Part shown: in pieces, positions 1 to 64,000 of the stretch
How the letters are laid out: each line of letters begins with the position of its first letter
Numbering within the stretch: position 1 is the first letter of the stretch
Source of the DNA: Paraphysomonas bandaiensis
Lineage: Eukaryota > Protista > Chrysophyceae
Length of the DNA: 64,000 bases
Assembly (NCBI GenBank): GCA_965644295.1
Contig: CBFFRP010000198.1
Span: 1-64,000, forward strand
Reading direction: 5' to 3'
The notes under the pieces: generated by a model
Databases searched by the model: none
What the model was told of the DNA's origin: nothing
The model's input: the letters and a program-made list of their open reading frames with translations, nothing else
Position numbers and translations under genes: made by a program

Positions 1-292
1 TATTAGAATATGGACTGTATCCTAGTATATTCAATGTGGTACTTGAAGACAATGTACGAGAATACAGTGAAGTATGGTGATGTGTAGATGCTGTTATGAT
101 ATTGAGAAAACTGAAATAGTTTGCTCTTCAAGATATGTTTAGTAGCGAAAGGTCTACAGAAGTAGTGATTTATGCATGGCACAAAACGAGCTTGTGTTGT
201 TTAACACAATTCGTGTAAACGATATTAATAAATCTATCTAGTCTAACAACTTAATCTCTCTTTGATCTAAGTAAAATGAGCATTTCCCAACA
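1..292 (+). repeat. 5' LTR (TATT...AACA)
   Basis: Direct repeat of 5165-5457, followed immediately by the TGG PBS. Confidence 0.95.
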
Positions 293-860
293 TGGTAGCG
301 AGCGAGGAGGAGAGAAGGAGGATAGAGGAGTAGTTCCTCAGTTCAACGAGACTAACGTTGAACAATGGATTGAGGACTTCGAGACATTCCTTATGAGGAA
401 GGAACAAAGCGAGGTAGCGGTGGAACTGCCACCTAAGGAGAGCGAATTCGGGGAGCAGCCACTTACGTTGATGGAGGAGAAGGCGTACAGACAGGCTGTG
501 AAGAGGTATTGGAAGGCGAACGCCATAGCTTATTCTTACTGCAGGGATGCGGTGCAGCATTCCCCGAAAGCGCTGCGTAAATTCCATCTTACCCACAAAG
601 CGTTCAAGGCAGAAGGGAGTGGTGTAAACAGGTTCAAAACACATGTAATGATTGATGAGTTGAAGAAGTGTTTCTGCTGGAGGGAAGCAAAATAGGATCA
701 GTGACCTCTTAACTCAATATGGTTCTTTCCGTATGCGTCCGGAGGAGACGGCGAAGGACTACGTACTACGGTTCGAACTACTGCTGAAGGAACTACAGGA
801 GCAGCAGCAGGATATCTCGGAGGTATCAAAAAACAAGTCGACTACGAGAAGGCTTGCTCA
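276..860 (+). pseudogene. gag: Copia gag N-terminal region, frameshifted
   Basis: ORF 276-695, then gag-like peptide (RISDLLTQYGSFRMRPEETAKDYVLRFELLLKEL) in a shifted frame. About three +1 shifts are needed to join the pol ORF. Confidence 0.75.
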
Positions 861-3800
861 ATGAAGAAGTATGCTCAACTGAGAGTTGGATTATACTTGA
901 TGGATGATGATGTTAATTATGTAACTGTATCACGTAAGATAGAAGGCTATGATGATACTATGGCTGGGAAGGAAGCGTTGGAGAAGAAGCGTAAAAGAGT
1001 GGAGGAGCTGAACCTGATAGACAGTAAGAAACGATATCGCAGAGAGAGGGATCATCGTAAGAAGAACAACGGTAAGAAGAAGCCGATGAAGAAGGATACA
1101 GAGATTACAGGGCAGCGACCTGGAAGTGCCGAATATACTGGGTGCAGAAATTGTAAGTCAAAGGAACATCTTGCCATCGATTGTCCAGCATCGAAAAAGA
1201 AGTACTCGCAAAGCAAGAGCAAGGCTGTGAGGTTTCAAGATGGAAGGAAACCAGACAAAAGACTACTTACAGTTGAAAACATCAGGCGTGGAGAGCCAGC
1301 GGATTTGTCTGACGAAGACGAAGCAAATATGATCGAGCAACAGGAAGAGTATCACTTGTCATGTAATGTGTATGAGACGAATATATGCAGTAGTGTGCAT
1401 GAGGATATTCACTATACATACATTGATACCTGTTGTTCGTCATCAATGTTTTTGATAAATGATGTGAATATACTTGATAGTCATATGCACACATCAAAGG
1501 TTATTAATGGTTCGAAAAAAGGGTCAGAGATATGCGTCACGAGTGTAGGTTCCCGTGGAGCATGGAAGAACATTGAGGTATCAAGTCAGATAAATCGGTG
1601 TCTTTGTTCTGGACGGAAGTTGAACGATATGGGATATCGATTTACTGTATGGTATGGTATACAGATATATGACAGAAATACGGATGAGCTGGTGTTGGAG
1701 GGACCTATGAAGAATGGAATGACTGCTGTGCCAACACAGCAGTTATTGGAGCTTCCAGACGTATCGACATCCAGTGATTCAGAAGTAAATCTCAGTGACC
1801 GTACGGGTGAGGATGAACTGGAGCTGTTACATAGGAGAGCGGGTCATTTTAACAAGCATGCGTTGGTAGAAGCCCACAAAAGAATGCTAATTATTGGGAC
1901 TGGACTGAAACGAAAACATCTCTCGAAACGTGTTTCCAAAGAACAGTGTCTATGTGATGTATGCGCCAGGGCGAAGATCACCAGAGTAAGTTTTCGGACA
2001 AAGGATGAGGACTCCGTTCGTCCAAATTTCTCGGCCGATATAGCAGTATACTTAAATTGTCCAGCTCGAGGAGGGGAAATATATGTGCTCAAACTAACAC
2101 ACCATGCCAGTCGGATGTTCTGGTCGGAAGGGCTTGTTCATAGGACTGGGTCATCGGTACTGCAGGTTTTCAAGAAGATTTTTGAAGGAGATGTGAAAAG
2201 GTACAAATTAGAAATGCATCATTACCATGCAGATGGAGCAGGGGAGCTAATATGTGATGAGCTGCGACAATATCTTAGGTCACAGGGTTGCTATCAACAT
2301 ACGTGGAGCTCTACGGACTCTCCTGAGATGAACGCGATTGAGGAGCGGAAATTCAGGACCTGTGGTGAGATGACATTAGCGATGCTGATTCAGTCAGGAT
2401 TGCCTTCACAGTTTTGGCTAGATGCCTACATGGCAGCCAGGTACATATTAATTCGATTGCCTACAAAGACAGCGAAGGGGTATATGTCCCCTCTTGAATT
2501 TTTGACTGGTGAGGCTCCCAACCTGAAATATCTCAGAGTATGGGGGTGTCGTGCGTATGTCCTCACTACAAAGGCGGATCGACGGAAAGACTGGGACGAC
2601 AAGGCCCTTATCGGATATCTGATAGGATATTCAGATGAAAAGGTAGGATATGATGTATATCTACCTGCGACTGATAGGGTCGTCACGTCGGTACATGTAT
2701 TAACTGATGAGTCCATACCGTCACGCTCGGAGAGCTATTTCGCTGAGATAGATGCTCTTCGAGTGAAGGAGGCCGAGAGACCGAAAATTGTGTCTGACTA
2801 TGCGGGCTTAGAAGGTACATATCATATTGATGATGAGGATGGTCTTCTCTACAAGACCACGAGAGTAGTAGAACGAAAGGGGGTAATAGTAGCCTATCGA
2901 TCTCTGGTAACTGCAGGTCGGAAGCATATCGAGCACCGGGTGCCGATTCACGTCGAGGACGTAGTGCGAATGACTGCAGAAACTCCCGGGAATACCGGAT
3001 ATATAGGAAAGGGGGACGCCCTGAGTACTATGCCAGCCAGGGTGCTGGACCAGGGAAGACCTGGAGGGTTACAGGAGAGTCCTGACCCAACCTGTCAGGA
3101 GACAGCTGTGAGGTTGCAGACCTCTGAAGACTATGAGTCTGGGGTTGTGAGCGGGGCTCCTCCCACAACGCACGATGTGCGTGCTCAGGATGAGCAAGGT
3201 ACGGGTTCTTATATACCTCGTCGACCGATTGAACTAGATGGTGATGGTCGGGTCCGACGCAAACGGCTGCAGCGGAGACTGGCAAACGCGTCAGTTTTAG
3301 GAGAGATTAATATGGTTGAAGTACCGGATGCGCATAATATTGATCTTAACCATGCAGAGACAGAAGATATCAAGATACCAAATTCATATGCCGAGGCAGA
3401 GAGATCTCCACAGTATCAACAATGGAGAAAAGCTCGAATGGTGGAGAAGACATCATTGCTGAAAAGACGTGTCTTGAAGATCGTGAAAATTCCAAGCGGA
3501 GTGAAATTAGTTAGAGCGAAATATGTGCATACGGTGAAGCGAGACATACTAGGGAATATAGTAAAGTACAAGGCTCGGCTAGTGGCATTAGGAAATCTCC
3601 AAGAGAAGAAGGAGGAGGAGCCGTCCACTTTCGCTCCAGTGGTTAAGGGTATAACCATTAGACTAGTGTTAGCGATTGCGTTTATGTTACAGATGCATGT
3701 GCATCAATTAGATGTATCATCCGCATTTTGCTATGCAGATCTGGAGGATGACGTGTATATGGCACCTCCACCAGATGAGGAATTACTAGCTGGATGGTGT

Positions 3801-4991
3801 TTTCAACTAATCAAGGCATTGTATGGACTGCGATCTTCACCGCGACAGTGGAATAAACATATTGACAAGTTTATTAAATCATTGCATTTTACTCCGTGTA
3901 TTTTGGATACGTGTTTGTATATGCGATGGAGTAACGGAAAACTGCATTTATTATTGATATATGTTGATGATATCATAATTGCATCCGCTGATCTGACTTA
4001 CTTGGAAAGCGTAAAGCGTAGGTTCTGTGAAACATTCGAGATGCATGATCTGGGAGTGTGTAAGCGATTTCTGAACATCAGGATAACCAGAGGAGAAAAT
4101 TGGTATATGTTAGATCAATCTGAGTATGCTAAGAATATTATCAAGAAATTCAGCTCAGTTATGGGAAAGAGTAGTAAGAATAAGGAGGCCCCACTACCTA
4201 CTAATGTTCAGGATCTGTTGGCAGAGGAACGTGAACTTACGGAGGAGCAGAAGCAGTGGGTTGACTCATTTCCGTATCGGCAAATTATTGGAGCAGTGTT
4301 GTATCTAGCAATGCATACTAGACCTGATCTGGCTTATGCAGTGGGGTTATTGTCTCGATTTAGTAGTTGTCCGACATATGCATCGTGCAAACTGGCGATT
4401 CACTTATTGAAATATTTGCGTGGAACAATTGATGAGGGCATCAGATTCAGTGGGAGTGAGTTCGACTTACATGTGTTCAGTGATTCAGATTGGGCTGGTG
4501 ATAGACTGACTCGGCGATCGACAACAGGATACATTGTGTTCTTATGTGCAGGCGCATTGGCCTGGCAGTCTAAACTACAGACCACAGTTGCAACTTCGAG
4601 CATGGAATCTGAATATATGGCGGAGTATGCGGCTATGCAAGAACTGGTGTGGCTTCGGGGGGTGTTCAAGGAGCTCGGGCTCTTAGTTGCGAAGCCGACT
4701 CCATTCTTTATGGATAGCAAGAGTGCGAAAGATCTCTCCGAGAATCCTGTGTATCATAAGAGGTCGAAGCATATAGACATCAAGTATCACTGGGTGAGAG
4801 AGCATGTAAATGGAAAATTTCCTACGGCAAAGTTGATTCATGTGTCGACGGATGATATGGCGGCTGATATTTTCACGAAGGCATTGTCAACGAAACTTTT
4901 CAGTCGTCATGAGAAAACTATTACCGGGGTTAAGAGAAGTGTGTCAACCAGAGTTGAGGAGCAGCAGAAGAAGCGACCCCGAAGAGGTTGA
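861..4991 (+). CDS. pol: Copia polyprotein (Zn knuckle, protease, integrase, RT, RNase H)
   Basis: CRNCKSKEHLAIDC (CCHC), YIDTCCS protease, HRRAGH..CDVC, DDE integrase (SADIA/HADGAGE/EERK), YVDD, DSDWAGD, SKHIDIKYH, ADIFTK. Confidence 0.97.
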   Translation: MKKYAQLRVGLYLMDDDVNYVTVSRKIEGYDDTMAGKEALEKKRKRVEELNLIDSKKRYRRERDHRKKNNGKKKPMKKDTEITGQRPGSAEYTGCRNCKSKEHLAIDCPASKKKYSQSKSKAVRFQDGRKPDKRLLTVENIRRGEPADLSDEDEANMIEQQEEYHLSCNVYETNICSSVHEDIHYTYIDTCCSSSMFLINDVNILDSHMHTSKVINGSKKGSEICVTSVGSRGAWKNIEVSSQINRCLCSGRKLNDMGYRFTVWYGIQIYDRNTDELVLEGPMKNGMTAVPTQQLLELPDVSTSSDSEVNLSDRTGEDELELLHRRAGHFNKHALVEAHKRMLIIGTGLKRKHLSKRVSKEQCLCDVCARAKITRVSFRTKDEDSVRPNFSADIAVYLNCPARGGEIYVLKLTHHASRMFWSEGLVHRTGSSVLQVFKKIFEGDVKRYKLEMHHYHADGAGELICDELRQYLRSQGCYQHTWSSTDSPEMNAIEERKFRTCGEMTLAMLIQSGLPSQFWLDAYMAARYILIRLPTKTAKGYMSPLEFLTGEAPNLKYLRVWGCRAYVLTTKADRRKDWDDKALIGYLIGYSDEKVGYDVYLPATDRVVTSVHVLTDESIPSRSESYFAEIDALRVKEAERPKIVSDYAGLEGTYHIDDEDGLLYKTTRVVERKGVIVAYRSLVTAGRKHIEHRVPIHVEDVVRMTAETPGNTGYIGKGDALSTMPARVLDQGRPGGLQESPDPTCQETAVRLQTSEDYESGVVSGAPPTTHDVRAQDEQGTGSYIPRRPIELDGDGRVRRKRLQRRLANASVLGEINMVEVPDAHNIDLNHAETEDIKIPNSYAEAERSPQYQQWRKARMVEKTSLLKRRVLKIVKIPSGVKLVRAKYVHTVKRDILGNIVKYKARLVALGNLQEKKEEEPSTFAPVVKGITIRLVLAIAFMLQMHVHQLDVSSAFCYADLEDDVYMAPPPDEELLAGWCFQLIKALYGLRSSPRQWNKHIDKFIKSLHFTPCILDTCLYMRWSNGKLHLLLIYVDDIIIASADLTYLESVKRRFCETFEMHDLGVCKRFLNIRITRGENWYMLDQSEYAKNIIKKFSSVMGKSSKNKEAPLPTNVQDLLAEERELTEEQKQWVDSFPYRQIIGAVLYLAMHTRPDLAYAVGLLSRFSSCPTYASCKLAIHLLKYLRGTIDEGIRFSGSEFDLHVFSDSDWAGDRLTRRSTTGYIVFLCAGALAWQSKLQTTVATSSMESEYMAEYAAMQELVWLRGVFKELGLLVAKPTPFFMDSKSAKDLSENPVYHKRSKHIDIKYHWVREHVNGKFPTAKLIHVSTDDMAADIFTKALSTKLFSRHEKTITGVKRSVSTRVEEQQKKRPRRG

Positions 4992-5164
4992 AGGTGTGTT
5001 TTAGTGGGTGAGAATCCCACATAACTATATATCTAGTTGACTGCTAGTTATATATGTATCTTGATAAGATTTCACATCTATTTTACCTATGAGACTAGTT
5101 TATAGCATGAAGATCACTGTACTCATTGTTGTTTCGTATCACTGCATTCTACATTGAGTGGGAG

Positions 5165-5457
5165 TATTAGAATATGGACTGTATCCTAGTATATTCAATG
5201 TGGTACTTGAAGACAATGTACGAGAATACAGTGAAGTATGGTGATGTGTAGATGCTGTTATGATATTGAGAAAACTGAAATAGTTTGCTCTTTCAAGATA
5301 TGTTTAGTAGCGAAAGGTCTACAGAAGTAGTGATTTATGCATGGCACAAAACGAGCTTGTGTTGTTTAACACAATTCGTGTAAACGATATTAATAAATCT
5401 ATCTAGTCTAACAACTTAATCTCTCTTTGATCTAAGTAAAATGAGCATTTCCCAACA
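5165..5457 (+). repeat. 3' LTR
   Basis: Repeat of 1-292, preceded by the PPT. Confidence 0.95.
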
Positions 5458-5863
5458 CACCCCATATTCTTGTGGTGAAGTGTTTTATGGTGATTGCTTC
5501 TGTATTTACGTATTTACAGTTGGTCATTGTAGACTTGTAAACACACAGTCGCACAACTTACAAAATAGGGCTACACACGACACACGTGTTCTATTCTGGC
5601 CTGGAGGCCAAGTGTGAGTGTTATGTTGCACGTAGTGTTTGAAAAATATCTTGGCACTTTTCAATATTCGTGTCGATAATAATATCACTGATGCTTATGA
5701 AAAAGATAAACATACTGCAGATAGTTTGAACAGCATTTTCTTATTGCTTAATGATGCAGCCTTGAAATTACATGTTGACATGCTACTACATACTTGAAGT
5801 ACTATTCTGAGTATACACAGCGCAACTTTACTTCTGTATAGGAATGTCAAGGCGGCAACAATG

Positions 5864-7973
5864 CTACATTAATACACAGCACGATGATTTCTTCTTTATG
5901 TTTTTCTTATCTTTCATTCCAATGCGTAAGAGGTTCTCTTGAAGCATTCCACTGTCATGAGGAGTGGTATCATGACAACTTGATCGCTCTTCCTCGATGT
6001 TACTGAGACTGGACATCCTGTTCCCACGCACATCACTCTCCGAAGCCTTTTTAAGTTTCCTGTCGTTGATACCTCCTTTTCCCATATTGGTTGCGGAGTC
6101 TACAGAGGCTTCATCGGTGAAAACAGTACCATCCATGTCTTTAAGGTCAAGTTTCTGCCTTAAATTAGATGATTTGGGTTGATCCGTGTGGATACTCCCA
6201 GTGGACGCTATCTTAACTTTGTAGCTTGCTCTCCTCTCGGATGAACTCTGTTTTCGATCAGACCCCGCACTTCCCTTACGGTTCAGAGGTGCACGTATAC
6301 CAGCTGGAGACCCACCAGAGAGCACGGAGGATGCCCCATCATCTCTAGAGGAAACGAACGATGGCTGATAGCCACTCACCCGAGACGACCCAGAGTCGGA
6401 TACCTTTGAAGATACTACCTTCGGACCCAAAGGACTTGGGGTTGAACTTACCATAGCTGCTCTTGGAGCTTCAACCATCCCATTGGCCATTTTATCCTGA
6501 AGGTAGATATCTTTCTGGAGACTTAAATCGAGATTAAGAAAGCTGCGGACATGCATGCGTTCTTTATCGTTCATATACTGATAAGAGCTGATTAGGTCCT
6601 TCACCCAGGCGTCCAACATACGTGTCCTGAAAGACGAATATCGTTACTCCGTTCCATAACGCCGCAAGAATATTATACTCAACAACAAATTTAACATTCA
6701 CTAACCTCTCGGCGTGTTGATCTTCAGTTAAACTCATGCCTAGTGAGCTCTTCACATGGACAGTGGGGAAAGGGGCACCAACTCCAACCCCTTTTGCCGC
6801 CTCAATTTCAGCCTTCAAATCCACGAAGTCAGAAAAAACATGAGCAGCAGTGTATGGACGCTTTTCAGGATTGTAAACCAGTTGAATCTGCACAAAACAT
6901 TTCACAATTAGAAAGTGAGATTTACAATGTTGGGGTGCCGAATTCAATCTAAAACACCCTTCTTGCTAGACGTATATCATTGCATACATTATCTGCACTA
7001 CGTACGATACAGTAGTACTTTGTAGGGTTAGCTTAATACCTCGTACTCTGGATGACCACGGCTACGTTCGCCCCCTCGAATCACCCGTACTTTTAAAAGT
7101 TTGCCGGGCTGAACTTTTTGTACCACGCCAGTGTTGTCTGACATTACACTGCGCGTATCCATCGTGGAGGAAGCCGCTGAAACAACGCTAGGAGTAGCTT
7201 TTGGCCGAGTAGGAACAGTCGTGTTATCCACACCACTGAAGTCTACCCCAAATGATTCCTTTTTCTTTCCCCCGCCCATGAGGTTACTGAGTCGACGTTT
7301 CGCGCCCTTGATTATGCGCTTCCTCTTTTTCTTCTTCGGTACTCCGTTTTCATCCAGCGACCCTGTGGTGTACTCAGAGCCCACTGAAGTGGTTTCATCA
7401 GCATCAATTGGCAAACTCTTGCTGCTCGAAATTTTTAATGACGACAAGTCGGCAATTCCTCCATGCGTGGAGGTGTTGCCGCTTACAACCTCTGGGGCGC
7501 TTTGAATTTCTTCCGACCCATCTGGGCCATTTGGAAGGAAGAAAAAGCCCTCAATTATGTCTTTCAATTCATCGGGAACAACTTCAATACGGGTAACTAC
7601 ATAATACACCCATTGCTCTAAAGACATACGACAATGCTCCAACTCCTTCATTTTATTTTTATACTTAGCAGGAGACACCAGAGCAGCACTTGTTTCTTTA
7701 CTGATTGTTGGAAATGCAACATCACGTAGTGCATCAGTGCGATTGTTAATTTCTACATCAAGTGCTCCAAATTGAGAGAGGCGATAAGATACCTGTATAT
7801 ATATATATATATAACACACGTATCAAACTACTGCAAAATAATATATCATAAACTCTTACCTCCCATTCAATAGCACTAGTATTCCTTACATGAACATTAA
7901 AAACAAGTTCATTATCTTCAGGTATTCCACTTTGAACCCATATTTCTAATGATCTTGACTCTACTACAGCCAT
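5864..7973 (-). CDS. Tandem PX(-like) domain protein with C-terminal CaaX (CCVLM); spliced
   Basis: Exons approx. 7973-7860, 7792-7040, 6888-6705, 6626-5864 with GT-AG joins. PX-type motifs YRLSQFGAL..FP..LEQW and HPEYE..FSDFVDL..PFP..SSLG..ER..LDAW. Ends KKKSSCCVLM. Confidence 0.8.
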
Positions 7974-8612
7974 TAATACCTATCGCCAATATATAATAAT
8001 ATACTATAACAATAAATGCATTGAGATTGAATATGATATAATCTAATCTTAATAGATGATATTACTTTATCAAATTCATATAATATGGCATTGATAATGT
8101 TGTATGTATCTCTCTATAAGGGTGCCATATATACATACTATTAAACCACGCTTGTCCAACTATTTAGTGTATATACATACATTACCTCTCCTTGTATGTT
8201 TTTTTAATATATTGCACGGGTTATAAAACTCATAGTTTTTGAATAAAACTCTATGTTTTAAGTATATTTATTTCAAGTATATTGTAGAAATATATAAAAA
8301 TAAGGGTTTTGTAACTCTATTTTCTCTGGCGATTTGAAACCATATGGGAGTGATTATATACAAGTGTTGCAATATATGGATATGAAGATATCTCTAGAAG
8401 ATATAAAATACAGTCGAATACATACCGAATTATATACCATTATCTGGTGCCATCAGGAGCACCAGGTAGTATACAGACCTAAAAATGATGGTACTACGTA
8501 CTAATAAACACTCCAAAAGTGGTCTACAAAGCCCCTATTTTATCCTACATTTTATATAAATCCTGGTATTTTTTGATTACTATAAACAAGTAGGACTATA
8601 TATACTGCTGTA

Positions 8613-8735
8613 GTATCCTTTGTATATTTTTGTTCAAAAATGCCTCTAATATTGAGACAAAATTTGTCTGTATTTCAGCTGTAGTTGTATATCAGTAATA
8701 TAGAGTATATTTACTTCAATATATTTCCGAAAATT
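8613..8735 (-). repeat. Partial copy of ~150-bp MITE
   Basis: Similar to 8793-8945, 15077-15230, 20776-20930, 52650-52795. Confidence 0.75.
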
Positions 8736-8792
8736 ACGTATGAAGATATACGCAGAGCAGTGCTGTCACAAGAGTCTGCATCTTAATGTACA

Positions 8793-8945
8793 CGTATCGG
8801 CATCCTTTGTGTATTTTTGTTCCAAGATGCCTCTAATATTGAGACAACAATTATATGTATTCCATCCGTAGTTGTACTTCAGTAATATAGAAGATTTCTG
8901 CTTCAATTATTTTCCGAAAACGATAACATGCTGACTGCCGATACG
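8793..8945 (-). mobile_element. ~150-bp MITE, TIR CGTATCGGCA...TGCCGATACG, flanked by ACA direct repeat
   Basis: Perfect 10-bp TIR, ACA on both flanks, five copies in the window. Confidence 0.8.
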
Positions 8946-9926
8946 ACACTAATGCAAGCTGTACGAGCTCTCTCTTGCTATATATAGAATATATATATAA
9001 AAGAAGCATAACTTTATCAACTTCAGTATGTCTTATAGGCTCTATAGAGTTGCATACCACTGTATCCATGTATATAGACACTGATGTAGACTATAGAGGG
9101 GTGTGAACTGAATTAAGACTTTAATTATGGGTAAATTCATTCGTTTTATCTGTATAGATGATGGTACATGTGACTTATCACTCAATCCTGTATATCATAC
9201 ACGTGTATTTCATATACGTTCAACACACATAGAGAGAAATCAAATACATCTGGATACATCAACATGTAGATCCCGATAGATCATTCAACAATGCAATACT
9301 GCATCAGGTTGGAGCCAATGATCAGACTGCGGATATCATCACAAAAATCTATGGAAGGTATTAGGGGAAACTTGATTAATCGACTCAGAAATATGTGTAG
9401 ACTATGAGAAGGCCAGCGGAAATGTCGGAGTCATACATATACCAGTATGTCCAAGTGAATTTTGATAGTTGCGTATCCGTCAGTTGTGTCTCGTGAGGCT
9501 ACAGCTTTGAATTGAGAGGAAGAGTTGAGTTTTGCATGTGCTTATTAGCTGTATTATGACCATTACTTGAAGAATGCAGAGTTGAAAACAGTATTACTTG
9601 AGTTAATGAAGTGGTACGAATTATGATAGTGAAGTTGAAGTATACTGACTGTCTAAGATCATGTCTATCTAAGACAGGGCTAGGAAACAATATATTGTAT
9701 TGCAATACATTGTAAAATGTATTGATTGGTGGTGGGGCCAAAATTTCCATCAATATTGTTTCTGTTAAAGTGGCTCACAATATATTGCAAAATCTTATAA
9801 TAGTCATATACAGAAAGATTCTTAACTGTAGGGTAAAAAATATTAGTCCATGTATATAAATAACCGGAAAAATAAGAGAAAATCCTGTTTTTGATGTTAT
9901 TTTCTATTTTTTATGCATCACCAGAT

Positions 9927-10725
9927 CAGGGATAGGGAACAATATATTGCAATACTATTGTTAGATAGCGTTCCATCAATAGTATTGATGGATTTTTTAA
10001 ACCGGTCCTACAATACAATTACAATATATTGCAATATATTGTCAATGTATTGCGATATATTAGTTTGACTAATCAGTGGGTAAACACATCCGTAGATTTC
10101 ATTTTTAGTATTAGTCATTAAGATCACATGACAACCAAACCAACTGCTGCTTATAGCTACTAAAAATCCACCTCGTCCTCATCCTCTGAGCCATCATCGG
10201 TGAGGTCAACATCACCATATTCATCCACAGAATTAACTGAAATATGCTAGTATCCGGTCATAACTGTCGAATAGCTTTCTAAAACAACAGCATATTAAGT
10301 AGGATGGATACTTTTGCGCAACACTGATATAATATGTTTAGCTGTGCTGAACAGACGTTCCCATGTATTGGAAGTACATACCAAGGCCAGGCAACCGTTA
10401 ATGACTCGTGGATCTGTACGTTTCTTAATTTTTTGAGCTGACTGAAGATTTTTAGTCGCATAGTCAACATCAGCTTCATTATCCTTTGTAATGTTGTAAT
10501 CAATTTCTCGGTTATTTATATCCATTTTTCACGCTACAGTTGAGAATCTTCTCTTATATGACTATCATAATATTGATTGCAATATATTGCAATAGTATTG
10601 TGAGCTCTTTTAGCAGAAACACTATTGATGGAATATTTGACCAGTCCACCAATCAATATATTTTACAATATATTGCAATATATTGTACAATGTATTGCAA
10701 TACAATATATTGTTCCCTATCCCTG
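9927..10725. mobile_element. Nested hAT MITE with transposase C-terminal remnant
   Basis: TIR CAGGGATAGGGAACAATATATTG. 8-bp TSD CACCAGAT. Minus-strand TSNTWERLFSTAK hAT dimerisation-type motif. Confidence 0.92.
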
Positions 10726-11186
10726 CACCAGATCACCAGTACTCTACACCTCTACACATGTATGTACAGTACTTCTCTTAATATGACATATATATATAAT
10801 ATCATACTGATAAATAAAATGATTGCATACAAGAGTAGAGCTATTTACATATTTACTGCTGTTTTTGGAGTCCGGTTGAAGGTAAACCTGTTGAGTTCTG
10901 CAATATGATGTATGATGTGATATATATTATATATGAGCTATTGAAGTGAGTTAGTAGTGTGCAATAGGTGAAGTCAACTCATAGATGTAACGGGTGATTA
11001 TAGTTACAAAGGTATTAAACTCAGTTACTGATGTGTGACTATACAAGATATCAAGATATAGAACTGACTGATGAACATATGATGAACAGGTGTTGCTGAT
11101 AACAGATGTTTCATAAGATGTTACACAAATATGTAGTGAAGTGTTCAGAATAATAATTATAATTTCTTACTTGAAAGTGATTGACG

Positions 11187-12306
11187 CAGGTTGTAGTCAA
11201 TTATTATAATTGCAATTATTACTTGCTGTCTCAATTTCAATTATTGCAATTAACGGCAATTAATTGCAATTATTTAGTACTAAAATACACTAGCTGCTAA
11301 TATAGCTATACCTCAACTGTCATTTCATTCCAGAGGCGACGATTCATGCGTAAAAACATAAGAAGCTCTTTATTGTTGAGGAGTCAGGCGCAAGTGAATA
11401 ACCTTTCAACATTATTTTGGTTGATGCACGCAAGTGTTTCATGCTGCGGTAACGCGTTTGCTGGTTACGACTAGTTCGCATCCGCTGCCTGCCACCATTA
11501 ATCAAACGTTGCGTTACGTCGTCATTCGGAAATATACTCGCACCGTCATGATCTTCTTCTTCGTCATCGAGCAAAAATATTTTAATTTAATTTTTTGACG
11601 TCCGAGTTACGGCTTCGTTACCACATTGAACCTTCACGACTGCCTTGTGGAAAGCAGCGTTATGAATAATAGCAGCGCTGTCGCCCAGATGACGCTCAAC
11701 AATCGGGTGCCTTATGAGGAGTTCATCAAACAATAATATACAAACGTCGTGGAGGTCAAGCTGGTGTTAACCTTACTTCTGTAATTGTAAGGACACTAGT
11801 TAAAACAATTCCTATTCCTCCCGTATTGCACGAGCTTGGCATGCTCCTTTTCACTTGGGATTAGATTTAACACATCGGAACTAAACTCGAATGATAGCAT
11901 ATGATTAGATAGAAGCAAGTAGCGGTCAATCATGGAATGTGGAGCCCCTTTTCCTACAGGGCAAATATCTATTGCAGCCTCTTTGTCTTATTATCATTTA
12001 CTTTTTCAAATAACACTCGTGCAATGACTTCTGAAGCCAGATTGTCGCTCATATTGCTAATCAAGTTTTATGAATTACTATGTGAGATAATCCTATGGAC
12101 TATGGATATTACAGTCATTCAACAATCTTTGATTTTTATCCTCAAAATTTGGTTTATTCAATAAAATACCGTTCTTAAAAGCTTTTTAGCATAAAAATGT
12201 GTTTTTTAATATCAATTAATTGAAGCGAGCTAGAGTTAATTATAGTTGCAATTATGATTTGATGTCCCAATTTCAATAGTTGACAATTAATTGATACGCA
12301 TCCCTG
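11187..12306 (-). mobile_element. Third hAT-like element (decayed transposase) nested in 9675-12449
   Basis: End CAGGGATGCGTATCAATTAATTG shared with the copy at 54565. Remnant peptides LNLIPSEKE..LFDELL..HL...AAIIHNAAFHKAVVKVQ and HLRAST..ERLF. Confidence 0.7.
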
Positions 12307-12589
12307 TTCCTTACTGATTAGTCATACTAATATATTGCAATATATTGTAATTGTATTGTTGAGCCTGTTTAAAATCTCCATCAATAGTATTGATGGAACG
12401 CTATCTAACATTAGTATTGCAATATACATTATATTGTTTCCTAGCCCTGATCTAAGATATGATAGTATTGGTTTGAAAGCGTGACGAGACCATGAAATGA
12501 TGAGAAATGTCCGTCACAGTTTAATTAATTCATTATTGTGCTAGTTTAGTGTTCAGGGAACTACTATTACACTTCTAAAATGTCGAATT

Positions 12590-14970
12590 TCAATATTTCA
12601 CAATTTTAAAGGATGAACAAGACAATTCATCCCATGACCATGGAGGATCTTGTGAGCGAAGCCACTGCAGTACATCCAAGTATCCACCCCCAGCAGCAGC
12701 ATTACAAGACCATACTAATCCCATGGTCACGGAGGGTCTTGTGTACGAAGCCACTGCAGTACATCCAAGTGTCCATACATAGCAGCAGCATAACAAGTCC
12801 GTTTATCCCATGGACACGGAGGTTCTTGAGAGCGAAGCCACTGCAGTACATCCAAGCGTCCAGCCGCGGCAGCAACTTCACAACTCAATTCATTCCATGG
12901 ACATGGAGGGTCTTGAGAACAAAGGCACTGCAGTGCATAGATGTCTACGTATTCTGCAATGCAAAGGTAATCATCACATGGACATGGAGGATCTTGTGAA
13001 CGTAGCCACTGCAGTACATCAAAGTATCCATTCTCAGCAGCAGCATTACAAGACAATTCATCCCATGGACACGGAGGGTCCTGAGAGCGAAGCCACTGCA
13101 GTACATCCAACTGTCCATACTTAGCAGCAGCATAACAAGTCCGTTCATCCCATGGACATGGAGGATCTTGTAAGCGAAGCCACTGCAGTACATCCAAGTC
13201 TCCATACCCAGCAGCAGCTTGACAAGTCCGTTCATCCCATGGACATGGAGGGTCTTGTGAGCGAAGCCACTGCAGTACATCCAACTGTCCATACATAGCA
13301 GCAGCTTTACAAGTCCGTTCATCCCATGGACATGGGGGATCTTGTGAGCGAAGCCACTGCAGTACATCCAAGTGTCCAACCACTGCAGCAACTTCACAAG
13401 TCATTTCATCCCATGGACATGGAGGGTCTTGAGAACGAAGCCTCCGCAGTGCATCTATGTCTCCGTTTTTTGCAGCAGCAATGCAAATGTAATCATCACA
13501 TGGACATGGAGGATCTTGTGAACGTAGCCACTGCAGTACATCAAAGTATCCACCCCCAGCAGCAGCATAACAAGACAATTCATCCCATGGACATGGAGGA
13601 TCTTGTAAGCGAAGCCACTGCAGTACATCCAACTGTCCATACCCAGCAGCAGCATAACAAGTCCGTTTATCCCATGGACACGGAGGATCTTGTGAACGTA
13701 GCCACTGCAGTACATCAAAGTATCCACCCCCAGCAGCAGCTTGACAAGTCCGTTCATCCCATGGACACGGAGGATCTTGAGAGCGAAGCCACTGCAGTAC
13801 ATCCAACTGTCCAACCGCTGCAGCATAACAAGTCCGTTCATCCCATGGACATGGAGGATCTTGTAAGCGAAGCCACTGCAGTACATCCAAGTCTCCATAC
13901 CCAGCAGCAGCTTGACAAGTCCGTTCATCCCATGGACATGGAGGGTCTTGTGAGCGAAGCCACTGCAGTACATCCAACTGTCCATACATAGCAGCAGCTT
14001 TACAAGTCCGTTCATCCCATGGACATGGGGGATCTTGTGAGCGAAGCCACTGCAGTACATCCAAGTGTCCAACCACTGCAGCAACTTCACAAGTCATTTC
14101 ATCCCATGGACATGGAGGGTCTTGAGAACGAAGCCTCCGCAGTGCATCTATGTCTCCGTTTTTTGCAGCAGCAATGCAAATGTAATCATCACATGGACAT
14201 GGAGGATCTTGTGAACGTAGCCACTGCAGTACATCAAAGTATCCACCCCCAGCAGCAGCATAACAAGACAATTCATCCCATGGACATGGAGGATCTTGTA
14301 AGCGAAGCCACTGCAGTACATCCAACTGTCCATACCCAGCAGCAGCATAACAAGTCCGTTTATCCCATGGACACGGAGGATCTTGTGAACGTAGCCACTG
14401 CAGTACATCAAAGTATCCACCCCCAGCAGCAGCTTGACAAGTCCGTTCATCCCATGGACACGGAGGATCTTGAGAGCGAAGCCACTGCAGTACATCCAAC
14501 TGTCCAACCGCTGCAGCAGCTTCGCAAGCACGTTCATCCCATGGACATGGAGGGTCTTGAGAACGAAGCCACTGCAGTACATCTAAGAATCCACCTCTAG
14601 CAGCATTATTTGTAGCCTTACGAGTCCGTTTATCACCCCATATATGTCTACGGTTCTGTGAATGTATATATATATGGGTCATGATGAGTTTCATCTGCTC
14701 AAGTCTGCCGTATAATGCACATGTATTCATTATCAGTGTGTGTGGGCAGCCCATAGACAGAGCCCATGAGACCATTGAGTTGGTCATACAGTAGTGAGAT
14801 GCATGTGACTCAAGTCTCTCTCTGCTCTTATCAGTGTAGACGATATCGTGAAATCTCTTACAAGTCATGATCACTGGAAGGACAGCCGTGTGTGGGATCA
14901 TAGAGATGATGAGACGAACAACATCATCATTAAGAACAGATATACTTGACTTATATGAACACTGATTCAT
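12590..14970 (-). CDS. F-box-like N-terminus plus ankyrin-like 26-aa repeat protein (LQWLRSQDPPCPWD); frameshift near 12727
   Basis: 747-aa intronless ORF with >20 tandem ~78-nt repeats (AA..G.LDVLQWLR). N-terminus LNDDVVRLIISMI..VIMTCKRFHDIV. Repeats continue in another frame to 12590. Confidence 0.85.
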
Positions 14971-15076
14971 AGTTTATATGATGCTCATAGAGTGTAGATA
15001 CACCACAAGATAATGAGACGCAGATGATGATAACCACACCACATCTACGACATGGCAGCATGCATATCCAGATGGC

Positions 15077-15230
15077 GTATCGGCAGTCAGTATCTTATTT
15101 TGCGGAAATTAATTGAAGTATAAATCGTCTATAATACTGTAATACAACTACAGCTCGAATACAGATAATTGTTGTCTCAATATTAGAGGCATCTTGGAAC
15201 AAAAATATACAAAGGATGAGGACACGATCG
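15077..15230 (+). mobile_element. ~150-bp MITE copy
   Basis: Starts CGTATCGGCAGTCAG; aligns with 8793-8945. Confidence 0.8.
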
Positions 15231-15316
15231 AGCAGCTGTGCTGTAAGCAAAATAAGGGGAGTTTTCAGTCCTACAAACCACGCCTAGAAATGTGGTTTTC
15301 TACAGTCTATACTGCT

Positions 15317-15472
15317 GTACATACATACATACATACATACATACATACATACATACATACATACATACATACATACATACATACATACATACATACATAC
15401 ATACATACATACATACATACATACATACCTACATACATACATACATACATACATACATACATACATACATAC
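15317..15472 (+). repeat. (TACA)n microsatellite
   Basis: Visible directly. Confidence 0.99.
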
Positions 15473-15816
15473 ATCATCTTATATCTCTCATACAACGCTT
15501 TCTTGCGCTTGGTACCAATGCTGCACTTCTCTGACATCGCCACATACAGCAGATGAAGTAATGTAAGTATATGGAATGAATGATGCATTCATGTCTGTTG
15601 TACTACTCTCTGCATGTATCCCGTATATGATATATCATAAATATCACCAAAAATAAGGTTTTCCACATTAAAATCATAAAAATCAGGGTTTTAAACAAAA
15701 AATATGTATTTCTACAAAAAATAGGGTTTTTTGCAGAAAAGCCCGTACCAAGCAAAATTCCGCTATCAAAACGAGATTCGTCACCATATATCTGCTATCT
15801 TAACGCGAGCTGACTG

Positions 15817-16184
15817 TACCTACATACATACATACATACATACATACATACATACATACATACATACATACATACATACATACATACATACATACATACA
15901 TACATACATACATACATACATACATACATACATACATACATACATACATACATACATACATACATACATACATACGTACATACATACATACCTACATACA
16001 TACATACATACATACATACATACATACATACATACATACATACATACATACATACATACATACATACATACATACATACATACATACATACATACATACA
16101 TACATACATACATACATACATACATACATACATACATACATACATACATACATACATACATACATACATACATACATACATACA

Positions 16185-16215
<31 letters not shown>
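15817..16215 (+). repeat. (TACA)n microsatellite
   Basis: Visible directly. Confidence 0.99.
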
Positions 16216-16216
<1 letters not shown>

Positions 16217-16306
16217 CCGAAGATTTGATCTCATGAGATTTCTGTTGATGCAGTCATATATATATATATATATGCTTATATTTAGTTTCTTACTATTCAT
16301 ATAGTT

Positions 16307-18325
16307 ATGAAAGTGAATATCACTTTAGATTCATCAGGAAGTCATCCTCAATACGGTAAACTACCCTCTATATCCTCATTACATGTGTACTATTATATCC
16401 TGACTATATCCGTATTAGACTCTTATAGTACTCTTATTATACTCATATCACATCCTTATAACATCCTTATGATATCCTTTATATTCGTATATGTCTTCTA
16501 TGTCCTCTATGTCCTTATTGTGTTTTATTAATATATATTTATATATATATGTATGTATAGAGGTGAAAGTATATGGAGGTGAAGATAAAGTATGGGAAAG
16601 CAGGCATCGATTTGCTGCATTCAGAGATTTGAATGAGAAAATAATAAATACTTCACCGGGTGTACTCTCTGCAAAATTCCCTCCAACATTTGCATCAAGT
16701 GCCTATGGTATTAAGTTATCTGCAGCTCAGCTATCTGAACGTAGAGCACTTCTGCAATTGGTGAGTGACTTGTATATATCTGCTTTGATATTGTAAACGA
16801 TATTAGTGGCTACAAGATGTAATTGACAGCTATGATGATCTTGAGGAGGCTGTACAAGAGAGGTTATTTCAGTTTATAAATGTAGACAATACTCACTTTC
16901 AGTGTATGTATAACATATTTACTTTGTTGCTGTAATTATTTGACTAGATGGGCAAGAAGAAAAGCTCAATAAGAAGGAATTTGCCCGTGCAGCATCTGCG
17001 TCAACCATAAGTAATAAAGACAACGGCAAAGTGAGTGATTCATTGTTTACGAGTGGCGCTTGTTTACGACTGTACAGGAAAGTCCTGACCCAAAGCGGAC
17101 ACACTCGAACAAGGAAATGAGTACTCTCACCGATGGTCGTGGGAAGCCAACGAGGAGAAAGAGCGCCCTTGCATTTATCGGAGGCAAAAGTGAGGAGGTA
17201 GTAGTTTGCTATATAAATAATTTATATATCTCGTCGGAATGCTAAAATACATTTTCAGCCTCAAAGCAAATCGTTCCGCCGAAAGAGTACTCAAGAAGCT
17301 GAATTGACTGAACAACGGCGTATCGCCGAAGAATCCGAGAGACTAAAGGCTCAAAGTATGCTATCTGTAATGGTGTCACGTGGGTCAGTGGTTGGGGGCC
17401 ATCCGACGTATGAGGTGAGACAGTGAATGAATTATCTACGCATGCATGCATGCATCTATTGCTAAGTGATAATTCCTCAGACAATGCTTACGTATGACCG
17501 CAATCAGCGCCCACATATTGTCGCGAAGCAGTTCAAGGACTATCGAACTCTAGCTCTAGATCTGTCCCTTCTGGGCATTAGTAGCGATGTCACTGCGGGT
17601 GATAATGAGCCAGAGCAGAAATCGTCGACCAACCTTGACCTACCCCCTTTTCCGAGAACTTTTCGGAGGTCTAGTCTAGGGATAAAGCTATCAGAAAATG
17701 ACCTCATGCTGAGGTGCCAGGGTCTGGATAGGTGGATGCGAGGGCTTTTAGTGGCATATCCAAAGTTATCCCCCGAGGCCCAGGTTTGATAAAAATTTTG
17801 TGAATGATTATCACGTTTGTTTTCCGTGTTATGGTAGTAGGGAATCATATATTGTATAAATCGTGCTGCCCTATTATTTAGTGACAGTAATTTTTCGAAT
17901 ACTAGGTGCATGTGAATAACTTCTTACATATCGACGCCACGGCCACCAGTGAAGGTGACCACACGAGATTTAAAGCAATTCTCCAAAGCCTGCTTAAGGG
18001 ATGGGTTCGATCCGATTCTACTTTCAGAAGAGATGGTGATGGTAATGGCAAGACTTCTGCAACTCAGCCAGTAGAAACCGTTGCCTCTAAAGTCGACTCT
18101 TCATCAGATGTAAGTTCTAGCAAAATGATGGGGGAAAACCCTGAGAAGAATCAAGAGCTACAAGTAACGCCATCGACCGAGGTGAGTCTTGGCATGGAAA
18201 AAACGCCTACCCCAGCAGGCGGGAATAGAGACCACAACAGCGATATAGAATGGCAAGAGATTACTCCAGCAGCACCTCAAAAGAAGCCACCAGCAGGGTG
18301 TGTACCGGGGTGTGTTTTGTCGTAG
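16307..18325 (+). CDS. Tandem PX(-like) domain protein with C-terminal CaaX (CVLS); spliced; paralogue of 5864-7973
   Basis: HPQY|EVKV..HRFAAFRDL..KFPPTFASSAYGIKL..LSERRALLQLWL; second unit GHPTYE|TMLTY..KQFKDYRTL..PPFPRTFRRSSLGIKL..LDRWM. Ends GCVPGCVLS. Confidence 0.82.
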
Positions 18326-18956
18326 TTATGGACTGTATCAGTGAACATCTACAACGAAATGCTGTTGTAAGTGTGTTTTTTACATCATGCATGTGGTACA
18401 TTGTGCTATATAAATACGTAATAACGTAGTACCCAACTTGAGTATGACACCGTTGATGATGATACCTAAGTAATAAGTAGTGTAGCTATTGTCACGTAAT
18501 TCTATGTGCTTTCAAAGCTGACCGTTGAATTGTTTCAATTTTCAATGAATATAGAAAACGGATCGATCTTAGCTAATATTACTGCATGTAACATGGTACG
18601 AACTCAAAACTATACATGTCAGTCAATTGTTGTTAGCTCAGCCCCTTTTAGTATGTGTGTAATAGTGCTATCTAAAGTTTAGTACTAGGTTAAAATGTAC
18701 TTTTAAAATAACGACTATAATATTTACTATTCACTTAGTAGGAACATCGCCAGTATTGTTTCGAAGTCCTGGTTATAAAGATATATGTCTTGCACTGTCA
18801 TCATTGTGATATTCTACATCAGAAAGAGAATGATATATAATTTAGAGTGTTAGATGATCTTATTGTGGTGTCATTGTTGAGTAAATGATCAAGGCGTCTA
18901 CAACGTTTTGTACGGACAAATGCAACTTTTTATCTTAGTAGAAACATATGGAAAAA

Positions 18957-20673
18957 TTAGAAGGATGAAAAATGACACTCCCGATTGATGTTCCTCTGCA
19001 ACATAAACACGGATCTCAAAATGTCATCTTCCGTGAATAGCCCTGTAGATGGAGACAGCGAGCTATTCACATAATTCGTAATCAATTGCCATCTGGTTAA
19101 ATTGATATGACTATAGGTCTGTCCCGGAGGGTATCTATAAAGGGCGGCTTCAAGGGCATTGATTTCTTCCTCCGTCCAGTTCTGAGAGTACCACCGTTCT
19201 GCTGTTTCGGTATCAATACTTAACCCTGCTGTTTTTCGTCTCTGATCTATTGCTTTGAACAAGCGTATATCTTCCTCTTGATTCTCTAGCACTTTATTGG
19301 ATGACTCCAGCAGTTGAAAAACCTGCTCTATGCCCTCCTTTTGAAAGAGAGTAGGGTCTTTAGTGGCTGCCTCTCCGCCTAGGGCAGTATTGACAATATG
19401 CAACGACTCCACGCTACTATGTGAGCACAAAATCTCCACTTGTTTATCAGAAAGCACACCATATTCACCCTGGGATTCAGCCACTAATTTGTCGCCATCT
19501 CCCTATACAACGTCCTCCATTAAATAAGTCGATTATTCACCACACATGGGGTACATACAATTTATTGATGAAAGCAACACAGCAAGTCGGACACATATAT
19601 ACAAAACCAATGAAATTTTACCTCATCAACAATACAAGATGCAGATAGTCTCATTAGCTTACGAAATATATTTCGGACTTTGCTTTGTGCTTTTCGGGCC
19701 TTTTCTTTTTCCGCCTTGGTGGGTTTTCCCTCCGAGTTATTCGCGACATCTACTGTGCTCTTGCAAGTCTGCTCTATCATATTTGCCCACTGACGAGCAG
19801 CTGCAATTTCCTCTTCTAGTTTTTCCTTATTTAAGTTTGTCGTATTGTCCGAATTGTCTTGATATTTCGCACGACGAGCTTGCTTCTTGGCCTCCTTCCG
19901 TGCAGCTTTCACAGCATTTCTTGCTGCCTGCAGACGGTCATCAAGTCTGTCTAAATGGTCCACTAACTCAAGTACCACTCTAGTATATGTCCCTTGAGCA
20001 TACTTGCGTCTCCTTTTATTTTCATTTCTCAGGTCGACTTCTCCGAAAAGGAATGGCATATCAGTTTCATCCAGGTCCACCCACTCAAAGGAAAGACGAG
20101 TGGAAAACGAGCGCCAATAATCATAAAATTGAAGGACCTCTTCGTGAGAGCTCTGGGATGTACCAAAAGAAGGTGGTCTCACATAACCTTTAGTACTTCG
20201 TGACTTACTTGTTGATGAAACTTCTATAGCATCTCGTTCATAAGAGTCAAGACGTTCAAAGAGATTACGATATACGGTATAAAAACCATTTGGACTATCA
20301 TCATATCCGTTATAGCATCCAGGATAAAAGTATCGATATAAATCAGCTGCATGCATTTGTCCATTCGTATCATCTGACTCCATAGTACTATCCCCTCGTA
20401 ATATAGCATCTCTATTACTATCATAATACTGTCTTTGTTGTGGATCTTTTAATATAGAATATGCTGAATTTATTGCTTTAAAATTTTCAGTTGCTTCATT
20501 TTCATTTCCATGATTTCTATCTATATAATATTCTTATTAATATATGCATATATAGATAATCATGACAGTCATCTACCTGGATGCCATATTAAGGCTAATT
20601 TCTTATATTGTTGTTTAATTTCATCATCTGATGCTGATGAAGATACTTCAAGAATATCATAATAACATTTCAT
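18957..20673 (-). CDS. DnaJ co-chaperone, DNAJC21/Jjj1-like J domain with zuotin-like middle and SANT-like C-terminus
   Basis: [17 protein letters not shown]|[30 protein letters not shown]; [15 protein letters not shown]; ENKRRR; WTEEE..LE.AL.RYPPG..RW..I. Confidence 0.88.
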
Positions 20674-20775
20674 ATTTATATTTAGTAATGAATACTTTTT
20701 AATTCAGATTATTATGAATGATGTATGTATGTATGTATGATGGACAAGAGATTGAATGTGTACATCTAACATGCC

Positions 20776-20930
20776 GTATAGGCAGTCAGCATTATATTTT
20801 TCGGGAATAAATTGAATCAAAATTTCTCTATATTACTGCAATACAACTACAGCTAGAATACAGATAATTATTGTCTCAATATTTGAGGCATTTTTGAACG
20901 AACAAAAATATACATACGATGCTGATACGG
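20776..20930 (+). mobile_element. ~150-bp MITE copy
   Basis: CGTATAGGCAGTCAG...TGCTGATACG; aligns with the other copies. Confidence 0.8.
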
Positions 20931-21719
20931 CATACTGCTTCTATAGGCACTAATTTTATGGCCATCAACTACTACAACTAGATTTGCATAATAGCGAATA
21001 GTTTCCGATTAAAGGTATATCATTGGTTAAAATTATGAAAGAAGTAATGTCCACTGAAAGTGCATTGAAAAGTCATTCAGTTCATAAAATATATCATTTT
21101 TATATATTTATAGAAATATAAACATATAAATTAGAATTTTATAAAATATCTCTAATTTTCTGGTGATGTCACATATAGATAATGCAAGATCGTCTCACTG
21201 TGAATGTAACGATATTAAGTGAGTGGTATATATGTTACAGATCCATTATTAGAACTGGATGATGCAATCACAGACAGTGCTGTAGATTACATGTTGCTTT
21301 CTACCATGTACATCATGTGATGTAATAATCCACATATCATAAGCTATATAGGGAGAGGTGTATATATGTATACATATATTTGGAGGTGTTTATATATATA
21401 TAGAGAGAGATGTGTATATATACAGGTTTCATATTGACATATATGTACTGCTGGTTCATGACACTTGGTCAGTACATACATGCTAACAGTTTTCTAACTA
21501 ATCTGTGTACGATTACATGCACAATACTTATCACACACGTCGCCAGTTGCACGAGCTTGACCATATGAAGTATATATAAAGTTGAGATAGCGTAGCGCTT
21601 TTGTTGCTTTGTCGTAAGTTTTTCATGCTACTTACCAAACACACTTCACACGATGGCACCCTATTACAAGCTCTTTCATCATATAAAATTAGTGTGAAAC
21701 AATTCCGAGCACTCAATAC

Positions 21720-23106
21720 GTTAAAACCTTTGGTCGGTGTGCTACTTTTTTACGTATAAGGTGTATAATTCTAGGGCAGATTGTAGGCGAGCTAATTTCC
21801 CAACAGTACTCGTTCTATATTCTATACAACTAGCGATACAGAGCTACATAGCATATAGGCTAGCTTTTCAGTACGCGGATGTAGTGAACAAGCTACAATT
21901 CTCAGAGAAGTAGGTTGAGTCGCTCCGTAATCCATAGTATGATGTATGCTGGCTACTACAAATCTACGAATACCGAGCAGTGCATCATACATCATATGCT
22001 ACAGGAGTAACTTTACTACTTGATCATTCCTTATTATTTAATCACCCCCCCCTCTGATCAATGCAGTATAGTACAGGCATTTGTAATCATCTAGTTCGGT
22101 GTACTGCATGGAATATATCCGAATTTTTTGTTGCTTTTCACACTCCTCCAGTTGGTTAGCAAGTCCGTTCTTCCATACCTTTGCTGGGGCACCTGTATAC
22201 AAGCAGTATGAGCCGAAGAATTCATTTATACTGGCTATAATTAATGCCTACATCATCAGAAATACATGGAGAAGAAACACGGGAAAGTTACAAGTGCAAC
22301 TGTATTCACGACAGGCCAAACACACACGTACCCATTACGCAAAAGCCATCTTCATTCAGGATTCGGGATATCTCATGGGCTGAGACTACCGGGGAGTTTA
22401 CGTCGCGCTCGGGATGAGGAAGAGATATTATAAGCTGGAATTCGTGGTAACTATCGAACAAACAAATGGTTAGTCGCAGGGTTTCAAAATATAACTAAGA
22501 TTTCAACATCAAGGGACTTACTTGCAGGGTAGAGAAGCCGATAAATCAACAAGTTGAACAGAATCCTGGTACTGAGGCATCACACTGAACAAAACAAAGT
22601 CATTAGATATGGCCTAGCGCACTAAAATCTCAGGTAGAGTAACCTTGTTTCCTTATAAGCGGACTCGCTATCTGTTAGCCCTGCGATGCTATATTTCGAT
22701 TTCTACGACACACAACATAACAATACGTTCACTCATCAAATCATCCTACCTCTCCAAATCCAAGTACAAAATCTTTATGACAATACAAATGTAATGTTTT
22801 ATTGAATGTTTGTTCAGAGACTTCTTTTACAAGATCATGCGTACGTTGCAATACAAGATCCCATCCTTTAATATTTGGATCTTCATCACCATCAGGATCA
22901 GGATCACCTTGTCTGATACTATCATAATCTGTATCATCGATTATACCATTAGATAATTGCATATAATCATCTGATATATTGCAAAATAATCGATTGGTTG
23001 ATGTATTATGTGTTGCTTTGTATTTGATTGTATGATGTAATGTAGAGAGTGAACTGTTAGTTCCTCGTAGACAAAAACGTGTAAATCTTATTGTAGATGC
23101 AATCAT
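21720..23106 (-). CDS. Multi-exon hypothetical protein, probable mitochondrial targeting peptide
   Basis: Arg/Ser/Thr-rich N-terminus MIASTIRFTRFCLRG. Downstream exon-like frames bounded by GT/AG (e.g. SINEFFGSYCLYTGAPAKVWKNGLANQLEE). 3' end uncertain. Confidence 0.5.
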
Positions 23107-23675
23107 TTGATAGTGTTATGATACTTTGTGGTAATTATGGTATATGTTTCTGTTTAAGTGTTGAGTAAGTTAAGTTAGTATATATGTGTTCGTACTGTTG
23201 TGTATTTGTACTGGTTTACATGTATACAGGTACATATATACGTACAATAATATGATAAATATTCGTACTGGTGTATAGATATATGTACAAGAGTACACAC
23301 CAGTGCATATACACTATGTACAGGAGTATACAGCAGTACATATATAGTATGTGCCTATGAATGGTAGGAAAAGATGGTGCTCAAAACTAAAATACTCTAT
23401 AAAAAGCGGGGTTTCGTTACTAAATACTGAAGAATTCCAGTTTTAAACTGTTAAAATACTGTGTTTTTCCATGATAAGTAGAGAAAAACTGCGATAAATA
23501 TCAGTGTCCATAAAATCCAGGCTTGCAGTAAGTAACTGTATGTACAAGGGATGGTGCTGTACAATTACAGTAACCATAAGACGAGTATCACTGAATCATT
23601 CTTATCAACTATTACACTAATCCATCTATATGTCTATATATTTCTAATTGTATTTGATTATTAAACTACTTTACA

Positions 23676-23909
23676 ATGCCTGTTTTCTCTCATAAAATTG
23701 ATGATGCTATACAAGGAGGTATATGTGGTGTTATATTTTGGACACCTACATTTTATTTATTGGGTAAAACAGGACGAAGAGAGTTTTATATGTATAGAAA
23801 CAAAAGATTCCTTATGGTTGCCGGTGTATTGTGTTTTATAGGTGGGGGATATCTTGGGATAATATCTGGTAAAATGGAGAAAATTCAAATTAATGAACAA
23901 ATTCGATGA
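23676..23909 (+). CDS. Small two-TM hypothetical membrane protein
   Basis: 77-aa ORF with two hydrophobic Gly-containing segments, divergent from the 23106 gene. Confidence 0.5.
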   Translation: MPVFSHKIDDAIQGGICGVIFWTPTFYLLGKTGRREFYMYRNKRFLMVAGVLCFIGGGYLGIISGKMEKIQINEQIR

Positions 23910-24734
23910 ATAGAATAATAAATTAGTGGTATTAATGTTTTATATAATTCAATCTTACTTATATTTTATTTAAATATATTGAAATGGGGAAACTGAAACA
24001 ATTTCTAAACTGCGTACAATACACATGTACTCAGTTATTTGATAGATACTTCGTCGTCAGCGCACAGTGTGCATGAAAGTTTATTCACGCAAGAAGCGGT
24101 TGAATTATTGTGGCCGAATCATTCTATATCTGTCTATATTGAGCTGTCTTAGAATTTTGGAGATATATTTTTTAAATCTTTAGAATATCTGGGGCCCACC
24201 GATGTATGTCAAGTGTGTGGATTAAGAACTACAATGGTCTCTTGGAAGTGAATATCTGAAGATACAGCTTTGTGTGGTACGAAACAATTTTAGACTTTCG
24301 TAGCACCGTGATACAAGGTACCCCATACCGAGAGCGTGTCAGTGTTGATATAACTAAGTAGCGTTCAGATTGTTAAGGAAATCCCGGCGTATTCTTCGTG
24401 TGTCGACACCAAGCAAACCCAGCTAGAGCTACACTATACTTGCATACCCATATGGGATTAAGAGATACCGCGCGCATTTTAGGGGAGGGGGCTCGGCTAA
24501 TATCACGCTAGGCCTATAATCTATAATGGGCTATGCATGATCACGAGAAGCTCCGCGTAATCTTTGTTAGTTGACACGAAGGTAAACATGGCCCTACTAG
24601 CCTACTAGAACCTGCACGAATTACATACATAGGTCTTGCAAAGCTATGGCAAATCCCACGTAATCTTAGCGAAGGTGAACATGGGTGGGCGGCAACAGCA
24701 TCTGCGAGTGATCTATGCTACAGTTACGTTGGTT

Positions 24735-25075
24735 CGCGGGCAGGCGGGTGGCAGAATCAGCGCAAAATCTTGGTGTTATATATGTTGTACCATCAAGCCG
24801 ACTACATTATGGCCACACTGCCGGAATGGGGCACATTTGACAGATCTATCTTTGAGAAACATATAATGGTATATGTATATTAATAGAAGTACTATATATA
24901 CATGTGTGGAGTACTGTTTGAGCTGGCGATATATAAAAACTAGAAAACAACATCAAAAATAGGCTTTTTCTTATTTTTCTGTGCATGGACTTATATTTTG
25001 TACCCTACGTAATACTGTTTGCAATATATTGTAAGCTACTTCAATAGAAACAATATTGAAGGAATTCTTTGCTCC
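24735..25075. repeat. Internal fragment of the CAGGGCTAGG hAT family
   Basis: Aligns with 42180-42450 (GCAGGCGGGTGGCAGAATC...GTACCCTACGTAATA) and, inverted, with 9730-9910. Confidence 0.75.
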
Positions 25076-25843
25076 ATTCTGAGCGCGTACTTAGCTAGAT
25101 CCGGGTGGGTACCTCAATAATACATGATTAACAGCGCCAGGTAAAGGGATATATTACTCAACCTAGTCAATTTGGTGGACTTTCCTAGTCACTCCAAAAT
25201 TGGTGTAATAACCTAGTCAAAGCAATAAATGACTCAACCTAGCCAATTATAGTATTGAATCTAGTCATGAATTGTACTCGCATATAGCTACGAATTACAG
25301 AAGCATGAGGTCATAGAAGGTGAATTAAAATCAATACAACATAGATCAGGCGAACACAAAGCTAAAGAGCAGTAATATAGTAAGATATAACAGCATGGGC
25401 AGGACTCCATCGCTCTCTCCAATGCTCAAGTAGGCTTTTGTACACCATTCTTTCTCAACACAATCTCCATAGATGTCCTTCAGTCGCCTTCAGAAACATT
25501 GATGAAACCTTGTACTCTGGGGGGGTCTATCAGCATCACTTAGTTTAATAATATAACTATGAATTATCATGCACAAGTGTGACAACAACACGCTACAACC
25601 TCTCACACACCAAACTACATACTGAAAACGACTGGTTTGGAAACCAAATCGCATCTTGAAAAGATTTGCAGTTTGCTGGATGCTTCACAGCTGAAACATT
25701 CTGACTGTACAAGATACTTGCTCCATACCATACGAAGTATTAGTGGTTTAGAGGAGAGCATATAAACAACCATTCTAAGATTAAGTAATCTGATGTATTA
25801 TAATAGCAATAATATACATATATCTATATATATATCCTTACCA

Positions 25844-27290
25844 ATGGATTCTATGAGTCAGTGCTCAGGGGACGAAGTGTTGGTTAACGAGGTTGTTGAC
25901 AGAACTCCGGATACATCTTCGGATCTTCCAAGTTCTTTGGAAAAGCGGCCGTATTTATTATCTTCAGACGAAGATACTGGGGATAATGATGACGACAGTG
26001 ATTTCGATGAGTTGTCGAATATCCCGCTTTTTACGCCGACAAAGAAAAAAAGGGGTTTTGAGTGGAGAAAAATACAACAATCTCAGAAAAACACCCTCGA
26101 GCAAATTGTGAAGGGTCATTCCTGGTACAGTCCCCTGAGGAATGGGGTGGTGAAGAAGTGTGTTATGCACCAAGACTGTGAGCACTTTGTGAAAGTGCTC
26201 AAGACAGGAGAAGTGTACGAGCGAGGTGTACATAGTACACTCGTCAATGTAAACGTCCCCAAGTCGAGGGGAATATCTCCTCAAATCATTGACGAGGTCG
26301 ATGAGAAAATCCGCGAAGGTTTCATGCCGACATACATTTCCAACTTTTACAAAAGCCACTCGGAGTACCGAAACGTTGCTCCCACTGTTCACCAAGTATC
26401 GAATCGAAAGAAATTTCTACATAAAAGCACTTTAAAAGTGGACTCAGTGAAGGAGCTGCAGTCCTATCTGCAGTCCAAGACTGTAAGTATACACTTTACT
26501 GATATTATATACTTCACCTAGACTTATGTTATCAACGTACAGGTACCTATTGCAGGACTTACGTGCCGTGATATTGTGAACTGTCCGGAAGAAAAGAGCG
26601 CAGATATGCTGGTGCTAAAAACTTTCCCCAGCAGGAAAGTCAGGATGACGATGGCAACCCTGTAGTATGTGATGGCTGGATATTTTCCAGCTATCATGAG
26701 CTCGATAATTTTATCGCTGTACTCAAGGCATACAAGGAGACAGGTCTGTGCCTTTCCGTAGATTCCACGTATAAGGTGACGAATAATGGGTGGACATTGA
26801 CTGCCCTAATTGCCGACAACCTCATCTATTAAGTTTAACAACACACTCGCAAACTCTGGGCTTATTGTTCGTGTCTTTATATATCTGCTGAATGGTGACC
26901 CTGTCTCATATAATACCATTAGTTTATTATCTAATAGCTTCATTACATTTATTTGTAGTTTGTAAAACTTTTTATAGTTCTTTTTAATTGTCATTATTAT
27001 ATAATATACTATTATATTATATTATATTTTATACTATTGTGACATAGAACCACGTGTGGAGGTAAGTATACCTAAAGTACTCATACCTTTAATGTATTTA
27101 ACATATATATGTATATGACAGAACATCATTTGACTAGAAAACCTGTCCCATTATTCCACGCCTGCAGTAGAGGGGAAGCTCGTCCGTTATTTGTGGCCCT
27201 ATTCACCGTGGTGAAAGAGGTAGCAAAGCAGCTTGGGTACCCAAGTACCCGAATTCGATGCTGCGGGATGGACCACTGCAAGGTGCAATG
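25844..27290 (+). pseudogene. Mutator/MULE-like transposase, spliced and truncated
   Basis: C..H..C..HS N-terminal motif, VSNRKK, LSVDSTYKVTNNGWTL, PLFHACSRGE..LF..MDH, all typical of MULE DDE domains. Confidence 0.7.
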
Positions 27291-29439
27291 GAACTCAGGT
27301 TGGGACCTGAGAGCCAAACTCTAAATAAGCTAAAACTCGCTTTAACAGAGAGAATGCTGCTTATTATTAACCTATACTACTTCTGCAGTACTAAATGCTT
27401 CTCGGCACCCCAAGAAACTAAAGCACAACTCACCAGCTATGCAGTTCAGTACTAAACAGAAAAGTGACGAGCTACAACAACCAACAAAGAGAGAACAAGC
27501 TTAACTAAAAAGAATGACGATGCGCTTGGGCGTTGACAGCCACACAGTGACTAAATCCAAATTTTCTGCGAAGGAGTGACGATATTTATGAATATTCTTG
27601 GAGAATTCTTCCTCTTCATACTCTACACATTAATGTATGGACTCTGCCGTATACGCTCTGAACTGCTGCTCATCTAAACAATATTGAGCACTCGACCAAT
27701 CAGCATTGAGAATAGGGAAAGCATTGGCTCAGTATTCACTTCCTGTATTTATACAGTGTAGGGTACAGTATACTGACACCGTATACCTACGAGTGATATA
27801 GACGCATACATACGATAGAGGAATACTGCAAATACATCATATACAGTGTATACGGTATACAGTGCGGTTGCTGAGAGGAGATGCTGCTCGCTCCTAACTG
27901 CCATCTTAATGTGATTGCAGCACACATACCGAACATACTTGTAAGCGAGCAGATTATCGTGAAAATTGAACAATATGTCCAGAGATGCATTACCATTGTA
28001 CTCGCTAAAGACCACTGCTTCTTCAATTGCCGATATAGAGTACGAGGCGATATAGTATATTGACTGTGCAGCATCAGTACGAGGGTCCACACAGTGTGAT
28101 GATCAAATGGAAGGTACCGTAAAATCATGTAATCAGTACGTACAGTCATGACAGGTGATATATAGGTCCTTCTCCCAGACAGAGACGGTCTATGGCAACC
28201 CTTAGTCACCATTGATTGGAAATGGATATATGCACCACACAGAGGCACATAATAACGGTAAAGAAGCCGCAGACGCATCAACTGACTGCAGGAAAAGCAC
28301 GTATACACTGTTTACGTACTATAGGTGATTGTAGAAGCTACATATGTGCATTTACAGGCCACTGGTTGAATATAGAGCCATGTACACATATATACCATAT
28401 ATTAGGGTAAGGATACAACATATATATATATTCTGTAGAAGGGTCACAACCTATACATATATGTGTGGGTGAAAGAGAGAAACTAGGTTAGTATGTACGC
28501 ATATATATATGTATACATCCAAACTGTAATAATAATAACTCTTCAAAAGAATTATATATCACAGCCCAGCATATAGAATAGAAGATAGTGCTGATGATTA
28601 TAAACCTGCTTTAAACCTGCACAGGTTTACAAAGGCGTCCCTCAATGGACTTCTTGATGTAGAACCTTCTGCCACGGCTGTGGACTGCAACATTCATGGC
28701 TAAGAACAAGCACAGGCTTGTAAATAAGTTATATTTAGATACAGCGATTGGTCATGCCAAGGTAACGGGATATGTATACACTGTATGCATTATATTTAAT
28801 AATATTAAACGTTTACGATGTACAGATGCTACGTGCCATATCCGAAAGGAGAATATTTATACTAATGCGTGATGCCGTTGTTAGAGAGTGGCGAAGTAAT
28901 GGTGCAGAGGACTCCTGACCGCTCAAATCGGGGCGCATCTTCAACAGGTGGGGCAGATCGAAATCCCAGAACTGAAAAACGACCTCGAAAAAAACGGCAC
29001 ATTGTTAACGTTGGTGTCCTCGGCGATGTCTCGTTGCTTTTTGATTCCTCCAACAGCACAATTAAAGAGCCACAGATGCTGGCAGAAGCAAAGAAGACTC
29101 CACAGAGAACATACTGGATTGAAGCTACCAGGAAGGAGGTGCACAAACTTGAACGAAGGACATGCTGGAAGATTGTCCGAAGGCCGAAACACCGAAAAAT
29201 CATAAAATCTAAATTGGTCTTTAAAGTAAAGCGCGACCATCTTGGAAAAATTAAGGAGTTCAAAGTTAAAAGGGTTTACTCAAGAACAAGGAGTCGACTA
29301 TAATGAGACATTCTCCCCAGCCAGTAGCTAAAAAGGTGTATCATTTAGGCTAGCACTGGCACTGGCTCTGCGATACAATCTGCAACTCCGTCAACTCGAT
29401 GTAGAAACTGCATTTCCGTATGCGGATCTGGACGAAGAC

Positions 29440-30572
29440 GTGTTTATGTCTCCACCTGCAGGAATAGATATTCCACAAGGATGTTGTTTGAAGATTCTGA
29501 AGAGTTTGTATGGCCTAAAACAAGCGCCTCGAAATTGGCACTCGATGCTAAAGGACAGTATCAAGGCGATGGGGTATAAGCAATGTATACTTGACCCATG
29601 TTTATTTGTACTCAAGGGTACTAATAATAACCTACATATGATACTTGTGTATGTAGATGATATCATTGTGCTAAGTCCTGACAGCCGTCATATTGAAAAA
29701 GTCATCAGCGCATTTAAGACTCAGTATGCCATGCAAGATATGGGTGACCTTAAGCATTATTTAGGTCTTACCATTGAGCGTCATAATAATGGCCAGATTA
29801 AGTTACATCAGTCTGCATATGCTAAGGATGTTGTGGTTAGATTCAATCACTTGTTGTCAGAAAAGAAGAGACGGTGCAAGGCAACCACACCTCTACCACC
29901 TGGCCTAAAGTTGTCCAAGGATGCAAAAGAGGAAGAAACTCGAAAACAGAGAGAATACGTTGATGCATTTCCCTATCAATCTGTTATTGGTGCCCTAATG
30001 TATTTGGCAGTGCATACTAGACCAGACATGGCATATACAGTAAATCTTCTCTCCCGGTTCACCACAAGACCCACGTACGCTGCATGTCAAGCTGCTCTGC
30101 ATACTTTATTGTATTTAGAAAATACAGTTGATCAAGGTATCATATTTCCTAATTTCACAGATGAAGACCCTCTATGTGTATACTCTGATGCAGATTGGGC
30201 CGGAGATCTGGATACATGCAGATTCACTACAGGGTATATCGTATATCTGTGGGGTGCTCCAATTGCATGGCAGTCCAGATTGCAGCCAACAGTGGCTACG
30301 TCGACTATGGAAGCTGAATATATGGCTGCATATGCTGCAATTCAGGAGATTGTATGGATACGAGGGGTGATGACAGAGCTCGGAATTCGTGGATTTGAGC
30401 TCAGTAAGAATGCGTCTCCAACAATCTTGAATATGGACAGCAAGAGTGCGATTGATCTAGCTCAGAACCCAGTAAATCATAAACGTTCCAAGCATATTCG
30501 GATCAAGTATCATTGGATTCGAGAGCAAGTGGGAGACTGTATCGTCAGGCTGAATCATGTGCCAACGGCAGA
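29440..30572 (+). pseudogene. pol: Copia RT/RNase H ORF fragment
   Basis: 382-aa ORF with RVT_2 and RNase H motifs; upstream frameshifts; truncated by the insertion. Confidence 0.9.
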
Positions 30573-32284
30573 TATATTGAATGTCTGATTATTTAGCAAT
30601 AGGCGTTGAAAGCCTGCACCAATTAGTGGCTAGAAGAATGCTAGTCATACTAGTTAGACTACTACCCGTAACTAATCAATACAAACTCTTTTATCCTACT
30701 ATTTAACGCTACAGAAGCTGCTTGTGCGTCGCCGCAAGCACCAAGGTGCAACCACTTCCGTTCTTAGTGTGTGTTATGAGGCTCGCCATGATCGTGTGTC
30801 CTGGGACTCACCGGCGCGTGTGATCTGGATGTCTCCTCTTGGGATGAGACTCCACTCGCTATATGATAGATAGCCTTTTGTACCTCACGGGGACTGACTT
30901 ATTAGCCTTATGGCAGTTAGGGGAAACAGTAATATGCCCTTCTGAGATTGGCGATCTGGTGGCCTTCCTTTAGGCATTGTTCCAAGTGGCTCGGAGGTAT
31001 GTGGATGAAGGTCTTGCAAAAGGTTATGGCCTACTGTGAAGAAGCGTCGAAATCGGCTCTTTTGCTGTCTTAGCCAGCGGTAGAGAACACATGCAAGAGG
31101 GTGTATAGCTGTACAGGGGTGGGATGTGAGGGTCATCCGGTGTGTCCAGCTACAGGGAGTCGAGAGGGAGTGTGATGGTGCAAGAGAGGCAACATCTGAT
31201 TGAGGAGAGTGAGACTGCGCAACAGAACAAGAGTCACTGAGGTCGAGTACTCTGATAGACCTATGCACGAGATGATCGTGATGATGATGATGGTCTGGAG
31301 GAGACACTCGGACGTCCTCAGCTGCCCTTGTTAGTGTCTGTGTTGGTGCAGGGGGTACAGACTGAGGCATAGAGAGTGTGTGTAAGGAAGATGACGGCAA
31401 GGTATCAGAGACGAAGGGAGAGGCGATAGTTTGTCTGGGGGTTTTCTAGGAGGAGGTAGAGTGTACTGTGTGTGTGTATGACACTGCAGTGGTGTTATGA
31501 GTGTGTTGGACAGAGAGAGAGAGCTGGTGATGTGTCCAACAGTACAGGTAGACAGGTACATGGACATGGTGATGTGTCCAACAGTACAGGTAGACAGGTA
31601 CATGGACATGGTGATGTGTCCAACAGCAGTAGAGGTATACACGGAATGGTATACATCCTGTAGGACACAGTAGTACAGTAGTCGAGTATACCGTATGCGG
31701 AATACAGTGTCTATCCAATGAGATGGATGGGCTGTGGGGGTGATAGGTGAACAGGGTGAGGGGGTAGCCTGCTGGGTGGATGGACCACAGACAAACCATG
31801 TTGGGTTGGGTTGAGTGGGCGGCAGAAGGCAGCCCTGTTGCACAGTTGAGAGGGATCGAGAGTATTCAGTGATTGCATAGGGGGTCCATGGGGGTCGTTT
31901 TCGTGAGCCTGCTCGCACGAGCCATGTTCTGAGAGGTTGTAGCCGTAGAAAGCGATGGGTGAGACGAAGTTGTCTGCTGAGGGGATAGCACATAGGTGCG
32001 GTCAGCGCTGCATTGGTGCAGGCACGTGGTTTAACTGAAGTAGTTGAGTAGGTTGAAGGTTGCAAGGCCAGGCAGGGGGGCTTGGAGCGTGTACAACATG
32101 GTGTGACAGGTAATTTGTCGGAAGCGTGGTGGTCAACAAAATGCAGCAGTAAGGGAGTGTAAAAGGCCCTGGGCACACTGATGTGACTCAGCCACGGTCT
32201 CAATAGAGACATTGGGCTTGGAGCTGGTTAATAGGGTGAAACTTTATGTTGGACTGTATTTGCCATCGTAGGGCAGAGAATATC
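30573..32284 (-). mobile_element. 1.7-kb non-LTR-type insertion (5'-truncated LINE 3' end or SINE-like)
   Basis: 11-bp TSD CCAACGGCAGA (30562-30572 and 32285-32295), no TIR or LTR. Near-identical copy at 62693-64000. Diverged relative at 40890. Confidence 0.85.
31526..31626. repeat. 42-bp tandem repeat (about 2.5 units)
   Basis: GGTGATGTGTCCAACAGTACAGGTAGACAGGTACATGGACAT; also at ~63646-63746. Confidence 0.9.
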
Positions 32285-33080
32285 CCAACGGCAGAGATGA
32301 CAGCAGACGTGTGATGACTAAAGCCTTGTCCGAGAAGCTGCACTATCAGCATGTGCACACTATGGTATCGCACTAAGTAGACTTGCTCATTACAGTATAT
32401 TCTGATATGTTCATTGAGTGGGAGTATTGAACTACAACCAACTCCTACGTGCGTACTTGAAGTTTGGTAAAGCCAATCGCTAGTAGTTATCCTGTATTCT
32501 ATGTAGCAATGAAATACAGAATATACATGACTACAGTATAGCAGTAGCTATTACAAGTATACAAAGAAACTGAAAATATAGTAGCTGTTAAAGATATAAT
32601 TTGTAGAACAGAATGTTGATGTTGGTGAATGACGTGGTTCCTAACTCACAGTGCTACAACATCATAAACTTACTATATTTCCTATAACATCAATCAGTCA
32701 ATATTGCACTAACTAAAAGCGTAAATTAATACTTGAGCCGCCTGCATACCGAAATATTCCTTGTAACTGCTGTCATCATGCATGTTGTTGTTTAACTGTA
32801 ACGCAGTAGAGCTGACGACGTATATGCATTGCTTTCAGAGGACGACGGTGTGTCCCGTGAGATACAGACATCATGCCAATATAAGGTGCATTAGACATTG
32901 CAGGCATGTTAAGAGGCATATAGTGGGTTCTACATGGGACATACATAATAGTAGAAACATTGTGAGGTGTAGGTGATATATGAGGCATATCAGTAGATAT
33001 TTAGCTATCAACAACGTCCGTTTCAGCAACATCACGGCTGGCACAGGCCACACAGCAACAAACTACAGTGTTGACTTGTG

Positions 33081-36080
33081 TGTCAAGTTATAACACAATT
33101 GGATGATTACTAAGTTAACTGGACGAGTATTCACTCATTAATCAAGTTAAGATAAGAGAAGATTATAATAAATATAATAAGCAATATATCACGTTATCTC
33201 TACTACCACTCATTTCTAGTACGATCTTACATCGTCATGATATCACTTCTCATAATACAGCTCATCACTACTGTATTCTCCAGTAACCGTCATAATTCCA
33301 ATATCTTAGAATTACAGCTTTTAATTGCTCAAACAGCAAAACTCAACACTCCCTCTCAATTCAAAGCTGTACATTGAATTGTCAAACCACGAGTCATAAC
33401 TGACGGGCGGATACGCAACCACCAAGACCTCATGAGCTGTACATTGAATCTTCACATCGCAAGACATAATTGACGGATACTATGTAGATTGAATCCTCAC
33501 ATCACGAGACATAACTGACGGGCAGTATTACAGCTTTTAATTGCTCCAACGGCAAAACTCAACACTCCCTCTCAATTCAAAGCTGTAGATAGACTCTTCA
33601 TATCACGAGACATAACTGACGGATACGCAACCACCAAAAACCTCATAGGACAAACCGGTGGACGTATGACTCCGACGTTTCAGCAAGTCTCACCATAGAC
33701 AACACATCTGAAAGATCTTCTGTCTCTGATAACAGCACGTATGGTTTCTTATCCTTGTCACTGAGATCAATCACACCACATCATTCAACTTCAACGCTAA
33801 GTTGCGAGCACCCTGGCTGTCAGGAAGAATGGAGTGGGTTCGTACAACAATCGAAGTCCCACTTCGACCAACACCCCCCGAAGCCACACCAGTTCCTGCA
33901 TGCCAGCAGACTGAAGCAAATCAAGGCAATTAACAAACTTCGCATATATTGTGACTTTTGGTCTCTCTACAATTAGACATATTATGTTAGTTATTAGAAC
34001 AGTCACTGTCATCACACAGATTGACAATCTCCTCATCATAAAGGTTTACCTCACCCAGGGTGGACACACTAGTCAACACCCGTACGCTTACCACACAAGT
34101 CTCCCTAGACTCAGCAGGTACAGTCTCACAGACACGATTCACGCTGATCTCACTAGACTTAGTATACACAGTATCACTAGGCAAAGTACGAAGGGACATT
34201 CTCTTCCCTGGAATCTCATCCGCCGTATAGACTTATTGGGCGCACCACCCGAAGCCGGCGTGTAGATGAAGATCCACCCCTTTTTCCATCACAAAAACGA
34301 GGTTTTTATAGTACAGCCGTCTCACTAGATACAGCACCCGCACTACTCTCTGGCAAAGTACGAAGGGACACTCTCTTCCCTGGAATCTCATCCGCCGTAT
34401 AGACTTATTGTGTGTTCCCCACGAAGCCGGCGTAGATGATGATCCACCCCTCTTGTCGACACAAGAACGAGGTTTTTAGTACAGCCGGCGGTTATACACG
34501 TCTATATCGACTATACGATGGCCGAACTCTGCAACAGCTCGAACCAGTGGGTCACTCTTGACAACAACCGCCTCAAGCTCATCATCGATAGCACTCCATC
34601 TATCTCATGAGGAACTACTCTCATCATATATAACACAATGGACACGACTCCTGATCACTCGCACCCCCATCGATAGCACTGCACCCCAATCCACACAATC
34701 AGACACATAACTGAATCACCGTGCTCACACTACATCCACACGCGATATTAGACATCATTCTGATAAATATATGGGGTCTCTCCAGAGGGTTCATACATCA
34801 TCAATCCAGTCTACTTTTTCTGTCTTATGTTCGTATGAATAACCCCGATTTTCAAAAATAATACTGGTTTTATATCCTATATACTGTATGTTTCTACTGT
34901 ACACAGCAGTATCACTCCTACTTCTCTGTCCAGTTTCATTCCAATGGTCACACTTCAGCTGTTGCTTCCAACTACCATCCGCTACCATGTCAAGTTATGA
35001 CACAATTGGATGATTTACTAAGTTAACTGGACGTGTATTCACTCATGAATCAAGTTAATATAAGAGAAGATTATAATAAATATAATATAGTTATATTTAA
35101 CCACGGGCAATAAGGAGGCTATATCGTCCCGCGCTCAAAATTTTGAAACGAGGGCAAAAAGCCCGAGTTTTAAAATTTTGACAAGGGACGATACTCCTTA
35201 TCCCTAGGTTAAATTGTAGCTTATCCTCATGACGTTGAAAAGTTAATATTACATTGTATAGCTATTTGTAGCATGCTTGCTGTATAAAGACATAGATGTT
35301 CCCTGATTAACATTAAGAACAAAAATGAGAACTCATATAGTTTCAAATCAATGATATGTATACTGTAAGTGTGATGATGAATGTGAACAGTTGAAGGTGA
35401 AAGAGAGGCTTCTTATTCCCTTAATTAGCATCATCATCACATTTATATACAGCAGGCTTTACCTTTTCAAGTACATCTGATCGAATGATGTGTGTATGAT
35501 ATGAGGCACACAATATCATGAGAAGCACGATATGGCTCAAATTCTGAAAGAACTGGGTGCCACTGCTCCTAACCAGCTATATAGCATCAGATATGGTCTC
35601 CTGTAATGTTCTTGAAGTTTTTTCGAAGTCCTGGATATGAAGACAGATCACTTGCACTGACAGCAGTCGAAGGATGGAATATAACTTGAAGTGTCTAATG
35701 GTTTAACTCATGATTGTGGGTTCTCTATAATTGTGTGTACTATAATGAAATCACATATATACGACTGTCATTATCATACTTTGGATAGAAGTGAGCTTCT
35801 GTTGAACCCAATATTGAAGTTGAATGTCTATATTTGCCCGGTGCTGATATGAGCGCCCTGTTGAGACAAAATCAGGTCAAAAAAAGCTTTTTTTGAGACA
35901 AAATGGGGATAAGCGATATATCACGCTATCTCTACTACCACTCATTTCTAGTACGATCTTACATCGTCATGATATCACTTCTCATAATACAGCTCATCAC
36001 TACTGTATTCTCCAGTAACCGTCATAATTCCAATATCTTAGAATTACAGCTTTTAATTGCTCAAACAGCAAAACTCAACA
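33081..36080 (-). mobile_element. Non-autonomous copia-derived LTR element (TRIM/LARD-like)
   Basis: LTRs 33081-33348 and 34988-36080 (split), TG..CA. TSD TTGTG on both sides. PBS TGGTAGCGGATGG. PPT GAGAGGGAG. RNase H remnant MQELVWLRGVL..PTPFF; internal duplications. Confidence 0.92.
35088..35908. mobile_element. 0.8-kb insertion in the 5' LTR with terminal ~118-nt hairpin (possibly Crypton-like)
   Basis: Absent from the partner LTR; ATA overlap at the junctions; long imperfect palindrome 35096-35213. Confidence 0.7.
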
Positions 36081-36085
36081 TTGTG

Positions 36086-36270
36086 ATAATTTCAATGACG
36101 ATGTATGTTACGGACTTACTACCTTCTGTACAACAGCACCGACGGATCGCGCAAGTAACATCAGACCTTGCTAAGTGCAACGAAGTCGCATTGATGCTAC
36201 AGAAATCGTCTGTAGATCATTATGTTGTGCGTAGCATGTTCGACAAACTTATTGAAAACTTTCCAGATAT
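36086..36270 (+). pseudogene. hAT-like transposase remnant (target of the LTR insertion)
   Basis: DLLPS..V..DL..NEVALMLQK..VRSMFDKLIENFP resembles the remnant at 11600-11880. Confidence 0.5.
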
Positions 36271-36821
36271 CATTGTATATAATAGGCACCACAGTATATT
36301 ATGTTTTAAGGGAGGTCCCTTAATAGTAGATCCCATCTAAACTAGTGGATTTATAGGCTATCCGGACTAATAAAATTAATTGGGTGCAAGGAATCCATAT
36401 GCGGGAGCAACGAACAGGAAGTGTAACACAATTGCAAATAAAATGAAAATAGAGAGTGATAATAACATCTCCTATTCATCATTACATCAGTATTTATTAC
36501 TAGTTTACATATCATATACTCTCGCTGTCAACACAATGCTCTTCACTGGACATGTTTATAGATATCACAAGCAACATACATGTGTGGACGTGAGTTCGCA
36601 ATATCTCCCGAGGCCCACGAGACCTCTGAAAGCGTCGTGACGCAGTTATAGGACCGCGCAGACATAAACCATAAGCAAGCAACATAATATTCAACACCAG
36701 ACACTTTGAGTCTGGGATAATCCTTTTCTACTAGAGTCTACAATACCGCTCTGCAATATCTTTCAAGCATACACAGATTCATACCCACAAAATAAATATG
36801 GCAACCGAGAATCGCACCAAC

Positions 36822-39800
36822 TCACAGGTTTTTACCATGCAGCGTATCCGCCACCCATCGAGCAACTTCATTGGGAGTTAGCACTAAGGATCCTCGAATG
36901 TCATCATGTATCGGTGGATCATCAGGATGCAAGAAAGCTGCTAATACACGAGGGAAATAGACACTCTCTCTTGTCGATCGGAGGTCCATAGGATATCCTC
37001 TTGCCAGAGCACTTGTTATCTGACTTTGAATCCGAGTTCTAAAGTTGGGGTCAGCATACCCTTTCCTTTGAATTAAGCTATCTGACTTGGTAATACAAGT
37101 CATCGTAGGTATTGACGGGGAGGGAGGTTTTGGTCTCTCAATTCGTGATATGCTGCTTGTGGCAAACCCAACGTCCCATTTATTAAGCTCTTTTTGACTG
37201 CAAACAATGATACTGGCAGACGCCATCTGCCCATACAAATCGTTCACTTTAGCAATAGATTCACTTTCTCTAACGGCAACTTCAGTAGTATCCCCTAGCC
37301 CAATCGTATCAAGCACACAAAAACTCTTGGGAACACCATTGGAATCAACACCAGTGCACGGGAATATCTCGGGTACAGAAGTTCGTGATTCATATCCGCC
37401 TCCATACGAAAGATGATTTGGACAAGATCGCATATTTTCCCGCAGTGCTGTCTTTCCACTTTCAGTAGGCCCGCGAATCAGCACAATTGGCATTTGTTTT
37501 ATGGCGGCTTTGAGAGTAGCACTTAAAACAATCAATTTGACTCGTCTGCTTATAACCTCTACTGCGTGTACGGAGAGTAATTCATTCTTTTGATGTAACT
37601 TCATAACTTTAGTGGGATTTTTGATGTCCACATTGAAACGATCTCGACCAGGAAACAAACTGTTCACCATATTCTGGTAGTCATCAACGTTTGAGTTCTC
37701 CGTCAGCTCCCAACACCGCGCGCAGGCGTTTTTAAAAGCTCTATCCTTTTCACATAGACTTGCGTCATTTGGATATCTTACTTTTAACTGATCACAGAAT
37801 GCATCTCGAAGGCAAGAACTTGAGACTAGGCAACGCTGTGACCACCCCTCGGAAAGTTCGTTGGCTGCAATTGCAGCCAGGGCACAACCATACCCTACAC
37901 CTCCAGCAATCAGAGCAATCGGAGTGCTTATGACAGCTACAACAGCCGTTGCAGTCAATAGTGCAAGAGACCCCAACAAAGTGCACTCGGATGCTAATAC
38001 AATGATTTCTTGGACATGAGGAGATCTTAAGAACCTTTCGATAGATGCTTCAGCGGGACCTCCATCTTCTCCAGACGGGTTGAAGAACAACCAGATAGGG
38101 GAAATGAATGTGGTCAGCGGTCCAGCTACTCCCACCATCAGTTTTTTCAGAAACAAATCATAAGTGTCTTTAGACTCGCTGGGCATGAGCATATCTCTTG
38201 CTTCGAAAAGTTCGTGACATATTAGACCCAGAATTTTCCCCAACACCAGCACATCATCCGCTTCTTCATCGTCGCGTATGGTCATCAAATCATATCCAGA
38301 AATGGCCAGTTGTGGTTTGCTATGAAATATATTGCTGTCAAATATCAAGTCGGGGAAGTCTTCTACAAATTTCTGCAAATGCATGGGCAATGTGAACTCA
38401 GGATCACACTTCTTCTTCTCCTTCTGATGCTCCAAAATACTTTTACTGTAGCATTTCGCTACGGCCTGTCCCTTAAAGCTGGCTTGCAGGATCGACTTTA
38501 TTTGAGAATAATGATCCTTCAGCCACCATTCAGCGAGGGGTGAGCCAAACACAAACCCCACTTCAATAGGAACGGTTTTAAAAATATTGATCACCACATT
38601 GCGCAGATTATCAAATTCTTCACTCACGTCTCTTGACACCGCTGTAACGTCTCTGGTCAGTGTAAGTATATGACATGCGTAGTACAACATAGACTGAAGA
38701 TTATTGTGGTTAATTGGTGGGTCGTCGTGAACAATCGTTACGTTGAGGTGGTCACTTTCTTCATTCCACGCAAAGAAAGAGCTGGTGGTGAATTTACATG
38801 TTCCAACGGCAGGCTGAAACTTACTTGGGCGAGGACTAGTTGGACCTGATATAAATAACGCCTTCGAACTTATGTAATTCACAGTGCAATCACCTCTCGT
38901 GTCTATGTGTTCAATGAATCCACACTGTTTCTTCTCCTTCTCGCGCACTGATGAAAAACAAAAGAAGTCTCGCACGCCATACAAATACTCTCCCTTGACT
39001 TCTACAGATACCTTTCCTTCATGGATGACATCACGCAGCACCAGTTCATGAATGACAGGTTTCTCCAGCGTCAGTTCATCAGGAACTTTGCTCGTAAAGC
39101 TGTCATCGAGATCGGGGAAGTTAAGCCGTGACATGTAGGAGCTTCCTAATTGGTGAGCATCCCTTATCCGGGTAGAAATAGTAAACTCCGAGATATCGAA
39201 AAGTTCAGTTACAGCTGCATCAGAAAGAGAATGAAACTGATCTTCACTATTAACCTTGAAAAAAGTGCCAATCGGCCGATAAGTAATCAAATCTAACACA
39301 AAGTTCGAGCCGCGCACAAAATTCCCGGCAGCTGTACCCAATTTGTTTCCAAAGTCTCTGGCAGATACTACCAACATCTCTTCATTCATAAGAGATTGCA
39401 CCAAATTCACAACGCTACCGGCACATGCCTTTAAAGTAGCACTCGCCGTTCGCTCCAGCACTTTTCCAGTTATGTAAGCTAGTACGTGCTGTGTCCACGT
39501 CAATACTTTAGGAACCACATCTTCAGAATGGACAAAGTTCCAGAAGCGGGATTTCAAGGTATCGTTCATACGATCAACCAGCTCTCCACTTGCAACCATG
39601 GGTGAACCGAAAGTTATGCATCGAATTTTTTTTCTATACTTACTTTTGTTTGCGTGATTATTAAACTCATCAAAAAGAGATATGGCCAGCAACTGGGCGA
39701 CAGCACCACCCAGGGAGTGTCCAGTTATCACAATTTCATCGCCCAATACAACGCGGTCATATAAATAACTCAGTGGGAGTTTGCTCATGCGGCTATACCA

Positions 39801-40166
39801 TCCGGAATGAACTTGTCCCGGTTTCTGAAAGGATGGCCAGGCTGAAGCATTCGCTGCCCAATCAGCTGCCCGATGGCTTCCACGGATAGCAAGATAAGTT
39901 ACATTCTGATAAGTTACATTCTGGGTAGCATCAAGTTGCAACAGTTGTTCATTATCGGGATTATCGATCAAATATTTTCGCTCAGCTATCAGGTAATGAC
40001 CTTCACTGTCTTGATCTAATTCATTCGATACCAATATTCCAGTGAAACGATGTTGCGTGGAGCTTAGATTAGCTTTGATTCTGGCAGCATCCGCTGTGTA
40101 GACTTGCTCACAGAGAGTGCCACAGTCAAAAACTACACGCTGCATATTAAAGTCAACAGTTGCCAT
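36822..40166 (-). CDS. Class-3 lipase + TM hairpin + P-loop GTPase fusion protein (intronless, 1114 aa)
   Basis: AIRGS..DW, VHSG, TGHSLGG, TFGSP, DVVP, YRPIG, AH; hydrophobic hairpin at ~aa 730-770; GPTESGKT, RT, DTIG, TKSD. Confidence 0.9.
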   Translation of the reverse strand: MATVDFNMQRVVFDCGTLCEQVYTADAARIKANLSSTQHRFTGILVSNELDQDSEGHYLIAERKYLIDNPDNEQLLQLDATQNVTYQNVTYLAIRGSHRAADWAANASAWPSFQKPGQVHSGWYSRMSKLPLSYLYDRVVLGDEIVITGHSLGGAVAQLLAISLFDEFNNHANKSKYRKKIRCITFGSPMVASGELVDRMNDTLKSRFWNFVHSEDVVPKVLTWTQHVLAYITGKVLERTASATLKACAGSVVNLVQSLMNEEMLVVSARDFGNKLGTAAGNFVRGSNFVLDLITYRPIGTFFKVNSEDQFHSLSDAAVTELFDISEFTISTRIRDAHQLGSSYMSRLNFPDLDDSFTSKVPDELTLEKPVIHELVLRDVIHEGKVSVEVKGEYLYGVRDFFCFSSVREKEKKQCGFIEHIDTRGDCTVNYISSKALFISGPTSPRPSKFQPAVGTCKFTTSSFFAWNEESDHLNVTIVHDDPPINHNNLQSMLYYACHILTLTRDVTAVSRDVSEEFDNLRNVVINIFKTVPIEVGFVFGSPLAEWWLKDHYSQIKSILQASFKGQAVAKCYSKSILEHQKEKKKCDPEFTLPMHLQKFVEDFPDLIFDSNIFHSKPQLAISGYDLMTIRDDEEADDVLVLGKILGLICHELFEARDMLMPSESKDTYDLFLKKLMVGVAGPLTTFISPIWLFFNPSGEDGGPAEASIERFLRSPHVQEIIVLASECTLLGSLALLTATAVVAVISTPIALIAGGVGYGCALAAIAANELSEGWSQRCLVSSSCLRDAFCDQLKVRYPNDASLCEKDRAFKNACARCWELTENSNVDDYQNMVNSLFPGRDRFNVDIKNPTKVMKLHQKNELLSVHAVEVISRRVKLIVLSATLKAAIKQMPIVLIRGPTESGKTALRENMRSCPNHLSYGGGYESRTSVPEIFPCTGVDSNGVPKSFCVLDTIGLGDTTEVAVRESESIAKVNDLYGQMASASIIVCSQKELNKWDVGFATSSISRIERPKPPSPSIPTMTCITKSDSLIQRKGYADPNFRTRIQSQITSALARGYPMDLRSTRESVYFPRVLAAFLHPDDPPIHDDIRGSLVLTPNEVARWVADTLHGKNL

Positions 40167-40223
40167 GCTTCAGTATTCAGAAACAGTATATGCCGTAATA
40201 AGATTGCTGTAATGAAATATTCG

Positions 40224-40280
40224 CACTTGTTCTGCATACTAGTGCAGTTGTTCTGCATACTAGTGCACTTGTTCTGCATA
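40224..40280. repeat. 21-bp tandem repeat x ~3 upstream of the lipase-GTPase ATG
   Basis: GCA(C/G)TTGTTCTGCATACTAGT units. Confidence 0.85.
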
Positions 40281-40889
40281 CAAGTGGTATCTACATACAC
40301 GCTGTAGAGAAGAGAAAGGGTAGAAATCATTAAAAAATCGTGAAAAAGTACCTTTTACATATAATTCCATAACTTTTTAATTTCAACAACCGAAATACTG
40401 CGATTTTAACAAAATCCTGAAATAATTATTGTGAAAAACAGTCATTTTAGTGCCTCTCATCGACATGACAAGTGGACTTTTTCATTCCTTGGGAAGAAAG
40501 TGTAGTTTTCACATTACAACCACAGCACACACTCCAACGACTTGAAAAGATGCTAATATCTTCACTATAAAAAGTGGCGCTTAGCTTAGCATAAATTCAA
40601 TTTACCACACTTATCGCATGTGATGTCAGGATTTTAGGAAATATATACTGTCTCGTTGGTTATGTATGGTAGTGGGGTGACTGTATAGTACGAATAGTGG
40701 TATGGTATACGCTGCCTGTCATGTAATAGTGGAATCATATCATCACACTAACGGTCCAATTGTTACATATCACTGACAAGAACACAGAGAACAGCGATCG
40801 GAAGCGCTCAGGAGGTAGTCTCAAAGCGTCTATGCACGAAGACAGAAAGGTATTACGGCGGCATGATGAAACTATTCTCTCAATGATGG

Positions 40890-41575
40890 ATATTGAAAGT
40901 CTTTTTATTTAGCAATAGGCGTTAAAATCCAGCACCAATATAGTGGCTAGTTGAATGCTAGACATACTAGTTAGACCTCTACCCATAACTAATCAGCACT
41001 AATTCCATTATCCTACTATTTGACGCTACGGAAGCTACTTGTTCGTCGCCGCAAGCACCAAGGTGCTACCACTTCCGTTCTTAATGTTGTTTGTGAGTTT
41101 CGCCCTGCTCGTGTGTCTTTGGACTCACTGGCGCGTGTTGTCTGGGGGCCTCCCCTTGGGATAAGGTTCCATCAGGCTCTGAAGTACAGGGTTCTGCATT
41201 AAGGTCCGAAGTGTACCTAGCACTAGATGTGTGTGCTGAGAGGTGAGTGGTGTGGTGGAATGTGGCGTTGTCTCCGTCAGGCATAGGTGGAGTTGCCGGA
41301 GACGGCGTCGTTGTCTAGGACCTGATGGCTTCATGCGGTCCGGTGCTTTGTTCCTGCGTGTATGAGAGGTGGGGTTCGTGTGTGCGGTGGACGGTGTTCC
41401 AGTCTCGAGTCGTCTTTGGACTCCTAGTAATTGTAGCACCCTTGGGCGTTTCCATTTCTGTCTCTGAATGATGGATACGAGGCATACATGAAGATCTACC
41501 AGTAGTCTCTTCATTGTACCACTCTCATACTGGAGAGTTTCCGAGTGATACTTTGATTGAAGTTTTTGGTCATAT
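40890..41575 (-). mobile_element. Diverged relative of the 30573 retroposon (ORF end KGRPPDNTRQ* plus conserved 3' UTR)
   Basis: Aligns with 30574-30850 (ATATTGAA..TTTAGCAATAGGCGTT..CGTCGCCGCAAGCACCAAGGTGC). Confidence 0.8.
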
Positions 41576-41929
41576 GTATTGGTAACGGAAGTGACTACAT
41601 TCTGGATGAAGAAAATATTTTCTACAACTCAGTAAGCAATATCCGGTAAAATAGAGGCACTTCATATTACAGTCCATCTTCAGTTCATATGGATGACGGT
41701 TTATGCAATAGTTTAGATGGAAGTGCACGCAACAGTTAGTTGGCAATCTGCAGTTCATATGAGAGTGCATGCAACAATCATTCAGATGACATTTTATACC
41801 ACGGTTCAGATGAAAGTGTATGGAACAGTTTAGATGACAGTGAGTCACGTGTACTACCTTTTAAAAGGCAGTTAAAAGGTAAAAGTAATGGTATAGTTCA
41901 GCACTTCAAAGTAAATTATTACTATATGG

Positions 41930-42470
41930 CAGGGCTAGGAAACAATATATTGCAAGACTATTGTTAGAGAGCGTTCCAATGTATTAGTATGACTAATCAG
42001 TAAGTAAACACACCCGTACATTCCATTTTTAGTATTAGTCATTAAGATATTAAGATCACATGACAACCAAACCAACTACTGCTTATAGCTAATAAAAACC
42101 CACCACGTCCTCATCCTCTGAGCCATCATCGGTGACGTCAACATCACCATATTCATTCTCAGATTTAATTGAAAGTAGTACGCGGGCAGGCGGGTGGCAG
42201 AATCTCGGTGTTATATGTGTGGTACCATCAAGCCAACTACATTATCTATATTGTGTTAATAGAAGTACTGTATATACATCATGTGTGAGTACTATTTGAG
42301 CTGGCGATATATTAAAACTAGAAAACAAGATCAAAAATAAGCTTTTTCTTATTTTTCTATACATGGACTTATATTTTGTACCCTACGTAATAATGATTGC
42401 AATATATTGTGAGCTACCTTAACAGAAGCAGTATTGAAGAAATTCTTGGTCGGTCCACCAATCAATATAT
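41930..42470. mobile_element. hAT MITE copy (one end eroded)
   Basis: Starts CAGGGCTAGGAAACAATATATTG; internal match to 10060-10240. Confidence 0.8.
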
Positions 42471-42574
42471 TGCTCCGCTGTAACTAATACGAAAAAGGAC
42501 AGGAATACATTCATGAGATTCTTACATATCGATCTGTAATCAGGTAGTAATTTAACAACTAAAACGAAACGGGA

Positions 42575-42928
42575 TTAGTACTTTAGCGAGGTAATCCACA
42601 CTGCAATATCTTCATCTTCACTTGAAAAGGATGCTCCAAAAGGCGTGTTGAGGTTAACCGAAGTGGAAAAATAATCAATTCTAGGATTTCCATCATAATC
42701 ATCGGCAGCCATGCCGAAGCGGATAAAAAAAGGAAATTCCTGAAATGATGCCCAATACTGAAGGCCTATCAATCCAAAACTATCATTTCTCATAACTTTG
42801 ATAAAATGTCCACCACCAACACTAAAAGTTGCTTCCGACTTATTTTCAATCATATACAAGAGTCCATGATGAGCAAATTGTGTTTCACCAAGAACATTGA
42901 TGGCCACTGCTTGCAAGCGGTCCGTCAT
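42575..42928 (-). CDS. Small beta-rich hypothetical protein (~117 aa)
   Basis: Open frame with protein-like composition from MTDRLQAVAINVLG; the upstream part of the ORF call runs into microsatellite. Confidence 0.55.
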   Translation of the reverse strand: MTDRLQAVAINVLGETQFAHHGLLYMIENKSEATFSVGGGHFIKVMRNDSFGLIGLQYWASFQEFPFFIRFGMAADDYDGNPRIDYFSTSVNLNTPFGASFSSEDEDIAVWITSLKY

Positions 42929-43067
42929 ACTTTTCAAATATCTAAGTGCTCCAGGTATAATAATATGGTAGAGGCTTGATATCCAGATAAGACTCTGAGG
43001 GGTACGTACAGATATACAGATGGATGGATACACAAGATACATACACAAGTGTATGCACTGCTGTATA

Positions 43068-43280
43068 GACATACCTACATACCTACATACCTACATACAT
43101 ACATACATACATACATACATACATACATACATACATACATACATACATACATACAATTATGTATTTGGAAAATGGCATACACAATATTGTAATATTGTAA
43201 TATTGTAATAATGTAATATTGTAATATTGTAATAATGTAATAATGTAATATTGTAATAATGAAATATTGTAATATTGTCA
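43068..43280. repeat. (TACA)n followed by (AATATTGT)n-like array
   Basis: Visible directly. Confidence 0.95.
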
Positions 43281-43594
43281 TGTTACTTGAATTATTGGAA
43301 TTCCAGTGGTATAAAAATGTCGTACTTGGAATTCCTAAAAGTTTATGGTGTTGACTCTACTTCAATATTACTTCAATGTAGCTGTTTACATATATATATG
43401 TACGTATATAAGTATATAGGTATACTCTACTCCACTGTCTATATATAGAGCATCTGTGTATAGGATAGTACGTACATGAACGTACATGTATATGTATGTA
43501 TCTATTGCAACATCTAGCTATAGACATACATACATATATATATACATACATACATCCCAAACATCTCTCATAACTCTATTCAACACACTTTATC

Positions 43595-44563
43595 ATGTTA
43601 ACTAATAAACCATTATCCCTTTATCTTGCATGGTTAATCCCATCATCATTATCATTCATATCATCTCTATATATTCTTTATTATATTATACATCAAAACA
43701 AATTAAGATCACAGTGTTATCATCAATTAATTTTATTATTAGCTATTACAGATTTAATACAAAGTGGTAATTGGTTTATTGGTCCTAAATATACTGCAAC
43801 ATATCAACAATGTGCATTACAAGAATATTTATTACAAGCTGGTACACTTTATAAATCATTTACTACCTTGATTATATGTAGTATTGCAATGTATATTGTA
43901 CGATTAAATAAACATCCACCACAAAAAATTGTATTACAATATACTTTTATGATATTATTAATACCAACAATGGCATTAATTTTATCAATTTTATTGCATT
44001 CAGCTCGAGTGTTTTGTACAGTGGATATTAAGAGTTATAATGAGGCTTCTCACGATGGAAGGGTCGCTATATTAGCATTCTGGTTATGTTTTGAAGTCCT
44101 GGTCTACCTTTGCACCTTTATTGATATCATACTATTGTTTTCAATCAGCAAACACCTGAAGGAGTCTCATTCCAACCTCTGTGGAAGGAACTTAGGTATC
44201 TTGTCTACCGCAAGTGGGAAGAACACGAGGGATTATCAACAAACGCTATTCGTGAACAAACTCCGTATATTTCCCTTTATCGTAGCCGTTTTGCTGATTC
44301 CTGATTCTGTCTCACTGATGGTAATTCTATTGACAGGGAGGGGCGCCCTTACCCTCAGATTAATAGCTAATGCTTGTTGGGGCTCAACTGGATGGATCAT
44401 TTCCATTGGCTATTTCTACTTCCAATATACTCATCATTCACAAATGTCGAAAACCGTAGTGGTTAAACGCGTGTTGCCTGTATCTAGCCCTGTAAAGAGT
44501 TTGGATGCGAGTGCCACTCGTAGCTCTGCAACTGTCGTCGATACTGAAGATGCGAAAATATAA
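43595..44563 (+). CDS. 7TM GPCR-like protein (GCR1/cAMP-receptor-like)
   Basis: Seven hydrophobic segments; LSFISS, LILLLAITDL, C.LQ in ECL1, basic ICL3 KLRIFP, TGW in TM7. Confidence 0.8.
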   Translation: MLTNKPLSLYLAWLIPSSLSFISSLYILYYIIHQNKLRSQCYHQLILLLAITDLIQSGNWFIGPKYTATYQQCALQEYLLQAGTLYKSFTTLIICSIAMYIVRLNKHPPQKIVLQYTFMILLIPTMALILSILLHSARVFCTVDIKSYNEASHDGRVAILAFWLCFEVLVYLCTFIDIILLFSISKHLKESHSNLCGRNLGILSTASGKNTRDYQQTLFVNKLRIFPFIVAVLLIPDSVSLMVILLTGRGALTLRLIANACWGSTGWIISIGYFYFQYTHHSQMSKTVVVKRVLPVSSPVKSLDASATRSSATVVDTEDAKI

Positions 44564-46148
44564 ACAAAATAGAAGTGCAAATATCTGGTGCAAGTTTTTG
44601 TTACCATGTTTTTTGTGTCATTTATATCTAAAGGTTATTGATAGATATACAGCGTTCGATGTGAGTTTACTGTGTTATTGAAGACGAAAATTTATGCCCA
44701 GAGTGCAGCTATTGTAAGTATGATAATCGAATTTAAGTATACTCTTTATTCAAGGAATTAGATATCACCTCATTAGAAGAAAACTATGGCGTTGTGTATA
44801 TGTACTTATGTATCCGTACGTACAATGTATATACAGGATAGATAGTATGAAAGGTTAATAGTAGTATAATGTAAGTTGGTGAAATATTATGTAAGAGCTC
44901 GCTTTGAAGTCACTGCTTTTTTCTTAAAACCGTGAAGTAATTGCAATCCAGTTCACATCAGAGCCTGGTAACCATTAATGGTAGCCCAGTTCCCAGCAAT
45001 TATAACGGCATTAGATAATACCACTCATAATAGATAGTGTGGTGCTCCCTTAATTACGATTTTTTAGCTAAATAGCAGACTATGAATTGTAACTACTTTT
45101 CGCTCTCTACTGGCGCATTAGCATCTTCTTGCAGGGCTTCATGGAGGGCATAAGCATCCCACAACATGAAATTGGCTCGTAGGAATAGCAACGATTCTAG
45201 ACGATATGGATTCATGTTTCTACGCTCAAGTGTCATTGAAAAGCCGTAGGCTTTTTATAACACCCTTTGACACAGGGTATATTTAGCTCTCCTTGTTTTG
45301 TATGAGATTGATGACAACAAAAGATAAGAACAAGACAAGAATAAGACTGCTAGGATTTACGGATTTACCCTCGAACACACGATTTCGTTGGTCTATGCGA
45401 TTACCAGACTATTAGGATTTACCCTCGAGCACAAGACTTAGTTGGTTTACTCTATTGCCACTCGTTGGTTTACGCCTATATCCATATGGTAGTCGGTGTT
45501 ATAGCGACTTGGGTTATAAAGCATTGATTGGTACTGCATGTGCGGTATTCGTGGTCCACTCATCGGTATGAGCAACCCATTGATGGTTTTGAACAACTCT
45601 ATGTACTGTGCCCATCCGCTCGGACTCTGATATACGAATTGGTAACATGCCATCGATTTCTCTGGAGCGGGAACAAATTGGTAAGAGGTCATAGGTCTGA
45701 GATGTAAGGAAGGCATGGGTGATAATGTGATGCAGAAATAAATGTAAAATAGTCGCTGCGAATATTGTACACAGCTGATATATACAGTGTTTATTCTATA
45801 TTAATAAGCAAAGACTATACTTATATATACTTATGATGCATAGACAGTTCACCTTCATAATATATTTTTACAACAGCTTAATATATTGCATCTTTTTGTA
45901 GATTTACCTTAGCACACAATTATTTAGTACTGTTGAAGAGATTGTGCCATGTGCCATGCATATATAATATATATAATGAGAAGGAAACAAGTTACTACAT
46001 GGGCTCTCAAATAAAAACCATACAAGCTCAAGAGAAAACACTACTGGTCTGTGTGTATACTACATATTAATTTACTGGAAAAGACTAAATATAACCTGTA
46101 AATAAGCTACATATATTCCGACCATATAAGTATTCATGCATCGTATGC

Positions 46149-49100
46149 TCATGAGACAGCACACTGTGCTCCTGCTTGGCTATCTAGGTCGTCTTCAGCC
46201 ATATCGCTTCGATTCAATTGCCTGACAGGCTGCTCCCCCTCTCGACTTGTCCCCCTCTCGACTGTATATACATGTTGCCCTGATGTGTTACAATCAGCCG
46301 TCCTACGCGATGTTGTTGGCATCTCGTTAGGTGAAGCCTGAATACGCAGTGACTCCACCGCACTACTACCCTCCACAGATACGTCGTCCTGCATTTCGCC
46401 CTCAGTAACTGAGGATTCCACCTGGTAAATGTCCTCCACGCGAGCAGTTCTGAGGTCTCGGCGCATATAGAACAGCACATACGCTGACGGAGACACAATG
46501 TCACGCGAGGATGACACAGGCATGACCATAGAGTCATTGTAGCACCACCACTTCTGACTGAGTGGGATGGTGGGGGATGGAGGAGGGGAACCACTGCTAT
46601 CCATATGCGATCCCCCCAGCACAGACTGTATGTGCCCATTGTCGTCCCGCACAGTGGATATATAGTGACCTCCGCCGAGCGCACCCACATGGTATACCGC
46701 ACTGTAGAGGTCATAGCTGGTGCTACTTGAGTCAACTTGGATATCCTCCGATACATTTGACGAAACACGGGTATCTAAGCTGGATGCCCGCAACAACTCA
46801 CGTTCTTCCTCCTCCTCCGCAATTACGAGGTCAACCACACTGCTGTTGTGGCTCATACCTGGAGTGCCCGAGCCTCCACTGACATCATCCTCAGAAATAG
46901 TCTTGTTGCTATCAACCACATCATGGCCACAGCCATTCATTTCTCCGCACTTTGAATTATTGTAAACATAACCCTCTGGTGTCACCTGCCCTGTATCGCT
47001 GTACATTTCACGAGCACTTGGAGCTAGAAAAGGCCGCATATCTAAACCTTCCAGAGGGAAATCAACCTGGAATTGAATCATGAACATCATTGCAAAAAGT
47101 TAATCTAAAATACCTGATTGGTTAGCTTTCTTCTGGAGTAAGTATTGAACTGAAATCGTTTGAGTTGAATTATTAACACCGGTGGAAGGCGCCACAAAGC
47201 AAAACTCCGTCTGAATAATATATTAGACAGTTATTCATTGCATGAAGAAAACCTGCCTCAGGCAACCGTCATCATGACATTTCGGGCACACCATATCATC
47301 CAAAGGCTCTTCTTCAGTGAATTTCTTTAGACATTTATCCAGCGGGAGTTCCCGGGTCTAAGTAGGCAGAGTTATCACAGTCGTAGGCTGAGCGAAAATG
47401 CTTAACCTGATAAGTGTAGTGATCCTTCAACGAAGGGTGCTCCGTGACTACATCAGCTGGTTGGAGGTCTAATACTTCCTGAAAATATGAAATAAGTTGA
47501 TAAAGAATGTTGGTGATGCCTCGGAAGTGCTACACTGACCTGGTAAACTACAAAATGCCAATCGATAGCTATCCTCATGCCGTCACACAGTGCTATCTGC
47601 AATATCATTACTGACAGTACGGATGCTCATATAGTTCACAGCATACCGTAGATTCGTCATCATCGTACGGTATAAGACAACCTTCACATCTACTGAGCCA
47701 TAGGCATCTACATAATATAATATTAGATTCTGAACCGCCAATGCCAATAAAAAACATACCTGGAGCAAAAGTCGCCATTGGGAGTAACCAATCTAAACAG
47801 AGATTAATCGAGCACATGAGCAGTAGTTTTTATCTGTCTAACCTCAGAACAAACCCGTGGGGGGGTATATCTCCACCGATAGCATCCTCTGTAGCAACAG
47901 GTCGAACACGTGGATGAGGAACATCACGATCACTGATCACATCAGGCAGTGAGCTGTCTGCGCGATGCAGAGAGTCTGCTGCAATCCCCTCATTCACCGT
48001 AAAACTGCATTTGTTCGCAGGTTTATGTGATGTAACTGTAGCACTCATCATATTGGACTTCGCTAACTGAGATATCTACCAATATACACACAGTGAGGTG
48101 CTACAATCCAATAATAGTGCATGTAGCGTACCGGTGATTTCAAGTACATACCAACCCTCTCAGATACGGCTTCATACAATTGGGTGGAAGTTATATTCGA
48201 TGGAAGAACCTCTACTAATGGTAGCCCAACAGGATCCATTTTAAACAGCTCAAGACCACCATTATTAATACATCGCAATCGCCGGTGCATGAATACAACT
48301 TCAACCTGTGTGCATACGTGACATTGAAAATAAATGTTGACAAGTGGGCCATACCACACTTTTGGTGAGTGGAAGAGAGGTTGCCAATTTCTCCGGTCTA
48401 GAATACTCGTCAGATGTATACTCCTCAGTGTCTTCATCATTTGCAGGCAATTGCATGTGGTGGGACTCCATCTCACTTGCACTCCCTGCCCGGCTTCGTT
48501 TACCCTCCCGCGGAGTAACATTAGGCCCCTCATTAGCCGAACGCTTCACGCGATATCCATCCCCACACAAACCAACACCATTCTCATTATCGCTATCATC
48601 CATACTAACTGTTGCAGCAGAACTATTATTAATCATATGGCTCCTTCGAGGCAAGGAGTTACACTTATAAGTCGGGAGCTGCAGTACCTATAACATGGTG
48701 TCAATGGAGTTTACATGCAATTTAGGACAGAGTACTTGGTAAAAGAAAATGTTGTCGCTGTCTCGAACAGTATCTAATTTCCGATCTAGAGACGGTAGTC
48801 CAAACGCCTTCATCTGAACTATCTCGACAGCTAAAAATACAGAGTCCTTGGATATACCAGGAATGCTGTACTCTCTAATCGCATCTACGACATTTCGAAA
48901 AGACCCGCACTTTGGGACCCGTACGCTGCAAGTAAAAACTCCGAGACTTTCTTTCACATTTCGAGGTACCACATGAATAACCATCGATCTCATTTCATCT
49001 TCAGGAAGAGGAACGGACAGCATATTGAAGGGTTCAAACCTAGCCGAATTGTATGTACACCGAGTACAACGCGTGATGGACTTGAACTGACCGGTAAATA

Positions 49101-52100
49101 TCGCTTGGACTACAGAGAAATCCCTTTTGAGATGATTCTGCCACCAAATGTCTGCTAACACCACATCTGGGCGGTCATCACTGTCCGGTTGTTCAGTATA
49201 TGGTTTATCATGAACTAAATTTAAATCTTCCGATAGTCCATCGAGCAGAAACGAGAGTAGCTACACCAAGTGCACGATTAACGAAAACAATAGCACATTG
49301 GGATAGGGGACACACACCTCCTGAGCATCGTGTTGGTCATCGCCCGCAAATTGATCTCGTAACGCTCCAATTTCTCGTCTAAAACGCTTAGGAGAGACGC
49401 TATATGGACCTGCACCAGCTGGAGAACTGACACCTACTCCCATCGCACCGCTCACTGCACCAGTAACCGCCGCCAGGGCTCCCCCAAGATCTGACTGACG
49501 TGAGAGCCACAAGTCACTGACTAGCTTACTGAACGCCAACGCTACCCTTCCTTCATACCCATGTTTGTTGGTTGTGTTGAGGTCCTTCAAGTACCGTTTC
49601 GTAAGAAAATATTCAACAAGGAAGCTCGTGTGTAAAAGGGCTTGAAGGGACGCATTCATATAACAAGTGTTACCCAGGTTGTCAAGGCCCACACGACCGT
49701 TGTTTAACACCATCGAACCCTCACGCATGCTACTACCCATCGATGCTAAAGAAGATGATGAGTCGTGCCCACTGATGCCATTTTTTTTACTCTCTTCCAA
49801 TTCTAAAAAACTGTTACACAACTACACCATTGCAATGTGCATCTGACCTAGTTGATGATGAAGCTGGGACTTGGGCCACGTACCATCACTGAGGGCGCAC
49901 TCTACTAGCAGAATTTGTCCATCTTGAAGACATATCTGTTTCACTTGTTAGATGCCTATACATCATTTCATGCAAAAACCTTTTCAATCGACAACTCTGG
50001 AGATAAAATATAATGCTTTTTCCAGTTTTTGTTATCAATATTCCAAAGGCGGATCTAAAGAGGTACTGTTAACAAGAGGACATATGCGAAAAAAACAGTA
50101 ACCTTCGAAGGATCAGGAAGGTATCGCGTTCGACAGAGCTCCTCTGTAATCTGCTATATCATCAGTGCATCGATCTAGAAAATATGTAGCGCTGATATCT
50201 CACCTCTGCAATTGTACTTGTCCAAGAAAACAGCATCTCAACGGTGTAATTGTCTCTACATCAACATAAGCTTAGACGCAGCACAGTGCTACCATGAGAG
50301 CGGGTTTACATACTTCGGCTTTCCATTATCGTCACAAAAGTTAAACTTCAAGCAGGGCGGGAATAATTCCAGTGTGGGGCGAGTGTCGATAGCTTGTGAC
50401 GATACCAGGCGAGACACGACAGAGCGAACAATCTGTGCAAAGTGTTAGACAAAAATGCAGCATATCGCCATGCTGTACTGTAGGCGGAAGAGTCGATCAG
50501 GTATAATTTGTTTCATCAGAACAACACCATATCTCATATGTCGAATACCGCACCTTCGGTCCTCCACCGTACCAAGACTGCACCGCACTGAACACTCCAG
50601 GTGGTATCACTTCGAAATCTTTCCCTCGCAAGGAACCCTATTACCTCATCATCTGACAACCAGCGGATGATTTACATTTTACGTACCGGGAGCAGTTGTT
50701 TAGTAGTAGTGGATTTCTTCAGTATTGTCCAATTATCTATCATAGGTGGTGGAGGTTCTTCCTGAACAACAGTGCGTTACTATTACTAAAGTGTAGTCGT
50801 GCATGAACTTACATGTCCCGCTTCGCCAACGAACTTTTGCCACTGTGACAACCACGCGCTAGAAATGACACACCACTTCGTTCCTACTGGTCCAAATGGC
50901 AGGCGTTGAGTCTGATCGGCCGCCTGACCATACACTCATCACATGCAACGAGCACATACACACAGTATTGATGATTAATCTACATGCAAGATCTTACCCA
51001 CCTCCTGGCTCCACAAAACGGTGATGTACTCCATTTCGAGTTCCGGTGTGGCAGGTCGGAGGCCAAACAGGCAGCATGCCGTCATGGCTAACATTTTTAA
51101 TCCTGGGAGTTCGTCAGCATATGCACATATCAATTGTACATATCGCTGCAACAGGAGGCCAGTTTCTTTCTCGATGGCATCGAGATCACTCTTCAAATTT
51201 TCGTGACCGCTCGGAACGTAGGCAGCCAACGGAGCCTCATGAGCGGGACTTCCTGGATCACATGCCGCTTTGGGCAGCGCTAGAATATATACCAGTCTCC
51301 TAAGCTGCTCCGCAGAAACTACACTAGGATCTTCTCTGGAGCTCACGGATTGCTGTTGCAGGGCAACACATAATGCAGACGCTTTGTCCTCATCGCTCGA
51401 GAGACCATACACCATACAGAACTCCGCAAAATCCACAAACCGCCACACCGTCTTGAGCGGCCTGTCCAATTTAGATCTAAAGATAATAAGGGCTAGGGAT
51501 GGGGGCAGCGAGTTCGCAGTCCAGGAAAGCCATGCATCCTCGGAGAGCTCTGCTTTACCTGCGCCTCCGTCTGAGCATCGAGAATAAAATACCTATATGG
51601 GATACAAAGGAAACATTTGTAAATATAATAATTCGAGGAAGTGTTTCAAACCTGTCGTAATTGGTCACAAGTAGACTTTGGCACCCCATATCTTGCCATC
51701 ATTTGTTCACTTTCGAGCGCTGCGGAATACTGTCTCTCTAGCGAAGCTAAGCGAGGAGGAGGAACCTCAGCAAATATAGTGAGGGTTGCTTGAACCCACC
51801 CAGACATTACACTTAGTTGGCCAGGATAGCTCTCGAAATCCCTTTGAGAGATAGCATATTGAGTCAGACTGGTGGAGAACAAGTCATTCAGTTCCGATTT
51901 CGCTGCTTCCTTATTGAGACCATTCCCATAGGCTAAAATTATTATCTTTTCAATGCGTTTTCGATCAAGTTCATGACTGCCAGGATACACGTACACTCGA
52001 TAGAGAAACTTTGTAAGGGCCACACGATCATGTCCACTCACAGCTGCGAGAGAAGATATAAAATCTTTGACATCTACTTTACTGTATATATCTGCTGCAA

Positions 52101-52356
52101 ATGCTTGATATAAACACTCACAAAGTGCTCTTGGCTATATATAAAAAACAAAGTAAGTCAAACATATAAATTAAATATAAATTAAATCACTTACCATACA
52201 ATCAAATTGTGCTGAAAGTATTTTATTAAATATTCCATAATCAATATACCGTCCACACACTTTATTTAATTGTGTAGTTAATCGTTTCCATGTATTGACA
52301 CCAATAATCTCAGATGCTTCTCTAGGATTATAATAACGTGGTTGGTTATTACCCAT
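46149..52356 (-). CDS. USP32: Ubiquitin-specific protease, USP32-like (myristoyl MGN, EF-hand region, DUSP, USP domain, CaaX CAVS); many introns
   Basis: GLDNLGNTCYMNASLQ, QHDAQE, FTGQFKS..C..C..SARFEPF, LWRLPP..LKRF, VDFPLEGLDM, YHVGALGGGHY, YNDS, SAYVLFY; C-terminal CAVS. Confidence 0.9.
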
Positions 52357-52649
52357 AATTGAATAGAAATGAATAGAAACTCTTCTCTTCTTTCCTTTTC
52401 CTTCCTTTCCTTGTTTCTCTTTCTTTAAGTTGTATATTGAGATATGTAGAACATGATTTGAATAGAATGAAAGTAATCTATAAAAATAAATCAGATTATA
52501 TCTAATTAAATGATAGTATAAATTGAGAAGGATGTATACTTACATGTATATGAGGAAATGAATGGAATGTAGGAGTGATTTAGTATGATATTCTAACTAA
52601 TGGAGAGTTAGATAGTTAAGTACTAGAGATATAAGGTACCTTGTTATTG

Positions 52650-52795
52650 TATCAGCAGTCTAAGTTTTCGGAAATAAATTGAAGCAAATATAGTCTATAT
52701 TACTAACATACAACTACGGCTGGAATACATATAATTGTTGTCTCAATATGAAAGGCATTTCTGAACAAAAATAGACAAAGGATGTTGATACGATC
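52650..52795 (+). mobile_element. ~150-bp MITE copy
   Basis: Aligns with the copies at 15077 and 20776. Confidence 0.8.
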
Positions 52796-53052
52796 GAACC
52801 CGTACCTACATCTCTATATATATACATATACTATATAGAGTAGTGTTGAGTGTGGTATACTATACTTCCTATTCGCTTTCCTATACCATTGTCCCTCTGT
52901 ACCTCTGTACATACATACAGCAGTACATACAGTATGTATATTCTAAATATAATTGTCAATTTTCAATGTACAAAAACCCTACTTTTCCCTAAGAAATATT
53001 CCACCTAGCTCTTTGAAATATTCCACCCTATACAATTCCCCATACCATGTCA

Positions 53053-53493
53053 TACATACATACATACTACATACATACATACATACATACATACATACAG
53101 TACATACATACATACATACATACATACATACATACATACATACATACATACATACATACATACATACATACATACATACATACATACTACATACATACAT
53201 ACATACATACATACATACATACATACATACATACATACATACATACATACATACATACATACATACATACATACATACATACATACATACATACATACAT
53301 ACATACATACATACATGCATACATACATACATACATACATACATACATACATACATACATACATACATACATACATACATACATACATACATACATACAT
53401 ACATACATACATACATACATACATACATACATACATACATACATACATACATACATACATACATACATACATACATACATACATACATACATA
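53053..53493 (+). repeat. (TACA)n microsatellite
   Basis: Visible directly. Confidence 0.99.
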
Positions 53494-53628
53494 CCTCTCG
53501 CTCATATGCATATTCACAATCACATACAACCCTCACAATCATAAGACACACTTATCAAACCATTCAATCCATAACCAAATAACTCTATCATACAACATTC
53601 TTTTCTCTACTATCCTCTCAATCAAATC

Positions 53629-54323
53629 ATGGTATAACTCTCATAACTAACTCTTCCTATATATTAATATAACTTACATATACAGATTAACTTTATATTA
53701 CTCGTTAGTCGACAAGGTAAAACAAGATTAACAAAATGGTTTGTACAAAAGGATGCAAAGGTTATTAATCTCTTATATATACATCATTCATATTCATGAT
53801 TTGATTATTAGGATAAAACACGTTCAGTCAGAGAACTTACTGCATTAGTACTCTCACGTCCTCCAAAATTATGTAATTTTATTGAATGGCGTGATAAAAA
53901 AGTAATCTATAAAAGGTATATATTCAAATACTTTAATATATATATACTTAATATGTTTTATAGATATGCTTCTTTATATTTTATTGCATGCGTTGATAAA
54001 GAAGATAACGAGTTGATTACTCTTGAAAAGATTCACCTCTTTGTTGAGATCCTCGATAGATATTTCGGGAATGTGGGTTTGTTCGCACTTTATATATTAT
54101 GAATGTTTAAATTGGTCAAATCTAGGTATGTGAACTGGACATCATTTTTAATTTCCACAAGGCGTACTATATAATGGACGAGCTCTTTATTGGGGGATAT
54201 TTACAGGAGACATCAAAGGCGGAGGTTCTTCGTGTATGTGCTGCAATGGATGAGATGATGGACGAATCTAAGGAGGAAGGCACTACACCTGGGCGAGCCA
54301 ATGCATCCAGACCAGGACGATAG
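53629..54323 (+). CDS. AP1S: AP-1 adaptor complex sigma subunit (5 exons, first exon ATG only); not in the ORF track
   Basis: M|[19 protein letters not shown]..|..[20 protein letters not shown]|[29 protein letters not shown]|[25 protein letters not shown]. Confidence 0.95.
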
Positions 54324-54564
54324 AGAGACGATGTTGTTTATCTGTGTTTCATTTCGAGTATGGATCGTTACTTCTTCTGGTATATTCTATTATTATTGGC
54401 CGGTAGCATACAGGTACTCAACGTAGCAACAAATTGTGTACAAAACGGCTTAACCATGGAGTTGCATAATCAAATAAAGCTTTCAATTGAGTAGTATATT
54501 ATCAGCTACACACAGCGGTAATTAGTCATAGAGTCATTGCGACTTGTACCAGGCTTAAGGGTTA

Positions 54565-54890
54565 AGGGCTTGCGTATCAATTAATTGTCAATTATTGAAA
54601 TTGCAATAATTGAAATAGGGACATCAAATCAAAATAGCAAATATAATTGACTCCAGCTCGCTTCAATTAATTGATATAAAAAACCACCTTATATCATAAA
54701 AGTTGTTAAAAAACGGAATTTTTATTAAAAAACTTGCATACCACAACCAATAAGGTTGAAAGGATGTTCAGTATTCAGTAGAGCTAAGATTGTTATGACG
54801 GGCTTGCGCAAGAGCTTGACTCCTCAATATTTAAGATGTAGCTATATTGGCAGCTAGTGTATTTCAGTACTAAATATAATTGCAATTAAT
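54565..54890 (+). mobile_element. hAT-like MITE, same family as 11187-12306
   Basis: GGGCTTGCGTATCAATTAATTGTCAA...GGGACATCAAATC and GCAGCTAGTGTATTT match both ends of 11187-12306, inverted. Confidence 0.7.
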
Positions 54891-54894
54891 TTAG

Positions 54895-55355
54895 GGTTAA
54901 TTTATATAACCTTGAGCATTGGCTACTGATCATAGGTACAAAGTACAAGCCCATTAGCTGTTAGCATAGAAGAACTTCTACGGATTAGGGCACGGCAGGA
55001 CGCTGTGGAAGTTTCGGTATCAGTGAGTCAAGTGTTTCTAACCTGAGATCATGGACGAGGGGGTAGATTGGGACTCCGGCGTGTCTTGGAATGCCTTGGA
55101 CCGCGAGTTGCTTGGGCCTGGGGAGAGGAGTAGCTGACGGAGTTGGCATCGTGGCGTGTCCGCTGAGGAGGGGGTAGTGGAAGAGAAAGGGGACCTGAGA
55201 GGGCGCGTTAGGTATCGGTATAACACGTAGTAAGCGTAGAACACGCGGTTTTCGCTGTGTGTTGCCACGTGTTAGACGTTGTCTGGGGGGAGCTCGCGGA
55301 TTCCGCCATATGTTTTTTCGTGTTTTGCCACATGCATTGATATTTTCTTGCATTT
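54895..55355 (-). mobile_element. Probable retroposon 3' fragment related to 40890-41575
   Basis: GC-rich island; RKPRVLRLL versus KRPRVLQLL; CCCCCAGACAAC (PPD) motif shared. Confidence 0.5.
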
Positions 55356-55676
55356 GTAGTTTGAAATAAAAAAATGTCTCAAACTACCACATGTATACTT
55401 TTTCATGCTACAATCAGAGTTTGAATGATCGTTAAAGAAAAGATAAGATTATTATGTAAATATATATATATAATTGCGTTATTTTTTATAGAGCTGATCA
55501 CCATCATAACTTTATCATTCTGATAGCAACCACTGATAAACTTCCGTACCTTAAAACGCCGTGAAAATGATACATACTTCATTTCGTAGTTATGTTGTAG
55601 CTAAACAGTATTTTTGCTACGTATTACCGTTTTTCAAATTGTATTTAACGAATTGCTTTATCTTAGAGAAACATAC

Positions 55677-57427
55677 GTAGTATTTAGATTAAACCATAGT
55701 CTGCAACCATACTGAAAAAAACTGAAAATAACGTCGATTTTCATACATAAAATAACTGTCATAAAATCAGTCGAAATCAGACAATGTGATCCACACTTCA
55801 CACTTCATATCGCAGTGTTGAGTCAGCGAATTGCAGGTCAAATTAATGTGCTGGTAAGTTCATTATATCCCCCATTCACTCATAGTTTGACATGGCATTT
55901 CGAAAGCGCAAATCAGGTTCTCTTTGCAACGATGAAGATGACGCGACAAGAAGCTCAGAGCGTGCTCAGGAAATAGAGATCATTGGGCGGTGGAGACCAG
56001 TTGATTCGGCCAATGAGTCATTCCATCTGCCTCATACGGTTGATGCAGATCGATACCCTACGTTTAATTTTCGCACTGCCAGCTTCCTCAAGATATTCTT
56101 GCGTTTTGTTACAGTATCTCTTGTGACGAAAATAGCCCAGGATATTGACCCTGCCGACTTGAGATATGACTGTGGATCAGTAATTTTGCTTTCATTGTGT
56201 TCTATATATAAGCTTCTTGCAATTTGGATTCGAATTTATGGAGAACAACATGCCCCAAGAGGTGTAATACGTCATTCGCGACCATTGCGTGAGCAACTTA
56301 TATGGTACCGAGACCACTTTAAGGATTGTTATCCAAGGATTGATTCTCTGGGCATACGATTCATGGAAATTGTGACAACGAACTTTTTATTTGATAGTCG
56401 ATATTCAAAGCAGTTGTCTCATAATTTTAGATCTATTTTACGTGGTATTGGCAATGTTGTAGCTGGCGATGAGAAGTTGCTGCATTTCTCAGGTGTGTAT
56501 ATTGATCAATTGAATACTATTGTTAACAAGTGATTTATAGGCTATAGTCCTAATATAAGAGTAGTTTATATGAAGCCTGAACGAATGGGCTTGTGGGTGT
56601 ATGAGTTGTGTGTGAAGCTCTCCAATAAACACGCATACATGCTGGACATGTGGTTGCATGATGCGATAGCTGATCTAGGAGAGTCTATACCTGTCAGCGC
56701 TGTAGTGGAACACTGGGGCAAAATCATACACTCTTTTAATTCTACACGAATGAGTAGCACTGTTCTTGTATTCGACTCGTATTATCTTGATGAAGCTGCA
56801 CGAGAGGGACTTGCAAGGAAGAAAGTAAAATATATCGGGGCTGTGAATCCACAGCGCTTCCAAGCACTCACTCGTAAAGTTCGTGAAGGTGTCAATATAC
56901 GAGGACAGTGGAATGGACTGTGGAATCAACAGCGTAAAGAACTCATAGTTCATTCTTATACGAAGGATGGCAAGAAATATACTGCCTTGTCCAATGCTTT
57001 TATCATAGATCACCTACGAGGTCTACCACCAATTCTGTGCCTGTGTGCTCCGACTATGGTAAGATGTTTGCAGCATGTATGTGATGTATTCAATTTACAG
57101 ATTAAAGAGAGGATATGGCCTCATCGGCATGGTGGTGGAGGGCATCTAGGCGAAAGAGGAAAGTTTAGCTCGTTTGCGTTCGGCTGTGTTCTGCAAAATA
57201 CATTCCATGCGTATTGTAATATTCGTTCGATAGATACAAATAGTATTGATTATTATAGTTTCTGTAACGCGTTAGCTAGCGAACTGTACACACATGCTGA
57301 TACTCTATCTAAGGAAACTATAGAATAGAGGGGTACCGTGATTGATTTACTCAGTGTTGTAATAATTCCACTTTATATCATTGGTTACAGACTATGGTTA
57401 CAGACTATGGTTTAGTCTAATTACAAC
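55677..57427 (+). mobile_element. piggyBac-like DNA transposon with TIRs
   Basis: TIR TAGA(T/C)TAAACCATAGTCTG(C/T)AACCAT at 55685 and, inverted, ending 57419; encloses the transposase. Confidence 0.8.
55892..57328 (+). CDS. piggyBac-like (DDE_Tnp_1_7-type) transposase, one intron, probable C-terminal frameshifts
   Basis: VAGDEKLLHFSG|YSPNIRVVYMKPERMGLWVY, VFDSYY, YIGAV, CDVFN. Confidence 0.78.
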
Positions 57428-57555
57428 ACAGTCATCTTCGATTTTCTAGAAGCTGGTGTATAATATATCTAACTAAAATGCTTGAAAATAATTACATTTC
57501 AGGAATAAAAGGCTTTACTTTGTATAAAAGGTTGAGCACGCAATAAGTATTTAAT

Positions 57556-59117
57556 TTACGACCATACAATAGTTCTGTCATTACACATACGCATGAAATG
57601 GTTAACAAGTTTATTTCTGAGGACAGTGTGCTCATTTTCAACTTCAGTACTTATAGATTCAACTGTATCAAACATTGAACCACATAGATGCTTAGGATCT
57701 GTTAGATCTGTGTCTCTCTGTACTCTAATAGTCACTTCTGTCATCTTTCCGTTATCATGTTTGTGAACTTTAAATGATCTGTCGATATCGCATAAGTCAT
57801 GATGTCCATCTGGTCCATCCCATTCCACACCGTGCTCCCACATCTTAAACAAGTTATCATCTCTCATGATTTTATTGTGAAGACAGCAACATGTGAAGAA
57901 GACATTGTCAATCTCCTCTTTACTCTGAAGCATAATAGGAAGTTTTAGAATTCGGAAACGCCCCTTGAGTACGCCGAATGTGCATTCGATGTCCTTTCGA
58001 ACTGATTCAAGCCACTTTGACCAGATTCTTAGTAGGTCATGTGCAGATGTATTCTTAACTGGACACTGCATGCATCTCCATTTATGATATCCTCCATCGC
58101 AAATGAAATATAACCCCTTTATCTCTTCTTCGTTGTCATTGTGTATATTCTTCAATTTAAATTTAATTTCAGAATAAAGAGTCTTCGTTCTGACACTCTG
58201 GATTAAGGAATCATACTTGACTATTGTCTTGTCATTACGGGATCCAGGATGGCCTGAAGTATAGCTGCAATAATACGTCTGGAGTGGGTGCATGCCACCG
58301 AATAAGCTAATGTGGGATAGCCTTCTTTTCCAACATGCAAAGAACGTAATGATGCAGGACATCTATCCCAATGAATATGCACAACATCTGTTGATCCAAT
58401 AACACCAGGAAGCCCTAAGCTAGCATAAACCTAACAACAACAAATAAATAAGCATAATTTAAATTAGCAGTTGGCTTAACACACCTCTATTTCACGATCT
58501 ATATCCTCAGGTGTCGTTGGCATGTGACAAACCTTCGAAAATTTGTCCCTCGCATATAATTGACAGAAATCGTGAAAAAATACACGATTAACTGAGATTG
58601 ATGCTCCATTAAGCTCAGAAATTCCATCAAAACACATTCCTCGCCCTAATACACGCAGTACTCCGAGGACTAGTAAGTCAATTGGTGTTGATTTGCGACC
58701 TATAGTACACAGTTCTAAAAAACTTAACTATTGGAAACAGGAGAAATACCTGATGCGTCAGTATCAACGATGGGCTTCCCTGTTAACTTGTTCTTACGAA
58801 GTGATGAATCTTTAGCCCATTCAACTATCTCTTGAAACATTTGATACGGAATTCGAAAACGCGTTCTGAATTGCTTGCCTGATGCAGTGTGACATGGTAT
58901 ATAATACAATACCAAAAGTCATACCTTCACGAGTAGTGGGATCTCTCATCCGTGCATCCCTCAGCAGGAGTTCCCATGGCGTGTTATCGTAGTCAATCCG
59001 TTCGTAGACATTTCTTCTTGCAATTATACGATCCTCACTAGACACTCGAGATTGCTTCAAGAGCTGTTTGATCAAGGATGTCCTCTTCTTTTTATGCAGT
59101 GACAACTTCCGGGACAA
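57556..59117 (-). pseudogene. PIF/Harbinger transposase (spliced, frameshifted)
   Basis: FRTRFRIPY, VLRVLGRG, GSTDVVHI, GSRNDKTIV, DGGYHKW, LESVRKDIECTFGVLKGRFRIL, CCCLHN. Confidence 0.88.
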
Positions 59118-59844
59118 TGTGTAGCAAAATTGGGTATGACAAGTATGGGTGATTTAGGAGGTTGTTATGGCTGAAGAATAAGATGAAGTGATGTAGGTTG
59201 TAGTATGAGATGAGATGTAGATGGTAGTTATGATTAGATTAGAAGATACGAGTATTAAGGCCAGATATAGGGTTGGAGTGTACCGTGACTATCCGTATAT
59301 ACGGATGTAACGGACGTTTATGGTAACCCGTACAGTATTATGATGGTATACGTAGGTATTCTGTAGGATGATATAGGAGTAGATAGCAGGATGTTAAGGG
59401 ATTTCTATATGATTATTTCTGGAAGTAGAAAACTAGCTATTTATGGCTGGGAAACCACTTCTAGAATTAACTATATATGGGGATATAGGTAGAAGGATAT
59501 GGAGTTTTAGATATAATAGTGAAAGTTGATATTGTAGTTGAGTTGAAAGTTAAGAAGTAGCGAAGTAAAGAGTAAGAAGAGGAAGTTAAGTGAAGAGTGT
59601 TGTGAGAGGACTATCCTACCCCACATCACCTGTGCACATGGACAGGGATGATAAGACCAGCAATGTTAGTCATAATAGCGAGGCTCAATCACCCGTAGTC
59701 GTTACAAATGCACACACGCGAAATATCATGCTATCAACTTTACACAGTCACTGTCAATGTTTAATGCTTTGATTCGCATTATATTCAGTGAGATCAAGCG
59801 AACAGAGAAGGAAAAGAAATTTGAATTTAAACACAAAAACACTG

Positions 59845-59971
59845 TTTTGTCTTTTGTCTTTCTGTGTGCACTATAATTACGGCTTCGTTTGCACCCGACA
59901 AAAACAATTTTCTTGAAAAAAAATGTCTTTTGTCGTTTTGTCTTTTGTCTCCACTATAATTAGTGGCCTAA
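59845..59971. repeat. Probable Harbinger terminus (TTTTGTC subterminal repeats, ...TAGTGGCC|TAA)
   Basis: GGCC end next to TAA, upstream of the Harbinger transposase; partner TIR not found. Confidence 0.45.
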
Positions 59972-60900
59972 GTAGTAATAATATACGCAGTATGTATGTC
60001 TACTACAGTATATATATTATTTGCACTTGAAATATATGTAAATCTTTGACTAAGAAAGTTGATTGTATATAAGCCAGCTACGAAAACCACTGTTAGATAT
60101 ATATTAGGGTCTATTTTCAAGTTTCAAGATATTCGTAGTTTCAAGAAAATTAGGGCAATAAAGCAATACAGACAGGTACTGGGACTACTTCAGAAGACCT
60201 TGGCCACTGTGGTGCACCAGCGCGTGTGAATGGCAATCAGAAGAGGGTACGTAGTTCACTCAGATAAGCAAATAATAATCATATCCTCCTTCCTTAATAT
60301 ACGTGGAATAAGAATAGGTGAAGTGGCACGCTATCACCATAATATAACTAATATTTGTTATTATACGGCGGGTATGTACGTGTGTGCCTGTCTCAAGGGG
60401 TGTATATGTGTATGTATGTGAGAGGGTATGTAGCTCTATTAACAGTCACCCTCACATACATACAAGAACCTGGATCACTTCAGAGCAGAGGCTGAAAGAA
60501 ACACGACGGTGAAGAAGATATTCTTCTGTTTCTGGTGTGGATATCATCTCCTTTCATGGCACTGTTGATCGTTTAAAGTAACATATGAAGAGATGCGTTA
60601 TATGATACATACACACTTCACATAATACAACACGGTATTCCAAAAACACACATCTACAACCGACACAAACTGAAAAGTATACATGAGTGTGACAGAATTT
60701 CACGTATCCTACTCCCGCATTGTGGTATATAGTACTAATATTTTATACCCCAAAATATCTCTTTTGTGAACCACTCATTTGCGCCGCTTTATGATACAAC
60801 AAACAACGTGCTGAAACGTGGTGCAACATCAACATCAAACTTGAGTTTTTATTACATTTCATCAGAGTTTTAATTGATTATTGTTGATTGCGTTGTTGTG

Positions 60901-62094
60901 ATGGCGACATTTGAGATTGTTGAAGCTTTACGGGGATTTTTTATCTCAGAAAATGAAGAAAACTGGTCACTGACAATATCTACTCCAGGAAATAATCAGC
61001 AACAATACTCTGTTGTTAAAAAACAACGAGATATGAGGGCGAAGCTTCGACAACTCTCCACCATAGTTGCCGCCAAGCCTTTCATGGTGTTGTCTATGGC
61101 GCTCGGCATTAGTTTGAGCACATTAAGCTTCATACTAACCGCATATGTCTTTTTGGGAATCGAAAGCGATATTTCAATTCTTGCAAAGAACGACATTATC
61201 ACCACCGGATCAGGTATCTATGTCATGATACAGCTTTTTTTCTTTCAAGCTCAAAGTTACATGTACTCCATTCATGCCATTCGTCCGACTGTGAGCGATA
61301 TCTTAGCACGTCATTGGAACAAGTCGTCCTTGATTCTCTTGATGAATGTCACGACAATGCTTATTCTATTTGAAATTTTTGCCTTGTCTGCGTATCAGCA
61401 GTGTGATGATTCCTTGGAAGTTGTCCAGTTTACTACCGTCTGCGTGTTTTGCATTTCTTTGACTTTGTTCACTCCCTTGCCTGTGGCAGAAATCTTCATA
61501 AGACTAAAGGGAAATGACGCAGAATTTAATTTTCGGACAACGATGTTCAATTGTGTTCAAAACAATGAATACGAGGATAACCTATTGGAACAGTCATTAT
61601 TTGAGCGCCCTCAATGGAACTGGGTACACCTGTGGCGTTTATTTCTGAGAGCCATACATGCCCTAAGTTTTTTGCTTGCCGTCTTTCTCTCCCTCGTCCT
61701 AACATGGACAAAATCCACGCATGAGTTTAAATATGTTCTCATTGGTGCCGCCGTTACTCTGTTGATACTTTTTGTTGCAGCAAGAGCATCGGCGTTTATT
61801 TTGTCACGGCCGAATTCGTATCCCCATTTTGTCCACGCGATTGCGGATAATATTATGCCATCCTTACGTAACGACGAAAGATATAACGATGCGAATGAAT
61901 TACCGAGAACGGCAAGTAATCGAACCGTGGAGGAAGAAAAGGAGGTTCCGGGATCTAGAAGATCCATAGCCGAGACGACGGCATTTGATATGACCAAATT
62001 CACGATTCCGAATCATATCGGTCTATTCTGTGAATTCAATTTGATTTCCACGGTGATTCTTATGCTTGTCTTTACATTATATACCACCTGCTAA
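60901..62094 (+). CDS. Intronless multi-pass membrane hypothetical protein
   Basis: ~397-aa ORF with about 7 hydrophobic segments; no recognisable motif. Confidence 0.7.
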   Translation: MATFEIVEALRGFFISENEENWSLTISTPGNNQQQYSVVKKQRDMRAKLRQLSTIVAAKPFMVLSMALGISLSTLSFILTAYVFLGIESDISILAKNDIITTGSGIYVMIQLFFFQAQSYMYSIHAIRPTVSDILARHWNKSSLILLMNVTTMLILFEIFALSAYQQCDDSLEVVQFTTVCVFCISLTLFTPLPVAEIFIRLKGNDAEFNFRTTMFNCVQNNEYEDNLLEQSLFERPQWNWVHLWRLFLRAIHALSFLLAVFLSLVLTWTKSTHEFKYVLIGAAVTLLILFVAARASAFILSRPNSYPHFVHAIADNIMPSLRNDERYNDANELPRTASNRTVEEEKEVPGSRRSIAETTAFDMTKFTIPNHIGLFCEFNLISTVILMLVFTLYTTC

Positions 62095-62692
62095 GGTGGA
62101 AGGCGGATCGTTCTATATGTGCGACGGTTTATTCGAGCATTTCGATTTGTTGTTCTTAAATGTTTGTGCGGTTTTTAGCCGGTGATTATTACATCAAACG
62201 GTTACTTTGCCGTCTTTTTTGACATGCAGTTTTTTTAATCAAAGCGATGTGGTTTCTGTTGCTTAGCTAGCCTATCTATGAAATATTTTATGATGGTCAT
62301 CTGTTATGCCATCCAGGTGTTTTGGTCTGTTGTGCCATCCAGCCAGTTTTTCTGTAATTATTATTTTTTAAATGAGCCAATATCCAAGATTAGATTATTA
62401 ATGATATTTAGTATGAATGTTCAATTCACCCTGCTGGGGTGCGATCCTGGTGCGTAGTCTAGTCAAGCGGCAATTTTCAATCGTAGAGAGTTGTAGTATG
62501 CAAAAACTTATGTTAAGTTGCTGACCGTAACGGTTTTCGACTTTTCGAACTAAAACCGGACACCAGAATTTCGGCATTTCCTGAATCAATTATCGAGCAA
62601 AAGGACGCTAAGAATCCAATTGCCTTTTATTATTAGTTAGTAATAAGCAAATAAGAACGTTGCATGCATGCATTGCTTGAAATAAGACATAC

Positions 62693-64000
62693 ATATTGAA
62701 TGTCTGATTATTTAGCAATAGGCGTTGAAAGCCTGCACCAATTAGTGGCTAGAAGAATGCTAGTCATACTAGTTAGACTACTACCCGTAACTAATCAATA
62801 CAAACTCTTTTATCCTACTATTTAACGCTACAGAAGCTGCTTGTGCGTCGCCGCAAGCACCAAGGTGCAACCACTTCCGTTCTTAGTGTGTGTTATGAGG
62901 CTCGCCATGATCGTGTGTCCTGGGACTCACCGGCGCGTGTGATCTGGAGGTCTCCTCTTGGGATGAGACTCCACTCGCTATATGATAGATAGCCTTATGT
63001 ACCTCACGGGGACTGACTTATTAGCCTTATGGCAGTTAGGGGAAACAGTAATATGCCCTTCTGAGATTGGCGATCTGGTGGCCTTCCTTTAGGCATTGTT
63101 CCAAGTGGCTCGGAGGTATGTGGATGAAGGTCTTGCAAAAGGTTATGGCCTACTGTGAAGAAGCGTCGAAATCGGCTCTTTTGCTGTCTTAGCCAGCGGT
63201 AGAGAACACATGCAAGAGGGTGTATAGCTGTACAGGGGTGGGATGTGAGGGTCATCCGGTGTGTCCAGCTACAGGGAGTCGAGAGGGAGTGTGATGGTGC
63301 AAGAGAGGCAACATCTGATTGAGGAGAGTGAGACTGCGCAACAGAACAAGAGTCACTGAGGTCGAGTACTCTGATAGACCTATGCACGAGATGATCGTGA
63401 TGATGATGATGGTCTGGAGGAGACACTCGGACGTCCTCAGCTGCCCTTGTTAGTGTCTGTGTTGGTGCAGGGGGGTACAGGCTGAGGCATAGAGAGTGTG
63501 TGTAAGGAAGATGACGGCAAGGTATCAGAGACGAAGGGAGAGGCGATAGTTTGTCTGGGGGTTTTCTAGGAGGAGGCAGAGTGTACTGTGTGTGTGTATG
63601 ACAGTGCAGCGGTGCTATGAGTGTGTTGGACAGAGAGAGAGAGCTGGTGATGTGTCCAACAGTACAGGTAGACAGGTACATGGACATGGTGATGTGTCCA
63701 ACAGTACAGGTATACAGGTACATGGACATGGTGATGTGTCCAACAGCAGTAGAGGTATACACGGAATGGTATACATCCTGTAGGACACAGTAGTACAGTA
63801 GTCGAGTATACCGTATGCGGAATACAGTGTCTATCCAATGAGATGGATGGGCTGTGGGGGTGATAGGTGAACAGGGTGAGGGGGTAGCCTGCTGGGTGGA
63901 TGGACCACAGACAAACCATGTTGGGTTGGGCTGGGTTGTCGTCAGGAGACGGCCCTGTTGTGCAGTGGAGAGGTGTCGAGAGGAGACAGGGGTTGCAGAG
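62693..64000 (-). mobile_element. Second copy of the 1.7-kb retroposon (runs off the window)
   Basis: Nearly identical to 30574-31810, then diverges after ~63930. Confidence 0.93.

What the first reader, a model, noticed from the sequence alone, without database searches (positions are those of the whole stretch)
36822..40166. Intronless lipase-3 / Ig-like / TM-hairpin / TRAFAC GTPase fusion: candidate immune or membrane-attack effector
Seen: complete class-3 lipase triad motifs (GHSLGG ~39705-39722, DVVP, AH), a P.I..V.V.G.YL segment reminiscent of IPT/Ig folds, a small-residue hydrophobic hairpin (~37870-37980), and intact G1 GPTESGKT, G2 T, G3 DTIG and G4 TKSD. It is 3.3 kb with no intron in an intron-rich genome, flanked by transposons, and lacks the AT-rich 5' end of housekeeping genes here. 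Known: lipase-like domains act in plant EDS1/PAD4 immunity, phospholipases are effectors in bacterial anti-phage systems, and membrane GTPases (IRG, GIMAP, GBP) act in cell-autonomous immunity. From memory, plants have an uncharacterised lipase-3 + P-loop protein, so the pairing may not be unique. Inference: a GTP-switched, membrane-anchored (phospho)lipase used in defence or cell death.
Basis: partly seen in the sequence, partly recalled or inferred. Interest (0 to 1): 0.8.

Follow-up and report, generated by a model that had tools for sequence, protein, structure and literature searches.

The report
EDS1-like lipase fused to immunity-type GTPase
This intact, transcribed protist gene joins a fat-splitting enzyme resembling the plant immune protein EDS1 to a membrane hairpin and a GTP switch; it belongs to an apparently undescribed family found across eukaryotes whose copies turn over like immune genes, so it probably attacks membranes in defence, although no function has been shown.

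Summary
Window 36822-40166 (-) is one intact 1114-aa ORF, and a colinear 3570-nt contig from a probable RNA run spans it. AlphaFold2 (pLDDT 81, pTM 0.74) gives five parts: class-3 lipase (Ser151-Asp216-His338), Ig-like sandwich, helical body without a PDB match, hydrophobic hairpin, and TRAFAC GTPase. Among solved structures the lipase is closest to EDS1/PAD4, with a similar helical insert but no EP domain. About 33 full-length relatives occur in stramenopiles, discobans, an amoebozoan, a choanoflagellate, a rotifer and a glaucophyte; a moss protein shares the layout. No paper describing the family was found. Strongest new evidence: five related eukaryote assemblies (flanks 90-94% identical, flank dS 0.11-0.19) carry 1-3 copies at one site, from seven lineages at dS 0.8-2.3, with mosaic alleles. 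This resembles immune or self/non-self loci. Best reading: a GTP-gated, membrane-inserting lipase for defence or cell death (0.55; inferred). Against: this species' allele is nearly invariant, and dN/dS is below 1. The scan already noted this genome's paralogues on other DNA (s1-439328, s1-445094, probably s1-448548).

The parts
36822..40166 (-). Single-exon CDS, 1114 aa
   Evidence: start codon aligns with the start of the 53% identical relative P0001
36654..40223 (-). Probable mRNA span (about 57 nt 5' UTR; 3' end at 36654, or 36509 in a second run)
   Evidence: gap-free 3570-nt contig in run X3 (RNA is the tool's guess); coverage higher at the 3' end in polyA metatranscriptome X11
39117..40166 (-). 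Class-3 lipase domain (res 1-350), EDS1/PAD4-like, triad Ser151 / Asp216 / His338
   Evidence: Pfam E 5.6e-22; VIA Z 21.8 to EDS1 4nfu, rmsd 3.1 over 249; triad in 30, 31 and 31 of 31 full-length rows
39705..39722 (-). Nucleophile elbow GHSLGG (Ser151)
39282..39515 (-). Helical insert in the lipase (res 218-295), aligned with the EDS1 insert that ends in the partner-binding helix H; least conserved region of the family
   Evidence: alignments; mean pairwise identity 0.14
38727..39074 (-). Ig-like (IPT/E-set type) beta-sandwich, res 365-480
   Evidence: model strands; only weak matches, Z 4.5-6.0, to transglutaminase N-domain, plexin, EBF and Sec5 IPT domains
38022..38717 (-). Helical body, res 484-715; no clear PDB match
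   Evidence: best helical row Z 5.1 and no Foldseek hit at E<=0.001; not searched alone, so barely tested
37860..37985 (-). Uncharged, small-residue hydrophobic hairpin, res 728-769; likely membrane-inserting; highly variable
   Evidence: 32 of 42 relatives have a hydrophobic peak here; pLDDT <50 at 728-763; highest dN
37497..37838 (-). Second helical segment ending in a 40-residue helix (851-890) that leads into the GTPase
36837..37496 (-). TRAFAC-class GTPase, res 891-1110, G1-G4 intact, hydrophobic residue (Leu957) after DxxG
   Evidence: VIA Z 10-12 to many TRAFAC GTPases; profile hits Der, Era, IF2, IRG, septin; motif conservation
33081..35913 (.). Two high-copy repeats 3' of the gene (about 2.0 kb and 0.83 kb); context, not part of the gene
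40890..41466 (.). High-copy 0.58-kb repeat 5' of the gene; context
   Evidence: 39 or more other copies at 83-91%

Best explanation
A GTP-gated, membrane-inserting lipase that serves cell-autonomous defence or defence-linked cell death. SHOWN (by computation): an intact lipase triad, an intact TRAFAC GTPase, a hydrophobic hairpin, one compact predicted assembly, probable transcription, and a family across eukaryotes with immune-like turnover. INFERRED, step by step: (1) at rest the lipase is kept away from, or closed to, membrane lipid; (2) GTP binding, probably with dimer or oligomer formation as in GTPases that lack the Ras catalytic Gln, is passed through helix 851-890 to the helical body; (3) the hairpin inserts in a target membrane (prey or pathogen vacuole, virus factory, or the cell's own membrane); (4) Ser151 hydrolyses acyl esters, which breaks the membrane or releases a lipid signal; (5) GTP hydrolysis resets or releases the protein. 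The variable insert, helical body and hairpin would set target specificity.
For: Triad and G motifs are both nearly invariant over about 30 full-length relatives that are only 20-30% identical, so both enzymes are under selection together. pTM 0.74 for 1114 aa suggests the domains pack. One syntenic site in five assemblies holds 1, 3, 1, 2 and 2 copies; flanks are 90-94% identical with dS 0.11-0.19, the nine genes fall in seven lineages at dS 0.8-2.3 and 45-74% identity. Alleles are mosaic: one pair is 95-98% identical in the lipase and 97% in the GTPase but 56% in the hairpin; another pair differs mainly in the GTPase. Long-diverged haplogroups are described for fungal non-self-recognition genes (PMC10197012). 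The family profile ranks PAD4/EDS1 (88-95 bits) above fungal lipases (66 bits). Related lipases are fused to caspase domains, and a paralogue here has a dead lipase plus a HECT ligase. The C-terminal part is nearest AIG1/MMR_HSR1/IIGP clusters in the ESM Atlas (0.79-0.82, lead only), and IRG proteins give longer profile matches, positions 14-181, than most other GTPases.
Against: No biochemical or infection data exist. The hypervariable locus is in relatives, not at this gene: alleles of this gene differ by 0-1 base in the runs laid. dN/dS is about 0.2, and pN/pS is below 1 in the diverged windows, so there is no direct sign of positive selection. The paralogues in this genome are old, not a recent expansion. 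Transcripts are present without a known challenge. The GTPase could not be assigned to IRG, GIMAP or dynamin. The hairpin is modelled with low confidence, and one subfamily has only a weak one.
Confidence: 0.55

Rival explanations
1. Feeding or lipid-housekeeping enzyme: a membrane-anchored lipase that digests prey membranes in food vacuoles or mobilises lipid droplets, with the GTPase timing its recruitment.
For: Intact triad; probable transcription in culture and in the sea; near-invariant allele; purifying selection; land plants have clusters of similar 1016-1022-aa proteins.
Against: Housekeeping lipases are not expected to swap lineages with 5-20 times the synonymous divergence of their flanks at one site among close relatives, nor to be fused to caspase or HECT domains. 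One paralogue here is freshly interrupted by a retroelement.
Confidence: 0.2
2. Self/non-self recognition or selfish killer locus: allele-specific activation kills incompatible fusion partners or sibling cells that lack the matching allele.
For: Deep haplotype lineages, copy-number change and mosaic hairpin regions at one site are also typical of het loci; a patatin phospholipase on an NLR executes allorecognition death in fungi (PMC10197012).
Against: No linked partner or antidote gene was seen: the neighbours are an ABC transporter, alanyl-tRNA synthetase and a conserved large protein. This species appears monomorphic.
Confidence: 0.12
3. EDS1-like signalling hub: the lipase fold mainly binds a partner or small messenger through its helical insert, and the GTPase acts as a switch; lipid hydrolysis is secondary.
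For: The insert aligns with the EDS1 region ending in the partner-binding helix H; a paralogue with a dead lipase is kept and fused to HECT.
Against: The triad is almost invariant in the main family. There is no EP domain, which EDS1 needs for signalling (10.1101/572826).
Confidence: 0.09
4. Artefact, pseudogene or viral/bacterial contaminant.
For: The gene is intronless and sits among repeats.
Against: Full-length relatives with the same start and end, purifying selection, a spanning RNA-type contig, 13 studies holding the DNA, paralogues with introns, and no close relative in viral contigs.
Confidence: 0.02

Closest known systems
EDS1 / PAD4 / SAG101 (plant lipase-like immune proteins)
   Same: Best solved-structure match of the lipase domain by phmmer, family profile, Foldseek and VIA, including the helical insert up to the YRP.G motif. 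By VIA alone EDS1 (Z 21.8) is about level with fungal lipases (Z 20.8).
   Different: No EP domain; Ig, helical, hairpin and GTPase parts follow instead. EDS1 proteins are confined to seed plants (10.1101/572826). The triad here is under strong conservation.
Uncharacterised land-plant lipase-3 proteins of about 1020 aa (Arabidopsis At3g07400 type; the locus name and its P-loop are from memory)
   Same: Top ESM Atlas hits by features (0.89, 185-186 of 256 shared) and by structure, aligned over residues 1-482 = lipase plus Ig. A Sphagnum protein has lipase, Ig-like segment and GTPase in the same order.
   Different: Scores are below the tool's 0.9 mark. The sequences of these plant clusters could not be fetched, so orthology is untested. 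Five papers mention At3g07400 once or twice each; the one read has it only in a target list.
Immunity GTPases: IRG (Irga6, Irgb10), GIMAP/AIG1, GBP
   Same: TRAFAC GTPase without the catalytic Gln, attached to a helical body and a hydrophobic membrane segment; some relatives begin with an MGxxxS myristoylation-type motif (P0004, P0055).
   Different: Those proteins carry no lipase. Here the GTPase is C-terminal to the helical part and hairpin. No specific subfamily assignment was reached.
Fungal PLP-1 NLR (patatin phospholipase + STAND NTPase + repeats)
   Same: NTPase-gated phospholipase that executes cell death at a polymorphic locus (PMC10197012).
   Different: Different lipase fold (patatin), different NTPase class (STAND, not TRAFAC), and a repeat sensor that is absent here.
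Bacterial GTPase-centred conflict systems with alpha/beta-hydrolase and caspase effectors (Kaur et al. 2020, PMC7159879)
   Same: GTPases and alpha/beta-hydrolases act together in predicted conflict systems.
   Different: These are multi-gene bacterial systems. The bacterial-type lipase-GTPase fusions found here (P0289, P0309) lack the Ig and helical parts and fall outside the family in the lipase tree.

Membership tests
Class-3 lipase (Pfam Lipase_3) | Alpha/beta-hydrolase fold with GxSxG elbow and Ser-Asp-His triad | tested here: met
Class-3 lipase (Pfam Lipase_3) | Measured acyl-ester hydrolysis | not testable with these tools
   needs an assay
EDS1/PAD4/SAG101 family | N-terminal lipase-like domain with the helical insert | tested here: met
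EDS1/PAD4/SAG101 family | C-terminal EP domain | tested here: not met
   no Pfam or structural EP match; EDS1 alignments stop near residue 352
EDS1/PAD4/SAG101 family | Sister or nested position in a lipase phylogeny | not tested
TRAFAC GTPase | G1 GxxxxGKS/T, G2 Thr, G3 DxxG, G4 N/TKxD and Ras-like fold | tested here: met
IRG / GIMAP-AIG1 / dynamin-like immunity GTPases | Specific family profile match (IIGP, AIG1, Dynamin_N, GBP) above other GTPases | tested here: inconclusive
   members match MMR_HSR1 (20 of 56 rows), rarely Dynamin_N; Der, Era and IF2 outrank IRG by score; Atlas leads 0.79-0.82
IRG / GIMAP-AIG1 / dynamin-like immunity GTPases | GTPase N-terminal to the helical stalk and membrane segment | tested here: not met
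   the order is reversed in the model
IPT/TIG domain | Seven-stranded E-set sandwich | tested here: inconclusive
   sandwich predicted; only Z 4.5-6.0 to IPT and other Ig folds; no Pfam TIG hit
STAND/NLR phospholipase effectors (PLP-1 type) | STAND NTPase plus repeat sensor plus patatin | tested here: not met
   TRAFAC GTPase, no repeats, class-3 lipase
Balanced immune or allorecognition locus | Allele lineages much older than the flanking DNA, copy-number change, mosaics | tested here: met
   met in five related assemblies; not seen at this gene in its own species

The most novel reading that the evidence does not exclude
This is an ancient, eukaryote-wide class of lipase-armed immunity GTPases: one chain that recognises a foreign or altered membrane through a variable hairpin region, switches on with GTP and dissolves the membrane. 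Its lipase lineage is also the one from which seed plants built the EDS1 immune hub by replacing the GTPase half with the EP domain.
Probability: 0.3. Interest if true: 0.92.

Novelty: new variant of a known kind. Interest (0 to 1): 0.78.

Why it matters
Innate immunity in free-living protists is poorly known. A family spread over many eukaryotic supergroups that couples an active-looking lipase to a GTP switch and turns over like NLR or het loci is a concrete, single-gene, testable candidate. Known immunity GTPases damage membranes mechanically or recruit other effectors; one with its own lipase would add a mechanism. The family also offers an outside relative for the EDS1 lipase-like domain, whose source before seed plants is not explained in the paper read here (10.1101/572826). 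It points to a conserved, unstudied plant protein that can be tested with existing Arabidopsis tools.

Tried and rejected
Word search with the single protein found only P0001; the exhaustive HMMER search was needed because Pfam left three quarters of the protein open. Pfam does not detect the GTPase in this protein itself; profiles and the model do. Ten literature searches found no paper describing the family; two papers asked for by DOI were not held. The helical body has no structural match but was not folded alone. Rejected as arguments: lack of introns and lack of an AT-rich 5' end, and repeats in the flanks, which are common across this genome. Rejected: a hidden intron at the 21-residue insertion near residues 65-88 (the RNA-type contig is gap-free). 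Rejected: recent expansion in this genome. No positive selection was found by window pN/pS. Left out: joining exons of the spliced paralogues (single ORFs were used instead), and a tree with EDS1 (no reference for those sequences). The lipase tree is a quick tree without bootstrap.
Full report
1. Observation. Window 36822-40166 on the minus strand is one open frame of 1114 aa. Pfam finds only Lipase_3 (residues 91-223, E 5.6e-22). Public runs from 13 studies hold this DNA. In run X3, which the tool guesses is RNA, one gap-free 3570-nt contig spans 36654-40223, ending just outside both ends of the ORF. A polyA marine metatranscriptome is covered most deeply at the 3' end. This supports an unspliced mRNA, with the tool's caveat that contigs do not prove transcription. 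Differences inside the ORF are one synonymous change and one low-depth change. High-copy repeats lie on both sides, but such repeats are common in this genome. The intron and AT-content remarks do not single the gene out.

2. Host. The assembly is a 62.6-Mb eukaryote. The nearest named full-length relative is from the chrysophyte Chromulina nebulosa. An earlier scan note calls the genome Paraphysomonas-like; I could not test that.

3. Anatomy. AlphaFold2 with 56 aligned sequences gives mean pLDDT 81.4 and pTM 0.74. Residues 1-350 form a class-3 lipase. EDS1 is its top structural match (Z 21.8, rmsd 3.1 over 249), about level with fungal lipases (Z 20.8). By sequence the preference is clearer: the family profile scores PAD4 and EDS1 at 88-95 bits against 66 for fungal lipases, and the match runs through a helical insert to a shared YRP.G motif. 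That insert ends in the stretch equivalent to the EDS1 partner-binding helix H (function from 10.1101/572826; equivalence read from the alignment). Residues 365-480 are an Ig-like sandwich with only weak matches (Z 4.5-6.0). Residues 484-715 and 777-890 are helical with no clear PDB match (barely tested). Residues 728-769 are uncharged and hydrophobic, with low model confidence. Residues 891-1110 fold as a TRAFAC GTPase (Z 10-12). G1-G4 are conserved, and a hydrophobic residue follows DxxG where Ras has its catalytic Gln. From established knowledge, such GTPases (GIMAP, Toc34, septins, IRG, MnmE) are usually activated by dimer formation or by cations.

4. Family. HMMER over 1.84 billion representatives gave about 33 proteins of 850-1370 aa with both the lipase elbow and a P-loop among the best 150; nearly all of those looked up are singletons at 90% identity. 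Named sources are Chromulina, Thalassiosira, Rhynchopus, Willaertia, Cavostelium, Salpingoeca rosetta, Brachionus and Cyanoptyche, and Sphagnum jensenii. The close and distant sub-alignments match over 838 columns with probability 100. The ESM Atlas puts land-plant lipase-3 proteins of about 1020 aa first, by features and by structure over lipase plus Ig. The triad is present in 30-31 of 31 full-length rows and the G motifs are similarly conserved. In a quick lipase tree the family groups (SH-aLRT 96) with caspase-lipase fusions and plant-like lipases, apart from ordinary bacterial lipases, plant OBL1 and two bacterial-type lipase-GTPase fusions. This genome has four members. They are this gene; one on C210, interrupted by a copia element with two identical 307-bp LTRs; one on C357, from a second subfamily; and one on C454, with the elbow serine replaced and a HECT domain added. 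They are old paralogues. Spliced models were not joined; single ORFs were used.

5. Turnover at one locus. Five JGI assemblies of an unidentified eukaryote group, whose genes branch next to this one, share a site between an ABC transporter and a conserved gene of about 1530 aa. Flanking DNA is 90-94% identical, and the flanking gene has dS 0.11-0.19 and 94-95% protein identity. The site holds 1, 3, 1, 2 and 2 family genes. These nine genes form seven lineages with dS 0.8-2.3 and 45-74% identity; only one lineage is shared, by three assemblies. Within that lineage the alleles are mosaic. One pair is 95-98% identical in the lipase and 97% in the GTPase but 56% in the hairpin; another is 93-98% identical up to residue 840 and 82% in the GTPase. 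dN/dS is about 0.2, so all copies are under purifying selection, and the insert, helical body and hairpin vary most. Gene lineages far older than their flanks, with copy-number change and recombination, are the pattern described for fungal non-self-recognition genes (PMC10197012). Old paralogues with differential loss explain the data as well as balancing selection does; both are typical of defence loci.

6. Mechanism. Most likely (0.55) this is a GTP-gated membrane-attack lipase for defence or cell death: GTP loading and oligomer formation move the helical body, the hairpin inserts in a target membrane, and Ser151 hydrolyses lipid. Domain content, intact active sites and turnover are shown; every mechanistic step is inferred. 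Rivals are a feeding or housekeeping lipase (0.2), a self/non-self or selfish killer locus (0.12) and an EDS1-like signalling scaffold (0.09). The main evidence against the favoured reading is that this species' allele is almost invariant, that it seems expressed without challenge, and that no positive selection was detected.

7. Comparison and novelty. It is a class-3 lipase and a TRAFAC GTPase by test. It is not an EDS1-family member (no EP domain), not a STAND/NLR, and not assignable to IRG, GIMAP or dynamin. It probably works like the NTPase-gated phospholipase PLP-1 or like immunity GTPases. The domain pair exists in databases as hypothetical proteins, but ten full-text searches found no description of the family; subscription journals are mostly not covered. 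I file it as a new variant of a known kind, with a 0.3 chance that it is a new class of immune effector linked to the origin of EDS1. Interest 0.78.

Noticed in passing
G000:C210, about 51244-56422 (L009 7245 to L010 2422): A copia element with two 100% identical 307-bp LTRs interrupts a paralogue of this gene. Its internal part is 97% identical to the copia remnant at window 28905-30572, and its LTR 98% to window 32285-32735, so the element family was active recently.
   Followed up: partly
G000:C454 (L047 3505-8525, minus): Paralogue with a dead lipase elbow, hydrophobic segment, GTPase and HECT ligase (Pfam E 2e-63).
   Followed up: partly
P0046, P0071: Caspase-domain plus lipase fusions whose lipase falls in the same broad clade as this family.
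   Followed up: partly
P0063, P0064, P0113: Plant-like lipases of 500-680 aa with the same helical insert but no GTPase and no Pfam EP domain; candidates for a link between this family and EDS1. Their source organisms were not looked up.
   Followed up: no
P0128: Lipase of the same clade fused directly to a different P-loop domain that looks GBP/atlastin-like by eye, suggesting an independent lipase-GTPase pairing.
   Followed up: no
L052 (P0309), P0289: Bacterial-type lipase + MMR_HSR1/AIG1 GTPase fusion next to a second AIG1-like GTPase gene; possible bacterial defence operon, independent of this family.
   Followed up: partly
runs X22, X23: Two runs with the same species label as full holders share next to none of this gene's words; this may be presence/absence variation, another strain or low expression.
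   Followed up: no
window 861-4991 (+): Long copia-type gag-pol ORF of 1376 aa.
   Followed up: no
window 12727-14970 (-): 747-aa ORF with weak F-box, SAM and many ankyrin repeats.
   Followed up: no
window 43595-44563 (+): 322-aa multi-membrane ORF with a weak Git3 GPCR match (E 0.01) and an AT-rich 5' end.
   Followed up: no
window 46149-49821 (-): Ubiquitin-specific protease (UCH) gene in several exons; a PIF/Harbinger-type transposase fragment lies at 57556-58362.
   Followed up: no
G000:C633 (L012 4155-7394): Unrelated 1079-aa lipase-3 protein with a Gly-rich segment and a coiled-coil-like region, no GTPase.
   Followed up: no
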